Source: a virus. From it: a DNA stretch of 64,000 nt. The number at the start of each line of letters is the position of its first letter. Position 1 is the stretch's first letter. The notes under the pieces were generated by a model. It saw only the letters and a program-made list of their open reading frames with translations, had not been told where the DNA came from and searched no databases. The translations under genes were made by a program, and so were the position numbers. The stretch lies in IMG/VR virus record IMGVR_UViG_3300032782_000001, positions 244,404 to 308,403 of that record; one strand, given 5' to 3'. Positions 1 to 64,000 of this stretch are shown here, piece after piece.

Positions 1-3000
1 CGGTGTCAGCAAATGGGACACCAGTATTCGGATCAATATCAGGTACTTGAGCAGTCTTTTGAGTAACTCCAAGGACCTGGGAAATGAAAGACTGAGGAAG
101 AACCGAAATCCAATTACTATTTCCGAGAGCGCAAGAACACGTGTTGGATTGAGATGAGTCCAGTCCATTTGTTTCAGTGGGACATAGATCTGATAGAAGT
201 TGAGCCCGACTTGTAGCATCGGCCTCAGCATACACAGCTGTGCTAGAAGTAGTTACAGTCCCGCTACTATTCGATTTACTGACAGTGCTATTGATTGAAG
301 CCGTGTATGTAGTCTGACTTGTGTAATTGATAGTGCTGGGGTCCACATTCCCATTCGGATAGTTTCCGCCCTTGAATGACGCTCCAGTCACATAATCATC
401 TGGTTGCATTTGATTAAATGCAACGTCAAATGATTGTGAATCGGGGCCTAAGGTAGTAGGTGGATTACTCGTCAGAAGACCACCTGTAGGGGCGAATTGG
501 ATATTGATCTGATTGACAGTCCCGCTCGTGACCGGATCTTGAAGAGTAACTTTCCCACGGTCAATGAAGCATCCACGTCCATATCGATAATGACCGATCA
601 ATTCAAATCCATATTCATCTGAAACGGGACGAACCATAATATTGATGTCTGGAAGAGTTTGGGTACTGCCAGCACTCTGAGCCTGAGCGAAAGCAATGAC
701 GGTTCGTTGAGCGCTGACGGCTTGTTGAGCAGTTTGCAATGCAGATTTCGCAGTATCAGCGATAGCCTTTAAACTAGTATCAGTAGGATTGGCTAAAGAA
801 GCGTTCTGTGCGGCAAGGAATGCTTTTTGTTTTGTGGCTAGGTCACTGACAAGTGGTTTTAGCGCATCGGTTGCACTTTGAACGCTTGTAGTGCTGCCAG
901 CGGCTGAAGCTCCTGCCGCAGAAGTGCTTGAGCTAATGACAGCAGCAGTAGGACCACCGTCCGTACCGGTTCCCCAAGTTACAGAACCGGCGGGAACTAC
1001 TAAAAACTCTTTGAAATATGCATTTTGATCAAATGCGTAATCATAAAGACCCGCGTTACTAAACCCGGCTTCATATCGATGACACCTCAATCGATCAATC
1101 AGCTGGGCCCTATTTCCATTCGCAATGGTTTTAAGAATGTCGCTCTGTTGATTCGCAGCTGCAAGAGGATTGAGTCCCTGTTGTGCAGCTTGCGTAGCCG
1201 TCGTACTACCAGCTTTTTGTTGTGCAACAGCCAGAAGGGTGTTATTTACAGACTGTCGGTATACCATGACAGCATTGGGGTATCCGAGAAGCTTGCCGGT
1301 CTTAGGATCACGAATGATAGCGGGTCCGCCAGATTGATCGTTGGAAGCTCCAGTATTATTGACAGTCTCACCGACTCCCGAAGGAAACTCAACCGAGAAA
1401 GTCGGTTGAGTTACCATGATGGGTTTGTTGGTCTTAGGATCCAAAGGTCCAGGAACACTCTTGGATCCGAGGCTGGTGATGCTACCAATATTGGTAGGAG
1501 CAATAAATTTAGATCGTTTAGCAGTCAAAGTTAAAGTAGTAGTAGCTTGTCCTCCAGGCGAGAAATTGTGAGAAATTCCTTGGATGTAGAAGAAAGAGTC
1601 ATACTTGGGAAACCAGATGGGGAATCCCATCCGGAGTTCGGGGCGCATTGGAATAGTAACAGTCCCATTCTTGCGTTTGGAATTCACCCTATCAAGATAA
1701 TCAAGGAGATGATAGAAAAGCCTTCGCCCATTGGAAACCCACTCACATTGATAATCGAGACGTCGCCATCCATAACGGCGAAGAAGATGATAATCCACAA
1801 CACCCGTGCGGGGTGTAGTAATGTCATCGTTCAATCCGAGATCGTCGATACCGGCTGCACCGCTAAAAGCATTGCCGCTCCCCGTAATATGAGTATAAAC
1901 CTCTGCCTCTGAATCAGTCACAGAGTCATCCATGACTTCAAAGTCTTGGACCCAACTTACGGGCTTGTTGGGAATGACGTTTAGATTATAAAACGGGGGT
2001 TTGAAGATAATATCCCCAGTCGTGTCACAGTAAAATTCAAACCCGGCCTGATCGCGAACTGTCATAGCAATGTTGAGTTTGCTCTGCATTTCGCTCTGAA
2101 GCATATTTACTTCGCCTGCTTTATTCAAATCAGTTTTGAAAGCATGGACTTGACTCGGGTCAATTCGGAACTGGGAAGTCAAAGGATTTAAGGTACTGGT
2201 ATTTTTGGCTTCCTGCTCAAAAATGGTTTGCGAGATTTTGACTGGAGATACGGTAGCGGTATCTCCCGTAAATGTATACGCCTGTCCTGAAGATCCATAG
2301 ATAACGAGACTATTCCAAATGTTACCAAATTTGAGTTGCCAATAACCCATAATATCTTTCGCGTAAGAAGCGACAGACTGAGTTTCCGGACCCTTCTCTG
2401 GAAGATAGGAAGAATTGAATGAACCAGTGGTGAGTGACATATCGCCCATTGCATCTTTTGCTAGTGCAATGATGACAGTATATGGATTAGCACCGGCAAA
2501 AACATGTTGCCAGAGTTGGAATCCATTCTGTGACATGCTGGAATCGAGATAGGCAGGATTCACATTCACATTCGTGACTTCCCACCATCGCAAAATATCT
2601 TTGCAATTTAGTGTAATACTAGTTACGCCATTCGACCAGTTCTTCGTAACTGAAGAAACCATTCCCCAGAAAATTCGATAATATTGAGGAATTCCGCCGA
2701 TGAGGAAATAACCTTTCGCAAAAATTTCAATTTCCATCATCGGAATGATGATGAATTCACCATCAGAATAGAAATCGTTCTTGTCATTGTCCGGGATCGA
2801 CAAGTTAATAGTTGCGCTTCCAGGAGGGGAGTCAACTGTGGCCTCGGTACTGATACCGGTCACATAGGCATTAATGTCGATTTTCCGCTGACATTCACCG
2901 CACGCAATGACGCTCGTCTCGCCTTGAACGGAGACATAGCAGTCGGGAGCCACGACAACGTATGGCCGGGCATTGGGAGTAAAACTTCCTCGAAAGGCAG

Positions 3001-3013
3001 AAGTCCTAGGCAT
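1..3013 (-). CDS. Large structural (tail fiber / host-recognition-like) protein, N-terminal ~1000 aa; 3' end lies beyond the window start
   Basis: Minus-strand ATG at 3011-3013 overlaps the TAA stop of the upstream gene as TAATG. The frame stayed open in every stretch I checked by hand (1-121, 2941-3013). It is absent from the ORF track only because it has no stop inside the window. Plus-strand ORFs 1025-1912 look like antisense artefacts. Ala/Gln-rich segments and Ig-like Thr/Ser-rich segments suggest a fiber. Confidence 0.5.
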   Translation of the reverse strand, partial: MPRTSAFRGSFTPNARPYVVVAPDCYVSVQGETSVIACGECQRKIDINAYVTGISTEATVDSPPGSATINLSIPDNDKNDFYSDGEFIIIPMMEIEIFAKGYFLIGGIPQYYRIFWGMVSSVTKNWSNGVTSITLNCKDILRWWEVTNVNVNPAYLDSSMSQNGFQLWQHVFAGANPYTVIIALAKDAMGDMSLTTGSFNSSYLPEKGPETQSVASYAKDIMGYWQLKFGNIWNSLVIYGSSGQAYTFTGDTATVSPVKISQTIFEQEAKNTSTLNPLTSQFRIDPSQVHAFKTDLNKAGEVNMLQSEMQSKLNIAMTVRDQAGFEFYCDTTGDIIFKPPFYNLNVIPNKPVSWVQDFEVMDDSVTDSEAEVYTHITGSGNAFSGAAGIDDLGLNDDITTPRTGVVDYHLLRRYGWRRLDYQCEWVSNGRRLFYHLLDYLDRVNSKRKNGTVTIPMRPELRMGFPIWFPKYDSFFYIQGISHNFSPGGQATTTLTLTAKRSKFIAPTNIGSITSLGSKSVPGPLDPKTNKPIMVTQPTFSVEFPSGVGETVNNTGASNDQSGGPAIIRDPKTGKLLGYPNAVMVYRQSVNNTLLAVAQQKAGSTTATQAAQQGLNPLAAANQQSDILKTIANGNRAQLIDRLRCHRYEAGFSNAGLYDYAFDQNAYFKEFLVVPAGSVTWGTGTDGGPTAAVISSSTSAAGASAAGSTTSVQSATDALKPLVSDLATKQKAFLAAQNASLANPTDTSLKAIADTAKSALQTAQQAVSAQRTVIAFAQAQSAGSTQTLPDINIMVRPVSDEYGFELIGHYRYGRGCFIDRGKVTLQDPVTSGTVNQINIQFAPTGGLLTSNPPTTLGPDSQSFDVAFNQMQPDDYVTGASFKGGNYPNGNVDPSTINYTSQTTYTASINSTVSKSNSSGTVTTSSTAVYAEADATSRAQLLSDLCPTETNGLDSSQSNTCSCALGNSNWISVLPQSFISQVLGVTQKTAQVPDIDPNTGVPFADT

Positions 3014-4770
3014 TAGATTCCCGCAGCTCCAGTAGGTGATTGACCGACGAATGAAACGCTTGAAGCAGGAGATGCAAAAGAAGAAATAACAGTCCTATTG
3101 AAGCCAGGTTGAGTAGCTGCCACCGCAATATCGTTGATCTGATTCATGCCGTCCATTTCAATGTCATATCGGACGTTGAATTTGAAGCTATAACTCAAAT
3201 TGTATGGCTTGTCAGCGTCATCATCTACTGAGAATTCATCAAAAGATCCGATGTACATATGATCGTCGTAATAAATATACAGACTAATACCAAGCATGAG
3301 CACGCCAACAGACCCAGGAACTTCGGTGCCTGTGAAGATGGATCCGTTATTTTTGTAAATCATGACTAGAGATAGGAGATTCCTATACGCAATGCTTTGA
3401 ATACGATTGAAGTTACTGAGACCACCGTTGGACCCTGAATCCATAACATACTGGGCCGCAGAAACACCGTTCCCCGAGATGGAAAGGGGCCGTTCCAACC
3501 ATAAATGGACGATATTCCCTTGACGGGTCTTGGGGCTATCGTCGGCAGAATATTCATAATCTCGAGTGAATTCACTCGGATTGATCATCATAAGCAAAGC
3601 TGGCATATCGTTCAAAGTCTGAATCTGAGCTTGAAGAGCAGAAGTCGTATCTTGGGCACTCTTAAGCCTGTCCCCGTCTTGGGAAGCCTGGACTGTCCTA
3701 CCTAATCGAGTAGCTAGAGGATCCGCTGATTCATAATCCGTGATAACGCCAGAAGTCATCACGGCCGGAGCCATATTATCAGGCGTGGACAGACTTGTTT
3801 GAGGAGAGCCAGTAGACCCGAGAGGACTGTCACCAAATCGTTGATTATACCCAGCCAATTTGGAATCAAGAGCCTTCTGGTATTCTGCAGGATCCAATCC
3901 GAAATAACCGGCCCGGCCTGGTGCATCAGGATTAGCAGCTGTAGGCCTAGGACCAGGAATAGGCTTCGTTGCATCAACAAATTCCTGAGAAGTCTGAGCG
4001 TTTGCCACTCCAGGCCAACCACGAATAATATTGGCAACTTGGAAATTGGCGCCATCTTGGAGGTTGTTGAAAGAGTTAAAGGCTACCTTAAAAGCCCTGC
4101 TTCCCGGACGTGGAGTCGTCGTATCTGATTCAAATCCTTTGGTACTATCTCTCCATATATAATAAGTCCCCGACGATGGAGGAACGAACCCAGGTGCGTC
4201 ATTATTTACGTTATTGTCATCGAAGAATCCAATCGTCTGGCCGTAAGCATGGGTAGAACCCAGATTGAAATTGGTTGCACTAATCGTGTTCGGGTTATTC
4301 CCTGCTCCGTTTTCTGTAAGGGTCTGCGCATACAGGAGAGAAAGGGTAGCTTCGGTAGGAGCTTGTCCAGTGGCGTTCACATAGCCGTTGTAAAGAGCCT
4401 GTCTCAGATCGCTTGCCGAGAAAGATTGATAGGCTCTAGGTTGCTCTCCACCGTTTCCTACGGATGGAACTTGACTCACCAGTCCAGCAGTACCTGTAGT
4501 TGATGGGGTAGTGCTAACCGCGGGAGGAACAGCGGTAGAAACTTTCTGGAATGGGACGTAGTTAACAGGAACGTCCGGAGGAATGATTCCCACCACGAAT
4601 AACTTAGCATTCCGACGAGAAGCAGTGCCGGAAGAAAATTCACCGATGTCGGAATCTGAAGCCGCTGTATCAAAAGCAATTTGCTTTGCCAGAGCATCAA
4701 GATATACGAGTACGTCCAGTGACGGAACTTGAATCTTCGGAACGATAGTGTTGGGTGCTGAAGTCGTCAC
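3013..4770 (-). CDS. Hypothetical tail/baseplate-associated structural protein (585 aa)
   Basis: Long ORF directly downstream of the tape-measure-like gene and a 296-aa ORF. GTG start immediately after an in-frame TGA. Thr/Ser/Gly/Asn-rich. Confidence 0.5.
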   Translation of the reverse strand: MTTSAPNTIVPKIQVPSLDVLVYLDALAKQIAFDTAASDSDIGEFSSGTASRRNAKLFVVGIIPPDVPVNYVPFQKVSTAVPPAVSTTPSTTGTAGLVSQVPSVGNGGEQPRAYQSFSASDLRQALYNGYVNATGQAPTEATLSLLYAQTLTENGAGNNPNTISATNFNLGSTHAYGQTIGFFDDNNVNNDAPGFVPPSSGTYYIWRDSTKGFESDTTTPRPGSRAFKVAFNSFNNLQDGANFQVANIIRGWPGVANAQTSQEFVDATKPIPGPRPTAANPDAPGRAGYFGLDPAEYQKALDSKLAGYNQRFGDSPLGSTGSPQTSLSTPDNMAPAVMTSGVITDYESADPLATRLGRTVQASQDGDRLKSAQDTTSALQAQIQTLNDMPALLMMINPSEFTRDYEYSADDSPKTRQGNIVHLWLERPLSISGNGVSAAQYVMDSGSNGGLSNFNRIQSIAYRNLLSLVMIYKNNGSIFTGTEVPGSVGVLMLGISLYIYYDDHMYIGSFDEFSVDDDADKPYNLSYSFKFNVRYDIEMDGMNQINDIAVAATQPGFNRTVISSFASPASSVSFVGQSPTGAAGI

Positions 4771-4773
4771 CGA

Positions 4774-5664
4774 TCACCTCAAGTTAGTGTTCGTATTGTT
4801 GTTCAACACGAAATTCGGACTGAAATTCGAGGCTTGATCCAGAGTCGGAGCTGGAATGTTGGGAGCACTAGCAGGACCAACTGTTGGAGCTCCCGTATTC
4901 TGGAATACTTGAGTACCGGCCCCAATGGACAATCCGGTCTGAAGAGCATTTTGAGACCCGGCGAATCGATAGAGCGTAGCTTCTACTTTGAACTCCCAAG
5001 TAAGCTCAAAAGAATATGCATGAGAATCGTCTTCTTTAACTTGGAAAGTCCTGAAGCTCCCGAGATAAATCCCGCGGTCATAAACACACATGACACGACC
5101 ACGAATAGCGGGAGAACCGAAACCATCAAAAACGATCCCGTTATGTCGGAAGACGTCGAGCATGTCTTCTTGACGTTCCCAGGCCATCGATCCGTGTCTG
5201 CCAGTGGCACCTGGTTGAGAATCAAATCCACCAATATTGGATCCTGTGCCATCTGATCCAGAAGCAAGACCAATCAGTGGCCCTAAAAACGCACCTGTGG
5301 TACCTTCGGCAGAAAGTGTATCCAGTTCATCTGGCCAGATGAACTCAACAAATCCACCATAAGTCATGACGACGTTTTTGCTCTTCGTGAATTTTTCTCC
5401 GAAAGTCTTCGGATTCACATGCATTGCCAACAAGAAATTCCATATTGGTTGATTTGCGGGATCTACTACTTGAAATAGAATAGGCCTCCCAATTTGGCCA
5501 GTAAATGAATTATAAGAATCATTGATTGACGGGTTCGGCGTCCGAGGCATGCGGACGTCGCCAGGGACAGTTAACCCCGTCGTCTGATTTTGTTGAAGAA
5601 GTGCACTCGTATTCCCCGGTGCAATAGTAGAAAGACCGGACGTAAAGGGGTTGGACGTCGTCAT
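4774..5664 (-). CDS. Hypothetical tail protein (296 aa; distal-tail-protein position)
   Basis: ATG overlaps the TMP-like gene stop as TGATG. Size and position match a Dit-like protein. No motif recognised. Confidence 0.45.
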   Translation of the reverse strand: MTTSNPFTSGLSTIAPGNTSALLQQNQTTGLTVPGDVRMPRTPNPSINDSYNSFTGQIGRPILFQVVDPANQPIWNFLLAMHVNPKTFGEKFTKSKNVVMTYGGFVEFIWPDELDTLSAEGTTGAFLGPLIGLASGSDGTGSNIGGFDSQPGATGRHGSMAWERQEDMLDVFRHNGIVFDGFGSPAIRGRVMCVYDRGIYLGSFRTFQVKEDDSHAYSFELTWEFKVEATLYRFAGSQNALQTGLSIGAGTQVFQNTGAPTVGPASAPNIPAPTLDQASNFSPNFVLNNNTNTNLR

Positions 5665-8600
5665 CAGTGCCTCCTAGCGAGTTTGTCCATTGCTCCGTAT
5701 ACGGCACCTTCCAATTGCTGTTGAGAAAGTCCGGAACCACTGATATTAACATTCACGGGGCCGATGGATGTATGACCTCCGCCACCGCCAGTCGTTCCAC
5801 CAGCTGGCACTACATACTCACCTTGATGTAGCTTGTAAAGACCAGTGTCAGGAATGGGGCCACCCATTTGACGACTGCCTTTGGTTTTGTCTTTTAGTAA
5901 TTTATCAAAGGATTCATTGACATCGCCTTCTTGAGGCAGCTTCGCTAAATCCCAAAGTGAAGCGTCGGATTTGGACAAATCTTTAGTGTGGTCGATGAGG
6001 GCCTTCTTGAATCCGTCATCACTCATTTTGGCTTCAACGATTGCATAAGCCATCATGACTTCGTCCATAGTATTTCCAATGATGTCCTCCATGAGGTGTT
6101 TCCACCGGGAGTTCATCCAACTGTTCTCGTATTTAATTCCTTTCTTCAGGATCCCCGCGACATCTTTGATTCCATCATAAATGTCGCTCTCTTGTTGGAG
6201 CTGATCTTTTCCAGTGTCGTCTACAGATCCTTGGAGATCCTTTATTTGATCATCACTAACACCCATTTGTTTCGCTACCGCTGGGTGAACCGCACCCCCA
6301 CTTAATCCTGCAGCCTTAGCCATCAAAACAGTTGGGCTATTTGGCTTTGTAGATGCATCAGCAAGGGTATTCTGCGCTTGTGCAGAGTCTTTCGTATTTT
6401 TGTTGATTTCCTCTAGGTCCATCTCCAAGTCTTCGTTAGCCTTAGCAGCTTGCTTTTCGGCTACGGTCTTATAGACTTTCTTATCAGCAGTCCCGGCTCG
6501 ACGATTCTCGGCCATTTTCGCAGCTTGTTCCATCGCTTGTTTCTGCATGCGTGGGCTGACCTGACGACCTTCCTTTGTCAGAAGCTTCATCAAATTGGCG
6601 GGAAGATCTTCAGCACTCGAATTTTTGGCAACCAATTCCACAAGCTTATCAAGCTGTTCCGATCCACCGAATGAAGAAGCATCAACCATCTGCTTGAAAG
6701 TATTAGTAAGTTGTTCTGTACCACCACCAGCTTGAACCTGCTTCTTCATCATATCAGCAACATAGCTGAATGATTCCTTAGAAGTAGTCTTTCCTTCGAA
6801 TGATTCTTTGAGACCTTCGATCCCCTTAATCATCTTTTGCTGAGTCTTAGCTTCGGCGGGAGTCCCGGAAATCCAATTAACTATGGCTTGATATACATCA
6901 TTAATTGTATCGAGGATCCCAGAAGCTGCTTTGAATAATTTCTCGAGCAGAAATGCAATCACGTTATCGATCTTATCAGCAATGGACATTGTCGCGTCCG
7001 ATTGTTGCTGAGCCAAATCTTCAGCAGTCTGCTGACCTTCTTTCATTGTGTTAGACATTTCAGAAGCTTGAAACAAATCCTCATCCGTAGCTTCCTGCAT
7101 GTCTTTCTGAGTAACACCTTCAGCCTTAATGCCCTTGCGCATGGCAATAGTCTCGCGCAATGCTTTATTCATTGATTTACTGTTAGTCTTACCATATTGC
7201 TGCAGAAATGATTTTTGGGTTTTGAGGCTTTGCGCAGTAGAACGGAGAGCGTCATACTGCTGCTCAGAAATACCAAGCTGCTTCATGACATGCTCGGAAA
7301 GACCGTCAAATCCGGTTGTAAGAGTCTGACCAAATTTACTAAGAATTTTGTATGTGGAATAAACTCCACTGCCTCGCATGGCAGTGGCAAGATTCAGCGG
7401 TCCACCTTTCTTGCGAGCCGCTTCATAGCTCGCAAGCTTCATTGCATCACCAATTTGGTTACCGGAAATTTCTGCACCTTCTTTAGCCGCGTTACCTTGA
7501 GCCTTGGCCATGAGATCGGCCATAGACTTCTCGCCGCCTTTGTATGCCTTCTCAAATTCGTCAGGATTAATGCCATATTTTTCAAAATTCTTAGCCATAG
7601 ACTTCGCTTTCATGTCGAAGTCCTTACTGAGAGTTTTACTGACAAATCCAGTGCCCGAAATAAGAACTGTCTTCAATCTCTGCTTAAAATCCATGCCCTG
7701 GAAGCCTTTAGCAAAAGCATCCATGAAATTCTTGACATCTTTAGCACTCATCGTCTTCGACAAGAGCTTGATCGTCCCTGTCAATTCTTCTAATCTGTTC
7801 TGGTAGAGCTCAACATCCGGAAGAACTTGCCTGAAGATGCCCATGAATTTCGTCATAGGCATATTAGCCGTAGCGGCAGCTTTAACAATATTCCCCATGA
7901 GCCCTTGGACTTGATCAGCTCCATATCCGGTTTCAGATACGAATTTGCCCATCATTCCAGCAACTTCAGTCGATTCCATCCCAAGGGCTTTGCCATACAC
8001 GATGGCATTGCGGGAAAATTCTTCCACCCCTGCTGTCACATCTCCCTTTCCGAGAGATTTCATGGTTTCCCTCGTTTTAATGAGAGAACCAGTTGATTCC
8101 TTAGCAAATGCGTTAATGGCCTTAGCAGCAGTTTCGGAATTGGCTCCGTACCTTAATAGAGATCCGGCCGCATCCATGGACGCGTTTCGAAGGTCATCTA
8201 CGGCACTCTTATAATTTTTGGTATCAGATGTGAAGTCGTTTACGAATCCAGCACCATCCAGAAGGGCTTTATTAAGTTTGGTTTGATGCTCACTAGCAGC
8301 CTTGAGAAACCCCCAAAGAGCTCCGACTGCGGCAGCAACTAAAGCTAACGACCCGGCAGCTTGAGCAATACCGCCTGCTGCTTTTCCTACCATAGTGGCA
8401 TCAGCAGTCCCCGCCCCACCTGCAATGGCAGTTCTAGCTAATCCACCTTGAGCACCTTGAGCAGCTGCCTGACCGGCCCCTGATAGGGCACTTTTGAGGC
8501 CTCCAACGCCACCACTAGAGAGACCTTTCCCTAAGGATTTTAAGATATCCTTGAAAGCGTCTTTCTTACTATAATCGGCAGACTTTTCGAGACCTTCTCT

Positions 8601-9056
8601 GAATTTTTTCTGGCTTTTGACTACATCTTTCAGTTCTTGACCATATTTCTGACCAATTTTCCTATGGTCTTCAATTTGCTTATTTAGGCTGAGAACAGAA
8701 TCAGATACTTGTTTCAATTCCTCAGAAATTTTTTCTTTTTCCTCCGGAGTTTTAGCCTTCCTCATGGCCTCCGAAAGAGCCTCAGCTTCCGTCAGAGCAT
8801 GATGGAGCTGATCACCAAGTGCGCCAAGTTCTTTCATTGAACTCTTGGCGGAATTAGATAGGACTTTGCCAAAATTAGCAGTAGCAGAGGAAATTTCTTT
8901 GATTTCTTTCAAAGAAATTCTGGAACTTTGAGATACCTCGGTCCAGCTAGCCTTAAGCTTGGAGAGCTTCTTTAGAACCTCAACAGAACTTCGTTCGTCA
9001 ACCTTGGGGGTGACGACAACCGGAATCCCAATTCCTCCTTCACGACGAGCAGGCAT
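5664..9056 (-). CDS. Tape-measure-like protein (1130 aa)
   Basis: Long coiled-coil-prone Lys/Glu-rich sequence. Central Gly/Ala-rich hydrophobic stretch (GGVGGLKSALSGAGQAAAQGAQGG...LALVAAAVGALWGF). Gly-rich C-terminus. All three are typical of tail tape-measure proteins. Confidence 0.55.
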   Translation of the reverse strand: MPARREGGIGIPVVVTPKVDERSSVEVLKKLSKLKASWTEVSQSSRISLKEIKEISSATANFGKVLSNSAKSSMKELGALGDQLHHALTEAEALSEAMRKAKTPEEKEKISEELKQVSDSVLSLNKQIEDHRKIGQKYGQELKDVVKSQKKFREGLEKSADYSKKDAFKDILKSLGKGLSSGGVGGLKSALSGAGQAAAQGAQGGLARTAIAGGAGTADATMVGKAAGGIAQAAGSLALVAAAVGALWGFLKAASEHQTKLNKALLDGAGFVNDFTSDTKNYKSAVDDLRNASMDAAGSLLRYGANSETAAKAINAFAKESTGSLIKTRETMKSLGKGDVTAGVEEFSRNAIVYGKALGMESTEVAGMMGKFVSETGYGADQVQGLMGNIVKAAATANMPMTKFMGIFRQVLPDVELYQNRLEELTGTIKLLSKTMSAKDVKNFMDAFAKGFQGMDFKQRLKTVLISGTGFVSKTLSKDFDMKAKSMAKNFEKYGINPDEFEKAYKGGEKSMADLMAKAQGNAAKEGAEISGNQIGDAMKLASYEAARKKGGPLNLATAMRGSGVYSTYKILSKFGQTLTTGFDGLSEHVMKQLGISEQQYDALRSTAQSLKTQKSFLQQYGKTNSKSMNKALRETIAMRKGIKAEGVTQKDMQEATDEDLFQASEMSNTMKEGQQTAEDLAQQQSDATMSIADKIDNVIAFLLEKLFKAASGILDTINDVYQAIVNWISGTPAEAKTQQKMIKGIEGLKESFEGKTTSKESFSYVADMMKKQVQAGGGTEQLTNTFKQMVDASSFGGSEQLDKLVELVAKNSSAEDLPANLMKLLTKEGRQVSPRMQKQAMEQAAKMAENRRAGTADKKVYKTVAEKQAAKANEDLEMDLEEINKNTKDSAQAQNTLADASTKPNSPTVLMAKAAGLSGGAVHPAVAKQMGVSDDQIKDLQGSVDDTGKDQLQQESDIYDGIKDVAGILKKGIKYENSWMNSRWKHLMEDIIGNTMDEVMMAYAIVEAKMSDDGFKKALIDHTKDLSKSDASLWDLAKLPQEGDVNESFDKLLKDKTKGSRQMGGPIPDTGLYKLHQGEYVVPAGGTTGGGGGHTSIGPVNVNISGSGLSQQQLEGAVYGAMDKLARRH

Positions 9057-9064
9057 TGACTACC

Positions 9065-10264
9065 TCATTTTCCCTTCCCATCGGAATCTTGAGATAGATC
9101 TAGGTGTACTTGCTTGTTGATCTGAGCACGATGCTCTCGTTTGGCTTGCTCCATACGAGCAAGTAGTTCATCGGCTTCCTTTTTACCACCTAGAATCCGG
9201 ACTCCGGAACTAAGCTCTCCACCAGTATTGGAGGGCATATTTACCTGCGGAGTCATATAGATCTGCCGCTTATGTTGATTAATAATTTTCGCACGCTCCC
9301 TGAGCTTGCGTTCATGAGCTTCAATAACTCTATCGTGATGGTCCTTCTCACCCGATAGAGCTGCCGAAAGTTGTTCAGCCAATTCTTCAGCAGTTTCAGC
9401 TCGGAATCTTTTCTCCACTGTCGCAATACGCTTATCAGGAAGTTCCACCGTAGAAGGCGGTTCCGCATCTTCTCCCGCTGTTCTGTTGAGATAACGGTAG
9501 AGAATTTTCATCTTGCGTTCTTCGAGGTCGACCCTGTCTTTCTCGCGGCGCCCTCTATCACGCTCATCAACAGAACGAACTCCCTTTCCGTTAAAACAAG
9601 AACCAATGAATTTGGCGTTATTCCAATCTCGTTCGGCTTCGTCTTTCTTATCAAGAAGTCGATTGAGAGCAACCCAAGTTTGCTGGCAGTAATTCATCCC
9701 CAACTCTTCAGTGCCAGCAAGACCGGTTGCCATGGCAGAATGAATGGGAATGGATTGAAGATATAACCAATGATAGCGAGATTTGTTCTCATGAACATAA
9801 ATCTCGGTTAATGGATATAGCCTAGAGGCTCGTGCGTTTAGAGCACTTAGGTTTTCTACTACCTTTTCTTGAATGGACGAAGTTAGTTTGGAAATGATTT
9901 TGATCAGCCGATTCAAATGGGTCGGCCTGGAATGAACAGCGTTTTGTCCGTCTACGAATACAATGCTGTAGGCGATAAAAGCTGCTCGAAAAGATGCGCG
10001 AGCCTCAGTCGGTGAAGATTTGGAAGGCCTTAAAAAGGCAATATTACGGAGCTCATTATGATTGAGAGTTTTGAAGACGAAAGAATGATCAGCGATTACC
10101 GCAGTGCTAGTTAGGAAACCTAGGTAAAGATAACTTTCTAGATCTTCCCAAACAGCATCGTCGACTTTTCGATATGACTCAGGAACCTTAATTTGGACGC
10201 GCCGGGGCGCTTGTTCCGAGTCAGGATTGCCCGGGCCCGGAGTGGAGGCCTGAGCTGGATTCAT
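9065..10264 (-). CDS. Hypothetical protein (399 aa), Arg/Glu-rich coiled-coil C-terminus
   Basis: ORF track. ATG at 10262-10264 lies one codon after the in-frame TAG of the upstream ORF. Confidence 0.5.
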   Translation of the reverse strand: MNPAQASTPGPGNPDSEQAPRRVQIKVPESYRKVDDAVWEDLESYLYLGFLTSTAVIADHSFVFKTLNHNELRNIAFLRPSKSSPTEARASFRAAFIAYSIVFVDGQNAVHSRPTHLNRLIKIISKLTSSIQEKVVENLSALNARASRLYPLTEIYVHENKSRYHWLYLQSIPIHSAMATGLAGTEELGMNYCQQTWVALNRLLDKKDEAERDWNNAKFIGSCFNGKGVRSVDERDRGRREKDRVDLEERKMKILYRYLNRTAGEDAEPPSTVELPDKRIATVEKRFRAETAEELAEQLSAALSGEKDHHDRVIEAHERKLRERAKIINQHKRQIYMTPQVNMPSNTGGELSSGVRILGGKKEADELLARMEQAKREHRAQINKQVHLDLSQDSDGKGK

Positions 10265-10267
10265 AGG

Positions 10268-11302
10268 CTACCTGGTGGGACGAGAAAATCTCGGATTGAC
10301 ATTACCGACAGCTTTATCCACAGTTGGCGGCGGGACAACTACTTTTGAAGCGGGTGCTTCAATGACTTCTGAGGGGACAGAAGGAGTGGCCTGGAAAGGC
10401 CTGTCGGGCGTTGATCCTTCACGGCCAACTGCTGGCACCTGGCTATACGCCTTAGACGGCTGCCTCGTCCTAGTGTAAGGGACTGTGGCGGGGGCTCGAG
10501 CTGCTGGTGGGGGTACCGGCACAGGGACAGTAATGGTAGGAGTTGGGGATGGGGTGGAAATCGGTGGGGGGCTGTAATTCTGTACAGCTTCCTGAGATTG
10601 GGTGTGCTGAATCTTAGGCTGAGGAAGCGGGTCTTTGGCAACTGTAGCAAACGGATTGAATTCCACGTCTGGAATTGGAGGGTCTGGAATCGAAGAAGCC
10701 TCTTTCGGAGAACTCCGAACGGGCGTCTTATCAGACTCCAGTTTCTCTCCGAGTGAATCTTCATCTCCAGAAGCAGGAGCCTCGATGAGATTCGGCATTC
10801 CGAGTTGTTGTCGGAGTTCCGCTGCTCTTGCTTCAATTTCTGCGAGTTCTGTAAGTGGATCTTTGGCATTCTCGAATGTGACATTCTTGAGACTGTCCTT
10901 CTTATGGGACTCCATCAGATCCACGAAGACTTCGAAAGCGCGGTCAATAAATTCACCGCCCCAAGTTGACATCTTGGCTTTAATGTACCCGGCCAGGTCT
11001 ACTTTTACTTCCTTCCCGAGTCGAGGATCAGAAATGGGAAAGACAGAACCTGCAAAACGCCAAGGTCGTAAATCCAAACTATCAATGCCAACAATAGCAT
11101 GAGCGATAGTAATACGCTTGGTTTCGAAAATAGTATTGGCACCAAGGTCAGCATTCGCCAACGTATCGTTGACTTTCGCTTGACTGTCTCCAGGAATAGG
11201 AGAAAACCAGATGACTCGACCAGCAATCTCGCGTTTCCAGCACTCTGAAGTGCCGACATTCGAGATTTGTTCGTCCAGTTGCTTAAGGAAATCGACGTCC
11301 AT
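10268..11302 (-). CDS. Hypothetical protein (344 aa): ~150-aa globular N-domain plus long Pro-rich tail
   Basis: ORF track. C-terminal ~180 aa are extremely Pro/Thr/Ser-rich (PVPVPPPAARAPATVP...). Confidence 0.5.
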   Translation of the reverse strand: MDVDFLKQLDEQISNVGTSECWKREIAGRVIWFSPIPGDSQAKVNDTLANADLGANTIFETKRITIAHAIVGIDSLDLRPWRFAGSVFPISDPRLGKEVKVDLAGYIKAKMSTWGGEFIDRAFEVFVDLMESHKKDSLKNVTFENAKDPLTELAEIEARAAELRQQLGMPNLIEAPASGDEDSLGEKLESDKTPVRSSPKEASSIPDPPIPDVEFNPFATVAKDPLPQPKIQHTQSQEAVQNYSPPPISTPSPTPTITVPVPVPPPAARAPATVPYTRTRQPSKAYSQVPAVGREGSTPDRPFQATPSVPSEVIEAPASKVVVPPPTVDKAVGNVNPRFSRPTR

Positions 11303-11362
11303 CCGTTCCTCCGCAGGATATTAAACCTGCGGAGGAACGCTACCATGCAACTGAATAGAAAA

Positions 11363-12037
11363 TCAGCCCGTGGGCGTGAAGAGACCAGAGCCAGCACCAG
11401 GCTGGAGAATGGGATTGTTGCCAGAATCGAGCAGATCTCCGTAGGAATTGGGATCCGCACCATATAGACTGACACCATCCGTGACGTCGGTGCAAGTTGC
11501 CGCAGCATCTTCAGCCACGATAGCAGAATCCGAAGGGAAACTGACGGATACAGAATTGAGCCAGCATGCTTCGAAGAAGGTGACCAACGCGAAATTGGTA
11601 CCACCGCTTTCAAGAACTTGCTGGATGATGGCACCACCGTCCTGAGCCGTTACGAGCTCCGAAAACACGAGCTCCGAACGGATGTCAAAGGGCCATTTGT
11701 GTTGGCGAAGAGATCGAACAAGACCATCGACACCGCCTCGGTATCCGACCTCTTGTACAATTCCGGCAGTATAGAGAAGAGTCCGGTTGAGAGTCAAGGC
11801 CATGGGCTCGGTCACACCAGGCACGAGCTCTTGGATCTTGTCACCGAAGCCAACACCGCGCACGGGATCGATAGCCCGAGATTCCGAGTAGTCGAACGTC
11901 GAAAGGACGCCCACCTGCTTCTCCGTCGGACTGCTAGCAGTCCAAGGCTTCGAGAAAACGCGATTCTTTTGAGAAATAGCTACTCGCGTGTTAGGCGAGG
12001 AACCAGTTCTGTATATGTAGGTGTCCACATCACGCAT
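11363..12037 (-). CDS. Hypothetical structural protein (224 aa)
   Basis: ORF track. Sits where a tail tube or tail-terminator gene would be, upstream of the chaperone/TMP region. No motif recognised. Confidence 0.4.
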   Translation of the reverse strand: MRDVDTYIYRTGSSPNTRVAISQKNRVFSKPWTASSPTEKQVGVLSTFDYSESRAIDPVRGVGFGDKIQELVPGVTEPMALTLNRTLLYTAGIVQEVGYRGGVDGLVRSLRQHKWPFDIRSELVFSELVTAQDGGAIIQQVLESGGTNFALVTFFEACWLNSVSVSFPSDSAIVAEDAAATCTDVTDGVSLYGADPNSYGDLLDSGNNPILQPGAGSGLFTPTG

Positions 12038-12116
12038 CTGTGCATTCTCCCGTCAGCCTAGATCCTGCATCAGAATTTTCATAAACCACGTAATAGTATA
12101 CGGGGGCCGTAATATT

Positions 12117-12398
12117 ATGCAAACAGCAGCAGAGAAGGCAGCCAGGAGAAGGTTCGAAGCAAGGAGCCTCATAGACAAGCTCAAAGCGGAACCTTGCACG
12201 GATTGTCAGAAAAAGTTCCATCCTTGTCAGATGGATTTCTGGAGGTCCGATAGAGGGACTCGTCCAATTTCCCAGATGTTGTTGAAGTCAAAGAAAACAA
12301 TCATGATGGAAGCAGCTCGTTGCGTCCTCGTATGCGCAAACTGTGGACGATTACGAACTTGGAATCAACAACGTCAAGATAGGTCTGAACCGACGTAA
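12117..12398 (+). CDS. Degenerate HNH-type zinc-finger protein
   Basis: CTDCQKKFHPCQMDFW...CVLVCANCGR has the same CxxC...CxxC architecture as the tandem HNH modules of ORF 15290-16123, but with the D-H dyad replaced. I chose the internal ATG at 12117 so the gene does not overlap the minus-strand gene. Confidence 0.4.
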   Translation: MQTAAEKAARRRFEARSLIDKLKAEPCTDCQKKFHPCQMDFWRSDRGTRPISQMLLKSKKTIMMEAARCVLVCANCGRLRTWNQQRQDRSEPT

Positions 12399-12404
12399 TG
12401 TATC

Positions 12405-12830
12405 TTGGAATTGATGGAAATCCAGAGGCACTGCAGTTATTGTGGGAAAACCGGCCACGACCGTCGATCCCATTTTAGTGCCATGTCAATGAGAAAGAAC
12501 CAGCCGCGACATTGCAGCCAATGCGGGCACGTTGGTCATGATAGAAGAACCTGCAGTCACACGAGACTTCATCTCTCCGTCAGAAAGTGCTTAGGGGAGA
12601 GACTCGTAGACGGAGAGATCTATCAAGTATTGGAGTGTGGGCACGCTGTCCCGGCCACGTTGGACGCGGACGGAATGTGGGTTCAGGAATGGCGTCAATG
12701 TTACCAGTGTAAAGAAGGAAAGCCGGCTTGCAAACCTCTTTACGAAGGAGAGCCAACCTATGATTTCCGACGCAAATCTTGGAAACAATTCCAATTCAAT
12801 CGTCAGAAATTGACGACAGAATTACAATAG
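12405..12830 (+). CDS. CCHC zinc-knuckle protein (141 aa)
   Basis: Two CxxCGxxGHDRRxC knuckles (CSYCGKTGHDRRSH, CSQCGHVGHDRRTC) plus further Cys/His pairs. Confidence 0.5.
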   Translation: MELMEIQRHCSYCGKTGHDRRSHFSAMSMRKNQPRHCSQCGHVGHDRRTCSHTRLHLSVRKCLGERLVDGEIYQVLECGHAVPATLDADGMWVQEWRQCYQCKEGKPACKPLYEGEPTYDFRRKSWKQFQFNRQKLTTELQ

Positions 12831-13183
12831 TATATTCTGTGGATATTCATCAACTCAAAGCCATCGCAAAACGCGGCGGGATCGTTAAATGGATCGCTTC
12901 GGGCATGTACGAAAAGCTCGGAATGCTAGGAAAGCGAGTCACGGCTCAAGGGCCTAATTCCCCAATCCATTTCTTGTCTGGCGATCGAACCAAATTCCAT
13001 TGTGTTGAAGTGAATCCGAAATCCACGGTCCCCGCGGGAGAATTGTTATTTCCTCGAGGCCCCGTTCCCTACGGATTGATCGTGAGTTCACATTACAAGT
13101 ATAAAGAAACTGTGCGCTTCAAAGCTGAAGCCCGTGAACGTAAGAAGAACATGAAGATCGTAGCTGAAGTCATGGAATCCTGA
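12779..13183 (+). CDS. Small protein with C-terminal VMES tag (family member)
   Basis: Ends ...KIVAEVMES-stop (gtc atg gaa tcc tga), identical to the cluster at 21.7-27.5 kb. The true start may be downstream of the overlap with 12405-12830. Confidence 0.4.
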   Translation: METIPIQSSEIDDRITIVYSVDIHQLKAIAKRGGIVKWIASGMYEKLGMLGKRVTAQGPNSPIHFLSGDRTKFHCVEVNPKSTVPAGELLFPRGPVPYGLIVSSHYKYKETVRFKAEARERKKNMKIVAEVMES

Positions 13184-13214
13184 AAGTATTCGATAGCAGA
13201 TGTAAAAGCATTCC

Positions 13215-14531
13215 ATGGGTTCATTCAGCTACACGTGCGGAGTTTCTAAACTGCCAATCGAGGCCGGGGATAAAATCCGGTACATTCTTCTCACTGAAAA
13301 TCCTTATGGCGATGATTGTGGAGCTAACGGACATTGGTTTCCTAGATCTTTCCCAATTCGAGCGGAATACAACGACTATGGTTCCGTCGAAAATGTGGAA
13401 GACGGGATCGGTCGTGATCTCTGGATGGAAGCTCTGAAGATCGACCTCTTATCGGTAGGAGTCGGAGATAATTCCGTGCATGATGTTCCAACTTCTAAAA
13501 ATATGAAGTGGGAACAGTTGCTAGAAGCTATCGTGGAAAAACGAGTCTTTGTTCGTCAGGATGTTGGCGATACGAGGGCCGATCGGAAAAAATTGGAACA
13601 GCATCTCGCAGATGGTCGGAAAACGGTCCCTAATGGGGTGCCAACCATGCAACGAGTATGTTCGGCCCTCAAGAAAGCAAAGCATGCTGTGACTTCAGCT
13701 GGATTCACACATGCAGGCTTTCTAGTGGACAAGATCCGCTACGGAACAATCCGTGTTCGGTGGTCGGGTAACAGTAAGTCTTACGGGAAAGATGTGGAAA
13801 AACTCGAGAAGGCACAAAAAGCCCTCTCGGAGTATGCCACCGTAGTGAAAGCCGGCTCAGGATCCTACGCACATATTGCTGAACTCATGGTTTACGCTAA
13901 GCCAAACACGGCGGGCTTTCATGATGGGAAGAGGCTTCCAAAGAAACGGCTCACGGTAAGCCACATCATGGTCCGTGAAGACGTTTGGCAAAAACTATTG
14001 GGTATTCGTACTGAAGATTTTTACAACCATAGAAGGTATTTAGGCATCGAAGATCACCGCAAGGCCATTCGTGATCTTTATGATTTGTCTTGTAAAGAAT
14101 ATCATAAAACTTGCTTCAAAGTCGATAAAAATGCTTCACCAGAAATGGTCTCCATGATGGAGTGTGCTAAGAGACTCCGTTCGTTTGCATTAGAAAACAT
14201 AGACAATCATAGCCCTGTCGGGTTTATCGCCAAAGACGGGATTCCATTCGCGGTGGGGCTCGGAACTAATTGGCGACTTCTGATCGAAAAGAATCTTCCA
14301 GAAGTAGAAGCGGCTCCGGTTCTTGATTCCATTGCCGAAATGGTCCATGTCATGAAGGTGCTTCTTCCTGTCCGATGGTCATGGGTTCCGTCTACGTCCT
14401 GCGGACCTCAGTTCGGGGAATGGGAAAAACACGCTGTCGTGAACGACATTTTCTCACAAATTGCGACCGATATCGGTTTCCAACACAAAGTCCGACAGGA
14501 AGAATTCGAAAAGGAATGTCAGGGAAACTGA
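13215..14531 (+). CDS. Hypothetical protein (438 aa)
   Basis: Long ORF, no motif recognised. Confidence 0.5.
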   Translation: MGSFSYTCGVSKLPIEAGDKIRYILLTENPYGDDCGANGHWFPRSFPIRAEYNDYGSVENVEDGIGRDLWMEALKIDLLSVGVGDNSVHDVPTSKNMKWEQLLEAIVEKRVFVRQDVGDTRADRKKLEQHLADGRKTVPNGVPTMQRVCSALKKAKHAVTSAGFTHAGFLVDKIRYGTIRVRWSGNSKSYGKDVEKLEKAQKALSEYATVVKAGSGSYAHIAELMVYAKPNTAGFHDGKRLPKKRLTVSHIMVREDVWQKLLGIRTEDFYNHRRYLGIEDHRKAIRDLYDLSCKEYHKTCFKVDKNASPEMVSMMECAKRLRSFALENIDNHSPVGFIAKDGIPFAVGLGTNWRLLIEKNLPEVEAAPVLDSIAEMVHVMKVLLPVRWSWVPSTSCGPQFGEWEKHAVVNDIFSQIATDIGFQHKVRQEEFEKECQGN

Positions 14532-14658
14532 CAAGGAGTGATAGTGCAACAGAATCGTAGGAACAATATGGATCGTCGACCCGTCCGAGTACCCCCTGTG
14601 GAAATCATCTACTTGAGGCGTTCGTACAGAAATCGTTCAGCGGAAACCGCTGATGGAA

Positions 14659-15300
14659 TCAAGACGGAGCAATCACCCAAAGGACCCGTGGAGTCAAGCC
14701 AAGAGCCCTCGCCGCCATCAGGCGAGCGTTTCCGCTCACAAGAGTGATGCTGCCATCAGATCGTTCCAAAATGATAGGGGCAGGAATCCCCGCCCCCTGG
14801 ACCATCCCCTGGATTACACTATCGACATCCCGTCCATAACCTTCAGCAATATCGGTGGCCTCGTTTACGGACGAAATACCGAACGAATCTGTTCCTTCCA
14901 ACCTTTGCCAGTCGGATTCTGATAAAGGCCGCATCTTGGCACTGTGCGCTTCCTGAAGCAGAGAAGGCATTTCGAGCCCTTCTTCATCAGCTAGGCGTAC
15001 GAGTTCCTCCTCTTCTTCATCAAGGCTCGGAGGTACCCAAGAAACGGAAGGAACACCGGCAATATGGAAGGCCGCCACTAAGAGTCTGGTGGACACGTTT
15101 AAACCCGCTGGAGGGGTCTTCTGAGCCCATTGAGCTTTGGAACGAGTTTCGAACACAGAACTCTTGATTCCGTCGATCGTGAGATACCCAGAAAACTTCG
15201 CGTCTTCTAAAACATCTTCAGGAATTTCTTCAGGGTCCCAAGAGCCGTCTGGCTGAAGATGAAATCCGATTCCAGGAGTAAGTATCGGTTCATGTCGCAT
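14659..15300 (-). CDS. Hypothetical protein; N-domain paralogous to ORF 15290-16123, C-terminus possibly ParB/Srx-like
   Basis: Shares FSGYLTI(D/E)G(I/F)K(S/T)xVFET with the next ORF. C-terminal ILERSDGSITLVSGNARLMAARALGL weakly resembles the ParB N-domain GxxR motif. Start set at ATG 15298-15300; the track start at 15348 is TTG. Confidence 0.4.
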   Translation of the reverse strand: MRHEPILTPGIGFHLQPDGSWDPEEIPEDVLEDAKFSGYLTIDGIKSSVFETRSKAQWAQKTPPAGLNVSTRLLVAAFHIAGVPSVSWVPPSLDEEEEELVRLADEEGLEMPSLLQEAHSAKMRPLSESDWQRLEGTDSFGISSVNEATDIAEGYGRDVDSVIQGMVQGAGIPAPIILERSDGSITLVSGNARLMAARALGLTPRVLWVIAPS

Positions 15301-16123
15301 ACTGACTCCGCAAATGTGTACGCCGACGATGACACCAACAACAAACAAGATCGCATTTCATGATTTCGTTCAAAACAATTTTATTCGAACGACGTTTGCT
15401 AACGAGATCAGACACTGCCATCCGTTTTATTTCACCAGGAATATGATCAAAATCCATGAGCAGTGGATTGAATGAAGATCCACAATCGGCACACGAGTTT
15501 TGCTTGAGCTCAGAAATGGGGCTAAGTATTCCATTTCTGGAAAAGGTTCGTTCACGATGGCATCCGACGCAAACAAGTTCACATAAAGAAATTTCTTGAA
15601 GAATGCGTTTTTGACTCCAATGTTGCTTTTGCAACATGCTAATGGAAAAGGTTTTCACACCTAAATGATCATAATCCATCATCCAAGGTTCAAATATGCG
15701 TTTACAATCCGTACACGGGTTAGTTTTTAAAGAATCTACGAATTTCTTCAAACTCCGACGACGTTCTAAAGTAGAACGATTGTGTGATATTTTCTTTTTC
15801 GGATTAGACCGCCATTCTTTAAATATTAAGCTTTTACACTTTCTACACCGGGAGTCCCGGCCCATACCACCACGCTTAAACCTCGTGAAGGACTCCAAGG
15901 AAAGAATCATTCCGCATTTTGTGCATAATTTCCGATCCCCGAAGGCCCATTGTTCTCCCTCGGGGGTTTCAAACACGGCGGTCTTGAATCCCTCAATAGT
16001 GAGATATCCTGAAAACTCCGCCTTAGAAATGACGCTGGACGGGACCTTCATGACGTCCCATTCACCTTCAGCGTTCAGACGGAAGGCGTTCCCAGGCTCA
16101 AGGCTAGGGCCGTCGGCCTTCAT
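15290..16123 (-). CDS. Tandem HNH zinc-finger nuclease-like protein (277 aa)
   Basis: Two modules: CTDC...MDYDH...CELVCVGCHR and CADC...MDFDH...CDLVCCWCHRRR (CxxC...DH...CxxCH). N-terminal domain is shared with ORF 14659-15300. Confidence 0.5.
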   Translation of the reverse strand: MKADGPSLEPGNAFRLNAEGEWDVMKVPSSVISKAEFSGYLTIEGFKTAVFETPEGEQWAFGDRKLCTKCGMILSLESFTRFKRGGMGRDSRCRKCKSLIFKEWRSNPKKKISHNRSTLERRRSLKKFVDSLKTNPCTDCKRIFEPWMMDYDHLGVKTFSISMLQKQHWSQKRILQEISLCELVCVGCHRERTFSRNGILSPISELKQNSCADCGSSFNPLLMDFDHIPGEIKRMAVSDLVSKRRSNKIVLNEIMKCDLVCCWCHRRRTHLRSQYAT

Positions 16124-16134
16124 CAGAAGAGAGA

Positions 16135-16656
16135 TTACTCCGACTTTTCGGAGTGATGACCCTTGTTGCGGCGCTCGAAATAGAACGTTGAGTTCTTGGA
16201 TTGATCGCCGTATAGCGAATGGACAGCCTTCTCAATAGCCTCGAGCGGCTTGTCGAGATCTTGAACCGTATCGACTTCAGAGAAGATCCCTGCAACCTTC
16301 TCCACAATGGAAGCGATCTGGGGACGGATCGCAGCATTCTGAGGACGTTGAGCTGCTACGAAAGCTTGCTTGAGACCCGACAGGATACTGACGATTCGTC
16401 GGTAATTGGCGGCCGGAACCACGGCCGCGCTCCGAAGCTGATCGATTTGATCTCCAAGATGCTCGATATCAGACTTACGAGAATGCTCCCCGAAGGAATT
16501 CTTCTCACCAGCCGGCTTCTCAACTTCACTTTGGAGCAAAGCGATCTGAGCCTCCAGACCGTCGATGCTACGGTCTACAGCCTCATCCTGCGGGTCCATC
16601 TGCGCGAGACGGGTGGCGTGTTCGACAGCAGCGGCAACAATCTGAATTTGGCTCAT
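16135..16656 (-). CDS. Hypothetical protein (173 aa)
   Basis: ORF track, helical prediction. No motif recognised. Confidence 0.4.
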   Translation of the reverse strand: MSQIQIVAAAVEHATRLAQMDPQDEAVDRSIDGLEAQIALLQSEVEKPAGEKNSFGEHSRKSDIEHLGDQIDQLRSAAVVPAANYRRIVSILSGLKQAFVAAQRPQNAAIRPQIASIVEKVAGIFSEVDTVQDLDKPLEAIEKAVHSLYGDQSKNSTFYFERRNKGHHSEKSE

Positions 16657-16696
16657 GTCTGGTCCTCTCTAGATAGAAAAGATTGAAGGGTTATGA

Positions 16697-18202
16697 TTAG
16701 CCCAACGCCTTTACTTCCATATCCCCATCTACCCGGACATGGTGCTTCTTGGCCCTTTGACCGATAGCAAAATTGGAAACGACTTGCTGGGCCGCCGCAG
16801 TCAGATCATCTGAAGTGAAGGTGACAGCGCCACCAGAAGTACCTCTTTCAGCCACCGCTCGGATAACGGTAGACTTAGCAAGTTCCTTCACATATGCGCC
16901 CGTAAGCCCTTCGCATAGTTCGATCACGGTGCTGATCGTATCTTTCGTAACCGAAGCATCGGGAACAGCATGAAGCTTCTTGAGGAAGGAATGAAGCATA
17001 AGAGCACGGTCGATGGAATCCGGGTAGGGAATTTCAATTTTGACATCAAACCTACCTGGCCGATTAACAAGAGCCTCGTCCATTGAGGCGATGTCATTGG
17101 TTGAAGCCATTACTACAACCCCAGCATTCTCTTGAGCCCCATCCAGACATGCCAAAAACTCATTGAGAACGCGACTTTCATAACCGCTCAGACCACTCCT
17201 GTTCCCTCCGAACAGGTCCATGTCTTCAATAAACACAATGCAAGGGGCCAAAGTCCTGGCGGCCTGGAACAGTGAAGTTACGTGTTCAGGATAATCAATT
17301 GACTTTCCCGTGCACCAAATTCGAGTAGCTTGACTTTCAGTTTCATGCGAGATAGCACGAAACAATGTCGTTTTCGCCATTCCGGGCGGAGAAATAAGGA
17401 TAGCATTCCGATTCGGGCACATGCCGACGGAAGCCAATTCCTCCATATGTTTGAGCACTTCTACGGTGTTGTCACGAATAGCGCATTTGACATGATCCTT
17501 GAGAACAATATCGTCCCAAGACGTCGAAGTCACTGCCATGAAGTCTAGATGACCACGTTCAAAGCAAAGACATTTCTTGAAATAAATATCATTAGCTCGA
17601 ATAGACGCATCTAGATCGTGGAAGAACTTTTCAGCTGCTGCTTGTTGAGTAGGGTGAGCAAGAACCGTTAGACTACAATATGGCATCTCGTAACAGAAAT
17701 CTGCCCGGACAACTAAGTGCGTATCGTCGACTTCGTTTCTGACAAAGAAAATACCGTAGACGGGCAGCGTCTCCGTCCGACCAAGGTCCACAGAAAGTTG
17801 TTCATACTGAATGCGGTATGAACTACGCCCTTTGAGGGCTTCTTTGAATTCATACTGGTCGAGGAAAGGTACGATTTCGTATTCGGCACCGTTCACGCCG
17901 TAATTTTTGAACAGACGAGTGAAAGCCCAGGCATTCAAATTCCTAGCAAATGCTGGATAAGTTCGATTGAGATTAATGGCAAGATGAATCTCACATCCTA
18001 GCCAAAGTTCTTTAATGTGGGAATCCGGGTCGGACGGGTACCAACGCTCCACTCGGCGAGCCAGAGCAGCCCGTTCGTCCACCTTCGAAAAATAGGAGTC
18101 CAGAATATAATTGGCGGCTCCGGCAAAAGCATCCGTAATTCCGTAAGGAATACTCACGAGGCTTGGAAGGTAGCCTGCAGTCTTGCGCACGGGTCGGCCC
18201 AT
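16697..18202 (-). CDS. AAA+ family ATPase (501 aa)
   Basis: Walker A-like ILISPPGMAKTTL, Walker B IVFIEDMDLF, sensor-like region (SIDRALMLHSFLKKL) downstream of the ATPase core. Confidence 0.65.
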   Translation of the reverse strand: MGRPVRKTAGYLPSLVSIPYGITDAFAGAANYILDSYFSKVDERAALARRVERWYPSDPDSHIKELWLGCEIHLAINLNRTYPAFARNLNAWAFTRLFKNYGVNGAEYEIVPFLDQYEFKEALKGRSSYRIQYEQLSVDLGRTETLPVYGIFFVRNEVDDTHLVVRADFCYEMPYCSLTVLAHPTQQAAAEKFFHDLDASIRANDIYFKKCLCFERGHLDFMAVTSTSWDDIVLKDHVKCAIRDNTVEVLKHMEELASVGMCPNRNAILISPPGMAKTTLFRAISHETESQATRIWCTGKSIDYPEHVTSLFQAARTLAPCIVFIEDMDLFGGNRSGLSGYESRVLNEFLACLDGAQENAGVVVMASTNDIASMDEALVNRPGRFDVKIEIPYPDSIDRALMLHSFLKKLHAVPDASVTKDTISTVIELCEGLTGAYVKELAKSTVIRAVAERGTSGGAVTFTSDDLTAAAQQVVSNFAIGQRAKKHHVRVDGDMEVKALG

Positions 18203-18668
18203 GCTGTACCGATACCAGAAGAAGGCTAAAGCCGAAAATGGAAGGCTTCCGGGAGTATTCGCAGTCGATGGGATCTAAAAGAAACGGGAAAGTGGTATCT
18301 AAATACCATCGGTTGAGGCTTACGGATGACATCAGGAAGCTTGTACTCGGCTTACCGGTCGTCAACCTTCGAGAAACGCAAGTCGGAAATCACGTATACA
18401 TGGCGGATGGCGAAATTTGCATTGGTCTTCAAAAAAGATCAGTAAGAATCCGAATTGCGCACAGAGATGGGAGACTAAGTCTGATTATCCGTTCAGCAGA
18501 TGGATTGGATTTGGAACTACCTTATGATACCTCCGAACAGAGGGATCAAGCTCCAGTCGACGCAAAAGAAAAGATGCAGGCTATGCTGAATTAGGCGAAT
18601 CCTGGCTTTTTATGTCATCTCTACGTACCCGCTCGGGGGTTCCTGAGACATGAGGGGTATCGTAGACC

Positions 18669-20282
18669 ATGACGATCACTGTCGGCGTGACGCAAACGGC
18701 GTCCGACCTATCCAACGTCATCCAGGCGGTTGTCGTCTTAGGGTCAGATAGCGAGCTTCCCAATCCGCTCGCATCTTTCCTCAGTCCGGACACTTATTTG
18801 TCCGTACTCACTTCATTGTCTATCCAACCCGGGACGTATGACATCGGTCAAATTACCGTTACGTCAGTTAGTTCCCCCATATTTGCACAATTCGCTTACA
18901 GCCTCACTGTCAGGTTCGTCAAAAAAGGAACCGCAGTCACTTCTGCACAGTTCGTGGGGCCGGCAGGACCGGTAGGTCCCCAAGGACCAGCCGGAGAAGA
19001 CGGAGCTCCCGGAGGCCCACCAGGGCCTCAAGGACCAATGGGTCCGGCTGGCCCACAGGGGCCAACTGGAGCACGAGGGCCAACTGGACCGAACGGATCT
19101 CCGGGAGCTCAAGGTCCCATTGGTCCAGCCGGACCATCCGGAGCTAGAGGCGCCACCGGACCGCAGGGAATCCAAGGAGTCACAGGTCCATTCGGTGGAC
19201 CTCAAGGTTCTCAAGGTTCTCCAGGAATTACTGGTTCTCAAGGAGAACCAGGGGTAACCGGAGCGACTGGGCCCCAAGGAACTACAGGTCCTCAAGGTCC
19301 TATCGGGTCCCCAGGGAATCCCGGTAGTCAAGGATCTCCTGGAGTCACAGGGTCTACGGGACCGGCTGGTGCGACTGGAGCACAAGGAGCTACTGGTCTA
19401 CAAGGAGCAACTGGAGCACAAGGAATAACTGGGGCGACTGGACCACAAGGATCAACTGGAGCACAAGGAGCTACCGGTCTACAAGGAGCACAAGGAGCTA
19501 CCGGTCCAACTGGAGCACAAGGAGCTACCGGTCTACAAGGAGCAACTGGAGCACAAGGAATAACTGGGAAAACTGGTGCAACTGGTCCCCAAGGTAGCCC
19601 GGGAGTAACTGGTGCAACGGGGGCTGTTGGACCTCAAGGTGTTACTGGTGCAATTGGACCTCAAGGTTCTCAAGGAAGTCCTGGTGCAACGGGGGCTGCG
19701 GGGGCAACGGGTGCGGTTGGACCTACTGGGTCGCAGGGTATTCAGGGCTCACCTGGGGTCACTGGAGTAACTGGACCTGCGGGAGCTCCTCAAGGGTCAC
19801 CTGGCGTCACTGGACCGCAGGGTCCTACAGGACCACAAGGTGCGACTGGGCCGGCTGGCGGCGGTAGTGCAGTTACAGGAGCGACGGGTCCTCAAGGCGC
19901 AACAGGACCTGCGGGCGCCATGGGCGTCACTGGTCCAATGCGACGGTTCGTTTACCCGACTCCGTCGTTCCCTGTTACAGCTAGCTATATGGCAAGGCCA
20001 TTCGAGAGGGTGTTGTACGCCCCTACGGGGTCAGCATTCACTATTTTTGCTCCGTCGGGGCCTGTGCAAGGCGATCAATTTGCCGTTAAACAAATCACCA
20101 ACAGTCAAACTGCTACCATGACCTTCAACGGCAACAATAATAAAATTGAAGACCCATTTGGTGTAGGACTCCCAGGAGTTACGTCATCCATTATGTCAAT
20201 AGGAGGATACTCCGAAACTTCCATGGTGTGGGAATATGACGGAGTCAACACTTGGTATTTGTTGTTCTTTTGGAGCAACTAG
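18669..20282 (+). CDS. Collagen-like protein with non-collagenous N- and C-terminal domains (537 aa)
   Basis: About 330 aa of uninterrupted G-X-Y triplets ([38 protein letters not shown]...) flanked by a ~95-aa N-domain and a ~110-aa C-domain. Confidence 0.8.
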
Positions 20283-20348
20283 CGTGATCCCAATCCGACT
20301 TTTACGCGAGCGGAAATTCCGTTCCAAGAAAGTGACAGGTTTTGTACT

Positions 20349-20368
20349 GAGTGGGCATCAGCCCACTC
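20349..20368. terminator. Hairpin (8-bp stem gagtgggc/gcccactc, 4-nt loop) 65 nt after the collagen-like gene stop
   Basis: Read directly. No clear U-run. Confidence 0.25.
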
Positions 20369-20494
20369 TCCAATCCTAGTCAAGAATCGGGAAAGCTCAT
20401 CGGGACGGACGGGGGCCATAAATTCTACGCCCTCCGATGAATCAGAAACTTCGTCCAAAATTTTCCCGAGGTCATTTGCTTCCATAGATATGAA

Positions 20495-21430
20495 ATGTTA
20501 CCAAAAGAGGGTCATTGTATTGTGCGCACCATGAATGTTGCTTTTGATATGGAGACTTCAGATCCAGATGACGTCTTCACACTTTGCTTCTTAGCAGGCC
20601 ATCCGGCCGTAAAACTTCGTGCGGTCACAATAACACCAGGTTCCAAACAACAAATAGGACTGGTGAAACATGTTTTAAAAAGGCTCGGATTAGATATCCC
20701 TATCGGAGCCAGGAAACCGGATCACCCCAAATCTTGTGTTTCGGAATTCCATCACAAGTGGTTCGGAAAGATTGAAGAAGCCGTACCCGATGGATTGGGA
20801 TGGGAAATTCTGTCTTCCGCTTGTATGTCGAGCTTCCCTCTAGCAATTGTTACAGGAGGCCCACTTGGGAATCTCGGGGACATGATCGCTAACGGTCGAA
20901 TTCATGAGTTGAGGGGGCTCATCATTCAGGGCGGATTCGCAGGGGATAACGTGACGAAGCCCGAGCATAGGCTGCCAAAGTTTGCTGGACGAGAAACAGC
21001 ACCAACTTTCAATCTAAACGGGGACGTGAAATCTGCCTGGGCAGTGTTAGCATACCCGAAAGTAGCTAGTCGCAGGCTAGTATCAAAAAACGTATGTCAC
21101 GGGGTCATATATGACCAGCCAATGCATGAACGAATGAAGCCCTTCCGTCACGTAAGTGCCGGGATCGGGATGATGATTGAAGGGATGGAAATATACCTCA
21201 AGAATAAGCCCGAAGGGAAAATCTTCCATGACCCGCTGGCGGCTTGCGTGGCCATCGAACCAGAAGTCTGCGAATTCCGCGAGGTAGCAATCTACAGGAT
21301 CAAAGGGGAGTGGGGATCCAAGTTGGAGTCCGGAACCAAAACGTGGATTTCCACTGCCGTGAACCGAGAGCTTTTCGAACAAGTATTGTCTGGTCAACGA
21401 GGCGGCGGGCGAACTGAGTCACTTCCCTGA
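20495..21430 (+). CDS. Inosine-uridine-preferring nucleoside hydrolase family protein (311 aa)
   Basis: N-terminal FDMETSDPDDVFTLCFLAGHP matches the DxDxxxDD calcium/ribose-binding fingerprint. The following VTITPGSKQQIGLVKHVLKRLGLDIPIGA matches the conserved second block of IUNH enzymes. Confidence 0.6.
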   Translation: MLPKEGHCIVRTMNVAFDMETSDPDDVFTLCFLAGHPAVKLRAVTITPGSKQQIGLVKHVLKRLGLDIPIGARKPDHPKSCVSEFHHKWFGKIEEAVPDGLGWEILSSACMSSFPLAIVTGGPLGNLGDMIANGRIHELRGLIIQGGFAGDNVTKPEHRLPKFAGRETAPTFNLNGDVKSAWAVLAYPKVASRRLVSKNVCHGVIYDQPMHERMKPFRHVSAGIGMMIEGMEIYLKNKPEGKIFHDPLAACVAIEPEVCEFREVAIYRIKGEWGSKLESGTKTWISTAVNRELFEQVLSGQRGGGRTESLP

Positions 21431-21708
21431 TCTGCAGACTCTTGTTCTACGAACCGAAGAAACACACGTCTGGCTGCGTGCTTACCGTAGCCAATCCTCT
21501 CCATGAAGGTCTCGAATTTGCTCTCACCCTCATGGAAAGCTGATGAAGTAAAAGTGATCCCGCAAGGACCAGTAGCAGAAATAACTTCAAGTCGATCCGG
21601 ATAAACTGGGTCTACTCGAATTTCCATTCCAAGAGGATGTAGAATCCTCCTATTAATCTCAAACAGGATTCCATCCGCTTCTAAAGTCTGAGGCAAGATC
21701 TCCTTCAC
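21394..21708 (-). CDS. Hypothetical protein (104 aa)
   Basis: ORF track. Divergent from the 21781 gene across the palindrome. Confidence 0.35.
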   Translation of the reverse strand: MKEILPQTLEADGILFEINRRILHPLGMEIRVDPVYPDRLEVISATGPCGITFTSSAFHEGESKFETFMERIGYGKHAARRVFLRFVEQESADQGSDSVRPPPR

Positions 21709-21743
21709 GAGGTCTCCGTTCCATCAACTTTCCAGTTATTAGT

Positions 21744-21779
21744 CTCGCAAAATACGCTCGATCGAGCGTATTTTGCGAG
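21744..21779. promoter_or_regulatory. Perfect 36-bp palindrome ctcgcaaaatacgctcgatcgagcgtattttgcgag ending 1 nt before ATG 21781
   Basis: Read directly; both arms are exactly complementary. Lies in a divergent intergenic region. Candidate operator or hairpin. Confidence 0.5.
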
Positions 21780-21780
21780 C

Positions 21781-22122
21781 ATGGGAGACGTCATCTATGC
21801 CTCCGACGAACATTCTCTCTACGGAGAATTATATCGAATTCTCAATGAGCTGGCTTTGGAAACCGACCTCATGGAAAAGGGTATCATCGTCGGATTCCAT
21901 AGGATCGACAATTCTAACTGCAAATATGTATGTCAAATTCAAGACTGGGAGGGGGATGACAGTCCGATCGAATTTGAAAGGAGAATTGAGAAACTGGTAG
22001 AAGGTAATATTCTCATGATTCGACTCCAAGGACGGGGAGCCGATTGCAGATTTTACGTGATTGCGGAAACCATAGAAGAAGCTTTAGGGAAAATTACCGT
22101 GTTCCAGATCATGGAATCATGA
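21781..22122 (+). CDS. Small protein with C-terminal IMES tag (113 aa)
   Basis: Ends ...VFQIMES-stop. Its stop overlaps the stop of the convergent IMES gene inside a palindrome. Confidence 0.5.
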   Translation: MGDVIYASDEHSLYGELYRILNELALETDLMEKGIIVGFHRIDNSNCKYVCQIQDWEGDDSPIEFERRIEKLVEGNILMIRLQGRGADCRFYVIAETIEEALGKITVFQIMES

Positions 22123-22134
22123 TTCCATGATCTG
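22105..22134. repeat. Perfect 30-bp palindrome cagatcatggaatcatgattccatgatctg formed by two convergent genes that both end QIMES-stop
   Basis: Read directly. Each arm encodes I-M-E-S-stop for the gene on its strand; the stops overlap. Confidence 0.6.
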
Positions 22135-22350
22135 ACGAACAATATGCACATCACAAGAATCGTCTTTCTCGGGCTGACTATTGAAAGACATCATACCGCA
22201 TCGGTCGCATTTCTGTGCAACCATGGCAGGGTCGTATGACCAAGTCATATTAACGTGGACCTCTACAGATTCTTTGTTAGGCTTTTCAGCTCGTACACAC
22301 AGAAATGATTGGTCCTCGCCGTCTACGACATCGCGCCATTTATGATCCAT
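22117..22350 (-). CDS. Zinc-ribbon protein with C-terminal IMES tag (77 aa)
   Basis: CDRCGMM...DSCDVHIVRQIMES-stop. Confidence 0.5.
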   Translation of the reverse strand: MDHKWRDVVDGEDQSFLCVRAEKPNKESVEVHVNMTWSYDPAMVAQKCDRCGMMSFNSQPEKDDSCDVHIVRQIMES

Positions 22351-22365
22351 ATCGGAAGCGTACGC

Positions 22366-22881
22366 TCAATACGAACCGAATGACTCGTGAACTTCAGGCA
22401 TGAGTTCACGGACTTTTTCTTCAGTTCGATGAATATCACACAAATCCCAATGGAAACTGTGATTGACAGAAGCAAATTTCTGCGTCCAGTTTCCACAGAC
22501 GACGCATTGGCGTTGAGTACCAGAATGCATGCCGTCAAGACGCATATGATTGTCAAGTAAATACGAACGGTAGCAAGCTTGAGCTTCTTGCTCTGTCGCA
22601 TGTCCGTCATCGTGGTACTTAGACTGATTGGATTGAATACGTTGCCATTCAGCATCACTCATATGACACTCGGCACGTTTCTCGGGAGTCCAATCGGTTT
22701 TATGACAATACCCGACGGGATAAGTACCGGTCCGTTTGTTCTGACAAGTGTAATCCCAACGTTTATCCAGAGTCCTTTGCCTGGCTGCGTAATAGTTCAC
22801 CGGATACCTCCAGTTAGCAGCGGCAATCAACTTTCCATGACTTCCCAGGCTTTCATGGTCGGGGTCATGACGACCTCCCAC
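22366..22881 (-). CDS. Cys/His-rich hypothetical protein (171 aa)
   Basis: Multiple C/H clusters (CHKTDW...ECHMSD...CVVCGNW...HSFHWDLCDIH). Probably binds metal. Confidence 0.4.
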   Translation of the reverse strand: MGGRHDPDHESLGSHGKLIAAANWRYPVNYYAARQRTLDKRWDYTCQNKRTGTYPVGYCHKTDWTPEKRAECHMSDAEWQRIQSNQSKYHDDGHATEQEAQACYRSYLLDNHMRLDGMHSGTQRQCVVCGNWTQKFASVNHSFHWDLCDIHRTEEKVRELMPEVHESFGSY

Positions 22882-23153
22882 AAGCCTTGTTCATTAGACG
22901 CTATTACGAGATCTTCCCATAAAATACTACAGAAATTTTCTCGGAGTTCAAAAATGGCGTTGGGACAAATCTTGTGATTATCGGCATATCTCGTCAGCGA
23001 ATTAACGAACTCAACAAATACCTTTTCGTTATCAGGATTCCCTACCGGGTATAAGCGCCTCGCGCGCTCCATACATGCGCCCAAGATCCGTGCTTTTTCC
23101 CAGCTGCGGAGTTCTTCGTCTGTTGGTTCAGAAGAATAATGTGTCGCAGTCAT
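22827..23153 (-). CDS. Small protein with C-terminal VMES tag (108 aa)
   Basis: Ends ...KAWEVMES-stop (gtc atg gaa agt tga). Confidence 0.5.
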   Translation of the reverse strand: MTATHYSSEPTDEELRSWEKARILGACMERARRLYPVGNPDNEKVFVEFVNSLTRYADNHKICPNAIFELRENFCSILWEDLVIASNEQGLWEVVMTPTMKAWEVMES

Positions 23154-23554
23154 TCCATCTTCAAGGCCTTACACTGGAAAGAATTGTAATGTTTGGAGTG
23201 GAGCGCCTCATATTGGAACCCACATTGCTCATGCATTGGATTCGGGAAGCTGAATGGAATGAACGCACGAAAAGAGTGAAAGCTGTGGAATTGGGCATAG
23301 GAAGTTATGTAGAATTCCGACGATGTCGACCTACAGGATTCGATTCAATAACTGATATAAAATCTCTTGCAACCGGACGCATGGGGACAGTTTGGGGTGT
23401 GGAAATTATCGCATCCAGATTTAACGCGGAAAACGTGATTGTGTTCGTTTTTGAGGACGATTCTCGAGAAATCCGTGGAAAATGCATGCAAAAGGAAGAT
23501 CACATGTGCGGACACGAAAATTGTCGAGTCGTCCGTGAAGTCATGGAGAGCTGA
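23075..23554 (+). CDS. Small protein with C-terminal VMES tag (159 aa; start may be internal ATG 23189)
   Basis: Ends ...GHENCRVVREVMES-stop (gtc atg gag agc tga). Its 5' end overlaps the divergent VMES gene, so a later start is likely. Confidence 0.45.
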   Translation: MRPRSVLFPSCGVLRLLVQKNNVSQSFHLQGLTLERIVMFGVERLILEPTLLMHWIREAEWNERTKRVKAVELGIGSYVEFRRCRPTGFDSITDIKSLATGRMGTVWGVEIIASRFNAENVIVFVFEDDSREIRGKCMQKEDHMCGHENCRVVREVMES

Positions 23555-23591
23555 TTCCGAAAATCTCGCGAGATTCTAGGTATTCCATCAT

Positions 23592-24023
23592 ATGAACTTT
23601 CCGGAAACCACCATGCAGTCCCAAGCTGATGTGGAAAATATTCTGGCGAAGGTTGCCTTCCGGCCCAGTTGTGTGAACCTCGACTGGAAATGGGAATTGA
23701 AGCCCGTTTATTCGGCTCCTCCCGAATCCGATATTTCAGGATGGCTCATCCGGACCTCATTCGTCAGACCTGACACGGATAGCGGAGAAATCCAGCGAGG
23801 ATTTGGAAGGTGGGAATATGTGGAAAAAGGAACTTCAATCAGCGGAGTTGTGAAAACTTGCTGGCTCCTCGCCGAACTCATCGTACGGCATGAACTCATG
23901 GAAGCTTTCACCTACGAAGGATCGAAGATCTTTGATCCTCATCACGCTGTAGGTATTTTGAAGTCAGCTCAGACCGTTCAGATCATCATGAATCAAAAAG
24001 AGCAAGCAAGCCCAAGCCCATAA
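23592..24023 (+). CDS. Hypothetical protein (143 aa)
   Basis: ORF track. Confidence 0.4.
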   Translation: MNFPETTMQSQADVENILAKVAFRPSCVNLDWKWELKPVYSAPPESDISGWLIRTSFVRPDTDSGEIQRGFGRWEYVEKGTSISGVVKTCWLLAELIVRHELMEAFTYEGSKIFDPHHAVGILKSAQTVQIIMNQKEQASPSP

Positions 24024-24025
24024 AG

Positions 24026-24421
24026 TTAGCTAGACATAACTTCAGTAACACAACATTCTTCATCAGAATGATGATTTCCAGCAACCATCGTTCCGCATTT
24101 CCAACAGAACATCTCGAGGATGAACACGGCAACGGTCCGACGCCCGGAAGTGTCTGCCATATGTTTGGAAATCAATTTCCGCACGTTCTCAGGAAAGAAA
24201 TTATCTCTCGTGCGACTGAAATTCCCGAGGGAAATAGTCCAATGACGATTTTCCACTGGATCAATCATCGTCCCGTCTTTATCGTATCCAACTGACGTCC
24301 AACCCAAAAGAGGTGGGAAAACCCCGGGAATGTCAGCACAAATGACAGAATCTCCTGTGCGCCTGACATGCTCGTGCATATCTTCAAAAAGTTCGCGCAC
24401 AGTTTGGAAGAGAACTTGCAT
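24026..24421 (-). CDS. Zinc-ribbon protein with VMSS C-terminus (tag variant, 131 aa)
   Basis: CWKCGTMVAGNHHSDEECCVTEVMSS-stop. Confidence 0.45.
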   Translation of the reverse strand: MQVLFQTVRELFEDMHEHVRRTGDSVICADIPGVFPPLLGWTSVGYDKDGTMIDPVENRHWTISLGNFSRTRDNFFPENVRKLISKHMADTSGRRTVAVFILEMFCWKCGTMVAGNHHSDEECCVTEVMSS

Positions 24422-24436
24422 TGTAGAGTTGTCTCT

Positions 24437-24904
24437 ATGCCCGTAGAACCTAACCCGTACGATACACCTGAATTGATTGAACTCCGGAAGGGTCAGGGAG
24501 ACCCTCTCATTCTATATCTGATTGTCCGGGAATCACTCGGAATGGGCGTGGGGAAAATTGCGGCCCAATGCGCTCATGCTACTCAAATGGTGATGTTGCG
24601 ACACCTTGAGTTGGAAAGAGACGCATGGGAAAATCAAATGTCACCAGCTCATTCACCGAGTCATGAAGCTGCCCAAAAACTTCGCAGTGTCGTAGAAGAA
24701 TGGCTCCGAACATCCTTCCGAAAAGTCGTCCTAAAGGCTGACGATAAAGAATGGGCAAAAATCAAAGAAACGGTAAACGTCTTCGTCGTTAAGGATGCCG
24801 GGTTGACCGAAGTGGAAGCTGGTTCAGAAACCGTGATGGCGCTCTGGCCAATGCGGAAGAGCGAAGCTCCGAAAATTATCCAAAGACTTCAGGTCCTGAA
24901 ATAG
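24437..24904 (+). CDS. pth2: Peptidyl-tRNA hydrolase, PTH2 family
   Basis: LILYLIVRESLGMGVGKIAAQCAHA and VFVVKDAGLTEVEAGSETVMALWP correspond to the two signature blocks of archaeal/eukaryotic PTH2. Start set at the internal ATG 24437 so the gene does not overlap gene 24026-24421. Confidence 0.6.
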   Translation: MPVEPNPYDTPELIELRKGQGDPLILYLIVRESLGMGVGKIAAQCAHATQMVMLRHLELERDAWENQMSPAHSPSHEAAQKLRSVVEEWLRTSFRKVVLKADDKEWAKIKETVNVFVVKDAGLTEVEAGSETVMALWPMRKSEAPKIIQRLQVLK

Positions 24905-25162
24905 TCAGGATTCCATGACATCACGAACGATGCAATGAGGGCAACCACTCTCTGCCCCATCGTCTGTCATCTTTTTACAAATCGGGCAGGGAGGATCAGG
25001 CCAATCCACAAGCATGGACCGCCGAGGCTGACTAATGTAATCGATAGTCTGCCGGATGGGGTCCGTATTCGGAACGACCAATTTCTTGATAATAGGGAAC
25101 GAAAACTTCTTGAATTCAGGAACGTCAACCATTTCAAGACCCCATGATTTGGGCGACGACAC
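24905..25162 (-). CDS. Zinc-ribbon protein with C-terminal VMES tag (85 aa)
   Basis: CPICKKMTDDGAESGCPHCIVRDVMES-stop. Confidence 0.5.
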   Translation of the reverse strand: MSSPKSWGLEMVDVPEFKKFSFPIIKKLVVPNTDPIRQTIDYISQPRRSMLVDWPDPPCPICKKMTDDGAESGCPHCIVRDVMES

Positions 25163-25299
25163 ATTCTTCTTCTGTATGCACTAATCCACGCTCGACTAAG
25201 AGCCTGCACTTCTCGCAAGAAATCAAAACGACGAATTTCTTCGGGCCTTTCATGTTGACCCGAATCACCTGTGTGATTTCAAATTCAGGACATCGCATG

Positions 25300-25701
25300 T
25301 CAAGACTCCATGACTTGAATCACAACACAAGCTTCTTCGGAATGAAGATGCTCACGACCTTCCAAAATGGTCCTTCCACAATCTAAACATGAATAAATAC
25401 GCATCATGCCTTCTTCCGGCATCAAATCAGACAGTGTCATTTTCTTGAGAGGAGTCGTTTCTAATTCCTGACGGATGGGCATCCTTCCAATAAACTCTGG
25501 CTCGGATTCCCGATAAACCGCCCCCGTAAATTTCAAATTAACCACGTCAGGATTCCATGATGGAGCGAACGGTGCATTCAAGACAACCGAGTTCGGCTCC
25601 GTTATCGGAGTCAAGTAATCCGCAGATCCGACAAGGGACATCTGGAAGTTGACTGACTGGCGAACGCCGTCGGACTTCACCTGCGACCCAGAGACGGTCA
25701 T
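25300..25701 (-). CDS. Zinc-ribbon protein with C-terminal VMES tag (likely shorter, from an internal Met)
   Basis: CLDCGRTILEGREHLHSEEACVVIQVMES-stop. The track ORF overlaps the upstream IMES gene by 155 nt. Starting at MPIRQ... would remove the overlap. Confidence 0.45.
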   Translation of the reverse strand: MTVSGSQVKSDGVRQSVNFQMSLVGSADYLTPITEPNSVVLNAPFAPSWNPDVVNLKFTGAVYRESEPEFIGRMPIRQELETTPLKKMTLSDLMPEEGMMRIYSCLDCGRTILEGREHLHSEEACVVIQVMES

Positions 25702-25798
25702 TGATGTCGGACATAATGCTTCGTCCGAGTTTTGCTCGCTTCTCAGGATCTAGAAGACACTGTTTGACGAATTTGATCTTATCGTCTTCGTGAGACAC
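25547..25798 (-). CDS. Zinc-ribbon protein with C-terminal IMES tag (83 aa)
   Basis: CRICGLLDSDNGAELGCLECTVRSIMES-stop. Confidence 0.5.
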   Translation of the reverse strand: MSHEDDKIKFVKQCLLDPEKRAKLGRSIMSDINDRLWVAGEVRRRSPVSQLPDVPCRICGLLDSDNGAELGCLECTVRSIMES

Positions 25799-26209
25799 TC
25801 ACAACATTACACGCAAAATCCGAAGGGCGCGTGTTACATCATCATCAGATAGGCCTAGGGAGTTATCTACACGGATGAACTCCGGTCCAAAGCCTCCCAA
25901 ATCCCTATCGTCGAGGATCAAGAATTGATCCGGGTGATTCTCTTGTACCCAAGCAAGAATACCCTGGACACGGTCTTCCGCAACGTCCAAAGCCTCGAGA
26001 CGAGGTCCAGTATATCCAGAAGCCCTGAAGATAATTTCAAGCTCGTCCGGTTCAAACCGAATCCGCCAAAGAGAAGTCACGACCACACGAACATGTGGAA
26101 TCGCGGCGAGCTCATTGAGACGAGCTACTAAATGCCGTTCCAAAATTCCTGGTCGAAAAGCTCCACCGAGGTTTAGAACGCCGTCGATGTCCAGGAAGAT
26201 GACTTGCAC
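25799..26209 (-). CDS. HAD-superfamily phosphatase-like protein (136 aa)
   Basis: N-terminal VIFLDIDGVLN is the HAD motif I DxDG(T/V) nucleophile block. Confidence 0.45.
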   Translation of the reverse strand: MQVIFLDIDGVLNLGGAFRPGILERHLVARLNELAAIPHVRVVVTSLWRIRFEPDELEIIFRASGYTGPRLEALDVAEDRVQGILAWVQENHPDQFLILDDRDLGGFGPEFIRVDNSLGLSDDDVTRALRILRVML

Positions 26210-26212
26210 GAA

Positions 26213-26779
26213 CTAAGATACGACGACAGAATCGAGATCTACAAGCTTCAAGATCCCATCCGAAGTCCGCATAACGTTGCCAGGATTCACATCCACGTGA
26301 ACAGTTCCGCTTTCTTCCAGTCTATCGTACAATTCCAAAGCATCGTCGAGAAAGTGGGATCCCATGTATTGCTTGATGGGCTTCCCAGAAATTTTGGCTC
26401 GAACGATAGCAGCAACTTCTTCCGCGTTGTCTGCCGGCTCGAGCTTCTCCATTACGTAGTAGTACGCCCAGCCTTGGGATCGACCAACACCTGGATTGTC
26501 GATCTCGCACAGAACGTCTGCTTCGTAGATTCTCGGATAAACTGTAGCGTCTTTCCCCATCAAACGTTTGATTTCCGCTACACGGTCTCGGGCGTCCTCC
26601 TCGTCAATCGCTACTTGGATCTTCAGAACACGGTCGCCCAAATCATAGACTTCACCCTGCCTTCCTGAACCAAGAAGTTTCCCGAGATCAGGAAAGGACA
26701 CATCACAGGTGTCTTGAACAGCGTCCATCATGCCGCCGGCAAAGATGGTGAGGGCAGTACGATAGAGCTTCATGATCAA
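26213..26779 (-). CDS. Minimal eukaryotic-like protein kinase (188 aa)
   Basis: Gly loop LGSGRQGEVY, VLKI (VAIK Lys), catalytic-loop-like HVDVNPGNVM (HRDLKPxNI) and LVDLDS (DFG-like) in the right order and spacing for a truncated ePK fold. Confidence 0.5.
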   Translation of the reverse strand: MIMKLYRTALTIFAGGMMDAVQDTCDVSFPDLGKLLGSGRQGEVYDLGDRVLKIQVAIDEEDARDRVAEIKRLMGKDATVYPRIYEADVLCEIDNPGVGRSQGWAYYYVMEKLEPADNAEEVAAIVRAKISGKPIKQYMGSHFLDDALELYDRLEESGTVHVDVNPGNVMRTSDGILKLVDLDSVVVS

Positions 26780-26824
26780 GAGAGCTCCATCCAGATGTCC
26801 ATGCTTGGACAGGAAACTAAAGAG

Positions 26825-27040
26825 TTAGCTCTCTATGACGGACCGAATGACACATTCAGGACACCCGTCGTCAGCTCCACCGTCGTTTACGATTACGCCG
26901 CTATCAATTACAAAGATCTTCTTGCAACTCGCACACGGTTTATCGTAATCCCGTGTAGTTCGAGCAGGGAGGGTCATCGCTCGTGCCAGTGCGAGCCTTC
27001 CCGCATGCGTAGAAATGATCTGTGTAATCACGGAGTCCAT
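26825..27040 (-). CDS. Zinc-ribbon protein with C-terminal VIES tag (71 aa)
   Basis: CASCKKIF...DDGCPECVIRSVIES-stop. Confidence 0.5.
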   Translation of the reverse strand: MDSVITQIISTHAGRLALARAMTLPARTTRDYDKPCASCKKIFVIDSGVIVNDGGADDGCPECVIRSVIES

Positions 27041-27259
27041 TCAGAATTCCATCATTTGTATGGCCTGCGAAGCTTTGTGATACCTGATTTGAGTATTTCA
27101 TAACATCGGAGACAATCCCGGTTCCTATGAATTTTGGAGAGTTGTTGGTTACCAAGCTTGAGCGCCCGCTGCCTCGTCGCCGCTTGGACGCGAACACGAT
27201 GGGTCCTCCAGGGGTTACCACCATTCGCCCATATGATCCATTCTCTTAGCTTCATTAAT

Positions 27260-27490
27260 CTAGCTCTCCATCACTTGCATTACAATACACTCTTCCGGAG
27301 AATGATGGTGTCCATATTTGAATGTGAATCCGCAATCGTCACATTTCGTTATTAACGAGATCTCCATGAATATAGGCTGTGGATCCACGTGGTAGACCAC
27401 TAGAGTTTGTGGCTGGAGTTCCATCTTCTTGGGTGGAAGATCTGGTCCATTCCAGCGAATTTCGCCAATATCAAAAGATTCTGGCATCAT
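27260..27490 (-). CDS. Zinc-ribbon protein with C-terminal VMES tag (76 aa)
   Basis: CDDCGFTFKYGHHHSPEECIVMQVMES-stop. Confidence 0.5.
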   Translation of the reverse strand: MMPESFDIGEIRWNGPDLPPKKMELQPQTLVVYHVDPQPIFMEISLITKCDDCGFTFKYGHHHSPEECIVMQVMES

Positions 27491-27774
27491 TCAATAACCT
27501 TGACGAAAGGAATCGATTTAGCTAATTTTACGTATCGAGCCAAAGAGCCGCGAAGGGATTTGGAAGAGCCTGCAGGCAGTTTCACAAACTGAATCTCTAC
27601 GGTCGGATAGAAATCACCGGCTTCCGCATGACATTGGACACTTTGAATGAGTCCAATCGGCTTACCATGAATCTGGACCCTTGTGCATCCAGCGGGGAAT
27701 CCGAATTCCAAAGTCAACGGGCGTGCAACCGCAAGATCAGCTGCCATGGAGAACAATACAAAAGAATCATGCAA
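27487..27774 (-). CDS. Hypothetical protein (95 aa)
   Basis: ORF track. ATG overlaps the downstream gene. Confidence 0.35.
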   Translation of the reverse strand: MHDSFVLFSMAADLAVARPLTLEFGFPAGCTRVQIHGKPIGLIQSVQCHAEAGDFYPTVEIQFVKLPAGSSKSLRGSLARYVKLAKSIPFVKVIE

Positions 27775-27826
27775 CTTCGGTTTGCACGTCCCTACGTCGT
27801 CTCAACCGGAAAGTTGGAATGTCCAT

Positions 27827-27857
27827 TAGCCTACCCGGTTTCTCACCGGGTAGGCTA
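27827..27857 (-). terminator. Strong hairpin (13-bp stem around gcctacccggt/accgggtaggc, 5-nt loop) 17 nt downstream of the 1557-aa gene stop
   Basis: Read directly. T-run only on the plus side. Confidence 0.35.
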
Positions 27858-27873
27858 GGTAGATTGAGCAGTT

Positions 27874-30800
27874 TTAAGCGCTGATGCGGATCTGAAGGGT
27901 GCTTACAACGTATTCCAGCGGGAACACCGGTACGTAGATCGAATTGGTCCGCATGATGGTCGGATCGCTGTCATCCACGGCTGCGGAGATACCCGAAACC
28001 TTGGCGACAATCTGGCTATCGATCAAACGTCCGAACATTGCAGTCAACGCACGTTCCGTCGTCTTAATTAGGGTGCCCGTGAACTTCTGCCCGATGAACG
28101 GATCAAGAGTCGTTCGGACGCTCTGTTGCACGAATTGAATCGTGAGGGTAACAGACGGCGTACGGGTAATGACCGTGTCAGTCCGGGTCGTCAAACCGTG
28201 GCGGACACGAAGTCCGGAGTCCACAAGCTCGATAACCGAGACTCCAGAGACCGCCACTTGATTGGCTTCCGTGGGGTCAAGAAGCCTTCCCGGGCGAACA
28301 AACCCGAGAACAGGGCGTCGAGTCCAAGGAGAAGCCACGTCAATAGACGGAGTGCAAGTCGTCGCAGCCAGAGAAGCCGCAACGTAGGACCCGTCCACGA
28401 GTTGGTTTGAGATGTTGCCGAGGCTATCTTGAACTCCGATGAGGTAGGAGTCTGGATAGACCACCACCATGAGTTCGCTGGCCAGTCCTTGCGCAATAGC
28501 CTGAGCAGCCAACGGATTAGTACCCGCTGCCACTCCAACCACGCCCATCCGCTCTCCCTCTTGACGCGGAGAGCTCATCACAACGCAGTGCTGGTTCAGG
28601 TAGGCGAAAATCGCCGGATCCGTGCCCAGCGGCGTAATGATGTCAGGCTTGACATTGCCTTGAATTGGCTTGCGAAGCTCGTCGATCGCGGCCGTGAAAG
28701 ATCCGACGGAGGCTTGAGAGGTCCCAGGGACCTTCAAAACCTGCTTCAAACCCACGAGGACAGCTCCATTGAGCAATGCGAGACGAGCTCCAAGCGAGAG
28801 GGGGAACTCCGGAGTAGGAGGCCCGAACGCTGCTTGAATCGATTTCGCATCCCGGTAGAGCGCCGCTGAAAGATCGGTCTTCGCGAAGTTGTACGACACG
28901 TAATAAATGTCGCCGATCTGAGGCTCGTTGCCGCTCCTACCAAAGGTCTGCACGATTCCAGTCGTATCAATACCCATGTTCAAGGTATTGAACACCGTAG
29001 TTTCGAGACCCGGGATGGAGCGGTATGGAATGGAAGCGTCGGCCGTGAAGGTAGAATTCACGATGAGCGTGAACGTTCCACCGTTCGCGTAATCTCCCGC
29101 GGACGCAGGGAGAACAGTGAACCTGAGGCCCGTGATAGCATCCGTATAGGTCTGACCGGGGAATCCGACGCCAAACGAACCATTAGGATTCGTCGAAGTA
29201 ACCGTGTAACCTGCACGTGCAGCTTCACCAGCATCTCCGGAAGCACCAGGAACGATCCCGATACCCGTATCCGTTACGAAGATCGTGTTGGCGACCGACG
29301 TGAAGGACAGAAGACTGCCCGTACCGGCGGTCCTTGAGTTAATCTCGAGGTACCCACCAATTCCCGCCGACGTAATGCGGTAAGCCACAGCCAAAGCATT
29401 GAAGCTGCCGTTGGCGTTCAGAGCTCCCGCAATATCGGAGGCAAATGGCTGATGACGGAAAGTCGCATTTCCAGAGGTGAACCCGAGAATGGTGTTCGCG
29501 GAACCCTGGTTGATTCGAACAAGAGAAGTGACCGTATTGGTCCTTGAGACCATGACCACTTCACCAGCGTTGATGCCGAGGCCTTCCTGAGCCACAAGCT
29601 CCGCAAGAACCGACGTGACAATGTTCACAGTGTCGTTGACAACGTGAACGCCAGCTTGCGTCCTGTGCGAGTTATACTTGCTCTTGAGCTCCTCCGCCAA
29701 AATGAGTGCCGAGCGGAGGTCCGTCGCATCCGGCGCTGCTACAACGTTGACCGTATCGGTCATGGGGTGATATGCACCGCCAACGTTAGTCCGGTGGTTG
29801 TTGTAATCACCCTTCGCCTCGTTCAGAAGGGTGATGGAGCTTGCCAGATCCGTCGCATTGGGCGAAGTAATCCCGTTCGCAACGTCTGCCACCGTATGGA
29901 AAACGGCTGATGCGATGTGCGTGTTATACTCGGACTTAATATTGTTGGCGAGTACGACCAGCGCTGCAGTTTGAGTTGCCTGATCTGCTGCTGGTGCGTT
30001 TGCCGAGTATCCGGCGTTGATGTACGCAACAACATCTTCGATGGAGACTGAAACGCCAGCCGGCAAAATGGCGACGTAATCAGTACCATCAATCGTGAAT
30101 TGGAAGTTGTCGTTTACCGCCGCGGTGATAGCGAACGGTGCCGTCTTCGTTCCAACTTGGATCGCCGGCTGATTGATAGCGTTGTAAGAACCCGTCGATT
30201 CTTGATTCGGAGTGAAACCCAGTGCCGGAGCGGCATCCGTCTGTCCAGGCGCCGTGGGAGAAAGAACCTTGACGTTAGACTTGAGTCCGTTAGTCGCCGA
30301 GAGTACGTTGCGTCCAACGACCTTAAGAATCGACTGAACGCCGTAGGTAACCACCGACGCGAGATTGTTCGGCGCCGTCGAAGCGAAAGTACCGGAACCA
30401 TCTGGATGCACTTGCACATCCGCATCGATCGCCGTGTTGATGTCCGTTGCAACCTGCGCAAGCGTGGTAGCTGCAGAAACATCAATCGGCGCAATGTTGA
30501 CACCATCCACTTGGATCACAAGGTGATCCGTAGCTTGGAAGACCAACGCGCCGGGGTTACTGATGGGTTGCGAGAGAAGCTGCGCCACATAGGCCAGCGA
30601 AAGATCCACGGTGAATGCGGGGTTACCGTCAACCACCACACCACCGAAGTTTTTCGTGGCGAGATAGACGTCGTACGGCTCGGCCCCGGCATTCGAGAAA
30701 GAAGCGTGAGTGGCCGGCTCCAACGCATTGCTGAAAGCAATGGTGACCGTTTCAGATACGGGATTCCCACCGAAGTGGATGGCGTCAGTGACGTTCTCCA

Positions 30801-32547
30801 CTCCCGACGGCCATTGAACCGTCTGAGGAAGCGCGCTCTTGGTCCCGAATCGGACCCCGTAGAGAGGCCCATTGTTGTTCACAGCTGAAGAGATCGTGAA
30901 TTGACCAATCCCACTCGGACCAGGAGTAACTACCTTCAAAGTGAAGGTGTCGTCTCCCAATCGGTTATACCAGAACGTAGCAAACGCCAGGTAATCCGCA
31001 GGAACGGGGTCGCGAAGCGTGAAGGTATTCGTGGAGGAGTCCACTTCGAGCACAGTCACGGCGGGGCGAGAAACCGCGTCCCTAAAATTCTTGCCGACGT
31101 AGACAGTGACAAGATCCGGACGATTGGTCGGAAGGTCGATACGACCGTTCGTGATCGTCTGATAAAGATCAATTCCGAGTGGCGTGTCACGACCGTTACC
31201 GGTCGTGGGCGTCAAAGGCATGACGAACTTGGTCGTAGAAACGGTATCCGTTACCGTATCTGTGAACCTGTCACACTCCACACCGAAAATTCGATCATCC
31301 ACCAGCAGACCGACGATCTGAGTCCCATCGAAGCTGGATACTCCAGTCTTCACTCCAGCCGTCACCTGGAACGCAGTTCCCCATTGGATCATCGACTGGT
31401 CGGCATCGTTGACAACAACGAAATCCGGACCATTGAGATAATCGCGGCGCCCCGGAGCAATGCCAACATTGCCCATCGTGACGATGTTGTTGTTGGGCAG
31501 ATAGTCGAAAGTATCTTGGAACGTGTTGAAGTAATACTGAATGGTGATCTTTGATCCGTCTTTCGGAGCGAAAGGAAGGGTAACGAGGCGATTGGCACCA
31601 TCCACGGACGTGGCGATCACTTGAAGGTTGTCGACCAGTACGACAACCTTAGAAGTGTCCGTCGTCGTGATACCTCCATCGGAACCATCAACGATAGGTC
31701 CATTGAAGACACGGAACGTCTTGTTGCGATTCGTGTAATCTCCAGGGTTGAACCCGAGAGCTCCATTCCCAGTTCCGGAACCAATAAGTACGTTGCCAGT
31801 AGCAACGAGCTGAACGTGATTCAAACCCTGAGCGTCTACGTGAACAGATGCCTGGAGTCCCGTGATCCCCGCGGCGTTCACATCGTTCGCGATGTCAGTC
31901 GCGGTGCGCGTACCCGCCGTCAGTTTGATAACACCTTGCAAGACATCGTTGACGGTCACATTGAGTTTGTCATTGACATTCAACGTGATGGTGTAAGTCT
32001 CCGCCTTCGGAGCAACGAGTACGGCTACACCTTTCGTGATCTGAGCCGAAAGATTATCCGTGATCCGCGTGTCTTTGCGGTGGAAATTGTAGCTGACAAG
32101 GACAACATCGGTCGCTTGAGGCGGCACCAGAAGGCTTACGAGACCGTTGGTACCATCGACCGCAGACACGACAGCTTGATCACCGTTTACGGTGACCGAA
32201 ACCTTAGTCGTATCGAAAGTCGTCTTGCCAATGCCCGAACCATCTACAATTGGGTAATTACGGACCCTGAATTGAGATCGGGTTCCGTCCTGTTGACCCA
32301 AAGTAGGATTTTGGGGGGTCCCACTCAAGACCCACCGACCCGTAGCGTCTTCGTTGAAGATCGGCGTGTCAGCAACGCTGCTGGACCCGCGGATGATCTC
32401 GAAGTCGGTCTGGGTGAGAGTCTCCTGCCCGGTACCAATCAGAACGGGGACCCTCAGTCCACCGAGGAGCTGTCCAAGGACGGGCTCGGTGATGGTCTGC
32501 GTGTAGACGCCGGGAGGCGCGTAGGTCGTGAACGGTCCGATGCCCAT
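27874..32547 (-). CDS. Giant virion structural protein with repeated beta-sandwich (Ig-like) domains (1557 aa)
   Basis: Internal repeats (SQFRVRNYPIVDGSGIGKTTFDTTKVSVTVNGDQAVVSAVDGTNGLVSL / KTFRVFNGPIVDGSDGGITTTDTSKVVVLVDNLQVIATSVDGANRLVTL). Thr/Val/Gly-rich. The domain is shared with ORFs 33562-34770 and 37612-38943. Confidence 0.65.
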   Translation of the reverse strand: MGIGPFTTYAPPGVYTQTITEPVLGQLLGGLRVPVLIGTGQETLTQTDFEIIRGSSSVADTPIFNEDATGRWVLSGTPQNPTLGQQDGTRSQFRVRNYPIVDGSGIGKTTFDTTKVSVTVNGDQAVVSAVDGTNGLVSLLVPPQATDVVLVSYNFHRKDTRITDNLSAQITKGVAVLVAPKAETYTITLNVNDKLNVTVNDVLQGVIKLTAGTRTATDIANDVNAAGITGLQASVHVDAQGLNHVQLVATGNVLIGSGTGNGALGFNPGDYTNRNKTFRVFNGPIVDGSDGGITTTDTSKVVVLVDNLQVIATSVDGANRLVTLPFAPKDGSKITIQYYFNTFQDTFDYLPNNNIVTMGNVGIAPGRRDYLNGPDFVVVNDADQSMIQWGTAFQVTAGVKTGVSSFDGTQIVGLLVDDRIFGVECDRFTDTVTDTVSTTKFVMPLTPTTGNGRDTPLGIDLYQTITNGRIDLPTNRPDLVTVYVGKNFRDAVSRPAVTVLEVDSSTNTFTLRDPVPADYLAFATFWYNRLGDDTFTLKVVTPGPSGIGQFTISSAVNNNGPLYGVRFGTKSALPQTVQWPSGVENVTDAIHFGGNPVSETVTIAFSNALEPATHASFSNAGAEPYDVYLATKNFGGVVVDGNPAFTVDLSLAYVAQLLSQPISNPGALVFQATDHLVIQVDGVNIAPIDVSAATTLAQVATDINTAIDADVQVHPDGSGTFASTAPNNLASVVTYGVQSILKVVGRNVLSATNGLKSNVKVLSPTAPGQTDAAPALGFTPNQESTGSYNAINQPAIQVGTKTAPFAITAAVNDNFQFTIDGTDYVAILPAGVSVSIEDVVAYINAGYSANAPAADQATQTAALVVLANNIKSEYNTHIASAVFHTVADVANGITSPNATDLASSITLLNEAKGDYNNHRTNVGGAYHPMTDTVNVVAAPDATDLRSALILAEELKSKYNSHRTQAGVHVVNDTVNIVTSVLAELVAQEGLGINAGEVVMVSRTNTVTSLVRINQGSANTILGFTSGNATFRHQPFASDIAGALNANGSFNALAVAYRITSAGIGGYLEINSRTAGTGSLLSFTSVANTIFVTDTGIGIVPGASGDAGEAARAGYTVTSTNPNGSFGVGFPGQTYTDAITGLRFTVLPASAGDYANGGTFTLIVNSTFTADASIPYRSIPGLETTVFNTLNMGIDTTGIVQTFGRSGNEPQIGDIYYVSYNFAKTDLSAALYRDAKSIQAAFGPPTPEFPLSLGARLALLNGAVLVGLKQVLKVPGTSQASVGSFTAAIDELRKPIQGNVKPDIITPLGTDPAIFAYLNQHCVVMSSPRQEGERMGVVGVAAGTNPLAAQAIAQGLASELMVVVYPDSYLIGVQDSLGNISNQLVDGSYVAASLAATTCTPSIDVASPWTRRPVLGFVRPGRLLDPTEANQVAVSGVSVIELVDSGLRVRHGLTTRTDTVITRTPSVTLTIQFVQQSVRTTLDPFIGQKFTGTLIKTTERALTAMFGRLIDSQIVAKVSGISAAVDDSDPTIMRTNSIYVPVFPLEYVVSTLQIRISA

Positions 32548-32738
32548 CTTGACTCCTATGGTCCAAGCAGAAGTCTAAATATGTGTTTGCGACCCCTAGG
32601 GGTAGAATCCGCAGTCTCTGTATACGTATGAGTCTGAATTTTGGGCTCTGTCTGCTGGAAACCATAGGGAGCCTATGCGAGATGTAAAACTGGATCCCAT
32701 TCTTTCTAGAATTGGGATTTAAAGAAAGGCGATAGAAA

Positions 32739-33104
32739 GTGAATACTTCCGAAACCAATCCGAACGATGGTGGCGCGTTGACCGAAGTTGACTACAACAC
32801 TTTCACCAAAGTTGACATGCGCGTCGGCACCGTGAAATCGGCAGTCAGAGTCCCTGATACCGACAAGCTCATTTGTATGCAAGTGAGCTTCGGTAGCTTT
32901 GATCGTCAAATTGTGGCTGGAATCGGCAAAGTTTTCACGCCAGAAAGTCTCTCTGGGCGTCAGTTCATCTTTGTCGTGAATTTGGCTCCTCGGAAACTTC
33001 GAGGAGTGGAATCCCACGGGATGATGCTTGCTGCGAGTGACAAAGATAAACTCGCGCTTATTGTGCCAGACAGTAATGCTACGGACGGAGCCTCGGTAGG
33101 CTAG
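32739..33104 (+). CDS. Stand-alone tRNA-binding OB-fold protein (CsaA/Trbp111/EMAP-II-like Myf domain)
   Basis: FTKVDMRVGTVKSAV...DKLICMQVSFGSFDRQIVAGIGKVFTPESLSGRQFIFVVNLAPRKLRGVESHGMMLAA follows the tRNA-binding-domain consensus (fxkvDlRVGkI...dkLyv..VD.G...rqIvSG......L.Gk.vvvv.NLkP.klRGv.S.GMlL). Confidence 0.6.
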   Translation: MNTSETNPNDGGALTEVDYNTFTKVDMRVGTVKSAVRVPDTDKLICMQVSFGSFDRQIVAGIGKVFTPESLSGRQFIFVVNLAPRKLRGVESHGMMLAASDKDKLALIVPDSNATDGASVG

Positions 33105-33541
33105 CGAGGACGCTTAGCCCAAGTCTTTAGGCCCGTTTCCCGGGCCTTCATGACTCCCGGATCCGCAGGACCCGTAGTTCCACCGGCAGTAGAAATCACA
33201 TTCGTGCCTGCCTTCTTGCGAATCTCATCACGGGCTTTCTTCCGTTTCCCATATTCGACCCATTTCTTCTCAGCAGATCGACCAATAGCTTTATCCAACG
33301 TTGGATAATCAAGGTCATGAGAGCCAGACTGACCGTGAACCCCACTGCCTTGAGTCTGACCAGAAGGACCTTTGAAAGAAAAATTGGTAAGGGAGATCTC
33401 TACTCGCTTGGCCATGGTCCGGCATTTTGGACATGGATGCTGCTTCGAAAATTGTTTGACATCATCCGGGTCCAAAAGAATCTCTTCAAAAAGAGATTCA
33501 CATGGCTCACAATGGTATTCAAACGTCGGCATAGAAAACAT
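33101..33541 (-). CDS. FmdB-family zinc-ribbon protein (146 aa)
   Basis: N-terminal MPTFEYHCEPCESLFEE...HPCPKCRT matches the FmdB CxxC-x(n)-CPxC ribbon. Confidence 0.45.
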   Translation of the reverse strand: MFSMPTFEYHCEPCESLFEEILLDPDDVKQFSKQHPCPKCRTMAKRVEISLTNFSFKGPSGQTQGSGVHGQSGSHDLDYPTLDKAIGRSAEKKWVEYGKRKKARDEIRKKAGTNVISTAGGTTGPADPGVMKARETGLKTWAKRPR

Positions 33542-33561
33542 TACCAGAATGTTGAAATCAA

Positions 33562-34770
33562 TTATCGAATACGGGCATACCCAATCTTGTTACCAATAAC
33601 TGTTGAAACTCCTGCCATATCCACAGGAGTCCCTGTCTTGAGAAGATCGGAGAGAACTGTTCCGTCCAAATACCCGGCTTGTTGCTCTTCCGTTTGAGAA
33701 GTCGTTTCGACTCGGAAAATTTCAATCGGAAGCGCGATGCGAGTTTCCCAATCCACACGCATAGATAGAGCTACGGAACTCTCGTAATAATATGCATCCT
33801 CATCTTGATTGTAAACCTCTTCGTTTTCTCCGCCAGGAGAAATATCAAGGAGTTCAAGACCTTCAAATCCGAGTTTATTCTGCCTTTCAAGAATTTTCGC
33901 TATCATATAATCAGAAAGCTTCTCACGATCTTCAGAATCACGTGAGAAGACCACGAGTTCGAAATGAATTTCGAACTTTCCGCCAAAGATTTCGGCGACC
34001 TCAGTGCGATCTGCAGTAATCGCGATGGCCATTTGATCGCCGTTTTGAGCTCTGTCGCCAAATGCTAAAACTACGCCTGGAATTGCAGTCTCGTTAGATT
34101 CCTCGAGGAAGAATGGGAAGGGACCCTGTTCCCCCGTCTCATATCGATAATCTGCGTAAATAGTTAACCCAGTAGGAGGATTTTTGAGAAAAGTGATGGC
34201 TCCCGTGGCGTCATCAACATGGTAGTCTACATTAACGAGGAGAGGATGAGTACCTTCTAGCCAGAGTCTTACAGAGCCAGGGTATATATTCTCTCGCGAC
34301 AATTGAGACTCTATGTCACCGGGACCCGAAAACACAATCAGTGGTTCATCAGTCACGGTAAGGATCGGCCTTACCGTGAATTGACCCGGGACGCTCCGAG
34401 CTTCATTCGGGACTTGACATACTTTTATGATGTAAACGCCAGGAGGACTGGGAAAAATATCCCGCTTTTTGGAATACTGTTCTAAAAGAGCATAATTCTC
34501 TCGAATCCATTCCAAAGTAGTATTTGGGAAATTCTGAACAGGAGCCAGCATGCAAAAAGAACTATCCCGACCCATATAGTTGTCGGCTGACAGTCTTACG
34601 CGATCACCAGATGTGGCATTAACGAAAATGCCACGTTGCGGGCGTGACTCGAATGAATATTTATTGTAGACGTTTTCGGAATCCCCGCGATAACGGGGAT
34701 GCTCATAAAGGATTTTCCGGAGTTCCCGGATAATCCTCTTCTTCGTCGGATTCGTGATCCAGGTGATCAC
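33562..34770 (-). CDS. Structural protein paralog carrying the repeated beta-sandwich domain (402 aa)
   Basis: VRLWLEGTHPLLVNVDYHVDDATGAITFLKNPPTGLTIYADYRYE resembles the repeat unit of the 1557-aa protein. Confidence 0.5.
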   Translation of the reverse strand: MITWITNPTKKRIIRELRKILYEHPRYRGDSENVYNKYSFESRPQRGIFVNATSGDRVRLSADNYMGRDSSFCMLAPVQNFPNTTLEWIRENYALLEQYSKKRDIFPSPPGVYIIKVCQVPNEARSVPGQFTVRPILTVTDEPLIVFSGPGDIESQLSRENIYPGSVRLWLEGTHPLLVNVDYHVDDATGAITFLKNPPTGLTIYADYRYETGEQGPFPFFLEESNETAIPGVVLAFGDRAQNGDQMAIAITADRTEVAEIFGGKFEIHFELVVFSRDSEDREKLSDYMIAKILERQNKLGFEGLELLDISPGGENEEVYNQDEDAYYYESSVALSMRVDWETRIALPIEIFRVETTSQTEEQQAGYLDGTVLSDLLKTGTPVDMAGVSTVIGNKIGYARIR

Positions 34771-34804
34771 GGCCGGTCCTTCCAGTCACGGTTAGACTCG
34801 AAAG

Positions 34805-35137
34805 TCACGAACCGCGACGACTACGACGGGACTTCTTGGGCTCCATTCCCACGTCAGTCGAGCTGGATGACTCGCCAGACTCCATAGACGGAGCATCATC
34901 AGACGATGAATCATCAAGAGGAGCATCTCCTTCAGAAGGAGGATCCTCTACTTGAGGCTCTCCGTCAGGGACAACGGGCAAATCTTCCGGATCTGCATAC
35001 AACACCACATCCAATGAGTGCTGCGCGTTGTGGAGAACAACATCCTCCTCGGTCAGGACGATGTGAGGAACTTCGACTCCCTTATAGTTCGGCATTTGGC
35101 ACCTACCGATCGGTGAATCGGAAAAAAGGTCGCTCAC
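34805..35137 (-). CDS. Acidic hypothetical protein (110 aa)
   Basis: ORF track. Asp/Glu/Ser-rich C-terminus. Confidence 0.35.
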   Translation of the reverse strand: MSDLFSDSPIGRCQMPNYKGVEVPHIVLTEEDVVLHNAQHSLDVVLYADPEDLPVVPDGEPQVEDPPSEGDAPLDDSSSDDAPSMESGESSSSTDVGMEPKKSRRSRRGS

Positions 35138-36183
35138 TCTTCAGACTGACTCAGTAGCAAAAGTCCAGTCGCGACGGCCGTCATAGGGTCTTTAGCGGCC
35201 CTGATTTCTGAAATTTGGATGGGAAACTTAGCACGATGAATTTCAAACCGTTCTTTGAACTTATCAAGAAATCCGGAAGCCAAAGAAGTTCCTCCACTGA
35301 CTACGAGAGGTACAGGCTTCGGGACCAGAAGCTCTTGACGAGCTTTTGAAAATTGTTGGATGATGGTATCAATGGAATAGTCAATGAGCGCTTGAATAAA
35401 TAACGCAATGGCTTCACCTTCAAGAGAACTCGATTTTTTACTAATGTCAATCCCACTTTCTTTAATGGAACAAATTTTGGCGGCTGTCGTACTGACAGCT
35501 TTGGCAGCTCCGGAGTCTACCCAATCTCCTCCGCGTCCTACGGAAAATTCCAGAGCGCTCATAGCATTGTAACTAAGACAAACGTTAGTCATGCCGGAGC
35601 CATACGAAATGCCGAGACCTGAAAAATTCTCTTTGGAACATTCCGAGAACACGATGGCCTGAGCCTCATTGGCAGGTTCAGCAGTAAATCCAAGTTCTGT
35701 CAAAATCTTCTTGAGAATAGCAGAGTGGTAAGTAACATCTGAACCTTGCACGTCAACAGCTGGAGCTGGCACTGAATAGACACATTTTTCACCGGACTTA
35801 CGAGGAGCACCCAAAATTCTCTTGATCATCAGAGCGATGACTTTTTGCGCATCCACCTCACCGGGGGTGATCACACCACCAGACATTGGACGACGAGCTT
35901 CTCGATTAAATAAATTCGCCGTCTCTAAGGCTTCATCCCCAATGATCAAAAGTTTCCCATCAAGCTCGACATGACTCGTGCCTGACAGTTTCAACATTCG
36001 CATATTTCGGTTATCAAGAGGTAAATCGATGAAGGCATCCCTGATTCTAGTAGTTTTGACAGTCTTCCCATTTTGACGGGCAGACACAAAGTTCATAGTA
36101 CCGGCATCAAGTGACGCTCCTGCGACAGCGGTATCATCGATGTCGTCAAGGTCAACACTAAACTTGGTCTCATTCTTCGCCAT
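35134..36183 (-). CDS. Actin-like ATPase (ParM/MreB/Alp superfamily, 349 aa)
   Basis: Phosphate-1 SLDAGTMNF, phosphate-2 GLGISYGSGMTNVCL, adenosine motif LVVSGGTSLASGF, in the canonical order. Confidence 0.5.
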   Translation of the reverse strand: MAKNETKFSVDLDDIDDTAVAGASLDAGTMNFVSARQNGKTVKTTRIRDAFIDLPLDNRNMRMLKLSGTSHVELDGKLLIIGDEALETANLFNREARRPMSGGVITPGEVDAQKVIALMIKRILGAPRKSGEKCVYSVPAPAVDVQGSDVTYHSAILKKILTELGFTAEPANEAQAIVFSECSKENFSGLGISYGSGMTNVCLSYNAMSALEFSVGRGGDWVDSGAAKAVSTTAAKICSIKESGIDISKKSSSLEGEAIALFIQALIDYSIDTIIQQFSKARQELLVPKPVPLVVSGGTSLASGFLDKFKERFEIHRAKFPIQISEIRAAKDPMTAVATGLLLLSQSEE

Positions 36184-36228
36184 GGGAGTCTCCGTCTGGA
36201 TACGCGGTATAGGATACCATACCCAATA

Positions 36229-36741
36229 TCACTTTTGCCGGAGACGACGCAGGACCTTTTTGCTCGAATCCATATCTGACTTATCTACTTCACTTTCTCG
36301 AACCTTCATACGAATTTCTTGAGTAGTTGGCATAATCCGGTCGGGGATGAACATGGGGTCCGATGAACCGGAATCGATGGACGCAGAATAATCTGGAGTC
36401 GTTACCTTGGGTTGGATATTCATATGGCGTAAAAGTAATAGGATTTCTTTCTGGGATTGATTGATTTCATCCAATCTTCGGGAGAATTCTGTATTCTCCA
36501 CAGGATTCGAAGCAGATAGGGATTGGACTGGGGAATCTTTAATGAATGGCCAGATAGGCATCGGGCGGGATTCCGGAATGTTTTCCACTCGTACTAGTTT
36601 GACCATTTCTTTGAGATTTTTAGAAGCAGTTGCAGAATCAGCATTCACAACAGCTTGACTGCCTCGACCAGGAAGATGAACACCCAAATCTTCGATACTC
36701 AGATCAATAGAAGTTAGATTGGTTAAACGACAAAGTTTCAT
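36229..36741 (-). CDS. Hypothetical protein (170 aa)
   Basis: ORF track. Confidence 0.4.
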   Translation of the reverse strand: MKLCRLTNLTSIDLSIEDLGVHLPGRGSQAVVNADSATASKNLKEMVKLVRVENIPESRPMPIWPFIKDSPVQSLSASNPVENTEFSRRLDEINQSQKEILLLLRHMNIQPKVTTPDYSASIDSGSSDPMFIPDRIMPTTQEIRMKVRESEVDKSDMDSSKKVLRRLRQK

Positions 36742-37391
36742 TTTACGTACCTAGCCATGACTTTTTCCAATTCCGGGGAGAACTTTTCTTGAATGGTGTA
36801 AGTAAGCTTGTCCATGAATTGTGCAATTAATCCTTGTAATTTCCCTTTCGGGTAATGAATCTCTGAAGTTCCTTCTCTAAGACTCTTCCGGAACATGACA
36901 GAAAGTTTCCCTTCTCGGTTCACGTTCATGGACCTTGGCATGTGTTGAGCCATCTCATGACCGATAATTCTTTGTCCGGCCATACGACGTGCATCACGTG
37001 TTGGACGACGGGCGTCACGCGTTGGAGTCCTCCTATCGAAAGCCTCTTTCCGAGCATCTCTGGGACCTATTAGCCTCTGGACCCCATTGATACCTATCCC
37101 ATAAGTTCGAGCGGCTTCAGAAACGGCCCCGGGTTTAGCCGATTCCACCATTTCTTGAACTTGTTTATCGCGCATCTCCAATGCTGAAAAATTGATCAAA
37201 AGTTCAAATGTGATTTCATTACCATCTACGTGGGCCAATAAATCGTAGTCCTTCAAATATTCAGACCTTCCGAATCCGGCGGCATCAATTATTCCTTTGA
37301 AGACATGTAGACCATCCTTTGCGATCTCATCCGAGAGACCGTCAGTTGCCCTTTGCAAAGCAACGTGAAACTGAGTTGTGAAGTCATCCAT
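36738..37391 (-). CDS. Hypothetical protein (217 aa)
   Basis: ORF track. ATGA-type overlap with the downstream gene. Confidence 0.4.
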   Translation of the reverse strand: MDDFTTQFHVALQRATDGLSDEIAKDGLHVFKGIIDAAGFGRSEYLKDYDLLAHVDGNEITFELLINFSALEMRDKQVQEMVESAKPGAVSEAARTYGIGINGVQRLIGPRDARKEAFDRRTPTRDARRPTRDARRMAGQRIIGHEMAQHMPRSMNVNREGKLSVMFRKSLREGTSEIHYPKGKLQGLIAQFMDKLTYTIQEKFSPELEKVMARYVK

Positions 37392-37607
37392 TCAGCTCCC
37401 CATAACTTCATAGATGATTTCTTCTTCAGGAGATAACCACTGAAGACGTATATTCCAAAAAGGAACTGCCGGACGATTACCGCGTTTTCGTTTTTCTTTC
37501 CAACTGACGGGTACGCATTCTTGGACGACCCAAATCTGATCCCCTTGGATTCGAAAAACAGTCCCCGGTTCATGGTATCGGGTCGCGTCTCTCTGAACCA
37601 TGATCAT
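37392..37607 (-). CDS. Small protein ending EVMGS (possible divergent VMES-family member)
   Basis: Track ORF 37392-37709 overlaps the upstream gene. The internal MIM start at 37605-37607 lies just after the TAA at 37612. C-terminus is IIYEVMGS-stop. Confidence 0.35.
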   Translation of the reverse strand: MIMVQRDATRYHEPGTVFRIQGDQIWVVQECVPVSWKEKRKRGNRPAVPFWNIRLQWLSPEEEIIYEVMGS

Positions 37608-37611
37608 GAAA

Positions 37612-38943
37612 TTAGGAACGTCTGTTTGCATTTTCGTAGGACACTGTAGTGCCTCGGATTTCACGTTCATCCGGAATCGAAGCAGCTTCAGTAACCATCG
37701 GAGTAGCATTACCCTTGCCTGGAATTGTATATCGCGTCTGAGGGGCTACCAGTACAGAAGTATCAAGAACTGGAACTTGATATCGAATATCTGACTCATC
37801 AAACTTGGACACATTGAAGAACTGTGCGAGTTGCATGCCACGGTTACTGGGCATCCGAACTGGTCCAACAGCATATCTGTCGCCGTTGAGTTTTACAATG
37901 AAATCTCGCTGAGAAATAAGAGGGCTCGGTAAAGCCCAAACTTCATATGAATGTTCAACCGTACGACCACGAGCACTTTGAGCAATAGACTTAGCGGCAT
38001 CATCTGGAGAGATATCGATGTCATACGGACCATCATACCCACCGATTATTCCTGTGCCATAACAAACAAGACAATCTGCACTAGGTTGTCGGTGCAGACT
38101 GGAATAACATCCACACTTTGGTCCTGCGGCCCGGCGGATCATTAATTTGACTCTCTCGCCGCCTTGTTCCAACATCCAACGTTGGCGGCGAATAGCTTCA
38201 CGCCAAATGTAATCGAGCTTCTCAATTTCAAAATTATTCGCTATGGCGGCATCTTCTAAACGTGTTTCGAGAAGCTGGCCACTATCCGCATCATAAGCTA
38301 CGGTTGTGATACGATAGAAAATGCGTTGAGCAAGAGTAGTAGGAACTTGATTTGACAAGTACCTGTACGTAGCCAAAACGATGGAGTTAGGGTCTTTTGG
38401 TAAAACAGCATTCGTTTGAATTTGACTAGCTACATCAAACGTAGGCTCGCGACGAAGTTCCACTTCCCCTCTAGTCGCGTTTATGGATTCAACAAACGCA
38501 GGAACCCCATCAACGGTTACTTGAACATTCAAATTTGTAATATTGGCAGATCCGGGAGAAGGATATATGACGATCGGATTATATCGAGTCCGAAACTCGT
38601 AACGTCCGTCTCCGTCTGAGCTAGGTCCACGAAAGAAAAAATTTTTAGAAACATCTTCCTGGAGAGCTAGGACAGTCCTCGTACTATCACGCCAATAAGC
38701 TGCGCCTACGGGGACAGTATTAAGACGCTCATATGGGCCGTACTCGGAGTCAAAACTCCTGTAAATATTGACCCCTAAAAGATCGAATCGAGAATTCGCT
38801 TGTAATTCTCCCGGCAGGGTCCAGCGAATGTCGAACGTCTCTTTTAGAAAACCTGAAGATACGAATATATTCAGTGGGGGTAGAGGTAAAGCAGGTGAAT
38901 CCTGCTCCAGAATCCCAATTTTCCTGTCCGGCGGGAAAGGCAT
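37612..38943 (-). CDS. Structural protein carrying the repeated beta-sandwich domain (443 aa)
   Basis: RYEFRTRYNPIVIYPSPGSANITNLNVQVTVDGVPAFVESINATRGEVEL parallels the repeats of the 1557-aa protein. Confidence 0.5.
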   Translation of the reverse strand: MPFPPDRKIGILEQDSPALPLPPLNIFVSSGFLKETFDIRWTLPGELQANSRFDLLGVNIYRSFDSEYGPYERLNTVPVGAAYWRDSTRTVLALQEDVSKNFFFRGPSSDGDGRYEFRTRYNPIVIYPSPGSANITNLNVQVTVDGVPAFVESINATRGEVELRREPTFDVASQIQTNAVLPKDPNSIVLATYRYLSNQVPTTLAQRIFYRITTVAYDADSGQLLETRLEDAAIANNFEIEKLDYIWREAIRRQRWMLEQGGERVKLMIRRAAGPKCGCYSSLHRQPSADCLVCYGTGIIGGYDGPYDIDISPDDAAKSIAQSARGRTVEHSYEVWALPSPLISQRDFIVKLNGDRYAVGPVRMPSNRGMQLAQFFNVSKFDESDIRYQVPVLDTSVLVAPQTRYTIPGKGNATPMVTEAASIPDEREIRGTTVSYENANRRS

Positions 38944-38962
38944 ATCCTACCGGATTGTCTAA

Positions 38963-39274
38963 TTAAGAGCCGGTGGGAGGTTGAACAGGAACGTTATGCT
39001 GAGCAGAAGGAACAGGTTTCAAAATCACAGTAATTTGCGAACCATCTGGTGAAATCATCAGTTTGCCTACAGTTTCCGGTTCTACCCCAGCATCTTTCAA
39101 GATTTTGGCGAACACGGCTTGCTGATGGACATACAAAGTTTGGAGTCCTGATTCTACTTCTCGGTAATGCAACAAGGCCTTACCAAGTGAAACGGACTGA
39201 TTGGCGATAGAAGCACCGGCTTGATTGAGCTCATCCCGGTTGCTTTGTGAAATTTCGAAGGTCTTGGTCTCCAT
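38963..39274 (-). CDS. Hypothetical protein (103 aa)
   Basis: ORF track. Confidence 0.35.
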   Translation of the reverse strand: METKTFEISQSNRDELNQAGASIANQSVSLGKALLHYREVESGLQTLYVHQQAVFAKILKDAGVEPETVGKLMISPDGSQITVILKPVPSAQHNVPVQPPTGS

Positions 39275-39283
39275 CGAGGAACT

Positions 39284-40633
39284 CTACCGACCTTTGCGCC
39301 GACGCGGAACTTCTTCAACTTCAGGTTCAAGTTCTTCTTCAGGAGAACCCATATCGTTGATGGCACATTCAATTTTGATGGGTTTTACGTGAACACCAGT
39401 AGGTTCTAGATGATATTCACGGGCCGTCACCGTCACACCAGTCTTAATGGCGGCCACAAGTTCCGTTCGAAGTTTCTTCAGAAGTTTCTGCTTCGGAACC
39501 ACGCCTTCGAAATCAGCCGTGAGGGATAGTTCCACTTGACACGAATATTCAGTGGAAGGGATGAGCATGTCCTCCGTCACAACAGGTTGTGAGGTGCGCG
39601 GGCGGGGTCGTTTGGGCGTAGGACGTTGTCGTTTCCGACGTGCAATACGAGCGGCCGCACGGCGAACGTCCAAGGAGGTTTGCTCCAATTCTTCTGCAGA
39701 ATCCAATTGCATGGGTTGCAGGAACCCTGCAATTTCATCTCCCAATTCCCCACCTTTCATATCATTGAAAGATTGAAGAACAGCAACTTTGGAACCCGGC
39801 GGAACAATCACGTAGAGATTATTCGAGTCCCAGTCCACGCTTTTCGCGCCAGCCTGCATAAGTTCCAAGTCCACAGCGTCTTGAATGGAACCATCATCTA
39901 TAGCCAGCAGGTCATTTGTAGAACCAGATGACTGGAAAACTAAAACAAGGTCATCTTCCAACGATGCAATAAGAATACGTAGTTTGGTACTGAGAAGATT
40001 CAGACTCGGCTTCTCGTAAGATTCAACGCTCGTTGCGATCTTCTTAAGAATTTCTGAAACACGAATAGGACTCGTAGAGCCAGCAATGGCTTTCCCTACA
40101 TTATCATAAGCTCCGTTTTGTAGAACGGGGTAATCGAATTCTACCTTTTTGACGGGAACGCCCATGACTAGATCAGGAACATGATGAGCAGTAGCTCCCT
40201 TCGGAACGTATGCTTTCACAAGAGGTGAGCCGTCAACATCGGATGACGGATCTGCCTGAATCCCTGGACATTGTTGCATCAAATCTCGAGCGGCCATTAA
40301 AGCGACGTAATACTTACCTTTCTCTGAAGAATAAACGTGTTTCAAAAAATCCGAAGAAGGACGAATAGAATGAGTCTTGACATAATGGGAAAGACTGGAA
40401 GGCCAAACCCACGTGCCGTCCGTTAATTCTTGGTGGCTACCAATCCGCGAACCGCAGAGTCGACAAGAAACAAATTCACGATAAGTATTTCGGATTTCGC
40501 CCGAGTCTAAATAAGCCGAGACTGTACTCCGTTCGTTAAAGTTCCAGTCCAGATCCACGAGATCCAAAGGATCCGGAAGCTCCGGTTCCGAAGCAGAATG
40601 CCAGAAACCTACTTTGAGCAGAGATGAGTCCAC
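39284..40633 (-). CDS. Hypothetical protein (449 aa) with basic RRKRQRPTPKRPRPR segment
   Basis: ORF track. No motif recognised. Confidence 0.45.
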   Translation of the reverse strand: MDSSLLKVGFWHSASEPELPDPLDLVDLDWNFNERSTVSAYLDSGEIRNTYREFVSCRLCGSRIGSHQELTDGTWVWPSSLSHYVKTHSIRPSSDFLKHVYSSEKGKYYVALMAARDLMQQCPGIQADPSSDVDGSPLVKAYVPKGATAHHVPDLVMGVPVKKVEFDYPVLQNGAYDNVGKAIAGSTSPIRVSEILKKIATSVESYEKPSLNLLSTKLRILIASLEDDLVLVFQSSGSTNDLLAIDDGSIQDAVDLELMQAGAKSVDWDSNNLYVIVPPGSKVAVLQSFNDMKGGELGDEIAGFLQPMQLDSAEELEQTSLDVRRAAARIARRKRQRPTPKRPRPRTSQPVVTEDMLIPSTEYSCQVELSLTADFEGVVPKQKLLKKLRTELVAAIKTGVTVTAREYHLEPTGVHVKPIKIECAINDMGSPEEELEPEVEEVPRRRKGR

Positions 40634-40730
40634 ACCCGAGAAGCTTATAGAAGGCTCCGGGCTGTATAGTTAGAGGTTACCATGATCCCCATAGAGCGAA
40701 AATTTCGAAGAAGAGGAGGTATGGGGATCC

Positions 40731-41345
40731 ATGGGTTGCAGCGTTTGTGGAAAGCCGGGCCATAACCGTAGGTCGTGCAAGAAGACTTCGTCTGAGAAGC
40801 ACCAGACCGTATCCACTCACAAGACCGAGGTAAACGGAGTAAGTTCTAAGGTCGAACCTGAACACGTTCAAGAGACGGCTCCCGAGACGGCTCCCGAGAC
40901 GGAATCGGTAGCCACTGAACCTGAAGAGAATCTCGAAACGAAGTCCTCGGTGGAGGATGAAGACGAGGAAGAATCGGAGTCTTCCGACCTGAAGATCCCC
41001 ATCGGACAGGGACTCGATGCAATCGTTTCGCTGCCTGTTTGGCTGACGGAAGAAGAGAAGCGGAATGCGATGGCCGCCGTCGGTCATGCCGCTTATAAAA
41101 TGGCAGAGGTAGGTCTTCAGGATCCGGAAGAACCTGTGATCCGTACTGCAATGGCTGTCTTGAACTATGCGCTCAAAGCGAGCATTGTGTTGAATCATTT
41201 CACCTTCAGGGCAGAAGGTGATGGTCAAGTTTGGCTCGGAACGGGAAAGACGCGGAAGGAAGCCCTGACCAGTCTGATCAACAATATGTTCCCTACGCGG
41301 CTCGCACGCGAGTGTTTCAAGCGGTCAGTCTGGCGATTGACCTAA
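40731..41345 (+). CDS. Zinc-knuckle (CCHC) protein with acidic linker (204 aa)
   Basis: N-terminal GCSVCGKPGHNRRSC knuckle, identical in type to ORF 12405-12830, then a Glu/Asp-rich tract. Confidence 0.45.
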   Translation: MGCSVCGKPGHNRRSCKKTSSEKHQTVSTHKTEVNGVSSKVEPEHVQETAPETAPETESVATEPEENLETKSSVEDEDEEESESSDLKIPIGQGLDAIVSLPVWLTEEEKRNAMAAVGHAAYKMAEVGLQDPEEPVIRTAMAVLNYALKASIVLNHFTFRAEGDGQVWLGTGKTRKEALTSLINNMFPTRLARECFKRSVWRLT

Positions 41346-41356
41346 GAAACGAAGTT

Positions 41357-42256
41357 TCAGATCCCGAGGAACCTGCGAGGCGTGAGCGCTCCGCGGCCTA
41401 CTGACGGACCGAAACTGCTACGAATACCAATCCCGTACCTGGACTGCTGGAGACCGCGGATGATTTTCACGGTCTCCTTAGCGGCCACAACCATCTCAGC
41501 AAAACGAGATTGAGCGTCATTGGCCATCCCCTGATATTTGGCACTCTTTTCTACATCCAGTGAAACTCCGCCAATAGAATAAGAGAATTCATCAGCCACC
41601 CAATTCAAGGCCAAGGCATTGATGGCATGAACCATTGCTCCAGTGAACAGAAGAGTTCTCCAGTCTCGATGTTCTGAGATGAGCTTATCAAGAGTGTCGT
41701 AAAAAGTTTGCGGGGCATACATGTTTATGGCGTCGTTTGAGACGCGCAGAAATTCTAAAAGTTCGCAATCTTCCCAAAGGTATCCAAATACCCGCGTGAA
41801 TTTATTGACCGATTCTTCTCCGGCTGGAGGCAAAAAATGATAATTGCGGCCCGGGTTGTTATCCCGGAGCATGATCCGGAGACCTCTGACCAGGTCAAAT
41901 TCAACCGGCGTAATACCTGGAACAGAAATTACCTGAGTAGAATTCTCGACGATCGAGAATTCTTGAACCACTTCCACTTGTTTCGAATTGACAAGTTCTC
42001 GGAAATACCAACGAATTCGATATGAACCAATATTGGCGTCGATTGGAATAATGAATGAAGCAAAATATTCACCGACCGATGGATTGAATGGCTTCCGGTT
42101 TGGAGGCGGTAAGAGAACTTCCACCCCCGCCGTGTTGTCAAAAATGCTGTAAGAAATTTCTGAAGCGTTTTTCGGGCTTCCGTCTTTGGCTTTCAGAAAA
42201 ATATTCAATCCCTGAGAGCGAGACAGTTCTTGACCACGGCGGAAGGTGACGCTCAT
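41357..42256 (-). CDS. Hypothetical protein (299 aa)
   Basis: ORF track. Confidence 0.45.
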   Translation of the reverse strand: MSVTFRRGQELSRSQGLNIFLKAKDGSPKNASEISYSIFDNTAGVEVLLPPPNRKPFNPSVGEYFASFIIPIDANIGSYRIRWYFRELVNSKQVEVVQEFSIVENSTQVISVPGITPVEFDLVRGLRIMLRDNNPGRNYHFLPPAGEESVNKFTRVFGYLWEDCELLEFLRVSNDAINMYAPQTFYDTLDKLISEHRDWRTLLFTGAMVHAINALALNWVADEFSYSIGGVSLDVEKSAKYQGMANDAQSRFAEMVVAAKETVKIIRGLQQSRYGIGIRSSFGPSVGRGALTPRRFLGI

Positions 42257-42258
42257 TT

Positions 42259-42990
42259 TCAGGCCTCTTCGAACGGATTCCTACCATACTTCTTGTCGAG
42301 GACGCTCTGATAAGCGGCCCCTCCACTCATACCTGCAAAAGGAGGAGTCCCGTGAGGATTGTCACTGATTCCGCGAACTTTCTTATCAATTGGTCGTTCT
42401 TTGCGCGTGAAACCATAACCTTCCAAGTCAGCTTGAATCTCACGAATGGGAGTTTTCGTAGTTTCATTAAGATTTTTCAAATCGATATGATCAAATTCTC
42501 CCATTTCATTGTCGTATAGATATTGAGCGAAAGTGTCAACATCCGCATATTCAGGCTCCGAAGAATCCCTCTCTACAGGCTTTGAAGGACCGGGAGGGTT
42601 AGAAGATGGCCTCTTCGGAGGCTCTGCTGGCTTTAGGTGTTTCCGAGCTTCTTCATCACTCTTATAGGGACTCTTCGATTCCGGGACACGCTTTATTGGC
42701 TTTTGGGGAGCCGCCGCTTTGGCGTGTTTGGCAGCTTCAACCTGTTCGAGGCGCTTGTTGGCTTCTTCTTTGGAAGGATAACAACCACCGCTCCAGTCCG
42801 GATTGTGTTCGGACTTGACACAGTATCCCTTCCCCTTCTCTTTCTTGACATACGAGACGCTCTCCATTCCGGCAATACGGAGCGCCACCGAAATCAAATC
42901 AAATGGGGAAGAACCGAACCGAGGCTTGTGATGAAGAACTACCTCAGTCCGGGAAGCGATTCGGATAGCAATGTCCTTCAGTTCCATCAC
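42259..42990 (-). CDS. Hypothetical protein (243 aa), Lys/Pro-rich centre
   Basis: ORF track. Confidence 0.45.
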   Translation of the reverse strand: MMELKDIAIRIASRTEVVLHHKPRFGSSPFDLISVALRIAGMESVSYVKKEKGKGYCVKSEHNPDWSGGCYPSKEEANKRLEQVEAAKHAKAAAPQKPIKRVPESKSPYKSDEEARKHLKPAEPPKRPSSNPPGPSKPVERDSSEPEYADVDTFAQYLYDNEMGEFDHIDLKNLNETTKTPIREIQADLEGYGFTRKERPIDKKVRGISDNPHGTPPFAGMSGGAAYQSVLDKKYGRNPFEEA

Positions 42991-43044
42991 GGATGACTTG
43001 AGATAAGAGGCGGAAGTCGGGATAAAGAAGAAGTATGGAATTCT

Positions 43045-43689
43045 ATGACAGCGACCAGTCCGGGGCTCGGCTCGTGGTGGATGTACCCCATGAAACCAGC
43101 TCGAGTCACGGAAGCCGTCCTATCATCCATCAACCCATCCGACTACTTGATGGAAAAGAAGTATGATGGATGGAGGGCTATCCTAATTGTCAGTCATGGG
43201 ATTCCCGAATTATGGACCAGGGAAAGGCGACGCATCGAGATGCCGACGAATCTCGACAACCAACTCCGATCGCTCAAGCTTCCAGAGGGCACTGTCCTCG
43301 ACGGGGAAATCTGGAACCCTGAGAAGAGGGGAGGGTGGAAACACGCCAAAGGCGTTGAATGTCAAATCACCTTTTGGGACGCCATCCGAAAAGGAAATCA
43401 AGATCTTAGTCGGAATCCACTCGAAGAGCGAAAAGAACGACTTCGGAATCTAGTATCTCCCACTGATTGTGTGAAAATCGTGGAAGACTTTCCGGCAACT
43501 GTAAAATCAATCGCTGCCGCAAGGGCAGAGGCAATTAGCGCCCGAGGGAATGCGCGTTCTGGATTCGTACATGGAGTGGTGATCAAACGTCGAGAGTCCC
43601 CCCGGCGTGATCACGCCACTAAGTCCCATGAACATTCGGATTGGATGAAAGTGGTTTTCGACGGCATGTCAGGGTGGGCGCCTAGGTGA
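43045..43689 (+). CDS. Minimal ATP-dependent ligase-type nucleotidyltransferase (214 aa)
   Basis: Motif I EKKYDGWRA (KxDGxR), motif III VLDGEIW, motif IV HGVVIKRRES, motif V-like WMKV. No OB domain. DNA versus RNA ligase versus capping-type cannot be decided. Confidence 0.45.
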   Translation: MTATSPGLGSWWMYPMKPARVTEAVLSSINPSDYLMEKKYDGWRAILIVSHGIPELWTRERRRIEMPTNLDNQLRSLKLPEGTVLDGEIWNPEKRGGWKHAKGVECQITFWDAIRKGNQDLSRNPLEERKERLRNLVSPTDCVKIVEDFPATVKSIAAARAEAISARGNARSGFVHGVVIKRRESPRRDHATKSHEHSDWMKVVFDGMSGWAPR

Positions 43690-43931
43690 AATTCCACGAA
43701 TGGAAAGACACTGGGATCAGAGCCACCGATTTGCGCTCCTTCGGACGGTCGAAAAAGAAAATGTCCCGGTACGAGTGCACGAAATGTGGACTCGTGATGA
43801 ACATTTCAGATGTCGATATTCAAATCGAAAAGAAAAACCCCGGGCATATCCACACCGTCGCTAAGGAAACAGTTCAGTCTGATTTCCAAGACTGTGATCT
43901 CACAATCGTGGCTATGGTGATGAAGACTTAG
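43686..43931 (+). CDS. Small zinc-ribbon protein (81 aa)
   Basis: CTKCG...H.H. ATGA overlap with the ligase-like gene. Confidence 0.35.
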   Translation: MKFHEWKDTGIRATDLRSFGRSKKKMSRYECTKCGLVMNISDVDIQIEKKNPGHIHTVAKETVQSDFQDCDLTIVAMVMKT

Positions 43932-45421
43932 CCGTCGTCTTTCGCCAAAAGAGGCTTCAGCCCGGCTGCCTTTCGGAATTCATCTTCCACCCATTGACGA
44001 GCTGAAACTATATCTTCAGATGAAAGGCGCTCATGTGACACCCAAGAACGATATTCACCTGGGGTACCTTTGTATAGAACAACATCTTTGGAAAAATCCA
44101 ATGATGCCTTGTCGAATTGAATGTTATGCTTTTCAGGGGATTCGAAAATAGGAGTACCTTCATACGGAGTCGTAATCGAAACATCCGCGTCATCAAGGCC
44201 CTCTTGAGCCATGAGGACAAGCCAATTTCTGAGTGCAGAAATAGTTTCAGGAGTCTCACCGGGAAGACCAACTTGAGTGAAGACTTTAGGGCGGATCCTG
44301 TACTTCACACAGAGACGGACAAACGCCGTGTTATCCTCAACTGTTGCACCTTTCCGAATATCGCGGAGAATCTTCGGATCCGCGGCTTCTGCGCCAGTAC
44401 ACATTTGAACGCATCCGGCTTCCGCCATAGACTTGAAGATAGAATCAGTTGTTAAGTTCTTCCCATTCTTGAAGAAAGCCCTCCAGAGAATTCCTTCTTC
44501 CTTTAACATTGGAAGGAATTTGCTCATGAAATCTGGCCTCAAGTTGATTTCATCATCGTAAAACATGAAAGCCCGCCATCCGTACATCTCACGGACATGA
44601 CGGATCTCTTCACGGACTTTCTCTGAAGATTTCGCTTCGAGTTTCCGATACCCATCCCAGTGTGAACAATAGGTGCACGCAAAAGGACAGCCGGTAGCGC
44701 TTACAATAGAAGTAGCCCGTTCTCCACCCACGAGATAATTGTAACTTTTGAGGTCAATAAGATCTCGAGCCGGGAGAGGCCATCTGTCATTCTGATAGAC
44801 GACACCGTCATGCATTAAGTGTGAAGCTTCTTCCTTGGAAAGACGGCTGGGTAGTTTAATGATGCGTTCATTCTGTTCCCAACCAATTTCGCAATTATCC
44901 TTGAGTATGCGCAACTGGTTGGTCTTTCTACTAAGCTCTGGTTTATTAGCGAGTCGCTCAGTAGAACGAGATATTCTGTTCAACAATTCGATGAAGCCAG
45001 GCTCCCCACCACCACCACCTTGATCCGAGACTACGACGTAGTCAAACGCGTCGTCGAGACACCTGGACGGTGCAGTGTTGGCATGAGGACCTCCAATAGC
45101 AGTGATGCATTTAGGATTATGGGTCCGAATGAAAGCATTCAGTTTTACAACTTGAGGATGTTGCGCAGCAAGAGAATAGAACCCAACGAGATCCGCGTCT
45201 TGAGCCATTTCCCAAAGGTATTTTTCAGCTTCATCCATGACAGCGTCATAAGACGCGTGAACAATCTCAGGATGTCGTTGCTTATACCCAGTCAGGTCAG
45301 CTACTCGGATTTCATGACCGAGTTGCCTCGCCACTGCCCCGATTTGGAGTGGACCTAAGAAGGGAAAGGCCCTGTCATCAAGGAGAAAGGGGGAGGGAGG
45401 AATAACAAGACAAATCCGCAT
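43928..45421 (-). CDS. B12-binding-domain radical SAM enzyme (class B, 497 aa)
   Basis: N-terminal Rossmann-like B12-binding region followed by ATGCPFACTYCSHW (CxxxCxxC). Confidence 0.65.
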   Translation of the reverse strand: MRICLVIPPSPFLLDDRAFPFLGPLQIGAVARQLGHEIRVADLTGYKQRHPEIVHASYDAVMDEAEKYLWEMAQDADLVGFYSLAAQHPQVVKLNAFIRTHNPKCITAIGGPHANTAPSRCLDDAFDYVVVSDQGGGGGEPGFIELLNRISRSTERLANKPELSRKTNQLRILKDNCEIGWEQNERIIKLPSRLSKEEASHLMHDGVVYQNDRWPLPARDLIDLKSYNYLVGGERATSIVSATGCPFACTYCSHWDGYRKLEAKSSEKVREEIRHVREMYGWRAFMFYDDEINLRPDFMSKFLPMLKEEGILWRAFFKNGKNLTTDSIFKSMAEAGCVQMCTGAEAADPKILRDIRKGATVEDNTAFVRLCVKYRIRPKVFTQVGLPGETPETISALRNWLVLMAQEGLDDADVSITTPYEGTPIFESPEKHNIQFDKASLDFSKDVVLYKGTPGEYRSWVSHERLSSEDIVSARQWVEDEFRKAAGLKPLLAKDDG

Positions 45422-45436
45422 TTGTCTTCCATCGAA

Positions 45437-46564
45437 TCATGAACGACCTAAGGAAGACATACGACGATTCAAAATGCCTTCCAGGCGTTTGCAATTGGAT
45501 TCCCAAGTATATTTCAAAGCCCTTTTCCTGGATTTACGAACTATTTCCTGACGGTATCCTTCTTCTCGTAAGAGCCGAATTACTTCATCCGTAAACGTGT
45601 CAAGATTATTTTTAATATCAGGAATCGTTATCGCGGCACCCCCGTAAAGCTGACCAAGCGCATCTACATTACTCGTAACGACAGCGGCCCCCGCGTAACA
45701 GGCTTCCAATATCGTATTAGAGAATCCTTCAGTCCAACGAACAGGATCACAGGGGTACGCCAAAACTTGGGCTTCGCTCATTTCACGAGCGATCCTCTTG
45801 CGACTCACAGATTTGAAGTGTTCAATACCGTGTCCGCGAAGCCTTTCTACTGCTTCGCTGCAGTATAAGGCTCGATGTTTCTGTTCATGTAAAGCGGGTT
45901 CTGCATGGAAAGGGATTGCTTTCATGGCAGCTACCCACGGATCAAAATTATAGAAAATTCTTAGGACAGCGTGAGGGACTTGACGACGAATATGAGGCCA
46001 CTGCTGAAGAAGTAAATGTAACCCACGATCAGGGGATGAAGCGTAAATTACGCGACCCGGAATCTTAGCACATTCATCAAATGCAGACGGGTCCATCCCG
46101 TTATAGAAAGATTCCCATTTATTATCGGGAACGGCCGGTGCGCATGTCTTGAGGTATTCCGTGTGGGTCTCACTGAGACCGCCAACAACATCCACAAATG
46201 ATTCCCAGCCCGGTTTGCAATACCCGAAATCATTAAGTTGTTGATCAACAACCCGGAGGGGTCCCGGAGCTACCCCGTGGATGAAATCAGGATTCATCCA
46301 CGCCATGATCACATCAAATTGATTTTTATCTGAAGATGTGTAGGCATCGAACGGGCGAATCAAAACACCGTTCCATAAAAACCTGTCAGGAGTATTGACT
46401 GTAACTGTGAAAATTGTAACTTCATGACCCAATTTTGCCATACCCTCAGCATAGCAAAAACATGAGACTTCGGAACCCGTGAGACCTCGATCGTCTTCAT
46501 AGAGACGGGTGAAATCGAAAGGTCTTCCAATACAGAATGACCCGAAAACGAAAGCAATTCTCAT
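45437..46564 (-). CDS. GT-B fold glycosyltransferase (375 aa)
   Basis: RVIYASSPDRGLHLLLQQWP and ILEACYAGAAVVTS...ALGQLYGG. Paralog of the next gene. Confidence 0.55.
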   Translation of the reverse strand: MRIAFVFGSFCIGRPFDFTRLYEDDRGLTGSEVSCFCYAEGMAKLGHEVTIFTVTVNTPDRFLWNGVLIRPFDAYTSSDKNQFDVIMAWMNPDFIHGVAPGPLRVVDQQLNDFGYCKPGWESFVDVVGGLSETHTEYLKTCAPAVPDNKWESFYNGMDPSAFDECAKIPGRVIYASSPDRGLHLLLQQWPHIRRQVPHAVLRIFYNFDPWVAAMKAIPFHAEPALHEQKHRALYCSEAVERLRGHGIEHFKSVSRKRIAREMSEAQVLAYPCDPVRWTEGFSNTILEACYAGAAVVTSNVDALGQLYGGAAITIPDIKNNLDTFTDEVIRLLREEGYRQEIVRKSRKRALKYTWESNCKRLEGILNRRMSSLGRS

Positions 46565-47727
46565 TTACCGACTTTCGTTGCAATGGCGTCATGAAGAATT
46601 TTCTCTAATCTATCCGTGAGGACAGGCCAACTATGTTTCTCAGCAAGAATCTTAGTGTTATCAGTGGCCTCTTTCCGGAATGAAGACTCTGTAAGAGATC
46701 TGATGACCAATTCCGTCCATTCTTCTAAGTGGTCTCGGACTGGACTACGAACTATCGTCTTCACGCTTCCACCGTAGACTGATCCAAGAGCGTCAACGTC
46801 GGTAATTACCGGGACCGCACCAGCTGCGCAAGCTTCCATAATAGTAACGGAAAAGCCTTCCGTATAAGTAACAGTATCACATGGATACGCAAGCACGAGT
46901 GCCGAAGCCATCTCTTCTGCCATTCTGAGTCGGCTAATGCTTTTGAAATGTTGAACATCAGAATCTTTGAGCCTGTTGAATGCCTCACGAATATAGTGAG
47001 CACGATATGCACATTCACGAACATGAGGATGATGGGACGGATCTTCACATGGGAGAAGATTCTGAATCCAGTCATCGAAATTGTAGAAGACGCGAAGATT
47101 AGCTTCAGGGACACGGCGTTTGATCAAGGGCCATTGTTGAAGCAACCAATGAAGACCACGGTCAGGAGAGGAAGCGTATAGAACTCGTCCGGGAACTTTG
47201 TCTATGATCGGATAAGCAGTTGGATCACACCCATTTGGGAGGACAACCCATTTGTGGCCGTTCCCGTATTTTCCAACCATATGACTAAGATGGGCGGAAC
47301 AAGGGCTAGAATAAATATCAACACAAGAATCAAAACCGGGTTGACAGTATGTAAAATCATTAAGTTGCTGATTGACGAACCTAACCGATTTGGCAGGTAC
47401 GCCACGAAGGTTGTCAGGCTCATTCCATGAAAGAACGGCGTCTTCTGTCCAACCTGTCCTGGTATCTGACCAAGCAGAAATTGGAAATATCCTTATCCCT
47501 GACCAGTCCAGACGTGAAGAGGAACTTATGGGGGCGAAAAGTTTGACCTCATGGCCTCGTAATGCCAGTTCTTTGGCAAAACTAAAACATGAAATTTCAG
47601 ATCCTGTAAGACCTCTCGGATCCTCGAAAAGACGCGAAAAGTCAAACGGACGGGGTCCGCAAGCCCAAGAACCATATACGAAAGATAGTTTCACGTTAAT
47701 TTGGGGTCTACGAACTCGCGGAACCAT
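46561..47727 (-). CDS. GT-B fold glycosyltransferase, tandem paralog (388 aa)
   Basis: RVLYASSPDRGLHWLLQQWP and IMEACAAGAVPVITDVDALGSVYGG. Confidence 0.55.
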   Translation of the reverse strand: MVPRVRRPQINVKLSFVYGSWACGPRPFDFSRLFEDPRGLTGSEISCFSFAKELALRGHEVKLFAPISSSSRLDWSGIRIFPISAWSDTRTGWTEDAVLSWNEPDNLRGVPAKSVRFVNQQLNDFTYCQPGFDSCVDIYSSPCSAHLSHMVGKYGNGHKWVVLPNGCDPTAYPIIDKVPGRVLYASSPDRGLHWLLQQWPLIKRRVPEANLRVFYNFDDWIQNLLPCEDPSHHPHVRECAYRAHYIREAFNRLKDSDVQHFKSISRLRMAEEMASALVLAYPCDTVTYTEGFSVTIMEACAAGAVPVITDVDALGSVYGGSVKTIVRSPVRDHLEEWTELVIRSLTESSFRKEATDNTKILAEKHSWPVLTDRLEKILHDAIATKVGK

Positions 47728-48641
47728 GCAACAGTATGAACAATCCCATCTACATAATCAATCTTCGGCTCCCATCCAAGGATGGTCTTAGCAAGTGTGA
47801 TGTCGGGGCATCGCTGCCTAGGATCGTCTTCCGGGAGCGGCAGGCTGATAAGATCGGGAGCATAATCGAAAGCCGATTGGACATCTTTAGCTACAGACAG
47901 AATTGATCTTTCGTCCGGGTTTCCTATATTGACGACCGGGACTTTCATTCTGTCCCTTTCCATTTCCGACAGCAAAATGAGACCTCGGACAGTATCAGTC
48001 ACATAACAGAAACTGCGGGTCTGCCGACCATCTCCATAAACAGTCAGAGGTTCTTTACGCATGGCTTGCATGATAAAATTCGGGATGAGTCTCCCGTCGT
48101 CATGAGCCATTCGGGGACCGTATGTGTTAAAAATGCGTGCAATTCGAATGTCGGTCTTATACTGTTGGGCCCAAGAAACTGCCAAAGCTTCTCCGGCCCT
48201 CTTACCTTCATCATAGCAGGCACGTTTCCCGATAGGATTAACGTGACCAACGTATGATTCGACTTGCGGATGAACTTGAGGATCACCGTAAACTTCGGAA
48301 GTGGAAGCAATTACAATTTTGGAATTTGCATTGCGAGCGCATTCCAATGCATTCAACGTCCCAATGACAGCAGTTTTGATTGTGTTGACGGGATTACGTT
48401 GATACTGAACGGGGCTTGCAGGACAGGCAAGATGAAAAACCACATCACATTCAATATTCCAAGGTTCACAGACATCGTGACGATGAAATTCGAAATTGGA
48501 TCTCTTCAATAAATGCGAAATATTCTCGCGCCTAGATGTGAAGAGGTTATCTATGCAGACAACATCATGCTTTTGTTCGCATAATTGTTCACATAAATGT
48601 GAACCAATGAACCCTGCACCACCAGTTACGAGAATTTTCAC
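47691..48641 (-). CDS. uxs: UDP-glucuronate decarboxylase (UDP-xylose synthase)
   Basis: N-terminal KILVTGGAGFIGSHL. The signature NPIGKRACYDEGKRAGEAL is nearly identical to the UXS1 block RACYDEGKRVAE. Extended SDR fold, 316 aa. Confidence 0.7.
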   Translation of the reverse strand: MKILVTGGAGFIGSHLCEQLCEQKHDVVCIDNLFTSRRENISHLLKRSNFEFHRHDVCEPWNIECDVVFHLACPASPVQYQRNPVNTIKTAVIGTLNALECARNANSKIVIASTSEVYGDPQVHPQVESYVGHVNPIGKRACYDEGKRAGEALAVSWAQQYKTDIRIARIFNTYGPRMAHDDGRLIPNFIMQAMRKEPLTVYGDGRQTRSFCYVTDTVRGLILLSEMERDRMKVPVVNIGNPDERSILSVAKDVQSAFDYAPDLISLPLPEDDPRQRCPDITLAKTILGWEPKIDYVDGIVHTVAWFREFVDPKLT

Positions 48642-48649
48642 GCCTAACG

Positions 48650-49654
48650 CTACCGAGCAGAAATAGTTTGAAGCCTCATACCTCTAATATCCAATTCAGG
48701 ATTAACAGGATCTGCATATCCAGTGGCATGACCGGTTAGGTATAACTGCTCATTTGCACGCTCTGAACGCAACATCTTCCGAATGATCATCAAATCATGA
48801 ACATCGGTGATGTGAACGATATTGGTAGGCTTGAGATACCATTGAGTTCCGAGTCTCATAAATAGGCGATCAGAAACTTCAGAATCCTGCCATCCATGGC
48901 TTCCGTCGTATCTTTCATCAAAGCCATTGACCAACAGAAGTAACTCCGTAGGGATGCTATCATTCTTAAGATGACAAAATTGAGGTTCAATAAATCCTTC
49001 GGGTTTGGATTTTTTCATCTCCTCGTGAATGATTGGGAGATGAAGTGGATTATCGTTGGATTGGAAAGGTTTTTCAAAAATACTCCACATATAACGATCA
49101 AGAAGCCCAGAACTCAAATCCTGGCAGTATGAATCACACCATTCACGAGTAGCAGAATGACGAATAGTGTCATCATCCCATTTAGCGAGTACGTCAGGTT
49201 TCGGGACTCCACGTCCCATCCCGAGCTCACAAAGTCCATATCGGGCGGGGAATCCTGGAGAAACGAGCGGAAGGCCGAGCAAATGGCAAACACCAAGCAT
49301 TGCGTGGTTGGGACCGCGAGCTTGATGGAAATCGGCATGTTCTTGTAAACAACCAGGAGGCAGCCACGAGTAATCGCAAGTGAAATACGAAATGGGACCA
49401 GAAGCGTTCACCAAACCCGTGTTCACACACCGCTGATAACTATTTAGCGGGAACGGGTTATCTCGTGGCTCCACATGACGAATTGGAAAATGATACTGAG
49501 AAGCTTTCTCCGCGACGATAGACTGGCGTTTGTTCCAAAGACAGTCCACAAGGACAAGTTCAAAATCTTTGAAAGTCTGTTGTTCCAGACCTGCAAAGAG
49601 AATATCCAGTCCTCCGACTCGAAGAGTCGGAACAATAACAGAGATCAGGGGCAT
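48650..49654 (-). CDS. Family-2 glycosyltransferase
   Basis: MPLISVIVPTLRVGG...FELVLVD, a GT2 N-terminal DXD-type fold. Start set at ATG 49652-49654 so the gene abuts rather than overlaps the MTase gene. Confidence 0.5.
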   Translation of the reverse strand: MPLISVIVPTLRVGGLDILFAGLEQQTFKDFELVLVDCLWNKRQSIVAEKASQYHFPIRHVEPRDNPFPLNSYQRCVNTGLVNASGPISYFTCDYSWLPPGCLQEHADFHQARGPNHAMLGVCHLLGLPLVSPGFPARYGLCELGMGRGVPKPDVLAKWDDDTIRHSATREWCDSYCQDLSSGLLDRYMWSIFEKPFQSNDNPLHLPIIHEEMKKSKPEGFIEPQFCHLKNDSIPTELLLLVNGFDERYDGSHGWQDSEVSDRLFMRLGTQWYLKPTNIVHITDVHDLMIIRKMLRSERANEQLYLTGHATGYADPVNPELDIRGMRLQTISAR

Positions 49655-49655
49655 A

Positions 49656-50183
49656 CTACGCCTTGTAACAATCGACGTGGAACTCCCAGAAGACACCTGG
49701 GTTTGTGTTCCCTCTGAAGGAAAAATTAGTATAACCGTATTTCTCCAGAAGTTTTTGCATGGTTTCCCGGGTGAAACCCTGACAATGCTTATCAAATTGT
49801 TCAAATAAATCGCCGTGTAGGGATCCCTGTTCGCCCCAAATGAGTTCACTCAGCATGGGATTGCTGGGGTCTCGAATGAATCGTGACATGACTTCAGCCA
49901 TGTCAACCTCCACAATGTGAAGAAGACCACCAGGCGCCATAACACGATGAATGTCTGCCATGACGCGGTCGTGATATTTCGGCGGCAAATGAAGCATCAA
50001 GAACCCTGCATACACTTCTATAACAGAATAATCTGGATAAGGAATAGCATCCGTCCGAGCGTCCCAGAGAACATCGCACTCGCAATCGGAATTTGGCCAT
50101 TTCTTGACTACGTCAAGATTGACCCATCCACCACCAGTGAAATGAGTAGTACCACAAGCCAGATTGAGGCGGATGTCGGTCAC
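49656..50183 (-). CDS. Class I SAM-dependent methyltransferase (175 aa)
   Basis: LNLACGTTHF (motif I), IEVYAGFLMLHL...VMAPGGLLHI (Methyltransf_11-like). Confidence 0.5.
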   Translation of the reverse strand: MTDIRLNLACGTTHFTGGGWVNLDVVKKWPNSDCECDVLWDARTDAIPYPDYSVIEVYAGFLMLHLPPKYHDRVMADIHRVMAPGGLLHIVEVDMAEVMSRFIRDPSNPMLSELIWGEQGSLHGDLFEQFDKHCQGFTRETMQKLLEKYGYTNFSFRGNTNPGVFWEFHVDCYKA

Positions 50184-51220
50184 AAGAACTCCTCATAAAT
50201 AACTCTGAGTTCTTCCGCATGAGACTTGGCCCAAGATAAAACCCTGGACGTACCCATTTCCACGTTCACAACCGGAGCCCACTTTGTAATTGTAGAAAAT
50301 TTCTGATGATTCGTAATGAAGATACTGTCTTCATGTCGGCGACCGGGACCATAAGATGTAGATAAAGGCTTTCCATGAATCTTTTGGATTAAGTCCACAG
50401 CTTCGCAGACGCTCAATGAATTCTGGATACCTCCGCCGATATTGTAAACATTCCCTTGGAGTTCACGGATATTGGAAAATGAGGCCCACACCGCGGAAGC
50501 AACGTCATCAGAAAAGAGCATGTCTCTGGTTTGGAAACCGCTGCCTTGGATTTCCAAAGTCCGTCCTAAAGCAGCAGAAATACAGAACCAAGTTAGCCAA
50601 CCATGACGGGGTCCATGACAAGGTGCATCCCCATATAGATTGGAACACCGAAGAGTAGTCACAGGTAAATCATATGTGCGACCATAAGCCATAACCAAGG
50701 CAGTCTGAGCCATTTTGGAAGCCGCGTATGGCTCATCAGGCTCGAGAAGACATGTTTCATCGATCCCACCGGAAAAACGACCCTCCAAAACAAATCGCTT
50801 TCCATGGATGTGCGATGGTAGATCATGAACTCTATACGGCTTCACACTTGAAAGCATGACTGTAGGTGGAACCGAGGTTCTCATTTTTCTCATTGCCTCG
50901 AGGATATGTCTCGAGGCATTCACATTACTCATCCAATCATCGTGAGGATCTTCAGCACTATGAGGGATACCGGTATGAGCTGCTGCGTGGAGAACGAAAT
51001 CGTGACTTCGAAGTAAGGACTCAAAGTCAGAATTTTCGACACGCTGTTTAAGGATCGTTACAAGTTCTCCGTAGGATGAATACAAAACGTCAGACATCCA
51101 CAGATTCCGCGGTTCCTCAGCGTGATCTACTACAGTGACCATGTGACCGGATTGAGCAGCAAGTTCCACGAACCTACTACCTACAACCCCGAGGCCGCCA
51201 GTGACGAGATACCGCATCAA
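50180..51220 (-). CDS. NAD-dependent sugar epimerase/dehydratase (extended SDR, 346 aa)
   Basis: YLVTGGLGVVGSRFVELA Rossmann motif, catalytic YAASK (YxxxK). Confidence 0.6.
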   Translation of the reverse strand: MMRYLVTGGLGVVGSRFVELAAQSGHMVTVVDHAEEPRNLWMSDVLYSSYGELVTILKQRVENSDFESLLRSHDFVLHAAAHTGIPHSAEDPHDDWMSNVNASRHILEAMRKMRTSVPPTVMLSSVKPYRVHDLPSHIHGKRFVLEGRFSGGIDETCLLEPDEPYAASKMAQTALVMAYGRTYDLPVTTLRCSNLYGDAPCHGPRHGWLTWFCISAALGRTLEIQGSGFQTRDMLFSDDVASAVWASFSNIRELQGNVYNIGGGIQNSLSVCEAVDLIQKIHGKPLSTSYGPGRRHEDSIFITNHQKFSTITKWAPVVNVEMGTSRVLSWAKSHAEELRVIYEEFL

Positions 51221-54200
51221 GTAAGCCCCTTATATTTGGGGACGATATTGAGACGGACTTCATCCAATACGTCGAACAACATCTTTTCCCACTCTTGAGC
51301 CAGGGAATCCCAGCCAAAGTTATTTTGGGCATAGGAACGAAGAGATTCCCTGTCAGTGTTATCAGGGTTCATCATTGCTCGAACAACTTCGTCGATGAAT
51401 CGATTTTGATAGTCAAGGGAAAGCCAGTCGCCAGCTACCATTCGACCCCTAGGGCCAACAGTTTCGTTCAGAGCTGCAATAGGGGAAGTCACCATGCGGA
51501 GACCAGCGGCATGAGCTTCCATTGCAGAAATGCACGAGGTTTCTGAGAACCAAGTTGGGTATGCCCAAACCCCGCTCTTCAGATATTCTTCAGAGAGCCG
51601 AGATTGGCTTACACGACCATGGAAAAAAACTCCGCAGCTCGAATAGTCTTGAAGAAGCTTCTTCAGGCTATTGATGAGGATTTTCTGTCCCGCATCCGCA
51701 CAAGCTTCCCAGGTTTGGAATCCGTAGAAAATATGCAGTTCAGCATCCGGGATTCGTTCGCGGACGCGAGGCCAAATCCGGACAGCTACTTCCATTCCAC
51801 GATCTGGACTGGAACTATAGACGGCTCTGTGGGGATTACGAAGAATATCTTTATTGAATTTGACTAAATCAATCCCGTTTCTAGTCCGCAACACTTGTGA
51901 AGGATGTAAGTATTGATAAGTATTGAGAACATTTCCTTTATGCCAATCTGATAGGCACAGCATTTTATCGATCTTAAGAGCTCGTTCATGAGTCAAAGCG
52001 CCGCCACAATGAATGTCATGGACCCAGCATAGAGTAACACGGCGGCGGACGTTATGAGATGCATCCACAGCTTCGGGCTTACGTGACGTAATCAAAACAT
52101 CACAAGAAAGATCTTTGTATTTGGCAGCATCCAAATACTCCACGCCATCGAATTTTCCTTCCAAACCGTTCACGCAATCACCGAAAACTCTAATTCGATG
52201 ACCCATTCCTTGGAGCCTACGAGACATCTCAATCACTGCTGTTTCGGATCCTCCAATCCCGTTAATGGACGCAGTCAGAGGATTCCAGGGCTCCACTCCG
52301 CGACCGACGTAAAAAATAACGTCAAGCTTGGGCTGAGGGGACTCCAAAATAGATACAGATGTCGATTGAACTTCAGAAGCCGTATCAGGCCATCGACCAT
52401 GAGCACAAATAGATGCTTGTGAATGAATAGGAATGGGTTGTTCCGATTGATCGATAGGGATTACTGATCCCACAACGTGGGAAAGACCAACAGCCTGCAT
52501 GTCAGCAATCACTTCTGACATGATCGGTGCACGTACATGTTCACGGGGCTTCGGATCATTCCAGGATTCATGGAACGGGACACAAACTCCTTGACACCAC
52601 GAACCACGAGGAGTGCTAACGACTAAAAGACCTCCAGGATTCAATAAGGAGACAGCGGTTTTTAAAATCGTGGTAGGGACGGCTTCATGTTCGTAAACTT
52701 CGAACAAAATGACGATGTCATATTTATTAGGGAAGCCTTCCGGAAGAGGATCCCGGCCAAAAAGACAAACCCCATGACGAGCTCCAGTGTGGAATTCTGA
52801 AGCCTTGGCATTAGCAATATCGATGACATTTGGAGATGAATCAACACCCCATGTCTCATGACCCACGAGACCGATTCGATTTGTAACCCATCCATCCATG
52901 CATCCAATATCAAGAATACGAAGCAGTTGTTTCTTCTCTGATTTGATCAAATCGAGAAGATAGTTGTATCGAGCGAATTGTCCGTAAGCAGGACGAATTT
53001 CTTGGGGGAGAGGAACGGCTTCCTTCTCCAATTTATAGTTACTGTAAATCTTTCGGTATGCATCAGGATCGTCCATGTGAGCCAACATGGAGTCCACTCT
53101 AGATCGCATCGTGCGTACGTCTTCGTGATCCCTAATCTTCCAAGGAAGAGATTGAACAAGAGCACGCGCCGCCAACACTTCATCATGAAGGAGAAGTTGC
53201 TTGTAAAGCAACTTCGTCATATTCAGAATTACTTCTGATGAAAGTTCGTCAGGTGCTGTATCAATAGAAATGTCATTGGGAATAATGTGACCAGACGACA
53301 TGGGAGAATGAGCAGAAGGAATATTGACAGGAGAAGGAACTGGAAGCTTTCCAGCTATAGCATCCAAGACCAATTTTTGGACCTCGGAATTTACCACTCC
53401 CATGTTGACTAATTCAGTGAATCCTAGCTCTACCTTCCGCTTGGCGAGATGTTCCTCATAAAGACGTTTGTTTTGAAGAAGCCCAGCGTCATTTGGCCGG
53501 ACGCTAAGAGCGTTATTTACACTCTTCAAGGCATTCTCAACATCCCCGATGCTATTCAAAGCAAGATTCATGAATTGATGAACTTCAAACTCCCGCTCGA
53601 GAGGATTAACGAAAAGAATAGTCTTGGTAGGAGGTAGAGATAATCCAATGCGGAAGAAGTGAATGGCCCTTTCCCAATTCCTGCGAGACCGAGCCCCGCC
53701 ACGTTGCGCAAGAAAGTAAAAACTTTTACCGAGAGAAAAATATGCTTCGGACCAACCTTCTCTGATCGTAAGTGCCTTAGTTGCCCATTCAATTGACGTT
53801 TCGTAATCACCAATCGACTGATAATGCTCTGCTACTTTCAGACAAGAAAGAAATCGTTCGTCGTCCCAGTCAGAAAGTTCAATATATCGCTTGTGGAAAT
53901 TAATGGCGTTACCGATATCGCCAACATTCCCATACTCCAATCCAAGATAATAAAGTTGACGAACGTCGCTTTCGCCGTGTTTCGCGTAGTGAGCCTTAAG
54001 AATACGAAGATTCCTTCCCGGCTCAGGAACTTTCTTGGAAAAAATCTTCTTATGGACCATTCGGACTTTATCCGAATGGTGTTTCAAGGTATCTTGACGT
54101 TGCGGATTCAGAATTTCATGAATCGGTCCGTACCATCGGAAAGCTTCTTTAGGAGAACAAAGTCGTTCTCGTTCTTGAATGCAAGTTACGTTTCCGAATT

Positions 54201-54585
54201 CATCGTGTGAATATTCGTATGGAAAAAAGATAAGCGTTGGAATAGAATGTCGAGATTTATCGAATTCCCCAACCAAATTTTCTAAATTTTCAGCACCAAC
54301 GACTACGTCGTCGCCGTCCACCCATAAAACCCATGGTTGGGTAGCTAAATCAAAGCTTCTTTGCCTCGCTGCTGAAAAGTCAGCTATGAGACCATCCGAA
54401 TCGTTGCAAGCTGAGAACGATTCGAATTTATCAGCGTATCGACGCGCGATTTCAGGTGTGTTATCAGTCGATCCAGTGTCGACAATAACAATTTCCGTCA
54501 CGAAAGGACGGATAGAACGAAGGCAAGCCTCAAGGTTTGCCTCCTCATTCTTGACAATAAGACACGCAGAGATAGGTGCCGTCAC
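51217..54585 (-). CDS. Multidomain glycosylation enzyme: GT2 - TPR-like - SAM MTase - GT-B glycosyltransferase (1122 aa)
   Basis: N-terminus ISACLIVKNEEANLEACLRSI...VDTGSTDNT (GT2). Central ILDIGCMDGWVTNRI (MTase motif I). C-terminus AVYSSSPDRGMEVAVRIWP...ELHIFYGF, the same module as the two stand-alone GT-B paralogs. Confidence 0.6.
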   Translation of the reverse strand: MTAPISACLIVKNEEANLEACLRSIRPFVTEIVIVDTGSTDNTPEIARRYADKFESFSACNDSDGLIADFSAARQRSFDLATQPWVLWVDGDDVVVGAENLENLVGEFDKSRHSIPTLIFFPYEYSHDEFGNVTCIQERERLCSPKEAFRWYGPIHEILNPQRQDTLKHHSDKVRMVHKKIFSKKVPEPGRNLRILKAHYAKHGESDVRQLYYLGLEYGNVGDIGNAINFHKRYIELSDWDDERFLSCLKVAEHYQSIGDYETSIEWATKALTIREGWSEAYFSLGKSFYFLAQRGGARSRRNWERAIHFFRIGLSLPPTKTILFVNPLEREFEVHQFMNLALNSIGDVENALKSVNNALSVRPNDAGLLQNKRLYEEHLAKRKVELGFTELVNMGVVNSEVQKLVLDAIAGKLPVPSPVNIPSAHSPMSSGHIIPNDISIDTAPDELSSEVILNMTKLLYKQLLLHDEVLAARALVQSLPWKIRDHEDVRTMRSRVDSMLAHMDDPDAYRKIYSNYKLEKEAVPLPQEIRPAYGQFARYNYLLDLIKSEKKQLLRILDIGCMDGWVTNRIGLVGHETWGVDSSPNVIDIANAKASEFHTGARHGVCLFGRDPLPEGFPNKYDIVILFEVYEHEAVPTTILKTAVSLLNPGGLLVVSTPRGSWCQGVCVPFHESWNDPKPREHVRAPIMSEVIADMQAVGLSHVVGSVIPIDQSEQPIPIHSQASICAHGRWPDTASEVQSTSVSILESPQPKLDVIFYVGRGVEPWNPLTASINGIGGSETAVIEMSRRLQGMGHRIRVFGDCVNGLEGKFDGVEYLDAAKYKDLSCDVLITSRKPEAVDASHNVRRRVTLCWVHDIHCGGALTHERALKIDKMLCLSDWHKGNVLNTYQYLHPSQVLRTRNGIDLVKFNKDILRNPHRAVYSSSPDRGMEVAVRIWPRVRERIPDAELHIFYGFQTWEACADAGQKILINSLKKLLQDYSSCGVFFHGRVSQSRLSEEYLKSGVWAYPTWFSETSCISAMEAHAAGLRMVTSPIAALNETVGPRGRMVAGDWLSLDYQNRFIDEVVRAMMNPDNTDRESLRSYAQNNFGWDSLAQEWEKMLFDVLDEVRLNIVPKYKGLT

Positions 54586-54602
54586 GCACCCACTCTACCG
54601 CA

Positions 54603-55541
54603 TCACGTCATTTGAGAGTATGAAGAATAAGGATCAATGCACTGCCCACGGAAACTTGCATTCGTATTGGGCGATGCAGTGAAGTTCCCAGAGATGGTCG
54701 TATGATTCGTTTCCATGGTCGCGAGGGCTCCCGAAGATCCAGTCCAGTAAGACTGATTCCCGAGGCCTGAAGCAGTCTCGGATCCACAGAAAAGACCAAA
54801 GTTCTCCGCTTCCCCTGTCGTGGAAGCATAATTGAACCAGTTCTGGAACATACTGGTTTGCGTAGTTGCATTATTGGAATAACAAGCAACAGCTACGAAA
54901 TCAGCGCAGTCCATTAGATTCAACCCTTCAAGTTGATTCGGGCCGCTATTGTATGAGAACGAAAGTGCCGCCGAATTCCCGTCTGCAAGCCACTGCGTTG
55001 CGAAACAGCCGACAGGCATGCTAAGGACGCGTTTCGCGGCCAACATCAAATCACAAAGCCCAATGGGCTCAGTAGTCGTGTAACCCGACATCGTCCAGTA
55101 TTCCACATCGAAAATGAGGCCGTCGAAAGCGCTACCGCCATTGGTGGTCTGCGCCGTGGATAGCATGTTATACGAGGCAATGTGACGAATGATGTTATTC
55201 ATCACCCATTGCTGATTATGTCCCCAGTCAGTGTTCCCAGCGAGAGCATAGACCCGAATGCCAGAAAGATGAGCGAAATGAATGAATTTCTGGACAGTTG
55301 AAACGTGGCCAGTCGACCAGTTACCACCGCCTAGATATCCCCACATATCAAGAAACAACAGGTTTACACCTTGCGATGCGCACCAGTTGAGAAGATTCTG
55401 CATCTTGGTATCCGTCGAGAGCGGATCTCCCGAGGAACCGGCCGTCCCACACCACACAAACATGGCGCGGTCAAGATTAGAATTGGGCGGAACGGGAACC
55501 GCAACAGATGAGACAGTCATGGCAAACTCCTTCGATTTCAA
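54603..55541 (-). CDS. Putative TIM-barrel glycoside-hydrolase-like protein (312 aa)
   Basis: LNLLFLDMWGY...DGLIFDVEYW resemble GH114/GH-like polysaccharide hydrolases. Weak. Confidence 0.35.
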   Translation of the reverse strand: MKSKEFAMTVSSVAVPVPPNSNLDRAMFVWCGTAGSSGDPLSTDTKMQNLLNWCASQGVNLLFLDMWGYLGGGNWSTGHVSTVQKFIHFAHLSGIRVYALAGNTDWGHNQQWVMNNIIRHIASYNMLSTAQTTNGGSAFDGLIFDVEYWTMSGYTTTEPIGLCDLMLAAKRVLSMPVGCFATQWLADGNSAALSFSYNSGPNQLEGLNLMDCADFVAVACYSNNATTQTSMFQNWFNYASTTGEAENFGLFCGSETASGLGNQSYWTGSSGALATMETNHTTISGNFTASPNTNASFRGQCIDPYSSYSQMT

Positions 55542-55582
55542 CCGCTTGAATTATAAAGATTGTAGTGAGTACATTTTTAGAC

Positions 55583-56386
55583 TCACAATTCGTAAAAAAT
55601 CAAACTGACCTGAACAGTATTGGCAGTAGTAGCATCGGGCTTCACATACATAGTAATGCGAGCCGGGCCAGCTATGGGTAAATCTTCAAGATCGTATACT
55701 TGCTGCGGTTGAGCAGTAATGATGCGAAATTGACCCCCGAATTGACGCTCCAATGCGTTGGCTGTAAGAGGTAAAGCAACGCGAAGAATTCCACCACAAC
55801 TAGCACCCTGAGTGCCAAGCAAAAGTCGCTTAATAAAACATGTTTTACCAGCTTGTACGTAATGATGTGCCCAGAAAGTTTGGCCATCACTTGCTGCAAT
55901 AGTACCTACTGTGGTCGCACCATTTTTAATTGAAATGGTTCCAACATTAGTACCATTGGATCCCACAGTGATACTGTCAATTCGTTCAATAAAACAATAA
56001 TTGGAATGGGTTGCAGTAACATTGCTAGTTCCGTTCATCGTAAGAGTTTCAGTAAATGGACCAGACATGGTTTGATCATAATAAGTAATCTTAACAGTCC
56101 TGGTCCCCGTACCAGCTGCAGCATCATTTGCAGAAGACGAAGAAACCGTAGCAGTAAAATTAGCACTTTGCTCTGTGTATGTCGTCGCACGTACAGCAAC
56201 AATGCTAGTTGCAGAAGTAGATACATATCCACCTTGCATGGAAATTACGCCGCCAGAAATGAGACCCCTAGCAATAGCTACTCCAGGCGATGCAGAATAT
56301 TGGAATCCATTCGGGTCAACAATGGCAGCATTGCCATTCTCATCGTAGAATGTGGAATTGACTACAGGGCGGTCATTGATTGCCAT
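55583..56386 (-). CDS. Fiber-like protein, paralog 1 (267 aa)
   Basis: Shares ...SSSANDAAAGTGTRTVKITYYD...C(F/Y)IE(R/K)I...VG(S/T)xGxNVG(T/S)I... with the next two genes. Confidence 0.5.
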   Translation of the reverse strand: MAINDRPVVNSTFYDENGNAAIVDPNGFQYSASPGVAIARGLISGGVISMQGGYVSTSATSIVAVRATTYTEQSANFTATVSSSSANDAAAGTGTRTVKITYYDQTMSGPFTETLTMNGTSNVTATHSNYCFIERIDSITVGSNGTNVGTISIKNGATTVGTIAASDGQTFWAHHYVQAGKTCFIKRLLLGTQGASCGGILRVALPLTANALERQFGGQFRIITAQPQQVYDLEDLPIAGPARITMYVKPDATTANTVQVSLIFYEL

Positions 56387-56388
56387 GA

Positions 56389-57357
56389 TTAATACTCGTA
56401 GTACCCAAATCCACCAAAAAATGAATTAGAACTAGAAGCAGCATCTTGTTGGACGTAAAGAGTAATCCTAGCTGGACCAGAAACTGCAGCAGGAGTGGAA
56501 TCGAACGTGAAATCTTGATTTCCCCCAGCGTTCACTCGCAACTGTGGGGCAAACGTGATTTCCGCTTGAGAAGGGGAAGAAGTTGGGAACGCCTTTCGAA
56601 TAGTGACGGAGCCGTTACTGCTGCCTTTGCTGCCTCCGTGGATCGTCACTACATAAGCTGTGTGATTTGCACGAACATAATGATGACACCAATTCGTTTG
56701 GTTGTCGCCCGGAGCAATAGTGCCAATAGTGCCACCGCTGCCAGCGGTGCCAACAAAAAGATTGATAGTACCGACGTTCCCTCCGGCAGATCCGACTTGA
56801 ACGACGGTCATCTTTTCAATGAAACAAATATCTGTAGCGATGGTGTCTACGGGCGTTGTCCCGTTGAGCGTGACAGTCTCCGTTTCCAGATTCGTGAGAG
56901 TGGAATCGTAGTAAGTAATGAGAACTGTGCGAGCACCAGTCCCAGCTGAAGCATCATTCGCGCTAGAAGACGAGATAGAACGCTGGGCTCCAGTAGACTG
57001 CTCGTTATAAAGAGTAGCACGACATGCAACAATTGAAGGATCGGAAGTGCTTACATAGCCGGGAATGTAGACTGCTTGAGGAGAAAGAGAACCATTGGCA
57101 GTAGATTGGTAGTTATTTTCAAAATCAGACTTATCGGAATCGTTTTGAGCTTGAGAATATCCGCCAGAAATGATGCCATCTGGAACCGTTCCTTTCCAGA
57201 TCGTGCAGATATTCGCTTCAGGTCCATTGTAAAAATAAATCGTATATTTTAATCCATCATCGTCGTATTGGACGATTCCGCCCTTGGATATGTTAACATT
57301 CTTCCAAGCAGTCCATGCGTAGAACCTCTGTGTAAACTGGGGAGCGATGGAAATCAT
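56389..57357 (-). CDS. Fiber-like protein, paralog 2 (322 aa)
   Basis: Same C-terminal module, longer N-terminus. Confidence 0.5.
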   Translation of the reverse strand: MISIAPQFTQRFYAWTAWKNVNISKGGIVQYDDDGLKYTIYFYNGPEANICTIWKGTVPDGIISGGYSQAQNDSDKSDFENNYQSTANGSLSPQAVYIPGYVSTSDPSIVACRATLYNEQSTGAQRSISSSSANDASAGTGARTVLITYYDSTLTNLETETVTLNGTTPVDTIATDICFIEKMTVVQVGSAGGNVGTINLFVGTAGSGGTIGTIAPGDNQTNWCHHYVRANHTAYVVTIHGGSKGSSNGSVTIRKAFPTSSPSQAEITFAPQLRVNAGGNQDFTFDSTPAAVSGPARITLYVQQDAASSSNSFFGGFGYYEY

Positions 57358-57360
57358 AGA

Positions 57361-59097
57361 TCACTGCTCATAGAAATCAAAGCCACCGGAAAAGGTGACT
57401 GTGTTACTACTAAATGGGTTAACCCATAACTGAATACGAGCAGGGCCAACCACCTGAATTGGCGTACCATAATTCCGAGTAATCTCACTGCTCTGTCCGA
57501 ACAAATAAAGAGCGTCAGACACCTGTTTGTCAGGAGAAGTCGTAGAGCTCAGATCCTGTGCCCGAAGAGTAAAAACCCCTCCTTGAGAAATGCCGGATGA
57601 ATTACTACCAATACTGATTCCAGTGATATAGCAAGTCTTACCGGAAGGAACATAATGGAGTCCCAGATACACCGTGTTGTCCGTTGCATTCATCGTCATG
57701 ATGGTCGCTCCGGTACCAGCAGTAGCTGCTTTCAAAGTAATCGATCCGACGTTTGAACCCGTACTGCCGACGGAGATTACTTCGATCTTCTCTACGTAGC
57801 AAATAGTAGTCGAGACCGTATTCACAGCCGTAGTGCCATTCATAGCCACTACTTCAGTATTCGGACCAACCCCGGCAGAAGTGTAGTATGTAATTTTAAC
57901 TTGTCGGGCGCCAGTTCCGGCAGACGTGTCATTCGCACTCGATGAGACAATGGATCGTTGGGCGTTAGAAGTCTGCTCTGTTAAAGTAGTCCTACGAACA
58001 ACAACATTTCCGGTATTGGTAAGAACCACATCTCCTGTAACAAATCCGGCAGTAGTGGCCGAAGCACTAGCTGGTGCTATAACGACACGACCGGTCGTAT
58101 CTGTAAGAAGTGCGCGAAGGGTGCTCCCGTCACTTCCACCAACCTGAGCAACAGACGGCGGAAGTGCTCCCGTTATACCAGACTGACCGGCGAAAAGAAC
58201 AGAATTATCATAAATTAAACTAGAACGAAGGGAACAGGAAGCTGTCCCGGAAGTGAACGCAGATACTCGGACTCGGGCATGTGAAGCTCCGCCCGCCCCA
58301 ACAATTGTTCTAGATGTAGCAGTGTTATTGGATGTAAAAACAATACTGGAAACCTTATTATCGGTAGTTGGATCATCAAAGAATGTAGTAACCCAAGTCG
58401 TTCCACCATCAAATGATACTTCAGGAACGATGGTCCCAATCAAAGTTCCGGCAGAAAGTTGGAATCCAATACTAGAATGACCCGAGAGAGGAACTTGAAC
58501 GTTAGCATTTGCGGCATTCAAACTCCCATCATTCAAAGAATCAGGAGTTTGAATTGAAAGGACTCCACCCGTAGGGACTCCGGCGGTTCCGACGCCTTGA
58601 ATGGAAAGAATGCCTCCAGTAGGTCCTGTCGGATTCCCAAATCCTTGTACGCTTACAGGTCCTGTAATACCAACAGCTCCAAGAGGAGCAACAGCTCCCG
58701 TAATTCCAACTGCATTGAGTCCAGTAACTCCAACATAACCGGTGACACCTACCGGACCTGTGATTCCAACAGCACCCTTTAAAGCAACTGGACCAGTAAT
58801 GCCTACGGCATTCAGACCAGTAATCCCAACATAACCGGTGACACCAACTGGACCCGTAATTCCAACAGCGCCCTTTAAAGCGACTGGTCCAGTAATTCCT
58901 ACGGCGTTAAGCCCGGTAACTCCAACATAACCGGTGACACCTACCGGACCTGTAATTCCGGCGACGACGGATACGGGATACGAACCAGTCTGACCTTGAA
59001 CTGTCATCACCCCACCAGTGGGTGATGGGGCACCGGGGGTGCCCTGGCCCTGGTCCACGAAAATAGGAGCAGGAGCGGCAATGATTACGGCCGACAT
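57361..59097 (-). CDS. Fiber-like protein, paralog 3 (578 aa), with a collagen-like 33-aa triple repeat
   Basis: Same C-terminal module. N-terminal GITGPVGVTGYVG(V/I)TGLNAVGITGPVALKGAV repeated three times. Confidence 0.55.
   Translation of the reverse strand: MSAVIIAAPAPIFVDQGQGTPGAPSPTGGVMTVQGQTGSYPVSVVAGITGPVGVTGYVGVTGLNAVGITGPVALKGAVGITGPVGVTGYVGITGLNAVGITGPVALKGAVGITGPVGVTGYVGVTGLNAVGITGAVAPLGAVGITGPVSVQGFGNPTGPTGGILSIQGVGTAGVPTGGVLSIQTPDSLNDGSLNAANANVQVPLSGHSSIGFQLSAGTLIGTIVPEVSFDGGTTWVTTFFDDPTTDNKVSSIVFTSNNTATSRTIVGAGGASHARVRVSAFTSGTASCSLRSSLIYDNSVLFAGQSGITGALPPSVAQVGGSDGSTLRALLTDTTGRVVIAPASASATTAGFVTGDVVLTNTGNVVVRRTTLTEQTSNAQRSIVSSSANDTSAGTGARQVKITYYTSAGVGPNTEVVAMNGTTAVNTVSTTICYVEKIEVISVGSTGSNVGSITLKAATAGTGATIMTMNATDNTVYLGLHYVPSGKTCYITGISIGSNSSGISQGGVFTLRAQDLSSTTSPDKQVSDALYLFGQSSEITRNYGTPIQVVGPARIQLWVNPFSSNTVTFSGGFDFYEQ
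58705..58975. repeat. About 2.7 copies of a 99-bp tandem repeat inside gene 57361-59097
   Basis: Read directly: ...ccagtaactccaacataaccggtgacacctaccggacctgt(g/a)attccaacagc(a/g)ccctttaaagc(a/g)actgg(a/t)ccagtaat(g/t)cctacggc... Confidence 0.6.
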
Positions 59098-59100
59098 AAA

Positions 59101-62100
59101 TTAGACGTCCCTCGTCATGGAGTATGACGTCAATCTGTTACCCGAATAGGTGTAGTTAATGGTAACCTGAGACACGATCGTCACCCCATCTGCGGCATAA
59201 ACCTTCCGAACCTCGGTCGTGAGCTTGTTGCCCATATATGTATAATTAATCTGCTTCAGCAAGCTATTATCAGAATGGCGCCTCCATTGTTCCTGAATGA
59301 TATTATTTCCAGAATAAGTATTGGAATAATCGTTGGAAGGTGCTACAGGATCTGCCGCAAGCAAAAGGTCGCTCGGACCGGTGGGACCAGTTGCGCCCTG
59401 GACTCCAGTTGCGCCTTGTGGACCGGTCGCACCCTGCGGTCCGGTTGGACCCGTGACACCTAGCGGTCCAGTTGGACCCGTGGCCCCTGTGACTCCGGGA
59501 GATCCTTGAATACCTTGAGGGCCAATGGGACCAGTTGCACCCGTGACACCCGGTGAGCCTTGTGGACCGATTGGACCCGTAGCTCCAGTGACTCCAGGAG
59601 AACCTTGCGGGCCTGTTGATCCTTGAGAACCAGTTGCACCAGTGACACCCGGTGATCCTTGAGGACCTATGGGACCGGTTGCCCCAGTAATACCTTGAAT
59701 TCCAGTGGCGCCTTGTGGTCCAGTTGCTCCTGTAATTCCTGGAGATCCTTGCGGACCAACTGGACCAGTTGCACCAGTAACACCGGTGACACCCGGAGAT
59801 CCCTGTGTCCCTTGAACACCAGTCGCACCTCGCGGGCCGGTGGGACCGGTTGCACCCGTGACTCCAGGAGATCCCTGCGTTCCCTGAGGACCAGTAAATC
59901 CAGTGACACCCGGAGATCCATGCGTCCCTTGAATACCAGTCGCACCCTGGGGACCCGTCGCACCTGTGACTCCAGGAGACCCTTGAGGCCCGGTGGCTCC
60001 GGTTACGCCTGTAACTCCAGGAGAGCCTTGAGGACCAGTTGCTCCAGTGACGCCGGGAGACCCTTGAGGACCAATAGGACCTGTAAATCCAGTAACACCA
60101 GGGGATCCTTGCGTTCCTTGAGGCCCAATCGCACCTTGAGGCCCAGTGGGACCAATGGGACCAGTAACTCCAGGGGATCCTTGGACACCTGTCGCACCTT
60201 GAGGGCCAGTTGGACCCGTTGCTCCGGGGGATCCTTGCGGGCCTGTTGCACCAGTAACTCCAGGGGATCCTTGGATTCCTTGAGGACCCGTAGGACCCGT
60301 GGCTCCAGTAACCCCAGGAGATCCTTGTGGCCCAGTTGCACCTGTGACTCCGGTGATTCCAGGAGAGCCTTGGGGCCCAGTTGCACCGGTAACGCCCGGG
60401 GACCCTTGAATGCCTTGTGCGCCAGTAGCGCCGGTGACACCAGGAGATCCTTGGGGACCAGTTGCGCCTTGAGGCCCTGTCGCTCCGGTTACACCAGGAG
60501 AACCTTGAATTCCCTGAGGACCAGTTGCACCAGTAACGCCGTCAGCACCAGTTGATCCTTGCGGACCGGTCGCTCCAGTGATGCCTGGAGGCCCTTGTGG
60601 CCCCGTGGCTCCAGTGACTCCGGTGACACCAGGAGATCCTTGGGGACCAATTGCACCCGTGGCTCCAGTGACTCCGGGAGATCCTTGTGGTCCAGTGGAT
60701 CCAGTGACTCCTGGTGAACCTTGCGTACCTTGAGAACCGGTTGCACCTTGTGGTCCTGTGGGTCCAGTTGCTCCGGTAACACCATCAACTCCAGTTGCAC
60801 CCTGTGGTCCAGTTGCACCAGTAACCCCCGGCGATCCTTGCGTTCCTTGAGGACCGGTAGCACCAGTAACCCCCGGCGATCCTTGCGTTCCTTGAGGACC
60901 GGTAGCACCCGTGTTCCCTGGAGAACCTTGCGGACCAGCTGGCCCTGTGGCGCCTGTAACACCAGGTGATCCTTGAATTCCTTGCGGACCAGTTGCACCA
61001 GTAACTCCAGGACTTCCTTGCGGACCAGTGGCCCCCGTGACACCATCTGCGCCAGTGGCACCCTGAGGCCCTGTTGCACCTGTAACTCCGGGAGATCCTT
61101 GTGGGCCGGTGGAGCCTTGCGGCCCCGTTGGACCCGTGGCTCCAGTAATTCCGGGTGAACCTTGTGCGCCTTGCGGACCGGTCGGGCCAGTAAAACCGGT
61201 GAATCCAGGCGAGCCCTGGTCTCCTTGTGGACCTGTAGCTCCAGTGACGCCAGGGCTACCTTGAGGTCCAGTGGGCCCTGTTGCACCTGTAACCCCGGGG
61301 GATCCTTGAGGTCCAGTGGGACCGGTAAAACCTGTGATTCCAGGAGACCCTTGAACACCTTGAGGTCCGGTTGGCCCTGTGGCGCCAGTCGCACCTTGCG
61401 GGCCTGTGACGCCGGTGAACCCAGGTGATCCTTGAGGACCAGTTGCACCAGTGACTCCTGGAGATCCTTGCGGTCCAATTGGACCCGTCGCACCGGTGAA
61501 TCCAGGCGAACCCTGATCACCTTGTGGGCCCGTTGGGCCTGTGGCCCCCGTGACTCCAGGCGATCCTTGATCGCCCTGGGGACCAGTTGGACCCGTCGCT
61601 CCTGGAGATCCTTGCCCACCTTGAGGACCAGTGGGCCCTGTGGTGCCGGTGATTCCAGGAGAACCCTGTGGACCTTGCGGACCAGTTGGCCCGGTCGCGC
61701 CAGTAACTCCTGGAGATCCTTGTTCCCCTTGAGGCCCCGTAGGACCGGTCGAGCCCGTGACTCCAGGAGAACCTTGGATTCCCTGCGGGCCGGTTGCACC
61801 AGTAACACCATCGGCGCCAGTCGCTCCAGTAACCCCTGGGGATCCTTGAGTACCCTGAGGCCCGGTCGATCCCGTGACTCCGGTAACACCTGGAGACCCT
61901 TGGACTCCTTGGGGACCCGTCGGCCCTGTAGCTCCAGTGACTCCATCAGCTCCGGTTGCACCTTGAGACCCGGTAGAACCTGTAACGCCCGGTGATCCTT
62001 GTGGACCGATCGGACCGGTTGCTCCAGTGACGCCAGGGCTACCTTGAGAACCAACTGGACCGGTTACTCCTGGAGACCCTTGTCCTCCTTGAGGACCTGT

Positions 62101-64000
62101 AGGACCTGTCGCTCCAGTAACACCATCCGCACCAGTGGGTCCTTGAGGACCTGTCGCGCCAGTAGCCCCCGTTACACCGTCCGCGCCAGTGGGTCCTTGA
62201 GGCCCCGTGAGACCCGTCGCGCCAGGAGAGCCTTGAATCCCCTGCGGGCCAGTCGCTCCAGTAATGCCGGGTGAACCTTGATCGCCTTGCGGTCCAGTTG
62301 GACCCGTAGACCCGGTTACACCAGGAGAGCCTTGGATGCCTTGGAAACCTGTGGCGCCTTGCGGACCTGTGGGACCAGTCGCGCCAGTAACTCCATCGAT
62401 TCCAGTTGCACCTTGTGGACCAGTTGCTCCAGTAACACCTGGAGATCCTTGACTACCTTGCGGACCCGTTGGCCCGGTGGCACCTGTAATCCCCGGGGAC
62501 CCTGGATTTCCTTGCGGACCCGTGGGACCAGTAACACCTGGTGATCCTTGAGACCCTGTAGACCCTTCAGGACCAGTTGCACCGGTAACTCCATCTGCTC
62601 CAGTCGCGCCCTGCGGGCCTGTGGGACCAGTGGCACCAGTAACACCTGGCGATCCTTGGATTCCTTGAGGACCCGTAGGACCCGTTGCTCCATCAGCACC
62701 GGTAACGCCTTGAGGACCTGTCGCGCCGGTAATTCCGGGCGAGCCTTGTGGACCTGTAACACCGGGAGACCCCTGCGGGCCAGTTGCACCGGTGACTCCA
62801 TCAGCCCCCGTTGAACCTTGCGGGCCCGTAGCGCCTGTTGCTCCAGGTGATCCTTGCGGGCCCGTGACTCCGGTGACTCCAGGAGATCCTTGTGGACCGG
62901 TAGGCCCGGTTGAACCGGTAACTCCGTCCGCACCAGTTGCACCTTGGGGACCCGTGACTCCGGTGACTCCGGTAACACCTGGAGAACCTTGTACTCCTTG
63001 GGGCCCAGTAGGGCCAGTAGCACCGGTGACACCATCAGCTCCGGTTGGCCCTTGAGGTCCAGTGGCTCCGGTTACTCCGGGCGATCCTTGCTGTCCTTGA
63101 GGACCGGTCGGGCCTGTAGTACCGTCAACTCCCGTGGCACCTTGTGGACCAATTGGACCTGTAAATCCAGTAACACCAGGGGATCCTTGCGGGCCAGTTG
63201 CACCAGTAACCCCAGGTGAACCTTGGACTCCTTGAGGACCAGTGGCTCCAGTGAATCCTGGAGAACCCTGTTCGCCTTGCGGACCAGTTGATCCAGTGAC
63301 GCCAGTAACTCCATCGGCGCCTGTAGCACCTTGGGGTCCAGTGGCCCCCGTGACCCCTGGAGATCCTTGCGGGCCAATTGGGCCTGTGGCCCCCGTGACT
63401 CCAGGCGATCCTTGATCACCTTGTGGGCCTGTGGGCCCAGTAGCTCCTGTGACGCCAGGCGATCCTTGATCGCCTTGAGGACCTGTGGAGCCAGTAAATC
63501 CTGGAGACCCTTGCGGGCCCGTAGCTCCGGTTGAACCAGGAGAACCTTGTGGCCCAGTTGCACCAGTTACTCCAGGAGATCCTTGAATTCCTTGAGGACC
63601 CGTAGAACCGGTTGCACCGGTGACTCCATCGGCACCCGTTGCGCCTTGAGGACCAGTTGGGCCCGTCGCACCAGTGACTCCAGGTGATCCTTGATCGCCT
63701 TGAGGACCCGTTGGTCCGGTGACTCCAGTTACTCCGGGCGATCCTTGGTATCCTTGGGGACCCGTTGCACCTGTAACTCCATCAACCCCCGTTGCGCCTT
63801 GCGGACCAGTAGCCCCCGTGACTCCAGGAGACCCCTGTTCGCCTTGTGGGCCCGTTGGACCTGTCGCACCAGTGATACCTGGGGACCCTGAATCTCCTTG
63901 CGGACCAGTTGGACCCGTAAATCCAGTAACCCCAGGTGATCCCTGTGGTCCCGTTGCTCCAGTAACTCCAGGTGAACCTTGATCGCCTTGCGGGCCAGTC
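59101..64000 (-). CDS. Giant collagen-like protein (more than 1630 aa in window; N-terminus beyond the window end) with a YD-repeat-like C-terminal domain
   Basis: My manual minus-strand translation of 59365-59480 gives [40 protein letters not shown], running straight into the track ORF 59101-59364 (..[24 protein letters not shown]). The plus strand reads PVTPGDP, the complement of GxY codons. The frame has no ATG/GTG/TTG, so the track did not call it. Confidence 0.65.

Follow-up and report, generated by a model that had tools for sequence, protein, structure and literature searches.

A putative C-terminal address tag on unrelated small proteins in one clade of huge phages

The question raised by this locus is why so many small proteins of one phage end in the same four residues. 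The window analyzed here, a 64-kb stretch of DNA, is part of a 337-436 kb contig of a myovirus-like phage. A sequence-only reading had listed 12 ORFs and proposed a family of 11 or more small proteins with the C-terminal tag (V/I)(M/I)ES. All 12 were present with the ends it gave, and 13 ORFs ending [VI][MI][ESG]S were found in the window (Table 1). The additional member, 25134-25298, has the C-terminal sequence ...EEECVVAQIMGS. For ORF 25300-25701 the most probable start is the GTG at 25545, which follows immediately on the stop codon of 25547-25798 and is supported by homologues that begin at the equivalent position; following gene calls, the starts of 23075-23554 and 24905-25162 are probably 23231 and 25132, respectively. 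The convergent ORFs 21781-22122 and 22117-22350 overlap in the palindrome TCATGA, which provides Ser and stop on both strands. ORF 21418-21543 (+) also ends in LMES, but it runs antisense to a conserved ORF and the match is therefore probably fortuitous.

Table 1. Tagged ORFs of the window and neighboring genes.
Positions	Strand	Feature	C-terminal end	Remark
12779-13183	+	Tagged protein, 134 aa, no ribbon	...KIVAEVMES	
16697-18202	-	AAA+ ATPase, classic clade (PAN/Cdc48/FtsH-like module), unassigned 215-aa N-domain		Candidate reader
21781-22122	+	Tagged protein, 113 aa, no ribbon	...ITVFQIMES	
22117-22350	-	Tagged protein, 77 aa, CxxC...CxxH ribbon	IVRQIMES	
22827-23153	-	Tagged protein, 108 aa, no ribbon	...KAWEVMES	
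23231-23554	+	Tagged protein, 107 aa, degenerate ribbon	RVVREVMES	ORF open from 23075
24026-24421	-	Tagged protein, 131 aa, CCHC ribbon	CCVTEVMSS	
24905-25132	-	Tagged protein, 75 aa, MCP N-arm copy and C4 ribbon	CIVRDVMES	Alternative GTG start 25162
25134-25298	-	Tagged protein, 54 aa, CCHC ribbon	CVVAQIMGS	Extra member, absent from the sequence-only list
25300-25545	-	Tagged protein, 81 aa from GTG at 25545, CCHC ribbon	CVVIQVMES	ORF open to 25701
25547-25798	-	Tagged protein, 83 aa, degenerate MCP N-arm copy and C4 ribbon	CTVRSIMES	
25799-26209	-	HAD_SAK_2 phosphatase within array		Syntenic with L003
26213-26779	-	Truncated protein-kinase-like gene, 188 aa		
26825-27040	-	Tagged protein, 71 aa, MCP N-arm copy and C4 ribbon	CVIRSVIES	
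27260-27490	-	Tagged protein, 76 aa, CCHC ribbon	CIVMQVMES	
27874-32547	-	Tail sheath, 1557 aa		Array starts directly downstream, same strand
37392-37607	-	Tagged protein, ribbon ligands lost	...SPEEEIIYEVMGS	Start uncertain; 90 aa by one gene caller
43686-43931	+	Possible divergent member, CxxC...H...C ribbon	...TIVAMVMKT	Without profile-search confirmation

The tag is far above chance. Among stop-to-stop ORFs of ≥40 aa in the window, ten have the strict ending [VI][MI]ES, versus 0.15 expected from the internal frequency of the motif; in shuffled sequence the mean count was 0.015 and the maximum 1. For endings in [VI]M[ED]x, 9 ORFs were observed versus 0.08 expected. The reported switching of Ser and Glu codons was borne out: all six Ser codons (TCC, TCA, TCT, TCG, AGC, AGT) and both Glu codons (GAA, GAG) are used, and Val/Ile is encoded by GTC, GTG, GTT, ATC or ATT. 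Thus, the tag is conserved at the protein level. Describing it as invariant was an overstatement: positions -3 (Met) and -4 (Val/Ile) are nearly fixed among carriers, but -2 is Glu in about 65% and -1 Ser in 66%. Ser at -1 and Val at -7 (58% of carriers) are conserved even though the search pattern left both positions free. The tail consensus is [E/L]-x-hydrophobic-V-x-x-[V/I]-M-[E/D]-S-COOH. Orthologues in locus L003 of 21781-22122 (4017-4370) and 22827-23153 (3478-3786) end in IMTS and VMRR, while those of 24026-24421 end in VMLE (P0028) and VMGS (L003 1249-1635). The tail matched no Pfam or PHROG family and, as the sequence-only reading had concluded, no known C-terminal signal.

Further loci were retrieved with the sheath, major capsid protein (MCP) and AAA genes as anchors; because of this choice, the nearness of tagged genes to structural genes in part reflects how the loci were sampled (ascertainment bias). 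The tag was also present in related phages. We define the tag clade as huge contractile-tailed phages with contigs of 240-440 kb and an MCP that shares at least 84% identity with its L023 counterpart. The MCP-anchored loci of this clade contained 38 ORFs ending in [VI]M[ED]x versus 0.82 expected. In a neighboring clade, comprising loci from phages with an MCP 76-77% identical, 0 such endings were found versus 0.18 expected, and loci with a sheath 44-46% identical had 0 tagged ORFs. A full HMMER scan of 1.84 billion proteins returned 12 foreign homologues, all with VMES-like ends. The tag is restricted to one clade of uncultivated huge phages. Its differing codons and its persistence across phages of 39% to 69% GC show that the tail is kept by protein-level selection.

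The protein bodies are divergent, as described earlier: 50 carriers fell into 31 BLAST clusters. At least 30 bodies without mutual BLAST similarity bear the tail, most of them lacking a ribbon, and the tail is modular. Carriers are small proteins, for the most part acidic, that belong to no assigned family; their genes form variable arrays and show high turnover among related phages. Fusion to a zinc ribbon, described as the rule, applies to most carriers of the window (9 of 13) but only to a minority in the clade as a whole (28 of 104, ~27%), and the carriers of locus L013 are mostly without it. Other carriers consist of a transmembrane segment, a basic stretch and the tag, or contain DnaJ-type CxxCxGxG fingers. 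A distance of exactly 8 residues from the last zinc ligand to the C-terminus was confirmed for 8 of the 9 ribbon members in the window, the exception being 23231-23554 (9 residues); the last Cys is likewise 8 residues from the end in 12 of 12 foreign homologues. The ribbon resembles zinc ribbons and treble-clef fingers in its CxxC...C/HxxC ligands and in a predicted hairpin followed by a helix that starts at the last ligand pair. Unlike in Pfam Zn_ribbon families, of which no model scored above threshold, the ribbon is optional and the tail constant. The AF2 model of 27260-27490 contains a beta-hairpin (residues 47-58) and a C-terminal helix (65-75) with block-mean pLDDT >90, and in ribbon members the last zinc ligand is located within the first turn of the terminal helix. 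The model of one N-arm member showed no confident tertiary packing (pTM 0.34). The tag is predicted to form the last turn of an 11-residue amphipathic C-terminal helix, with positions -8/-7 and -4/-3 sharing one face.

Some of the bodies are related to the MCP, which in this phage has an HK97 fold and resembles encapsulin, having an N-terminal helix but lacking a delta domain. When an MCP profile was compared with all 446 ORFs of the window, only four matched at E <0.01. All four are tagged, and together they span three different MCP segments, the N-arm and two others. N-arm copies were detected in 26825-27040 (E 2e-5) and 24905-25132 (E 2e-3), where the MCP motif 'LPIY' aligns to the first CxxC knuckle. 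The body of 23231-23554 is homologous to MCP positions 182-241 (E 3e-6 and 6e-5), and the N-terminal 'EPEFIGRMPIR' of 25300-25545 resembles positions 233-256 (E 2e-3). ORF 25547-25798 falls in the N-arm cluster by BLAST. Likewise, P0024 aligned through its N-terminal half to the N-terminal part of the major head protein (LR745208.1, tblastn E 1e-10; Tunturi_5, E 2e-4). The MCP gene of the tag clade is followed immediately by an inserted variable block that contains tagged genes; in L023, the distance from the MCP gene to a downstream tagged N-arm gene is 85 nt. Note that ~75% of carriers have no MCP similarity, and that none of the head proteins examined, MCP and scaffold-like protein included, bears the tag.

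These properties suggest that the tail is a new portable address tag. A shared recognition signal fits better than a simple paralogous domain family, considering the protein-level selection, the modularity and the lack of a known-family match. In this proposal, an amphipathic helix of ~11 residues would have been placed onto dozens of unrelated small proteins in one phage clade. Its hydrophobic face (V-7, V/I-4, M-3), together with the free carboxylate exactly two residues past Met, would dock the carriers, and one shared partner encoded by the tag clade would receive all of them. That such a common partner exists appears probable to us. The preferred candidate is the head-assembly system, i.e. 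the inner face of the HK97-fold MCP or the procapsid, with the co-occurring AAA+ ATPase ranking second; the procapsid is a first guess and a rather doubtful one. Carriers with a membrane anchor cannot reside in the capsid lumen as cargo, insertion hot spots for accessory genes generally occur downstream of sheath and MCP genes, the head proteins lack the tag while most carriers lack MCP similarity, and encapsulin cargo-loading peptides have a different motif. The full proposal, a portable docking helix with a clade-encoded common partner in the form of the procapsid, is accordingly put forward as tentative.

Loading of a procapsid by such a tail would have parallels. Encapsulin cargo-loading peptides, which are extended and have a GSL-type motif, and the C-terminal signal of the HK97 prohead protease are short peptides at the extreme C-terminus that are read by an HK97-fold shell. 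Here too, a short C-terminal peptide is conserved on otherwise unrelated proteins and the MCP is encapsulin-like, with the shell as reader being our proposal. In contrast to the encapsulin peptides, the tail is a predicted helix ending VMES and has tens of carriers per genome, some membrane-anchored. The scaffolding protein of phage 80alpha and CpmB of SaPI1 share a C-terminal helix that docks on the MCP N-arm. An amphipathic C-terminal helix common to unrelated small proteins and an involvement of the MCP N-arm recur in the tag clade, but in this clade it is the small proteins themselves that contain copies of the N-arm, and the scaffold-like protein has no tail. The capsid targeting sequence on internal proteins of phage T4 is N-terminal and is removed (PMC3012670). 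Like the tail, it is a terminal peptide of ~10 residues conserved on hypervariable small proteins in gene clusters, and the [V/I]-M-E of the tag resembles (L/I)-x-E, the cleavage site of the T4 prohead protease. However, the peptide is C-terminal here, cleavage after Glu would shed only one residue, and position -2 is not always Glu.

Other partners must be weighed against the procapsid. The kinase-like gene and the HAD phosphatase had been suggested, but their linkage to the tag is not consistent: synteny of the HAD gene is limited to the window and L003, and the kinase-like gene was not seen beside the tag arrays of L003 or L013. Docking onto the AAA+ ATPase, either as a degron of the carriers or as the constant end of adaptors delivering targets to the unfoldase, is the second candidate and is rather unlikely. 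C-terminal tails read by AAA+ proteins include ssrA and the XB tail of SspB with ClpX, and the MIM helices of ESCRT-III with the MIT domain of Vps4. The tail shares with them its short length, its C-terminal position and its occurrence on many proteins, and a classic AAA+ ATPase of matching phyletic range is encoded nearby. The AAA module belongs to the classic unfoldase clade, and the diversity of carriers, including the membrane-anchored ones, would suit a degron or adaptor. Full-length orthologues (N-domain 45-62% identity) were found only in tag-clade contigs, although the search of the tag-less clade used short peptide patterns that divergent copies may escape; among the top GenBank phage matches there was no orthologue (best, 24% identical). 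The array occupies the sheath-to-AAA interval, and tagged genes lie in this interval in 8 of 24 AAA loci, usually 50-1000 nt upstream of the AAA gene, but the other 16 loci have no tagged gene nearby. Moreover, the tail does not resemble the LAA, XB or MIM consensus, no MIT, zinc-binding or other peptide-binding fold is recognizable by sequence in the N-domain, no partner protease was seen in the window, and the MCP-derived bodies would be left unexplained. It is less likely still that the tail binds a host protein (a hub such as RNA polymerase, a protease or a defense component), the carriers being host-takeover or anti-defense effectors with a common anchoring helix. Small, mostly acidic proteins without family in variable arrays are typical of accessory and anti-defense loci, and the MCP-fragment bodies might be decoys for capsid-sensing host sensors. 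However, the GC spread implies very different hosts, so that a phage-encoded partner is the simpler explanation for an unchanged tag, and the tagged ORFs downstream of the MCP are mostly co-oriented with the late structural genes (19 of 22 on the MCP's strand).

Alternatively, there may be no separate signal, the tail being the last helix of a duplicated treble-clef-like zinc-finger family that packs on its own hairpin. The confidently predicted helix, with a zinc ligand in its first turn and its hydrophobic positions on one face, would agree with this. We nonetheless consider it improbable, as ~73% of carriers have no ribbon, the ligand-less members 37392-37607 and 21781-22122 retain the tail, the bodies are mutually unrelated, and conservation extends to the solvent-exposed Glu-Ser and to the exact point at which the chain ends. 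Hardly credible is a nucleic-acid signal at the 3' end (a Shine-Dalgarno-like GGAG serving the next gene, a mini-ORF ATG-GAR-WSN-stop or a terminator), or a set of decaying capsid-gene duplicates. ATGGAG does put GGAG 7-9 nt ahead of the next start in a few tandem pairs, and Met has a single codon. Yet Ser is encoded by both of its codon families (TCN and AGY) and Glu by both GAA and GAG, the tag persists across the full GC range and at convergent gene ends without a downstream gene (21781/22117, 24026, 24905), and stop-codon usage is not unusual. As to decay, the sequence-only reading had itself considered fragments of one degraded duplicated gene. Several members do contain MCP-gene fragments, but orthologous groups including these segments are conserved across distant phages, and the fragments are therefore not decaying. 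The codon data have largely refuted this pair of explanations already.

In conclusion, the tail looks like a portable address tag belonging to one clade of huge phages. With the procapsid as its partner, it would be used to load cargo, chaperone-like small factors and anchors in the membrane onto the head-assembly system or to tether them there.

Between 21.7 and 27.5 kb the window is densely packed with small ORFs on both strands, and 11 of these end in VMES, IMES, VIES, VMSS or IMGS. Two further ORFs with such an end (tagged ORFs) lie outside this run (see Table). The members listed in the sequence-only reading proved to be real ORFs, but one, 25134-25298 (54 aa, ending in CVVAQIMGS), had been overlooked, and three of those listed probably begin later than proposed, at 25545, 23231 and 25132, as judged from public gene calls and homologue starts. 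When six-frame ORFs rather than curated genes were counted, 10 stop-to-stop ORFs of at least 40 aa in the window ended in strict [VI][MI]ES, compared to 0.15 expected from the internal frequency of the motif and a mean of 0.015 after shuffling. The Ser codon of the tail varies between TCC, TCA, TCT, AGT and AGC, and the Glu codon between GAA and GAG. Because these codons vary, conservation acts on the protein, and the C-terminal helix formed by the tail is held by protein-level selection. The stop codon after the tag was TGA in 10 of 13 members, compared to 27 of 51 other genes, indicating no special bias. Note that two convergent tagged genes, 21781-22122 (+) and 22117-22350 (-), have their ends in common at the palindrome TCATGA (22117-22122), which encodes Ser-stop on both strands.

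Nine of the 13 window members carry, upstream of the tail, the two ligand pairs of a zinc ribbon (CxxC ... C/H-x(2-5)-C/H), in the form CxxC...C/H-x-x-C/H. The last ligand is exactly 8 residues from the chain end in 8 of these 9 proteins, and 9 residues in 23231-23554. An AlphaFold2 (AF2) model of the member P0001 (27260-27490), built from a shallow family alignment, predicts a beta-hairpin at residues 47-58 (strands 47-49 and 56-58), followed by a helix (65-75) that reaches the C-terminus, with block-mean pLDDT above 90. The model is treble-clef-like, with hairpin knuckles and the last zinc ligand in the first turn of the helix. Curated zinc-ribbon profiles gave no significant match to the members, the best Pfam scores being 13-15 bits vs cut-offs of 21-35. 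As the predicted helix of P0001 runs to the C-terminus, the tail would be the final turn of an amphipathic helix; V-7, V/I-4 and M-3 lie together on one face of the model, with E-S-COOH at its end. For P0024, a member bearing the N-terminal arm (N-arm) of the major capsid protein, AF2, again with a shallow alignment, predicted confident helices with unconfident packing (pTM 0.34), a model silent on how tail and N-arm pack.

Ten members searched against Pfam and PHROGs returned nothing above threshold. In a word-index search of proteins the ribbon-plus-tag profile matched the window's own proteins alone, a first DNA pattern gave 0 matches in IMG/VR, 6 of 7 matches in a pattern scan of JGI metagenomes were attributable to chance, and a 12 kb megablast against GenBank phages matched nothing. 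When the ribbon-plus-tail profile was run with HMMER over the full set of 1.84 billion representative proteins, it gave 24 matches: 9 of the window's own proteins, 3 unrelated eukaryote-type zinc-finger or repeat proteins, and 12 foreign small proteins of 36-83 aa. All 12 end exactly 8 residues past the last Cys, in VMES, VMSS, VMRS, VQES or IMDS; in remoter relatives the last residues are VLTT, IHDS or VMLE. The contigs of these homologues carry arrays like that of the window. Locus L003 (GC 56%) has ~9 members in 5.4 kb that match those of the window one by one, with the HAD gene in the same place, and another locus (GC 39%) has 6 members in 2 kb. Locus L013 (GC 63%) shows the Zn_ribbon_8-sheath arrangement of the window, followed by ~17 ORFs in 11 kb ending in xVM[EDSG][SEG], the majority without a zinc ribbon.

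Many additional carriers of the tail were supplied by IMG/VR loci retrieved through the sheath and major capsid protein (MCP) genes. They include helical proteins of 170-190 aa, a 'YRDRVK..VMES' family, proteins with DnaJ-type CxxCxGxG fingers, and a subfamily with one transmembrane segment, a basic (Arg/Lys-rich) stretch and the tail, an order that would place the tail on the cytoplasmic side. Fifty curated carriers, when trimmed of their last 10 residues, fell into 31 BLAST clusters, and the tail does not depend on the protein body that carries it. Among 104 non-redundant carriers, positions left free in the search pattern are still conserved (Val at -7 in 58%, Ser at -1 in 66%), and -10 and -8 hold hydrophobic or acidic residues with helical periodicity, giving the logo [E/L]xΦVxx[VI]M[ED]S. 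The distance of the tail to the chain end is fixed.

The C-terminal helix is confined to one phage clade. Loci with an MCP at least 84% identical to that of locus L023 contained 38 six-frame ORFs ending in [VI]M[ED]x (0.82 expected); the group of LR745208.1, a 485 kb uncultured phage, with 76-77% MCP identity, contained 0 (0.18 expected). Likewise, there were 12 such ORFs (0.51 expected) at sheath identities of at least 54%, and 0 (0.11 expected) at 44-46%. Neither LR745208.1 nor Tunturi_5, a phage of the acidobacterium Tunturiibacter, has a tagged ORF within 20 kb of its sheath gene or an N-arm paralogue. The 1557-aa neighbour of the array is the tail sheath, with 40% identity to LR745208.1 and 30% to the annotated sheath of Tunturi_5. 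The genome of the window is strongly divergent, with few Pfam or PHROG matches. The sequence of the window recurs identically within a 337 kb ENA contig and a Logan contig, and a 436 kb contig is listed in the protein database.

Several tagged proteins contain pieces of the MCP. In tblastn searches of GenBank phages, P0024 aligned with the N-termini of two major head proteins, those of LR745208.1 (59% identity across 46 aa, E 1e-10) and of Tunturi_5 (gp334, E 2e-4). With a profile of 122 MCPs, in local scans whose E-values refer to small databases, the N-arm (profile positions 6-57) was found in 10 carriers (E 3.5e-10 to 6.5e-3), positions 182-241 in 23231-23554 (E 3e-6), and positions 232-257 in 25300-25545 and its L003 orthologue (E 1.7e-4 and 2e-3). 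In a control with all 446 six-frame ORFs of the window, 4 reached E <0.01, all of them tagged. The alignment of 24905-25132 extends into the ribbon, where the first knuckle, 'CPIC', stands opposite MCP 'LPIY' at the start of the E-loop. No carrier contains a full-length HK97-fold MCP (PF25209, ~290 aa); the segments (N-arm 6-68, 182-241 and 232-257) span 23-60 profile positions. BLAST of the carrier bodies against 1,444 long ORFs of related loci matched only the MCP, apart from over-extended tagged ORFs.

Gene positions also hint at a link. In L023 a tagged N-arm-plus-ribbon gene begins 85 nt past the MCP gene, and in the tag clade a variable block with tagged genes directly follows the MCP gene, a block missing in the tag-less clade. 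Of 22 tagged ORFs downstream of the MCP, 19 share its strand. Tagged genes directly after the MCP gene were seen in L023 and many tag-clade loci, in a retrieval anchored on the MCP, and arrays also occur elsewhere; positional enrichment is biased because loci were retrieved through the sheath, MCP and AAA genes. The tail itself is absent from the MCP (ending RLT[VI]TR), from a scaffold-like protein and from a 231-aa head protein. The gene for the scaffold-like protein lies just upstream of those for the 231-aa protein and the MCP, and is kept in tag-bearing and tag-less clades. The spine-helix end of the LR745208.1 MCP, 'EDERVFAVMDA', is loosely tail-like, a resemblance that is unproven; the tag-clade MCP reads 'EDDRVFSILDA'.

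The tail is not described in Pfam, PHROGs, NCBIfam or the literature searched, including that on jumbo-phage motifs and Tunturi phages. Like the encapsulin cargo peptide and the targeting signal of the HK97 protease, it is a conserved extreme C-terminus on diverse proteins, but those signals have a GSL-type consensus. The T4-type capsid targeting sequence is N-terminal and removed by the prohead protease, whereas the tail is C-terminal in all carriers. The T4 cleavage motif (L/I)-x-E is fitted by [VI]-M-E in ~65% of carriers, the others having D, S or G at -2. An ssrA-like degron recognized by ClpX has a non-polar LAA-type end, in contrast to E/D followed by S. PDZ ligands of classes I-III have a hydrophobic last residue, unlike the tail (Ser in 66%, otherwise G, T, E or Q), and the other proteins of the window, when surveyed with Pfam, showed neither a PDZ domain nor an S41 peptidase. 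The (D/E)xxLxxRLxxL(K/R) pattern of the MIM helices of ESCRT-III is missing from the logo.

We infer that a common reader binds the helix face and the free carboxylate. A DNA-level signal or simple gene decay is an unlikely explanation of the conserved ends, being at odds with the codon data and with the persistence of these ends in phages of 39% to 69% GC; Shine-Dalgarno, mini-ORF and DNA-motif readings were rejected because of codon switching and convergent gene ends. A purely structural role of the tail is likewise unlikely because most carriers lack the ribbon, which is present in 28 of the 104 non-redundant carriers clade-wide. The kinase-like and HAD proteins, earlier proposed as partners, were dropped, as neither gene accompanies tagged genes consistently. 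Our first-ranked candidate reader is the procapsid or MCP, followed by the AAA+ ATPase and then by a host target. The ATPase is a suggestive but weak candidate. It belongs to the classic clade, with a PAN/Cdc48/FtsH-like AAA module and a 215-aa N-domain without family match; a sequence comparison of this domain with the PDB found nothing, and no MIT domain such as that of Vps4 was recognized in it by sequence. Full-length orthologues (45-62% identity) occur at tag-clade sheath loci and on IMG/VR contigs with tag-clade MCPs, the best GenBank phage match having 24% identity. All through the tag clade the gene is conserved downstream of that for the sheath, at an interval of 0.14 to 9.3 kb that in the window holds the array. 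Among 24 loci, 8 have tagged genes within this interval, as a rule a short way upstream of the ATPase gene, and 16 have none there.

The procapsid or MCP is ranked first because of the MCP-derived bodies, the apparent linkage of tagged genes to the MCP gene and their shared orientation with it, and the precedents of C-terminal peptides or helices that dock on HK97-fold shells. It would recognize the tail of every carrier, and carriers with membrane anchors or DnaJ-like fingers would tether or chaperone at the assembly site. A comparison of the head modules of tag-bearing and tag-less clades revealed no obvious clade-specific candidate reader. It is possible, if rather improbable, that the tail is an address for loading cargo or factors into the procapsid and that some carriers were exapted from pieces of the capsid protein, namely the N-arm and a zinc-knuckle-converted start of the E-loop. 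The start of the E-loop hairpin would then have become a zinc knuckle, and the tail would do in a virus what targeting peptides do for encapsulins, but for tens of different proteins.

Other genes of the window were also noted. Orthologues of its actin-like protein end in ...LL[AS]QM[ED][DE]-COOH in the tag clade, which resembles the tag in its -3 Met and acidic -2 residue, and in ...ASEEH or ...LQEH in the tag-less clade; the window copy ends in ...SQSEE. Two proteins begin with a retroviral-type zinc knuckle, unusual in phage. The sole TPR match fell on one of the scanned proteins of a large sugar-modification cluster. Accessory genes related to translation or nucleotides lie in and around the array.

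Table. Features of the window and of related loci (positions refer to the window unless a locus is named)
Feature	Position	Strand	Remark
Tagged ORF outside the main run	12779-13183		
Tagged ORF outside the main run	37392-37607		
Transmembrane tagged protein	L099 9944-10174		
Transmembrane tagged protein	L104 15110-15364		
Transmembrane tagged protein	L013 7656-7952		
Scaffold-like protein	L023 458-2047; L082 7561-9060		Gln/Glu-rich, 416-529 aa, ends ...LENLWDRP
AAA+ ATPase	16697-18202	-	
Actin-like protein	35134-36183	-	Pfam Volactin, E 4e-70
Retroviral-type zinc knuckle protein	12405-12830	+	CX2CX4HX4C/H; CSYCGKTGHDRRSH
Retroviral-type zinc knuckle protein	40731-41345	+	CX2CX4HX4C/H; CSVCGKPGHNRRSC
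Collagen-like repeat protein	18669-20282	+	Pfam Collagen, E 2e-45; between array and AAA gene
GC-rich (62%) region, looks collagen-like	59400-64000		Pfam census gave one weak Collagen match (E 3e-4), to a protein that it does not specify
Sugar-modification cluster	43928-55541		group 1 and 2 glycosyltransferases, two NAD-dependent epimerase/dehydratases, radical SAM plus B12-binding enzyme, methyltransferases
Inosine-uridine nucleoside hydrolase	20495-21430		
Archaeal/eukaryotic-type peptidyl-tRNA hydrolase (PTH2)	24368-24904		
HAD_SAK_2 phosphatase	25799-26209		
Truncated kinase-like protein	26213-26779		ends just past DFG-like motif
tRNA-binding domain protein	32739-33104		

Short C-terminal docking tags are of a known kind. 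New are the tag itself, its tens of carriers per genome and its restriction to a single clade of huge phages, as well as the conserved chimeras of capsid fragment and zinc ribbon, an unusual case of gene birth from parts of an essential structural gene. In huge phages, hundreds of the encoded proteins belong to no known family. A common, easily spotted C-terminal tail unites dozens of such proteins in one functional class and raises one testable question, the identity of the reader. If this is the AAA+ ATPase, the phage would carry its own tag-and-unfoldase system. If it is the procapsid, a tailed phage would possess a modular code for packaging or tethering, of obvious use in engineering, and, should the tail indeed address proteins for loading, a helix ending in four defined residues could be used to direct packing and tethering in a huge phage.

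Follow-up and report, generated by a model that had tools for sequence, protein, structure and literature searches.

The convergent gene pair and its palindrome

The window, by which we mean the whole 64,000-nucleotide stretch of viral DNA analyzed here, belongs to a very large phage-like genome (contig of 337-436 kb) whose nearest relatives are IMG/VR contigs of 140-430 kb; 12 kb of it had no megablast match among GenBank phages. Near 22 kb, two of its genes converge. A lone rightward gene (21781-22122, plus strand) encodes a 113-amino-acid protein without a zinc motif that ends in KITVFQIMES, and the last gene of a leftward run (22117-22350, minus strand) encodes a 77-amino-acid protein with a CxxC...C motif that ends in VHIVRQIMES. 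Both belong to a set of genes, hereafter tag genes, whose products end in a short peptide of the form [VI]-M-x-S.

The sequence-only reading had placed a perfect 30-bp palindrome at these convergent ends, and it is indeed present: CAGATCATGGAATCATGATTCCATGATCTG (22105-22134) reads identically on both strands, and each of its arms is exactly 15 nt long. The left arm (22105-22119) consists of the final five sense codons of the plus-strand gene and the right arm (22120-22134) of those of the minus-strand gene, each specifying Q-I-M-E-S. The reading was likewise right that the same terminal codons are used on both strands, as both ORFs end CAG ATC ATG GAA TCA TGA (Q-I-M-E-S-stop), but wrong in describing the stop codons as overlapping; the plus-strand stop lies at 22120-22122 and the minus-strand stop at 22117-22119, and the two are adjacent. 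According to the ORF coordinates and the sequence, what the genes share is the 6-nt self-complementary core TCATGA (22117-22122), which contains both stops and in which each gene's stop is the complement of its partner's final serine codon, TCA.

About 6e-5 perfect palindromes of 30 bp would be expected in 64 kb of random sequence (64000 x 4^-15). Two tag genes arranged tail to tail form a quasi-palindrome by construction, because both strands encode ...[VI]-M-E-S-stop, and their 3' ends can share six bases because Ser-stop, written TCA-TGA, is its own reverse complement. The remaining 12 nt of each arm match because both genes use CAG ATC ATG GAA. Conditional on two tag genes overlapping at TCATGA, such a match of a further 12 nt is found in 2 of the 78 tag-gene pairs of the window (2.6%), the palindrome pair being one of the two. 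The final serine of the tag is written TCA in only two tag genes of the window, those of the palindrome pair, as the TCATGA overlap requires. The glutamine at position -5 is encoded by CAG in both of these genes and by CAA in the other tag genes with glutamine at this position. The identity of the arms includes the -5 codon, which is variable across the tag family, and exceeds what the tag itself requires.

An assembly artefact was considered and excluded, since independently assembled contigs from different samples, one in ENA (337,333 bp) and one in Logan (37,004 bp), are 100% identical to the window across the palindrome.

Orthologs of both genes occur on one related contig, designated L014. 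The counterpart of the 113-amino-acid protein (L014 4017-4370, minus strand) is 40% identical over the C-terminal 52 residues and is the only homolog found for it among 5.8 billion proteins, while that of the 77-amino-acid protein (L014 3738-4010, plus strand) is 33% identical over 76 residues. The 77-amino-acid protein also matches a profile of the zinc ribbon plus tag (E 6e-10), and its cluster is present on a 436-kb JGI contig. The orthologs and the profile match indicate that both overlapping ORFs are real genes. Scans of IMG/VR for close relatives with either gene found nothing, homology searches with the 77-amino-acid protein and the 113-amino-acid profile returned only the query proteins and the L014 ortholog, and a metagenome scan using the 113-amino-acid alignment gave no match.

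A second perfect palindrome, 36 bp long and without a spacer (CTCGCAAAATACGCTCGA|TCGAGCGTATTTTGCGAG; 21744-21779), sits in a 72-bp divergent intergenic region. It ends 1 nt before the ATG of the 113-amino-acid gene, so that this gene has a palindrome at either end; the window contains no other long perfect ones. Its RNA hairpin has a folding energy of -31 kcal/mol (z -5.8). The sequence occurs nowhere else in the window and is missing from the L014 counterpart, and it may represent an operator or a 5'-UTR hairpin. One Logan contig (L002) ends inside it, at window position 21750.

A C-terminal tag on unrelated proteins

Thirteen ORFs of the window end in [VIL]-M-[EGS]-S, and a fourteenth carries the variant SVIES. 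The motif [VI]M[EG]S occurs 13 times in the six-frame ORFs of the window, 11 of them at the exact C-terminus; under the looser pattern, 13 tagged ORFs compare with 1.06 expected by chance. The tag genes are spread over 12779-37745 and clustered at 21.7-27.5 kb. The outlying members are 12779-13183 (plus strand, ending EVMES) and 37392-37709 (minus strand, ending EVMGS). Beyond the convergent pair, the cluster contains a 108-amino-acid product ending EVMES, with a homolog in L014 (22827-23153, minus strand); a 159-amino-acid product ending C..C..C RVVREVMES, which is the profile member P0014 (23075-23554, plus strand); a 131-amino-acid product ending CWKC...HHSDEECCVTEVMSS, with an ortholog in L014 (24026-24421, minus strand); an 85-amino-acid product (75 from a later start) ending CPIC...GCPHCIVRDVMES (24905-25162, minus strand); a 54-amino-acid product ending QIMGS (25134-25298, minus strand); an 81-amino-acid product ending QVMES (25300-25545, minus strand); an 83-amino-acid product ending CRIC...GCLECTVRSIMES, with a homolog in L014 (25547-25798, minus strand); the 71-amino-acid SVIES variant, homologous to tagged proteins of L012, L014, and L015 (26825-27040, minus strand); and a 76-amino-acid product ending QVMES, the profile member P0002 (27260-27490, minus strand).

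The start of 25300-25545 has been re-set and is probably the GTG at 25545, not the ATG at 25701; an N-terminal EPEF[VI]GR[FM]P[IV]R motif in common with metagenomic homologs supports this, and P0007 and P0011 have the motif. The gene at 25547-25798 was missed by public gene calls and begins with a GTG directly after the stop of the HAD_SAK_2 gene (TGAGTG). One of the thirteen ORFs, 21418-21543 (TLMES), was rejected as a tag gene and is probably spurious (41 codons, inside the minus-strand gene 21394-21708). An imperfect palindrome (23554-23583, 82% complementary) lies immediately behind the stop of the plus-strand tag gene 23075-23554 and precedes the next co-directional gene.

Counted over seven loci (the window, L010, L012-L015, and L017), the tag is found on 56 ORFs from phages of 38-66% GC, and when the last eight residues are removed these fall into 34 unrelated BLAST clusters. 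Among the 56, positions -8 and -7 are V, I, or L; position -5 is Q, E, D, or S; position -4 is V (42) or I (14); position -3 is M in 53; position -2 is E in 31, then G and D; and position -1 is S without exception. In the thirteen ORFs of the window the codons vary, with serine written TCC, TCA, AGC, AGT, or TCT and glutamate GAA or GAG, so selection acts on the peptide and not on the DNA. A zinc-binding motif (CxxC...CxxC or CxxC...HxxxxC) directly precedes the tag in eight members, and many of the small tagged proteins across the clade have one.

A profile of the C-terminal domain identified 22 representatives among 1.84 billion proteins, and all of the new ones are tagged at the exact C-terminus. 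The relatives found by profile or pattern carry 2-10 tagged ORFs per contig. They comprise L012 (66% GC; 12.6 kb, ENA ERZ24842409 contig NODE_35710), L013 (62% GC), L014 (56% GC), L015 and L016 (both 39% GC), and L017, together with three sets found by DNA pattern: L010/L018 (427 kb, 38% GC), L020/L022 (56% GC), and L039 (242 kb). L012 encodes eight tagged ORFs and a nucleoside hydrolase. Its binning with a MAG of the Phycisphaerales (UBA1924) hints weakly that the high-GC members may have Planctomycetota as hosts. Related loci of huge phages, found with PTH2 or the nucleoside hydrolase as anchor (L003-L008), have no tags; the tag is accordingly not universal in the wider group. Two family alignments (A3 and A4) gave no confirmed relatives or were too degenerate for pattern scans.

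Searches of the tagged proteins against Pfam, PHROGs, and NCBIfam gave no matches, and the profile matched PDB sequences only at generic CxxC zinc knuckles. AlphaFold models are of low confidence (pLDDT 68 and 54). Our literature searches turned up nothing relevant, either on the tag or on palindromes that arise where convergent stops overlap. The ssrA degron, encapsulin cargo-loading peptides, and PTS1 are short C-terminal recognition peptides. Like them, the tag consists of a few strictly C-terminal residues on otherwise unrelated proteins, but [VI]-M-x-S-COOH matches none of the three. Present on dozens of unrelated small proteins in a clade of huge phages of which few have been sampled (genomes of 240-440 kb, 38-66% GC), and matching no family of the libraries searched, the tag is a more interesting object than the palindrome and merits a study of its own.

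The orthologous junction in a related phage

L014 is syntenic with the window from 18.6 to 25 kb, and its orthologs of the two genes are still convergent, with stops 6 nt apart (TGAatagagTCA). Their tags, KKVMGS and SNIMTS, use codons that differ from those of the window. This junction lacks the perfect palindrome; its stem is interrupted and reaches significance on one strand (z -3.5) but not on the other (z -1.4). The palindrome is therefore dispensable in a relative that retains both genes, the outcome that the sequence-only reading had itself set as refuting its proposal. This nearest relative shares only 33-40% protein identity with the window, and the other copies of the palindrome are 100% identical.

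The same comparison bears on the proposal that the palindrome is a recombination hotspot that shuffles or duplicates tag-bearing cassettes, and does not support it. The genes on both sides of the junction keep their order in L014, so it has not been a breakpoint, and no integrase or recombinase domains were seen in the neighboring ORFs. Elsewhere the DNA identity between tags spans only 6-12 nt, too short for homologous recombination between tags to be plausible.

Palindromes at tag-gene ends in other phages

A DNA pattern whose sole requirement was a pair of [VI]-M-E-S tags with a TCATGA overlap retrieved two further junctions in tag-bearing phages, and both are perfect palindromes. This recurrence at tag-gene ends speaks in favor of the sequence-only reading: TCATGA-centered palindromes of 28-30 bp are found independently in two other lineages, though not in L014. 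The one in L010/L018, ATGTTATGGAGTCATGACTCCATAACAT, is 28 bp long, is formed by NVMES and DVMES, and has no U-tract. The one in L020/L022, GAGATCATGGAATCATGATTCCATGATCTC, is 30 bp long and has the 28-nt core of the window in common; the sole difference is the outermost pair, which is exchanged from C:G to G:C with pairing kept.

The second arm in L020/L022 belongs to a doubtful 35-amino-acid ORF ending EIMES, opposite a 218-amino-acid tag gene. The region of this ORF precedes a tag gene of the same direction and lacks codon periodicity, and L020 and L022 do not differ within it. The flat GC periodicity suggests, without proving, that it is non-coding, and it is here that an explanation by two coding tags is weakest. 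A U4 run lies 3 nt after the stem in L020/L022.

In these other lineages, too, the arms match through the variable codon, which is true of about 2-3% of random tag pairs; in L010, one of 55 tag pairs is that similar, and it is the convergent pair. At L039, by contrast with these perfect cases, a VMNS/IMES pair that overlaps at TCATGA has arms matching at 9 of 12 positions and no hairpin (z -0.6), and a second L010 pair (L010 2712) overlaps at TTAA and has no palindrome (z +0.6). Altogether there are six tail-to-tail tag junctions in five lineages, three of them perfect palindromes and three not. The palindrome is dispensable, yet perfect more often than codon usage predicts. Because the arms match through a variable codon, which is rare in random pairs, a homogenizing process or weak selection for the stem may have been at work. 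Most matches to the DNA patterns, namely L009, L011, L019, L021, L023-L026, and L027-L073 (except L039), were rejected as chance palindromes on unrelated contigs without tags.

The RNA hairpin and transcription termination

On RNA, the palindrome can form a 13-bp hairpin with an energy of -17.7 kcal/mol when taken alone. The suggested check of RNA folding energy confirmed a stable structure on either strand, at -22.8 and -23.7 kcal/mol in a 56-nt context (z about -5.5). The stem has G:C at only 5 of its 13 pairs and falls entirely within coding sequence. In the window, neither strand has a U-tract 3' of the stem: the plus strand continues ACGAACAAUAUGC and the minus strand GAACACGGUAAUUUU, with a U4 run 11 nt away. 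A terminator scan did not call the palindrome site, and Rfam gave no real match.

Tight tail-to-tail packing is the rule in this genome. In the region 18669-25162 the coding strand switches every one or two genes, and convergent ends (20279-20282, 24023/24026, and 24904/24905) overlap by 4 nt or are 0-2 nt apart, too close for an intergenic terminator to fit between them. All other convergent junctions examined in this genome, with gaps of -4, -4, 0, +2, and -4 nt, are equally tight, and none has a significant hairpin (z -2.3 to +2.9, compared with -7.2 at the palindrome). Of the suggestion that the palindrome is a bidirectional terminator or hairpin, the stable hairpin stands, but the absent U-tract, the silent terminator scan, the coding stem, and the hairpin-free junctions elsewhere speak against termination. 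A dedicated terminator or recombination site is unlikely and the palindrome is probably a by-product, given that a related phage keeps both genes without it.

Origin of the palindrome

Convergent overlapping genes in prokaryotes are known to share self-complementary sequences that contain both stops, for example CTAG or TTAA. The junction described here is a variant of this arrangement. As in other tail-to-tail overlapping genes, two real genes lie on opposite strands and the shared bases are read as stop in both directions; here, however, the overlap is 6 nt (Ser-stop), and the symmetry is stretched to 30 bp by the common C-terminal peptide. We lean toward regarding the palindrome as a geometric by-product of the tail-to-tail packing of two genes with a common C-terminal tag. 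The course of events may have been as follows. Two converging tag genes would have collapsed onto each other until they shared the six bases TCATGA. When converging genes both end TCA-TGA, one strand contains TCATGA twice, as a direct repeat, and the spacer may have been lost by deletion between the two copies. The same peptide, Q-I-M-E, written in the same codons upstream on each side, extends the symmetry to 30 bp. Codon bias and chance could have made the arms identical, but template-switch mutation of a quasi-palindrome is the likelier cause. Changes that homogenize the arms would be neutral, because the tag tolerates I or V at -4, E, G, or D at -2, and almost any residue at -5. If the hairpin has any effect on the two mRNAs, this would be incidental and would not explain why the sequence exists.

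Quasi-palindromes are known hotspots of template-switch mutations that extend arm identity (PMC7202029, PMC3820800). In those systems, as we propose here, an imperfect inverted repeat can become perfect, and the arms of our palindrome are more alike than the protein requires; the difference is that the mutational path in our case is inferred, not observed. The junctions of L014 and L039 are quasi-palindromes. If the arms were homogenized by template switching, these junctions would be a natural record of that mutational process inside coding sequence. The locus is also a cautionary case, in which a conserved protein tail on converging genes generates a long perfect palindrome that mimics a terminator or a recombination site.

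It is considerably less likely that the palindrome is a selected RNA element, a hairpin of 13-14 bp at both 3' ends that acts as a bidirectional terminator or 3'-end protector where there is no intergenic space. The stability of the hairpin on both strands would fit, as would the occurrence in three lineages of perfect palindromes whose arms agree even at the variable -5 codon, and the compensated exchange of the outermost pair between the otherwise equal sequences of the window and L022. In L022, moreover, the U4 run lies close behind the stem and the second arm is perhaps non-coding. However, a U-tract is missing in both the window and L010, the stem at the L014 junction is interrupted and significant on one strand only, no hairpin is formed at L039, at the second L010 pair, or at the other convergent junctions of the window, and G:C pairs are few. 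The comparison with bidirectional intrinsic terminators (PMC5381666; 10.1101/2022.10.23.513370) is similarly divided: these also place a symmetric hairpin, foldable on both transcripts, at a convergent junction, but our palindrome is without flanking A- and U-tracts, has a coding stem poor in G:C pairs, and is not conserved at the orthologous junction.

A further alternative, which we consider improbable, is that fold-back or inverted duplication at TCATGA copies the tag to the opposite strand, or that a hotspot shuffles cassettes, and that the tag spread in this way. It would account for a tag on at least 34 unrelated protein clusters, for arms identical beyond the conserved residues in three lineages, and for a minimal 35-amino-acid ORF in L022 that is tagged opposite a 218-amino-acid tag gene. 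Yet both L014 orthologs already carry tags, and different ones, so the tag was not newly donated in the palindrome pair; the conserved synteny, the lack of an adjoining integrase or recombinase, and the shortness of tag DNA identity, all described above, also count against it.

Integron attC sites are imperfect palindromes at the 3' ends of gene cassettes. Our locus resembles them in having palindromic DNA at the 3' boundary of small, variable genes, but its palindrome is perfect, measures only 30 bp, has no extrahelical bases, and lies within coding sequence, in a place with no integrase seen nearby and with gene order across the site conserved in L014. In the boldest form of the fold-back reading, and with a similarly low likelihood, TCATGA would be an active DNA element at which fold-back or template switching lets a converging ORF acquire or refresh a [VI]-M-E-S tag, the resulting hairpin being available for co-option as a 3'-end element. 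If true, a new C-terminal protein signal would have a way of spreading at the DNA level, to dozens of small genes that are unrelated to each other, in a clade of huge phages.

Finally, a role as cruciform target or as the site at which a dimeric protein binds DNA, regulating the 113-amino-acid gene jointly with the 36-bp palindrome at its 5' end, would fit the bracketing of this gene by two palindromes, but is very improbable, as the two have no common sequence, both are missing in L014, and the 30-bp sequence is wholly explained by coding constraints.

Genome context

The genome encodes a collagen-repeat protein, an AAA ATPase, a nucleoside hydrolase, and PTH2, as well as a DNA ligase domain, a block of glycosylation genes, and a 1557-amino-acid protein with a weak match to DUF2460; no tRNAs were found. 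Within the window, collagen-repeat proteins are encoded at 18669-20282 and 57361-59097, and an actin homolog of the Volactin family (Pfam, E 4e-70) at 35134-36183 on the minus strand. A sugar-modification block (43928-54585, minus strand) contains a B12-binding radical SAM enzyme, several glycosyltransferases, two NAD-dependent epimerase/dehydratases, and a 1122-amino-acid protein that fuses GT2, methyltransferase, and GT1 domains.

Inside the tag-gene cluster, a 188-amino-acid kinase-like ORF (26213-26779, minus strand) adjoins the HAD_SAK_2 phosphatase-type gene (25799-26209, minus strand). Its matches are weak (Pkinase, E 0.004; the best in NCBIfam are LanL/LanKC lanthionine synthetase kinase domains and Bud32). 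The position of a kinase-like ORF beside tags with an invariant terminal serine is suggestive; no kinase-like gene was found next to the tag clusters of the other loci. The AAA ATPase (16697-18202) is likewise encoded near tag genes.

Follow-up and report, generated by a model that had tools for sequence, protein, structure and literature searches.

Phage kinases without a C-lobe (Kinase-PolyVal, Iyer et al. 2017) and the minimal kinases OspG and NleH are already known, and the mini-kinase that we describe here is a variant of this kind of enzyme. According to the part of the Iyer et al. study that deals with these kinases, Kinase-PolyVal (PF18762) consists of kinase domains found in phage polyvalent proteins, and proteins are the predicted substrates of phage kinases that lack the C-terminal subdomain, as they are for the T7 kinase (PMC5512222). 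The same part of that paper cites T7 Gp0.7 as phosphorylating translation factors. OspG and NleH are without subdomains VIII-XI, yet they are active protein kinases (PMC12756638). A phosphatase family that is relevant here, HAD_SAK_2, has been predicted to act as an RNA 3'-phosphatase, not as a protein phosphatase (PMC7824862).

The stretch of DNA that we analysed, 64 kb in full and called the window below, is part of a 337 kb contig. In it, a mini-kinase gene is followed directly by the gene of a HAD_SAK_2 protein. Together they make up a conserved kinase/phosphatase module in a huge phage, and the mini-kinase keeps the universal protein-kinase core, with every ATP-binding and phosphotransfer residue conserved.

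The mini-kinase and its family

Reading the sequence directly, we find both ORFs on the minus strand, at the coordinates given here and in the next section. The kinase gene and its motifs are placed as follows.

26213..26779, minus strand: mini protein-kinase-like gene; 188 aa if TTG 26779 is the start, 186 aa if ATG 26773 is
26645..26671, minus strand: Gly-rich loop G37-S-G-R-Q-G-E-V-Y45, from the 60-sequence family alignment
26621..26623, minus strand: codon of K53, the beta3 'VAIK' Lys (V-L-K53-I), family-invariant
26276..26299, minus strand: catalytic loop H161-V-D163-V-N-P-G-N168, followed by V-M, from the family alignment
26231..26239, minus strand: D181-L-D183, the DFG equivalent, from sequence and family alignment

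The ENA gene call takes the ATG at 26773 and thus gives 186 aa. The protein holds an N-lobe, the hinge, alphaD, alphaE, the catalytic loop and the DFG strand, and nothing beyond: after D181-L-D183 only S-V-V-V-S is left before the stop, which places the end 7 residues past D181. The activation segment, the APE motif, the P+1 loop and alphaF-alphaI (subdomains VIII-XI) are missing, and so are all the elements with which canonical kinases hold a peptide.

The Pfam Pkinase match of the window kinase is weak (E=0.0037; 17.1 bits, below the gathering cut-off of 31.7) and, at profile positions 4-143 of 263, takes in no more than the first half of a kinase domain. A profile made from 60 family sequences, on the other hand, matched 574 protein kinases in the PDB (best E=5e-8), and Foldseek with the kinase model gave 317 PDB kinase matches and so supports the kinase fold. 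Protein kinases are the top matches both by sequence and by structure, and the kinase motifs in this ORF are no chance match. The initial annotation had described a stripped-down ePK-type kinase with its catalytic residues in place, far shorter than canonical kinases, and had proposed a structure prediction as a check; the description holds on each of these counts. Designed PPR repeats, which head the list when the kinase sequence is compared with the PDB, were dismissed as a single-helix artefact; the true kinases stand below them and are weak.

Related loci were gathered by searches with sub-alignments of the kinase family (they carry L numbers below). The family comprises about 220 sequence clusters, nearly all of them 170-210 aa long, and its members are found mainly on phage contigs of 260-480 kb. 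Conservation was calculated from an alignment of 60 members, in which G39, G42, K53, D163 and D181 are invariant, and nothing else is. G37 is conserved in 87% of these sequences, H161 of the catalytic loop in 90% and N168 in 93% (Ala in the remaining 7% or so), and position 43 of the Gly loop carries Glu in 70% of them and Gln in 13%. An acidic residue, Asp or Glu, occupies position 183 in every aligned member, which gives the family motif D-[LF]-[DE]. Where Ser/Thr kinases carry a Lys in the catalytic loop, the family has His or Asn. We were not able to find a conserved alphaC Glu as partner of the beta3 Lys in the predicted alphaC helix (residues 60-74); the sole candidate for this role is D59 at the start of alphaC, acidic in 72% of the members. 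The C-lobe truncation is a trait of the whole family, whose members end a median of 9 residues past the DFG Asp (range 4-25).

Counted from the Gly loop to the end, the family has about 150 residues, roughly the shortest natural protein-kinase catalytic core that we have seen here, and its catalytic residues are strictly conserved over about 220 clusters despite the lack of an activation segment or an alphaF scaffold. Should the mini-kinase prove active, it would test what part of the kinase fold is required for catalysis and how a substrate can be chosen without a C-lobe. A tblastn search of cultured phages gave no match for the window kinase or for one distant member. Among PHROGs the window kinase has weak partial matches only and four other members have none, and the N-terminal extensions of four proteins (P0015, P0065, P0067 and P0126) match nothing in Pfam, PHROGs or the PDB. 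The family is mostly confined to uncultured huge phages, and its absence from PHROGs and cultured phages, together with the lack of a dedicated Pfam family, marks it as an unannotated part of the takeover or repair toolkit of these phages.

The HAD protein and its linkage to the kinase

The second gene of the pair, its motifs and the junction between the two genes are placed as follows.

25799..26209, minus strand: HAD_SAK_2 phosphatase gene, 136 aa, GTG start, Pfam match
26171..26197, minus strand: motif I, F-L-D7-I-D9-G-V-L-N, with the nucleophile Asp and the acid/base Asp
26072..26077, minus strand: motif II, T45-S46, of which S46 is invariant
25970..25972, minus strand: invariant R80, which we infer to be motif III (Lys/Arg)
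25907..25912, minus strand: motif IV, D100-D101, invariant
26210..26215, minus strand: gene junction, with the kinase stop TAG at 26213-26215 and one spacer codon before the HAD GTG start, read from the sequence

The ORF, whose N-terminus reads MQVIFLDIDGVLN, matches Pfam HAD_SAK_2 (PF18143) with E=4.9e-21 and 76 bits against a cut-off of 27.5, residues 3-125 aligning to profile positions 1-139, and it also matches phrog_1818 (E=4e-20). No usable match was found in the PDB by sequence or by profile. Across 9 HAD homologues D7, D9, G10, S46, R80, D100 and D101 are invariant. The predicted model (pLDDT 80, pTM 0.81) alternates strands and helices around a Rossmann-like core and has no cap module. 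Judged by its sequence and by this model, the protein appears to be a capless phosphatase with all four motifs intact; the family match and the invariant motifs bear out the initial annotation, which had recognised a HAD protein from its nucleophile motif.

We found the kinase and the HAD gene next to each other in all six loci of the close clade, whose kinases show an identity of 45% or more (these loci are the window, L001-L004 and L036). In L036 the two genes are convergent and still adjacent, and no other gene is common to the six loci. Because the adjacency persists in 6/6 loci, once with one gene flipped and without any other shared neighbour, we regard the two genes as functionally linked, and the earlier treatment of them as a pair is supported. 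This conserved pairing hands the uncharacterised HAD_SAK_2 family a concrete partner.

The pairing was seen in 0 of about 26 more distant loci. The large syntenic group L009-L027 has neither the HAD gene nor the Glu-Ser tails discussed below; its conserved neighbours include 5'-3' exonuclease-like and P-loop kinase-like proteins (judged by eye), and what these loci share is whole-region synteny that gives no functional clue. Since most members of the kinase family are without a HAD neighbour, the HAD is not needed for the basic role of the kinase.

Direct reading of the sequence shows no Shine-Dalgarno motif ahead of the HAD start, which together with the close junction makes translational coupling likely. 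In L002 the start and the stop overlap. The two genes share one frame in the window and lie in different frames in L001-L003. A kinase-HAD fusion through stop-codon readthrough is ruled out by these differing frames, and recoding for readthrough is countered by long standard-code ORFs, for example one of 1557 aa. A scan of positions 24800-27900 for promoters and terminators returned fewer sites than shuffled sequence did.

Could the two genes have unrelated functions, adjacent only through inherited synteny, or could the kinase be an ATP-binding pseudoenzyme or scaffold? The linkage is limited to one clade, the HAD family is found on its own, in differing surroundings, both in bacteria and in 206 cultured phages, and in the kinase the alphaC Glu is not conserved and N168 is Ala in some members. 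We nevertheless consider this improbable. The adjacency outlasts the loss of all other common neighbours and the inversion in L036, the stop of one gene is coupled to the start of the other in the window and overlaps it in L002, and the residues that are invariant in the family coincide with the catalytic ones, as would not be expected of a dead enzyme.

Possible targets of the pair

The reading that we rank first, ahead of those with RNA or a small molecule as target, is a protein-directed kinase/phosphatase pair, and we put it forward tentatively. Both enzymes would be active, they would probably be co-produced through translational coupling, and they would share one macromolecular target. 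The most likely substrate of the kinase during takeover would be a host protein or a component of the translation machinery, in line with T7 Gp0.7 and with the proposals for other phage kinases that lack a C-lobe, and the kinase would choose this substrate by docking instead of through an activation segment. In the close clade the HAD may reverse or limit this phosphorylation, much as in bacterial co-operonic Ser/Thr kinase/phosphatase pairs of the PrkC/PrpC type.

A more specific protein target had been proposed earlier: the kinase would add a phosphate to the C-terminal Ser of ..VMES tails, or to co-packaged cargo, and the HAD would take it off again. Two small proteins with tails of this type directly flank the pair.

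26825..27040, minus strand: upstream small CxxC...CxxC protein ending in ..SVIES (context)
25547..25798, minus strand: downstream small CxxC...CxxC protein ending in ..SIMES, starting directly past the HAD stop (context)

They belong to a cluster of 13 or 14 ORFs in the window that end in Glu-Ser. It is not the case, as had been stated, that all neighbours end this way: exceptions are the PTH2 gene and two ORFs, 23592-24023 and 27487-27774. The Ser and Glu codons of the tails vary synonymously, which indicates that the tail is selected as a peptide; the pair also lies among small proteins with similar tails in L002 and L003, and the kinase of L008 is near ORFs with VMES tails. Still, we judge this proposal very improbable. 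In L001 (16 kb) and L004 the pair is present without such tails, the kinase of L008 has the tails nearby and no HAD, and the family loci L009-L027 have neither. The small Cys/His proteins of L002 end in ..EEYEAxKxxxE, a similar pattern from which the terminal Ser is absent. Furthermore, beyond a C-terminal Ser there are no residues by which the site could be recognised, the kinase lacks a peptide groove, and nothing in the data bears on packaging.

Some observations point away from a protein-directed pair in general. The Lys of Ser/Thr kinases is replaced, there is no alphaC Glu, N168 is sometimes Ala and the peptide-binding elements are absent. Among the divergent family members, several have their gene within a tRNA array or close to an RNA or DNA ligase, and the literature prediction for HAD_SAK_2 is an RNA 3'-phosphatase (PMC7824862).

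These last points lead to RNA end-healing, which we regard as unlikely and place second. The pair would be Pnkp-like: the mini-kinase would phosphorylate 5'-OH ends, the HAD would remove 3'-phosphates, and a ligase would reseal tRNAs cut by host anticodon nucleases. In Pnkp the kinase domain comes first and the phosphatase domain second, as do the two genes here, and tight coupling and conserved adjacency fit two activities that are required at one break. tRNA arrays lie less than 1 kb from the kinase or the pair in L003, L008, L030 and L036. In L030 a T4 Rnl1-type ligase is found about 2 kb from the kinase, and downstream of the kinase in L031 there are a ligase, a Nudix enzyme and a Thg1-like tRNA 5'-end repair enzyme. 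In the window, PTH2 is 900 bp from the pair. The HAD family, named HAD_SAK_2 in Pfam, is the one to which a role in RNA repair has been assigned, as a free-standing 3'-phosphatase of jumbo phages (PMC7824862). If true, RNA end-healing would account for the order of the pair, for the nearby tRNA arrays and, in divergent relatives, for the neighbouring Rnl1-type, Thg1-like and ligase genes.

It would also make the mini-kinase the first polynucleotide 5'-kinase on a protein-kinase fold and, together with a SAK-type HAD, a non-homologous replacement of T4 Pnkp, a proposal that we find equally doubtful; with RNA ends as substrate the kinase fold would have a new enzymatic use. To our knowledge, no enzyme with a protein-kinase fold phosphorylates polynucleotides, and the known 5'-kinases are all P-loop enzymes, whereas the strongest sequence and structure matches of the mini-kinase are protein kinases. 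Both proteins are acidic (pI 4.6 and 4.8). The 64 kb window showed no RNA ligase; the sole candidate in it is a 214-aa ligase adenylation domain 17 kb off. A ligase is on record in 0/6 kinase-HAD loci, where no P-loop polynucleotide kinase is on record either, and neither enzyme was found near the bacterial and cultured-phage HAD homologues. In L031 the ligase does not adjoin the kinase, as a ClpP gene lies between them. Proximity to tRNAs and ligases is in any case weak evidence, because variable accessory regions tend to collect genes of these kinds, along with small ORFs.

Ranked next, and likewise unlikely, is a pair that acts on a small molecule, with the kinase phosphorylating a metabolite (a sugar, a nucleoside, a lipid precursor or an antibiotic-like compound) and the HAD working in the same pathway. 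Both the HxD[HN]xxN loop and the D-F/L-D/E motif typify those branches of the fold that hold the atypical and the small-molecule kinases, and the D-x-D/E motif of the family resembles that of APH, choline-kinase and Kdo kinases. Weak Pfam matches among the 60 members fall on Pkinase (23), and beside it on APH (8), Choline_kinase (7), ABC1 (7) and Kdo (4). With a small substrate the loss of a protein-docking lobe is less of an obstacle, certain capless HADs (GmhB and HisB-N, for example) have small molecules as their substrates, and a nucleoside hydrolase is encoded 5 kb away. On the other hand, small-molecule kinases of this fold normally form their pocket with extra C-terminal helices, which are missing here, no metabolic pathway genes are conserved beside the pair, and protein kinases remain the strongest matches.

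Comparison with known systems

T4-like and Vibrio phages encode HAD_SAK_2 proteins that stand alone, among them ValKK3 ORF101 and gp229 of Citrobacter phage Miller; they are 31-34% identical to the HAD described here and have the same invariant motifs. They are annotated as hypothetical, and no kinase of the mini-kinase type adjoins them.

T4 Pnkp resembles the pair in that a phage-encoded kinase is followed by a small capless HAD phosphatase, and its two activities are needed together. Its kinase is a P-loop enzyme, however, and its two domains form one polypeptide, whereas here we see a protein-kinase fold and two genes; its HAD belongs to the PNK-HAD family and ours to the SAK family. Like T7 Gp0.7, which serves host takeover, the mini-kinase is a phage-encoded enzyme of the protein-kinase superfamily. 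The PHROG match to Gp0.7 is weak and comes from one relative only (phrog_15752, E=0.0097), and Gp0.7 shows no sign of the same truncation or of a phosphatase partner.

[quoted passage not shown] These two proteins, from Shigella and EPEC, are type III secretion effectors that work in eukaryotic cells and are activated by E2~ubiquitin. The mini-kinase has no secretion context, and such an activation or an effector role is unlikely for it.

The comparison with Kinase-PolyVal rests on the part of PMC5512222 that describes these kinases, which mentions no pairing with a HAD. Kinase-PolyVal are domains of polyvalent proteins, although stand-alone versions exist, and the profile has about 160 positions; the mini-kinases stand alone in huge phages. 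The window kinase has no PF18762 match at E<=1, and only 1/60 family members matches. Its last N-lobe strand, A-Y-Y-Y-V-M-E-K-L, is without the conserved Gln of Kinase-PolyVal, and in H161-x-D163 there is no insert between the catalytic His and Asp. Both have a Glu just N-terminal to strand 2, which by our own reading is E43 here. As in Kinase-PolyVal, a phage kinase of the Ser/Thr/Tyr superfamily has lost its whole C-terminal subdomain and has kept the residues for ATP binding and phosphotransfer (PMC5512222).

The gene pair and its surroundings

We analysed two adjacent genes and those ORFs of the window that have C-terminal ends of the VMES type:

26213-26779, minus strand: protein-kinase-like ORF, 188 aa
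25799-26209, minus strand: HAD phosphatase ORF, 136 aa, coming after the kinase ORF
21418-27490, plus 12779-13183 and 37392-37709, both strands: tail-bearing ORFs

At the junction of the pair there is a TAG stop, then a single spacer codon. The window belongs to a 337,333-bp metagenome contig (ENA ERZ27256589), which we read as a huge phage on the basis of this length and of relatives on IMG/VR viral contigs. Most large window ORFs have no Pfam match; those with one include a collagen-repeat protein, a PTH2 hydrolase, a nucleoside hydrolase, an actin homologue and a glycan-synthesis cluster. We were not able to match any window ORF to a structural family of Pfam or PHROG, and the 1557-aa ORF has a sub-threshold DUF2460 match and none in PHROG.

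Close to the pair we see a PTH2-type peptidyl-tRNA hydrolase (24368-24904, plus strand, E=3e-22) and an inosine-uridine nucleoside hydrolase (20495-21430, plus strand, E=1e-13). The 349-aa product of 35134-36183 (minus strand) matches Volactin (Pfam, E=4e-70), an archaeal actin homologue that is unusual in a huge phage. The 214-aa ORF 43045-43689 (plus strand) is an ATP-dependent ligase adenylation domain alone (PF01068, E=6e-9), lacking the OB domain. The glycan-synthesis cluster (43928-54585, minus strand) holds a B12-binding radical SAM enzyme, two GT1 glycosyltransferases, two NAD epimerase/dehydratases and a 1122-aa GT2-TPR-methyltransferase-GT1 fusion. Collagen triple-helix repeats are strong in 18669-20282 (plus strand, E=2e-45, 7 stretches) and weakly matched in 57361-59097 (minus strand). 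In 60001-64000, at the right-hand edge of the window, G+C climbs from about 0.47 to 0.62.

The kinase core

Taken as a single sequence, the kinase ORF gives weak evidence of its identity: Pfam Pkinase matches at E=0.0037, under the gathering score, and only over profile positions 4-143 of 263. The family profile matched 574 protein kinases in the PDB (best E=5e-8). A profile search against 1.8 billion representatives yielded 220 clusters at E<=0.001, mostly of 170-210 aa, with matches extending to the C-termini of the members; nine close homologues are all 143-204 aa long. In an alignment of 60 sequences only G39, G42, K53, D163 and D181 are invariant, while H161 (90%) and N168 (93%) are highly conserved and every sequence has Asp or Glu at position 183. 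After the DFG-equivalent Asp the chain runs on for a median of 9 residues (range 4-25). The structure prediction proposed in the initial annotation (AlphaFold, pLDDT 79, pTM 0.73) placed a sheet and one long helix in the N-lobe, followed by two further helices and short strands up to the chain end. From the model, the homologue and profile matches and the invariant residues we conclude that the ORF is a real, conserved kinase core without subdomains VIII-XI, which, judged from its residues, is probably active. The PDB matches and the five invariant residues thus bear out the earlier description of a stripped-down protein-kinase-like ORF.

The family departs from the canonical pattern in having no conserved alphaC Glu, and the catalytic-loop Lys position of Ser/Thr kinases is His or Asn. 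Its D-x-D/E motif resembles that of APH, choline-kinase and Kdo kinases. This atypical catalytic-loop signature would fit a small-molecule substrate for the pair, which we regard as unlikely; that the two genes have unrelated functions, or that the kinase is a pseudoenzyme, seems quite improbable.

Most related IMG/VR loci come from contigs 266-480 kb long, and one genome has two copies. We found no member in cultured phages and no corresponding PHROG family; in UniProt, a member of uncultured-phage origin carries the automatic name "Protein kinase domain-containing protein". Two other loci have homologues of translation factors near the kinase, L036 an eIF-1A/IF1-like one (3073-3297) and L005 an EF-Ts one (548-1135). 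Several separate stretches of three longer proteins (P0157, P0042, P0107) match the profile, which suggests tandem kinase-like domains. P0042 (just under the Pfam cut-off) and P0107 also match the mCpol (minimal CRISPR polymerase) domain.

Linkage to the phosphatase and the VMES-type tails

The second gene had been called HAD-like, and this holds: HAD_SAK_2 matches at E=4.9e-21, and motif I (D7-x-D9-G-V), S46, R80 and D100-D101 are invariant. In the model (pLDDT 80) the protein has just a Rossmann-like core, without a cap. Homologues in 206 cultured phages, and those in bacteria, are stand-alone hypothetical proteins in varied contexts.

Kinase and HAD genes are neighbours in the window and also in L001-L004, whose kinases are 52-58% identical, and in L036 (45%), where the two are convergent with overlapping 3' ends. 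These loci have only the kinase and HAD genes in common. Since no HAD gene was found within 5-6 kb of the kinase in any of about 26 more distant loci, the pair is a functional unit of one clade and does not characterise the family as a whole.

The C-terminus reads [VI][MI][EG]S in 13 or 14 window ORFs, which lie on both strands and include the two that border the pair. Their N-terminal parts are seemingly unrelated, many having CxxC...CxxC. The terminal Ser is encoded by AGC, AGT, TCA, TCC or TCT and the Glu by GAA or GAG, so selection acts on the tail at the peptide level rather than on a DNA motif. The initial annotation proposed a phospho-switch on this tag or on packaged cargo; our analysis turned up no evidence of packaging or of a switch directed at the tag. 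That the pair writes and erases a phosphate on the tail is very improbable: L001 and L004 have the pair without such tails, small proteins near the L002 pair have a similar tail pattern with non-Ser ends, L008 has tails and the kinase but no HAD, and both tails and HAD are missing from the large L009-L027 group.

The L002 pair (kinase 52% identical) sits inside an array (194-5604) in which at least 11 small Cys/His proteins have tails ..[ED]E[YF]E[AV]xKxxxE, resembling the window's ..EECxVxQVMES without the terminal Ser; the two kinds of tail may be homologous, as C-terminal helices of a single multigene family. In the window, the convergent IMES-ended ORFs 21781-22122 (plus) and 22117-22350 (minus) share a perfect palindrome, ATCATGGAATCATGATTCCATGAT (22108-22131), where their 3' ends overlap. 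Furthermore, the 83-aa IMES ORF 25547-25798 and the 133-aa VMES ORF 25300-25701 (both minus) overlap by 155 nt in different frames; public gene calls retain only the longer, and the overlap would disappear with an internal start near 25482.

Possible substrates and known systems

Might the pair heal RNA ends instead? SAK-type HADs have been predicted to be RNA 3'-phosphatases of jumbo-phage RNA repair (PMC7824862), and the kinase-HAD gene order mirrors the domain order of Pnkp. In four loci tRNA genes lie directly beside the kinase or the pair: in L008, a 393 kb phage, the kinase gene (5938-6606, plus) lies in a region (1121-9645) with an array of 14 opposite-strand tRNA genes around it, together with VMES-tail ORFs; L030 has nine tRNAs around the kinase, L003 six just upstream of the pair and L036 one beside the HAD gene. 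PTH2 lies near the pair in the window, and two loci with divergent mini-kinases have repair-type neighbours, the L030 ligase about 2 kb from the kinase and the ligase, Nudix and Thg1-like genes of L031 downstream of it:

L030, 1833-3071: mini-kinase and T4 Rnl1-type RNA ligase region
L031, 4893-8634: HNH, kinase, ClpP, ATP-dependent ligase, Nudix, Thg1-like, in this order

Such neighbours are, however, also typical of variable accessory regions, so that proximity alone is weak, and both proteins are acidic. We know of no protein-kinase-fold kinase that phosphorylates polynucleotides. We regard RNA end healing as unlikely, if slightly less so than a small-molecule substrate.

Because of homology and precedent we tentatively favour a protein-directed kinase/phosphatase. 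The best matches of the kinase are Ser/Thr protein kinases, and bacteria commonly have co-operonic kinase/phosphatase pairs. OspG and NleH do without subdomains VIII-XI and are active (PMC12756638), and it has been proposed that phage kinases lacking the C-lobe act like the T7 kinase (PMC5512222).

Phage kinases without a C-lobe are already known as Kinase-PolyVal. The mini-kinase family fails the Pfam HMM of Kinase-PolyVal, which only one of 60 members matches, and two of the three features diagnostic of Kinase-PolyVal are missing from it. What is distinct here is a stand-alone, huge-phage family with one clade tied to a SAK-type HAD.

Follow-up and report, generated by a model that had tools for sequence, protein, structure and literature searches.

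The genes at positions 43928-54585 of the window, the whole stretch of 64,000 nucleotides that was analysed, on balance probably make up the enzyme-coding half of a late operon in the virion module. Their products would build an O-linked oligosaccharide in the host cytoplasm, on the phage's own collagen-like fibres and before assembly. Thirteen co-directional minus-strand genes, with spacings from -37 to about +60 nt, run from the gene of a 2,403-aa collagen-like protein at the start to a radical SAM enzyme gene, and the island occupies the 3' end of this string. A convergent plus-strand gene (43686-43931) terminates the string. The island lies in a virion module, whose head-tail connector (41357-42256), minor-tail homologue, tail terminator and tail sheath follow shortly downstream.

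The source of the window is a huge (jumbo) myophage with a contig of at least 436 kb, and its tail sheath has relatives in LR745208.1, Tunturi_5 and phage G. A previous sequence-only reading had spoken of a phage-like element; huge myophage is the better term. That reading had also counted ten genes in the island. We found eight, in agreement with public gene calls and with its own list, which sums to eight. The enzyme functions it had named were all recovered in place on the minus strand.

Collagen-like and jelly-roll proteins of the gene string

The 3' part of the collagen-like gene (1,633 codons) was found as an open frame on the minus strand at 59101..64000 and runs past position 64000. 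The full-length protein was recovered from the same contig in ENA (L093, 2786-9997). It consists of a 13-aa N-terminus, 765 Gly-X-Y triplets with two breaks and a non-collagen C-terminal domain of about 90 aa. Threonine occupies the Y position in 384 of the 765 triplets, and the protein has four lysines and no cysteine. The frame is stop-free and contains no ATG, GTG or TTG for about 4.6 kb, and ORF finders therefore give just the last 87 codons (59101-59364). The collagen-like gene noted earlier is far larger than the ORF lists show. The GC content of 62% at this gene results from GXY codon bias. The protein could form a triple helix without hydroxyproline, with a length of about 0.65 micrometres. 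From its position and from PHROG tail-fibre matches we infer that it is a virion component.

The next minus-strand gene (57361..59097) encodes a fibre protein of 578 aa with a weak Pfam Collagen match and PHROG matches to tail fibre and collagen-like minor tail proteins. An N-terminal collagen-like GxT stalk (residues 40-170 approximately) leads through a middle domain to a jelly-roll head at the C-terminus, probably of the TNF/C1q-like type. This head domain has paralogues in two minus-strand neighbours of 322 aa (56389..57357) and 267 aa (55583..56386), which are 46% identical to each other and share 38-43% identity with the C-terminal 215 aa or so of the 578-aa protein. They are accompanied by a protein of 305-312 aa (54603..55541, minus strand) that had no match in Pfam, PHROG or PDB and was placed by its neighbourhood: homologues with 45-65% identity adjoin jelly-roll genes in four other loci (L010, L011, L024 and L030). 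The jelly-roll paralogues and the 305-312-aa protein are located between the collagen gene and the enzymes.

UDP-xylose synthase homologue

Based on sequence homology, the 316-aa ORF at 47691..48641 (minus strand) is a true UDP-xylose synthase (UXS, UDP-glucuronate decarboxylase) with its catalytic residues retained. Alignment with human UXS1 revealed 153 identical residues among 310 aligned (49%). In the PDB comparison human UXS1 scored 347 bits (E = 1e-102), against 129 bits for the best non-UXS structure, an epimerase; RmlB (at most 93 bits), ArnA (91) and UAXS (85) scored lower still. By alignment score, the ORF goes with UXS and not with the dTDP-glucose dehydratases or ArnA. A grouping with dTDP-glucose dehydratases had been named beforehand as an outcome that would refute the proposal, and it did not occur. 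The UXS1-like block RACYDEGKRAGE described earlier is present. The Rossmann NAD-binding motif GxxGxxG reads GGAGFIGSH and aligns with GGAGFVGSH of human UXS1. Likewise, ASTSEVYGDP, ACYDEGKR, RIFNTYGPRM and DDPRQRCPDI match human UXS1 motifs column by column, and we take these to hold the catalytic Thr/Ser-Glu, the Tyr-x3-Lys and the C-terminal Arg of UXS1. UDP-xylose had been called an unusual precursor for a phage-like element. UXS is rare in phages, but the gene is not unique here: a copy in LR756500.1 has 49% identity, and copies in relatives of this clade have 50-77%. There is no UDP-glucose dehydrogenase gene in the window, and UDP-glucuronate would therefore have to be supplied by the host or by phage genes outside the window.

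The four-module enzyme and the GT-B paralogues

The gene at 51217..54585 (minus strand) encodes an enzyme of 1122 aa, for which Pfam, PDB comparison and a structural model point to four modules. These are a GT2 glycosyltransferase (residues 1-180), a TPR-like helical region (190-410), a class I methyltransferase (about 450-731) and a GT-B glycosyltransferase (755-1112). Pfam gave Glycos_transf_2 (PF00535, 4e-19), TPR, Methyltransf_23 (6e-17) and Glyco_trans_1_4 (6e-8). The AlphaFold model (pLDDT 87.5) likewise has four modules, with disordered linkers at 415-434 and 738-750. The DGDD motif of the GT2 module (D90, D92, D93) was invariant across 24 homologues. The family comprises more than 1,334 homologues, and its gene is conserved and intein-invaded.

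In a PDB sequence search the N-terminal GT2 module matched Listeria GmaR best (1.9e-18), followed by SunS and ThuS. Foldseek with the model placed SunS and ThuS at the top, spanning the GT-A and the helical domains (about 400 aligned columns, TM on target 0.55-0.70, 16-18% identity). SPINDLY and OGT followed, both TPR-bearing protein glycosyltransferases; a capsule-polymerase multienzyme with TPR and multi-GT architecture (PDB 8qoy) was also among the top fold matches. For the TPR-like region, which is helical in the model at 191-410, consensus-TPR proteins matched with up to 4e-17. GmaR transfers O-GlcNAc onto Listeria flagellin, and SunS and ThuS S-glycosylate glycocins; all act in the cytoplasm directly on protein or peptide. 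They share with the phage enzyme the order of a GT2/GT-A domain and then a TPR-like helical domain. Each of them, however, is a separate protein of about 420-640 aa and transfers just one sugar, whereas in the phage three further modules follow within the same chain. In sequence and predicted fold, the GT2-TPR module resembles protein and peptide glycosyltransferases, and it is the context that points to the class of acceptor.

Two tandem GT-B glycosyltransferases of 375 aa (45437..46564) and 388 aa (46561..47727) are encoded on the same strand, the latter with a 37-nt overlap with the end of the UXS gene. They are 45% identical to each other. As had been suggested, the 1122-aa protein carries a third copy, since both paralogues are about 23% identical to its residues 755-1105 or thereabouts (E about 1e-18).

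Further predicted sugar-modifying enzymes

The last gene of the string (43928..45421, minus strand) encodes a class B radical SAM enzyme of 497 aa (PF04055, 1.4e-22) with the cluster motif CPFACTYC (CxxxCxxC). Its B12-binding domain (PF02310) scored marginally, at 32.3 bits with a cut-off of 32.1, and most homologues likewise have this domain. Among solved structures the nearest is AprD4 from the apramycin pathway, a dehydratase with a B12-binding domain. Assignment to a named class B subfamily (HpnJ, BchE, PhpK, AprD4 or GenK-like methylases) was tried and rejected: the best NCBIfam match was HpnJ with 106 bits against a cut-off of 578. RiPP C-methyltransferases were among the NCBIfam matches, all of which lay far under their cut-offs.

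An extended SDR of 345 aa (50180..51220, minus strand; PF01370, 1.5e-39) was closer in PDB to CDP-tyvelose 2-epimerase (1orr, 3e-33) than to dTDP-glucose dehydratases (1e-22). At the site of TDE in 4,6-dehydratases it carries LSSVKPY. The neighbouring 175-aa protein (49656..50183, minus strand) is a candidate small class I SAM methyltransferase, suggested by a motif I-like LNLACGT and by Methyltransf_23 (3e-4) and Methyltransf_11 (4e-3) matches, both under the Pfam cut-off. A 334-aa protein (48650..49654, minus strand) is a likely GT-A/GT2-like glycosyltransferase. NCBIfam EpsD matched weakly (4e-8), GT-A motifs were recognized by eye (ISVIVPT, FELVLVD and GFDERYDG..WQDSE), and a PDB sequence search gave no match. 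A 399-aa version of this ORF was discarded as an artefact of an upstream GTG. The genes for the 175-aa, 334-aa and SDR proteins also occur together in two further loci, L064 and L073.

Collagen arrays beside the fusion enzyme in other genomes

We analysed the surroundings of the 1122-aa fusion family in 82 viral loci and scored an array where at least eight Gly-X-Y triplets were present. Thr-rich arrays lay just upstream of the enzyme gene, on its own strand, in 33 of the 82 loci and elsewhere in those loci in one (Fisher p = 9e-11, with kinship ignored and a few duplicate loci included). Within the nearest clade (identity of 48% or more), 16 of 21 loci had an upstream array. Among species-representative genomes, the full GT2-TPR-GT-B enzyme had arrays nearby in 5 of 20 loci, with no fixed orientation, compared to none of 50 loci with GT-B only (p = 0.001). 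No collagen array was present in control loci that totalled about 269 kb. LR745208.1 and Tunturi_5, which have the tail and connector genes in common with the phage, showed no match to the fusion enzyme anywhere in their records, and no array in 100 kb and 44 kb, respectively, around their structural genes. The earlier proposal of a link to collagen-like fibres is strengthened beyond adjacency, to one gap-free co-directional string and a neighbourhood repeated in many related viral contigs and some distant chromosomal loci.

About 40% of the huge-phage loci with the fusion enzyme have no array within 10 kb, and a clade at about 30% identity in phages of 40-60 kb has no arrays. Because many loci lack arrays, the acceptor of the family is not always collagen. 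The accessory set of sugar genes varies among related phages, which would give a different glycan in each phage.

Alternative roles of the island

If the island served to remodel LPS, capsule or S-layer glycan at the surface of the infected host, perhaps as a barrier to superinfection, this would account for variable cassette-like gene content as in O-antigen loci and for the fold match to capsule-polymerase multienzyme 8qoy. A comparative study of jumbo phages (Iyer et al. 2021, PMC7824862) takes epimerase/GT clusters in this way and predicts that the sugar clusters of jumbo cyanophages alter capsular polysaccharide. Like the island, these clusters are polymorphic and hold NAD-dependent epimerases/dehydratases, methyltransferases and several GT paralogues; they also carry sugar kinases and nucleotidyltransferases. 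In contrast, our island sits within a structural operon, not among early or moron genes, has a putative initiating module nearest to protein and peptide glycosyltransferases, and tracks collagen arrays, a positional tie that this role leaves unexplained. A Kyte-Doolittle scan (>1.6) detected no hydrophobic segment in the eight enzymes, except at the very start of the 334-aa protein. Pfam gave no match in the island to a flippase, polymerase, priming phosphoglycosyltransferase, exporter, ABC transporter or chain-length regulator, although such machinery may be host-encoded. By contrast, the Yong-DA record, a genuine surface-polysaccharide locus, carries Wzy, Wzc and an exporter. We consider a role at the host surface unlikely. 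Somewhat less probable again is a main acceptor on the virion other than the collagen fibre, which could be the capsid, the tail tube or the decoration proteins with jelly-roll domains. The many array-free loci speak for it, as does the position of the jelly-roll paralogues and the 305-312-aa protein between collagen gene and enzymes. Mycobacteriophages offer a precedent, with glycans reported on capsid and tail-tube C-termini, placed by one or two GTs in siphophages of about 50-60 kb (Freeman et al. 2023, as cited in PMC12619734). These phages also decorate their own structural proteins with phage-encoded GTs, but here a phage genome larger than 400 kb carries, next to collagen-like fibre genes, a 10.7-kb cassette with five GT domains and nucleotide-sugar synthesis. 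Moreover, where arrays occur, nearly all lie immediately upstream in the same orientation (33 versus 1), and the loci L010-L014 have the jelly-roll paralogues without homologues of the island glycosyltransferases.

Hypermodification of phage DNA, with a glycan on 5-hydroxymethylpyrimidines and a pentose donor from UXS and the epimerase as discussed for RB69 arabinosyl-hmC, appears very improbable. Phage GT-B enzymes do put diverse glycans on 5hmC (Pyle et al., as cited in PMC12619734; bioRxiv 10.1101/2023.12.21.572611), and a UXS/UXE route to UDP-arabinose was proposed for RB69 (PMC6024577). Yet Pfam detected no dCMP/dUMP hydroxymethylase, TET/JBP dioxygenase or cytosine methyltransferase among the ORFs of about 100 aa or more in the window, which spans 64 kb of a contig of at least 436 kb. 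Furthermore, the island belongs to a structural and not a nucleotide-metabolism module, and five GT domains with a TPR module surpass known DNA-glycosylating systems. The glycocin S-glycosyltransferases SunS and ThuS, AprD4 and the RiPP C-methyltransferases among the radical SAM matches could also point to a product other than a virion glycoprotein, namely a sugar-bearing peptide or small molecule along the lines of glycocin-like RiPPs or aminoglycoside-like metabolites. We give this little credence, the least of all. Precursor-peptide, transporter, immunity and scaffold-forming genes are absent, the radical SAM matches are all far under the family cut-offs, and the rest of the string consists of fibre genes.

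Comparison with known fibre glycosylation systems

For glycosylation of the collagen-like fibres themselves, two models were compared. In Clostridioides difficile the soluble GT-A enzyme SgtA, encoded beside bclA3, transfers O-GlcNAc onto Thr of GPT repeats (PMC7157674), and the BclA glycan has methylated anthrose as its terminal sugar (PMC6222408). BclA of Bacillus anthracis and BclA3/SgtA share with the phage the Gly-X-Thr repeats and GT and sugar genes adjoining the fibre gene, and may also have in common with it a TNF/C1q-like jelly-roll head (in the phage on the 578-aa protein). The phage system differs in being phage-encoded and not from a spore-former, in a fibre about ten times longer (765 triplets) and in predicted sugars that include xylose. 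Unlike SgtA as described, the GT2 that would start the glycan shares its polypeptide with TPR, methyltransferase and GT-B modules.

The analogy with giant-virus fibrils had been drawn before. Mimivirus has collagen-like proteins, and its L230 hydroxylates Lys and glucosylates hydroxylysine (PMC9614988). The analogy is partial: collagen-like proteins and virus-encoded enzymes are found in both, but L230 acts on hydroxylysine and the phage collagen has 4 Lys in 2,403 residues. Both PBCV-1 A064R and the Mimivirus system are, like the phage set as proposed here, virus-encoded, cytoplasmic and independent of host glycosylation machinery. A064R also combines two GT domains in one polypeptide with a methyltransferase that methylates the sugar added. 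It has no detectable sequence relationship to the phage fusion, whose domain order and GT families (GT2-TPR-MT-GT-B) differ. In contrast to the giant viruses, the phage island has no lysyl or prolyl hydroxylase, and the host is a bacterium. Because 4 Lys stand against 384 Thr at Y, Thr O-glycosylation of GPT repeats is the closer model. By analogy, the BclA/SgtA type is thus our best reading and would fit better than the hydroxylysine type.

Proposed pathway and meaning for huge phages

Following strong homology, the phage UXS would convert host UDP-glucuronate to UDP-xylose, and the CDP-tyvelose 2-epimerase-like SDR may provide a further modified nucleotide sugar. By analogy to GmaR, SunS/ThuS and SgtA, the TPR-like domain of the GT2-TPR module would bind the protein substrate, and the first sugar would be placed on Thr (or Ser) at Y of Gly-X-Thr. 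Chain extension would probably fall to the 334-aa GT2 and the GT-B modules, three in number, and one of these enzymes would take UDP-xylose, while the fused and the 175-aa methyltransferases may O-methylate sugars. The B12-type radical SAM enzyme could C-methylate or deoxygenate a sugar, the least certain step. The glycan may then stabilize or shield the hydroxyproline-free triple helix and set the surface chemistry of the fibre.

A xylose-containing methylated glycan on fibres has not been described for huge phages. Tentatively, and with clear reservations, we extend the proposal to the whole clade: these phages might make sub-micrometre collagen fibrils without hydroxyproline or hydroxylysine, with folding, stability and surface identity relying on a phage Thr-O-glycosylation machine, the GT2-TPR-MT-GT-B enzyme with swappable modules (such as UXS, a B12-radical-SAM enzyme and C-methyltransferases). 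If true, bacterial viruses would have their own equivalent of the Bacillus exosporium nap and of the layer of glycosylated fibrils on giant viruses, and variation of the cassette would serve to switch antigenicity or host range.

A glycan-biosynthesis island in a huge myophage

Eight genes at 43928-54585, all on the minus strand, were found consistently in the ORF list, in public gene calls for this DNA and in HMM scans, where the sequence-only reading had counted ten in a row. First in transcription order is the gene for an enzyme of 1122 aa (51217-54585), referred to here as the big GT. Pfam matches along it were Glycos_transf_2 at residues 6-183 (4e-19), weak TPR matches at residues 209-290, Methyltransf_23 at residues 550-701 (6e-17) and Glyco_trans_1_4 at residues 928-1052 (6e-8). 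The AlphaFold model (mean pLDDT 87.5) likewise contained four folded modules, namely GT-A (1-180), helical repeats (190-410), a Rossmann methyltransferase (~450-731) and GT-B (755-1112), joined by disordered linkers at 415-434 and 738-750. Both analyses thus bear out the proposed four-module single polypeptide.

The next gene encodes an extended SDR, a putative second nucleotide-sugar enzyme (50180-51220, 345-346 aa; PF01370, 1.5e-39). It is followed by a small methyltransferase candidate (49656-50183, 175 aa) and a GT2-like protein (48650-49654, 334 aa). The latter matched the NCBIfam EpsD glycosyltransferase model (4e-8) and GT-A motifs are visible in its sequence; it had no Pfam match, and a PDB sequence search gave nothing useful. 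Of the GT2 and SAM methyltransferase genes that had been predicted, the GT2 has moderate support; the methyltransferase matches of the 175-aa protein were all sub-threshold. Downstream lie the UDP-glucuronate decarboxylase (UDP-xylose synthase, UXS; 47691-48641, 316 aa) and two tandem GT-B enzymes (46561-47727 and 45437-46564; 388 and 375 aa). The latter share 45% identity, and both resemble the GT-B module at the C-terminus of the big GT (E ~1e-18), as expected for two paralogues and a third, fused copy. The last gene encodes a radical SAM enzyme (43928-45421, 497 aa) with a radical SAM core (1.4e-22) and the motif CPFACTYC. Its N-terminal B12-binding domain barely reached the Pfam cut-off, so that both features read from the sequence are present, the B12 domain marginally. 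No near-identical record was found when the island was compared with GenBank phages by megablast. We have very high confidence in the reading of this stretch as a huge-phage island for glycan biosynthesis.

The tail sheath (27874-32547, minus strand, 1557 aa) matched proteins of LR745208.1 (an uncultured huge phage of 485 kb), of the 308-kb Tunturiibacter phage Tunturi_5, where it is annotated as tail sheath, and of Bacillus phage G. ORFs near the sheath matched three Tunturi_5 proteins with conserved gene order, namely the tail terminator, the minor tail protein and the head-tail connector, and proteins of the window also occur on a contig of 436,316 bp. We therefore identify the element as a huge (jumbo) myophage whose structural module contains the island, with the connector gene ~1.7 kb downstream. 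No tRNA genes were present in the window. A genome-collection scan for the host yielded only MAG contigs from many phyla.

Several other genes of the window were recorded. The sheath seems to contain a large inserted domain, as its ends (~1-630 and 960-1553) match the LR745208.1 and Tunturi_5 sheaths and its ~330-aa middle does not. A 349-aa protein (35134-36183, minus strand), encoded between genes resembling those for the tail terminator and the minor tail protein, matched over its full length Volactin, a Pfam family of archaeal actins (E = 4e-70); a 50%-identical homologue has the same position in LR745208.1. A haloarchaeal virus or island was considered because of this match and the rise in GC to 62% at the window end (59101-64000). 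It was rejected, as the sheath, terminator and connector have their counterparts in huge bacteriophages, and the GC rise results from the Gly-X-Y codon bias of a collagen gene and not from foreign DNA. A short ATP-dependent DNA ligase-like gene (43045-43689, plus strand, 214 aa) lies between the island and the connector gene; most close relatives retain it in the same place, with 44-55% identity. The cluster at 24368-26779, a possible module for RNA repair or anti-defence, includes a PTH2 peptidyl-tRNA hydrolase (3e-22), a protein with weak similarity to kinases and a match to the HAD domain known from 'Swiss Army Knife' RNA-repair proteins (5e-21). Three related HNH-endonuclease-type ORFs (12021-12398, plus; 14659-15348 and 15290-16123, minus), the largest with a PHROG HNH match of 7e-37, adjoin an AAA ATPase (16697-18202) and are probably homing endonucleases.

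Assignment of the nucleotide-sugar and radical SAM enzymes

The UXS was compared with solved structures. Human UXS1 structures were matched with E = 1e-102 and 347 bits, followed by epimerases (≤129 bits), dTDP-glucose dehydratases (≤93), ArnA (91) and UDP-apiose/xylose synthase (85). Identity to human UXS1 was 153 of 310 aligned residues, with exact alignment across the NAD motif, both catalytic motifs (TSE and YxxxK) and the Arg region at the C-terminus. The protein does not group with the dTDP-glucose dehydratases, and at the level of sequence we consider the UXS assignment solid. For the SDR, the closest solved relative was CDP-tyvelose 2-epimerase (3e-33), ahead of dehydratases (1e-22). 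The protein also lacks the Asp-Glu pair typical of 4,6-dehydratases. From the expected epimerase or dehydratase the SDR fold is retained and the dehydratase is disfavoured; an epimerase or reductase appears more likely.

The radical SAM enzyme falls in no named subfamily (best NCBIfam model HpnJ, 106 bits against a cut-off of 578). Its sole meaningful solved relative was the sugar diol-dehydratase AprD4 (1e-14). About 60 close homologues, some of them with inteins, are all unnamed proteins from metagenomic contigs, and none was found among GenBank phages.

UXS is rare among deposited phages, and other copies exist. The copy in LR756500.1 has an unrelated context, as neither glycosyltransferases of these families nor collagen occur within 20 kb of it. 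In ON073792.1 ('Aphanizomenon phage Yong-DA', 42.6 kb), UXS is located beside UGD, Wzy, Wzc, a polysaccharide export protein and aminotransferases. This region looks like a bacterial Wzy/Wzc exopolysaccharide locus of the classical surface-polysaccharide type. Records of near-identical length are deposited as Planktothrix phage and as Caudoviricetes sp. 'Manatee Spring'.

The island is continuous with a collagen gene

Fibre-like and collagen-like genes had been said to adjoin the island directly, and they prove to share one gene string with it. Thirteen genes run in the same direction with gaps of -37 to ~+60 nt, the first for the collagen and the last for the radical SAM enzyme, and the string ends at a converging plus-strand gene (43686-43931). 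Promoter-like sites were fewer than the shuffled expectation. Terminator-like sites numbered 27 against 17.5 expected (sd 3.8); all were weak, and none marked a boundary within the string.

Next to the big GT gene lies a minus-strand gene for a protein of 305-312 aa without assigned function (54603-55541), for which a PDB sequence search gave nothing useful. Three minus-strand paralogues follow (55583-56386, 56389-57357 and 57361-59097; 267, 322 and 578 aa) that have a ~215-aa C-terminal domain in common (38-46% identity). In Pfam and PHROG scans the 312-aa and 322-aa proteins had no match and the 267-aa protein matched one PHROG of unknown function; the 578-aa protein had weak matches to collagen and tail fibres.

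The collagen gene is an open minus-strand frame from 64000 to a stop at 59101. Because ATG, GTG and TTG are absent over ~4.6 kb, ORF finders report only an '87-aa' stub; off-frame ORFs in this region (e.g. 60489-62054 and 62316-63035) were discarded as artefacts. A 337-kb ENA contig carrying the same genes gives the full length of 2,403 aa. There, 13 residues at the N-terminus precede 765 Gly-X-Y triplets, interrupted twice, and a C-terminal domain of ~90 aa follows. Thr occupies the Y position in 384 of the 765 triplets, and the protein has four Lys and no Cys. With the collagen helix rise of 0.286 nm per residue, the stalk would be ~0.65 micrometres long if fully triple-helical.

A second collagen-like protein (18669-20282, plus strand, 537 aa) with Thr-rich Gly-X-Y triplets and a globular C-terminus strongly matched PHROG tail-fibre families (2e-83). 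It is encoded at some distance from the minus-strand island and may be an additional glycan acceptor. Its gene adjoins one for an inosine-uridine-preferring nucleoside hydrolase homologue (20495-21430, plus strand; PF01156, 1e-13).

Collagen-like arrays accompany the big GT in many related loci

More than 1,334 homologues of the big GT were collected, in two architectures of ~810 aa without and ~1,100 aa with the methyltransferase. IMG/VR contigs held 310 relatives. Some homologues contain inteins, and contigs reach 439 kb. The only label, found on some members, is the generic JGI 'glycosyltransferase involved in cell wall biosynthesis'; the NCBI-held homologues looked up had no names. Intein-interrupted (LAGLIDADG, Hint, intein-splicing) homologues of the big GT and the radical SAM enzyme were seen at 6284-8857 of the comparison locus L007 and in the homologous proteins P0160, P0165, P0168, P0202, P0208, P0262, P0264, P0313 and P0314. 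Conserved, important genes are the usual hosts of inteins.

We compared 82 viral loci with a big GT (80 from IMG/VR and two ENA/NCBI assemblies), scoring runs of at least 8 Gly-X-Y triplets as arrays. Arrays lay upstream on the same strand in 33 of the 82 loci, against one elsewhere in those loci (Fisher p = 9e-11; this and the following array test treat loci as independent despite common descent, with a few duplicates among the contigs). Thr was at Y in about half of the triplets. Loci with an enzyme at least 48% identical to that of the window had arrays in 16 of 21 cases; the ~30%-identity clade, on 40-60 kb contigs, had none. Control loci (~269 kb) were free of arrays, as were the fetched structural regions of LR745208.1 and Tunturi_5, two records without a big-GT match anywhere. 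In species-representative genomes, arrays occurred in 5 of 20 loci with the full GT2-TPR-GT-B architecture and in 0 of 50 with GT-B-only matches (p = 0.001). Some of these arrays were on the opposite strand, and one was on a 2.3-Mb Blastocatellia chromosome.

The cassette is modular across related loci, with the big GT and one GT-B as its core. UXS co-occurs with a second stand-alone GT-B (9/11 loci vs 1/39, p = 2e-7), forming a xylose module. SDR, 175-aa methyltransferase and 334-aa GT2 travel together (L017, L064, L073 and other loci), and the radical SAM gene was found in about nine loci. Alternative modules occupy the same position in other relatives, with NDP-hexose C-methyltransferase domains (PF08421/PF08484), GFO_IDH_MocA oxidoreductases and cupins. 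In a neighbour-joining tree drawn without support values, both GT-B copies of the window and those of locus L024 fell in the 'core' clade as a lineage-specific duplication, a placement that does not single out a xylosyltransferase from the tandem pair.

The island resembles a protein glycosylation system

The closest sequences to the N-terminal GT2 of the 1122-aa enzyme were Listeria GmaR (1.9e-18), SunS and ThuS. Foldseek with the model ranked SunS and ThuS best, spanning the GT-A and helical domains, followed by the TPR protein glycosyltransferases SPINDLY and OGT; the capsule-polymerase multienzyme 8qoy also scored high. PHROG 13126, a phage family of 394 positions, covers exactly the GT2-TPR unit (6e-39). 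A hydropathy scan found a membrane segment in no island protein, and flippase, polymerase, priming transferase and exporter families had no match in the island. A precedent is SgtA of C. difficile, a soluble GT-A enzyme encoded beside bclA3, which transfers beta-O-GlcNAc onto Thr of GPT repeats in vitro (PMC7157674). Together, the lack of membrane machinery, the likeness to GmaR, SunS and ThuS, PHROG 13126 and the SgtA precedent point to direct protein O-glycosylation in the cytoplasm, in which Thr of Gly-X-Thr would be the acceptor.

The main alternative is remodelling of host-surface polysaccharide, as proposed for the sugar clusters of jumbo cyanophages (PMC7824862). The island, however, is devoid of the Wzy, Wzc and export machinery found in the Yong-DA locus, and its position in a structural operon and its association with collagen also speak against this explanation. 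A virion acceptor other than the collagen fibre would fit the many collagen-free big GT loci, but we think it unlikely here. Glycan hypermodification of DNA appears highly improbable, as Pfam found no hydroxymethylpyrimidine-forming enzyme among the window ORFs of roughly at least 100 aa, the window being a small part of the genome. Even less credible is a small-molecule or glycocin product, for which there is no supporting gene. On balance, it is slightly more likely than not that the island product decorates the collagen-like fibres.

Relation to known glycosylation systems

Self-glycosylation is established in chloroviruses, where A064R combines two glycosyltransferases and a methyltransferase, and in mimiviruses, with fibril glycans and L230 acting on collagen hydroxylysine (PMC9614988). 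Capsid and tail-tube proteins of mycobacteriophages are glycosylated according to work cited in PMC12619734, and Thr-O-glycosylated collagen-like fibres are known from Firmicutes spores (PMC7157674). Our literature search found no account of huge phages in which a collagen-fibre operon is fused to a multi-enzyme cassette with UXS and a B12-radical-SAM enzyme. Literature and databases gave no functional name for the GT2-TPR-(MT)-GT-B family beyond generic 'cell wall biosynthesis', and the string 'glycos' is absent from a 2026 review of jumbo-phage biology.

If the proposal is true, tailed phages join giant viruses in encoding a complete multi-step glycosylation of their own fibres, including nucleotide-sugar synthesis. 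The proposed acceptor, a collagen in which half of the 765 triplets have Thr at Y, could reveal what stabilises a long triple helix in the absence of hydroxyproline. A function is thereby proposed for a large family with over 1,300 members, of which 310 come from IMG/VR contigs. The variable cassette is also a candidate diversity determinant in environmental huge phages. It would set the surface chemistry of the particle, for example in adhesion, host recognition or resistance to proteases or grazers.
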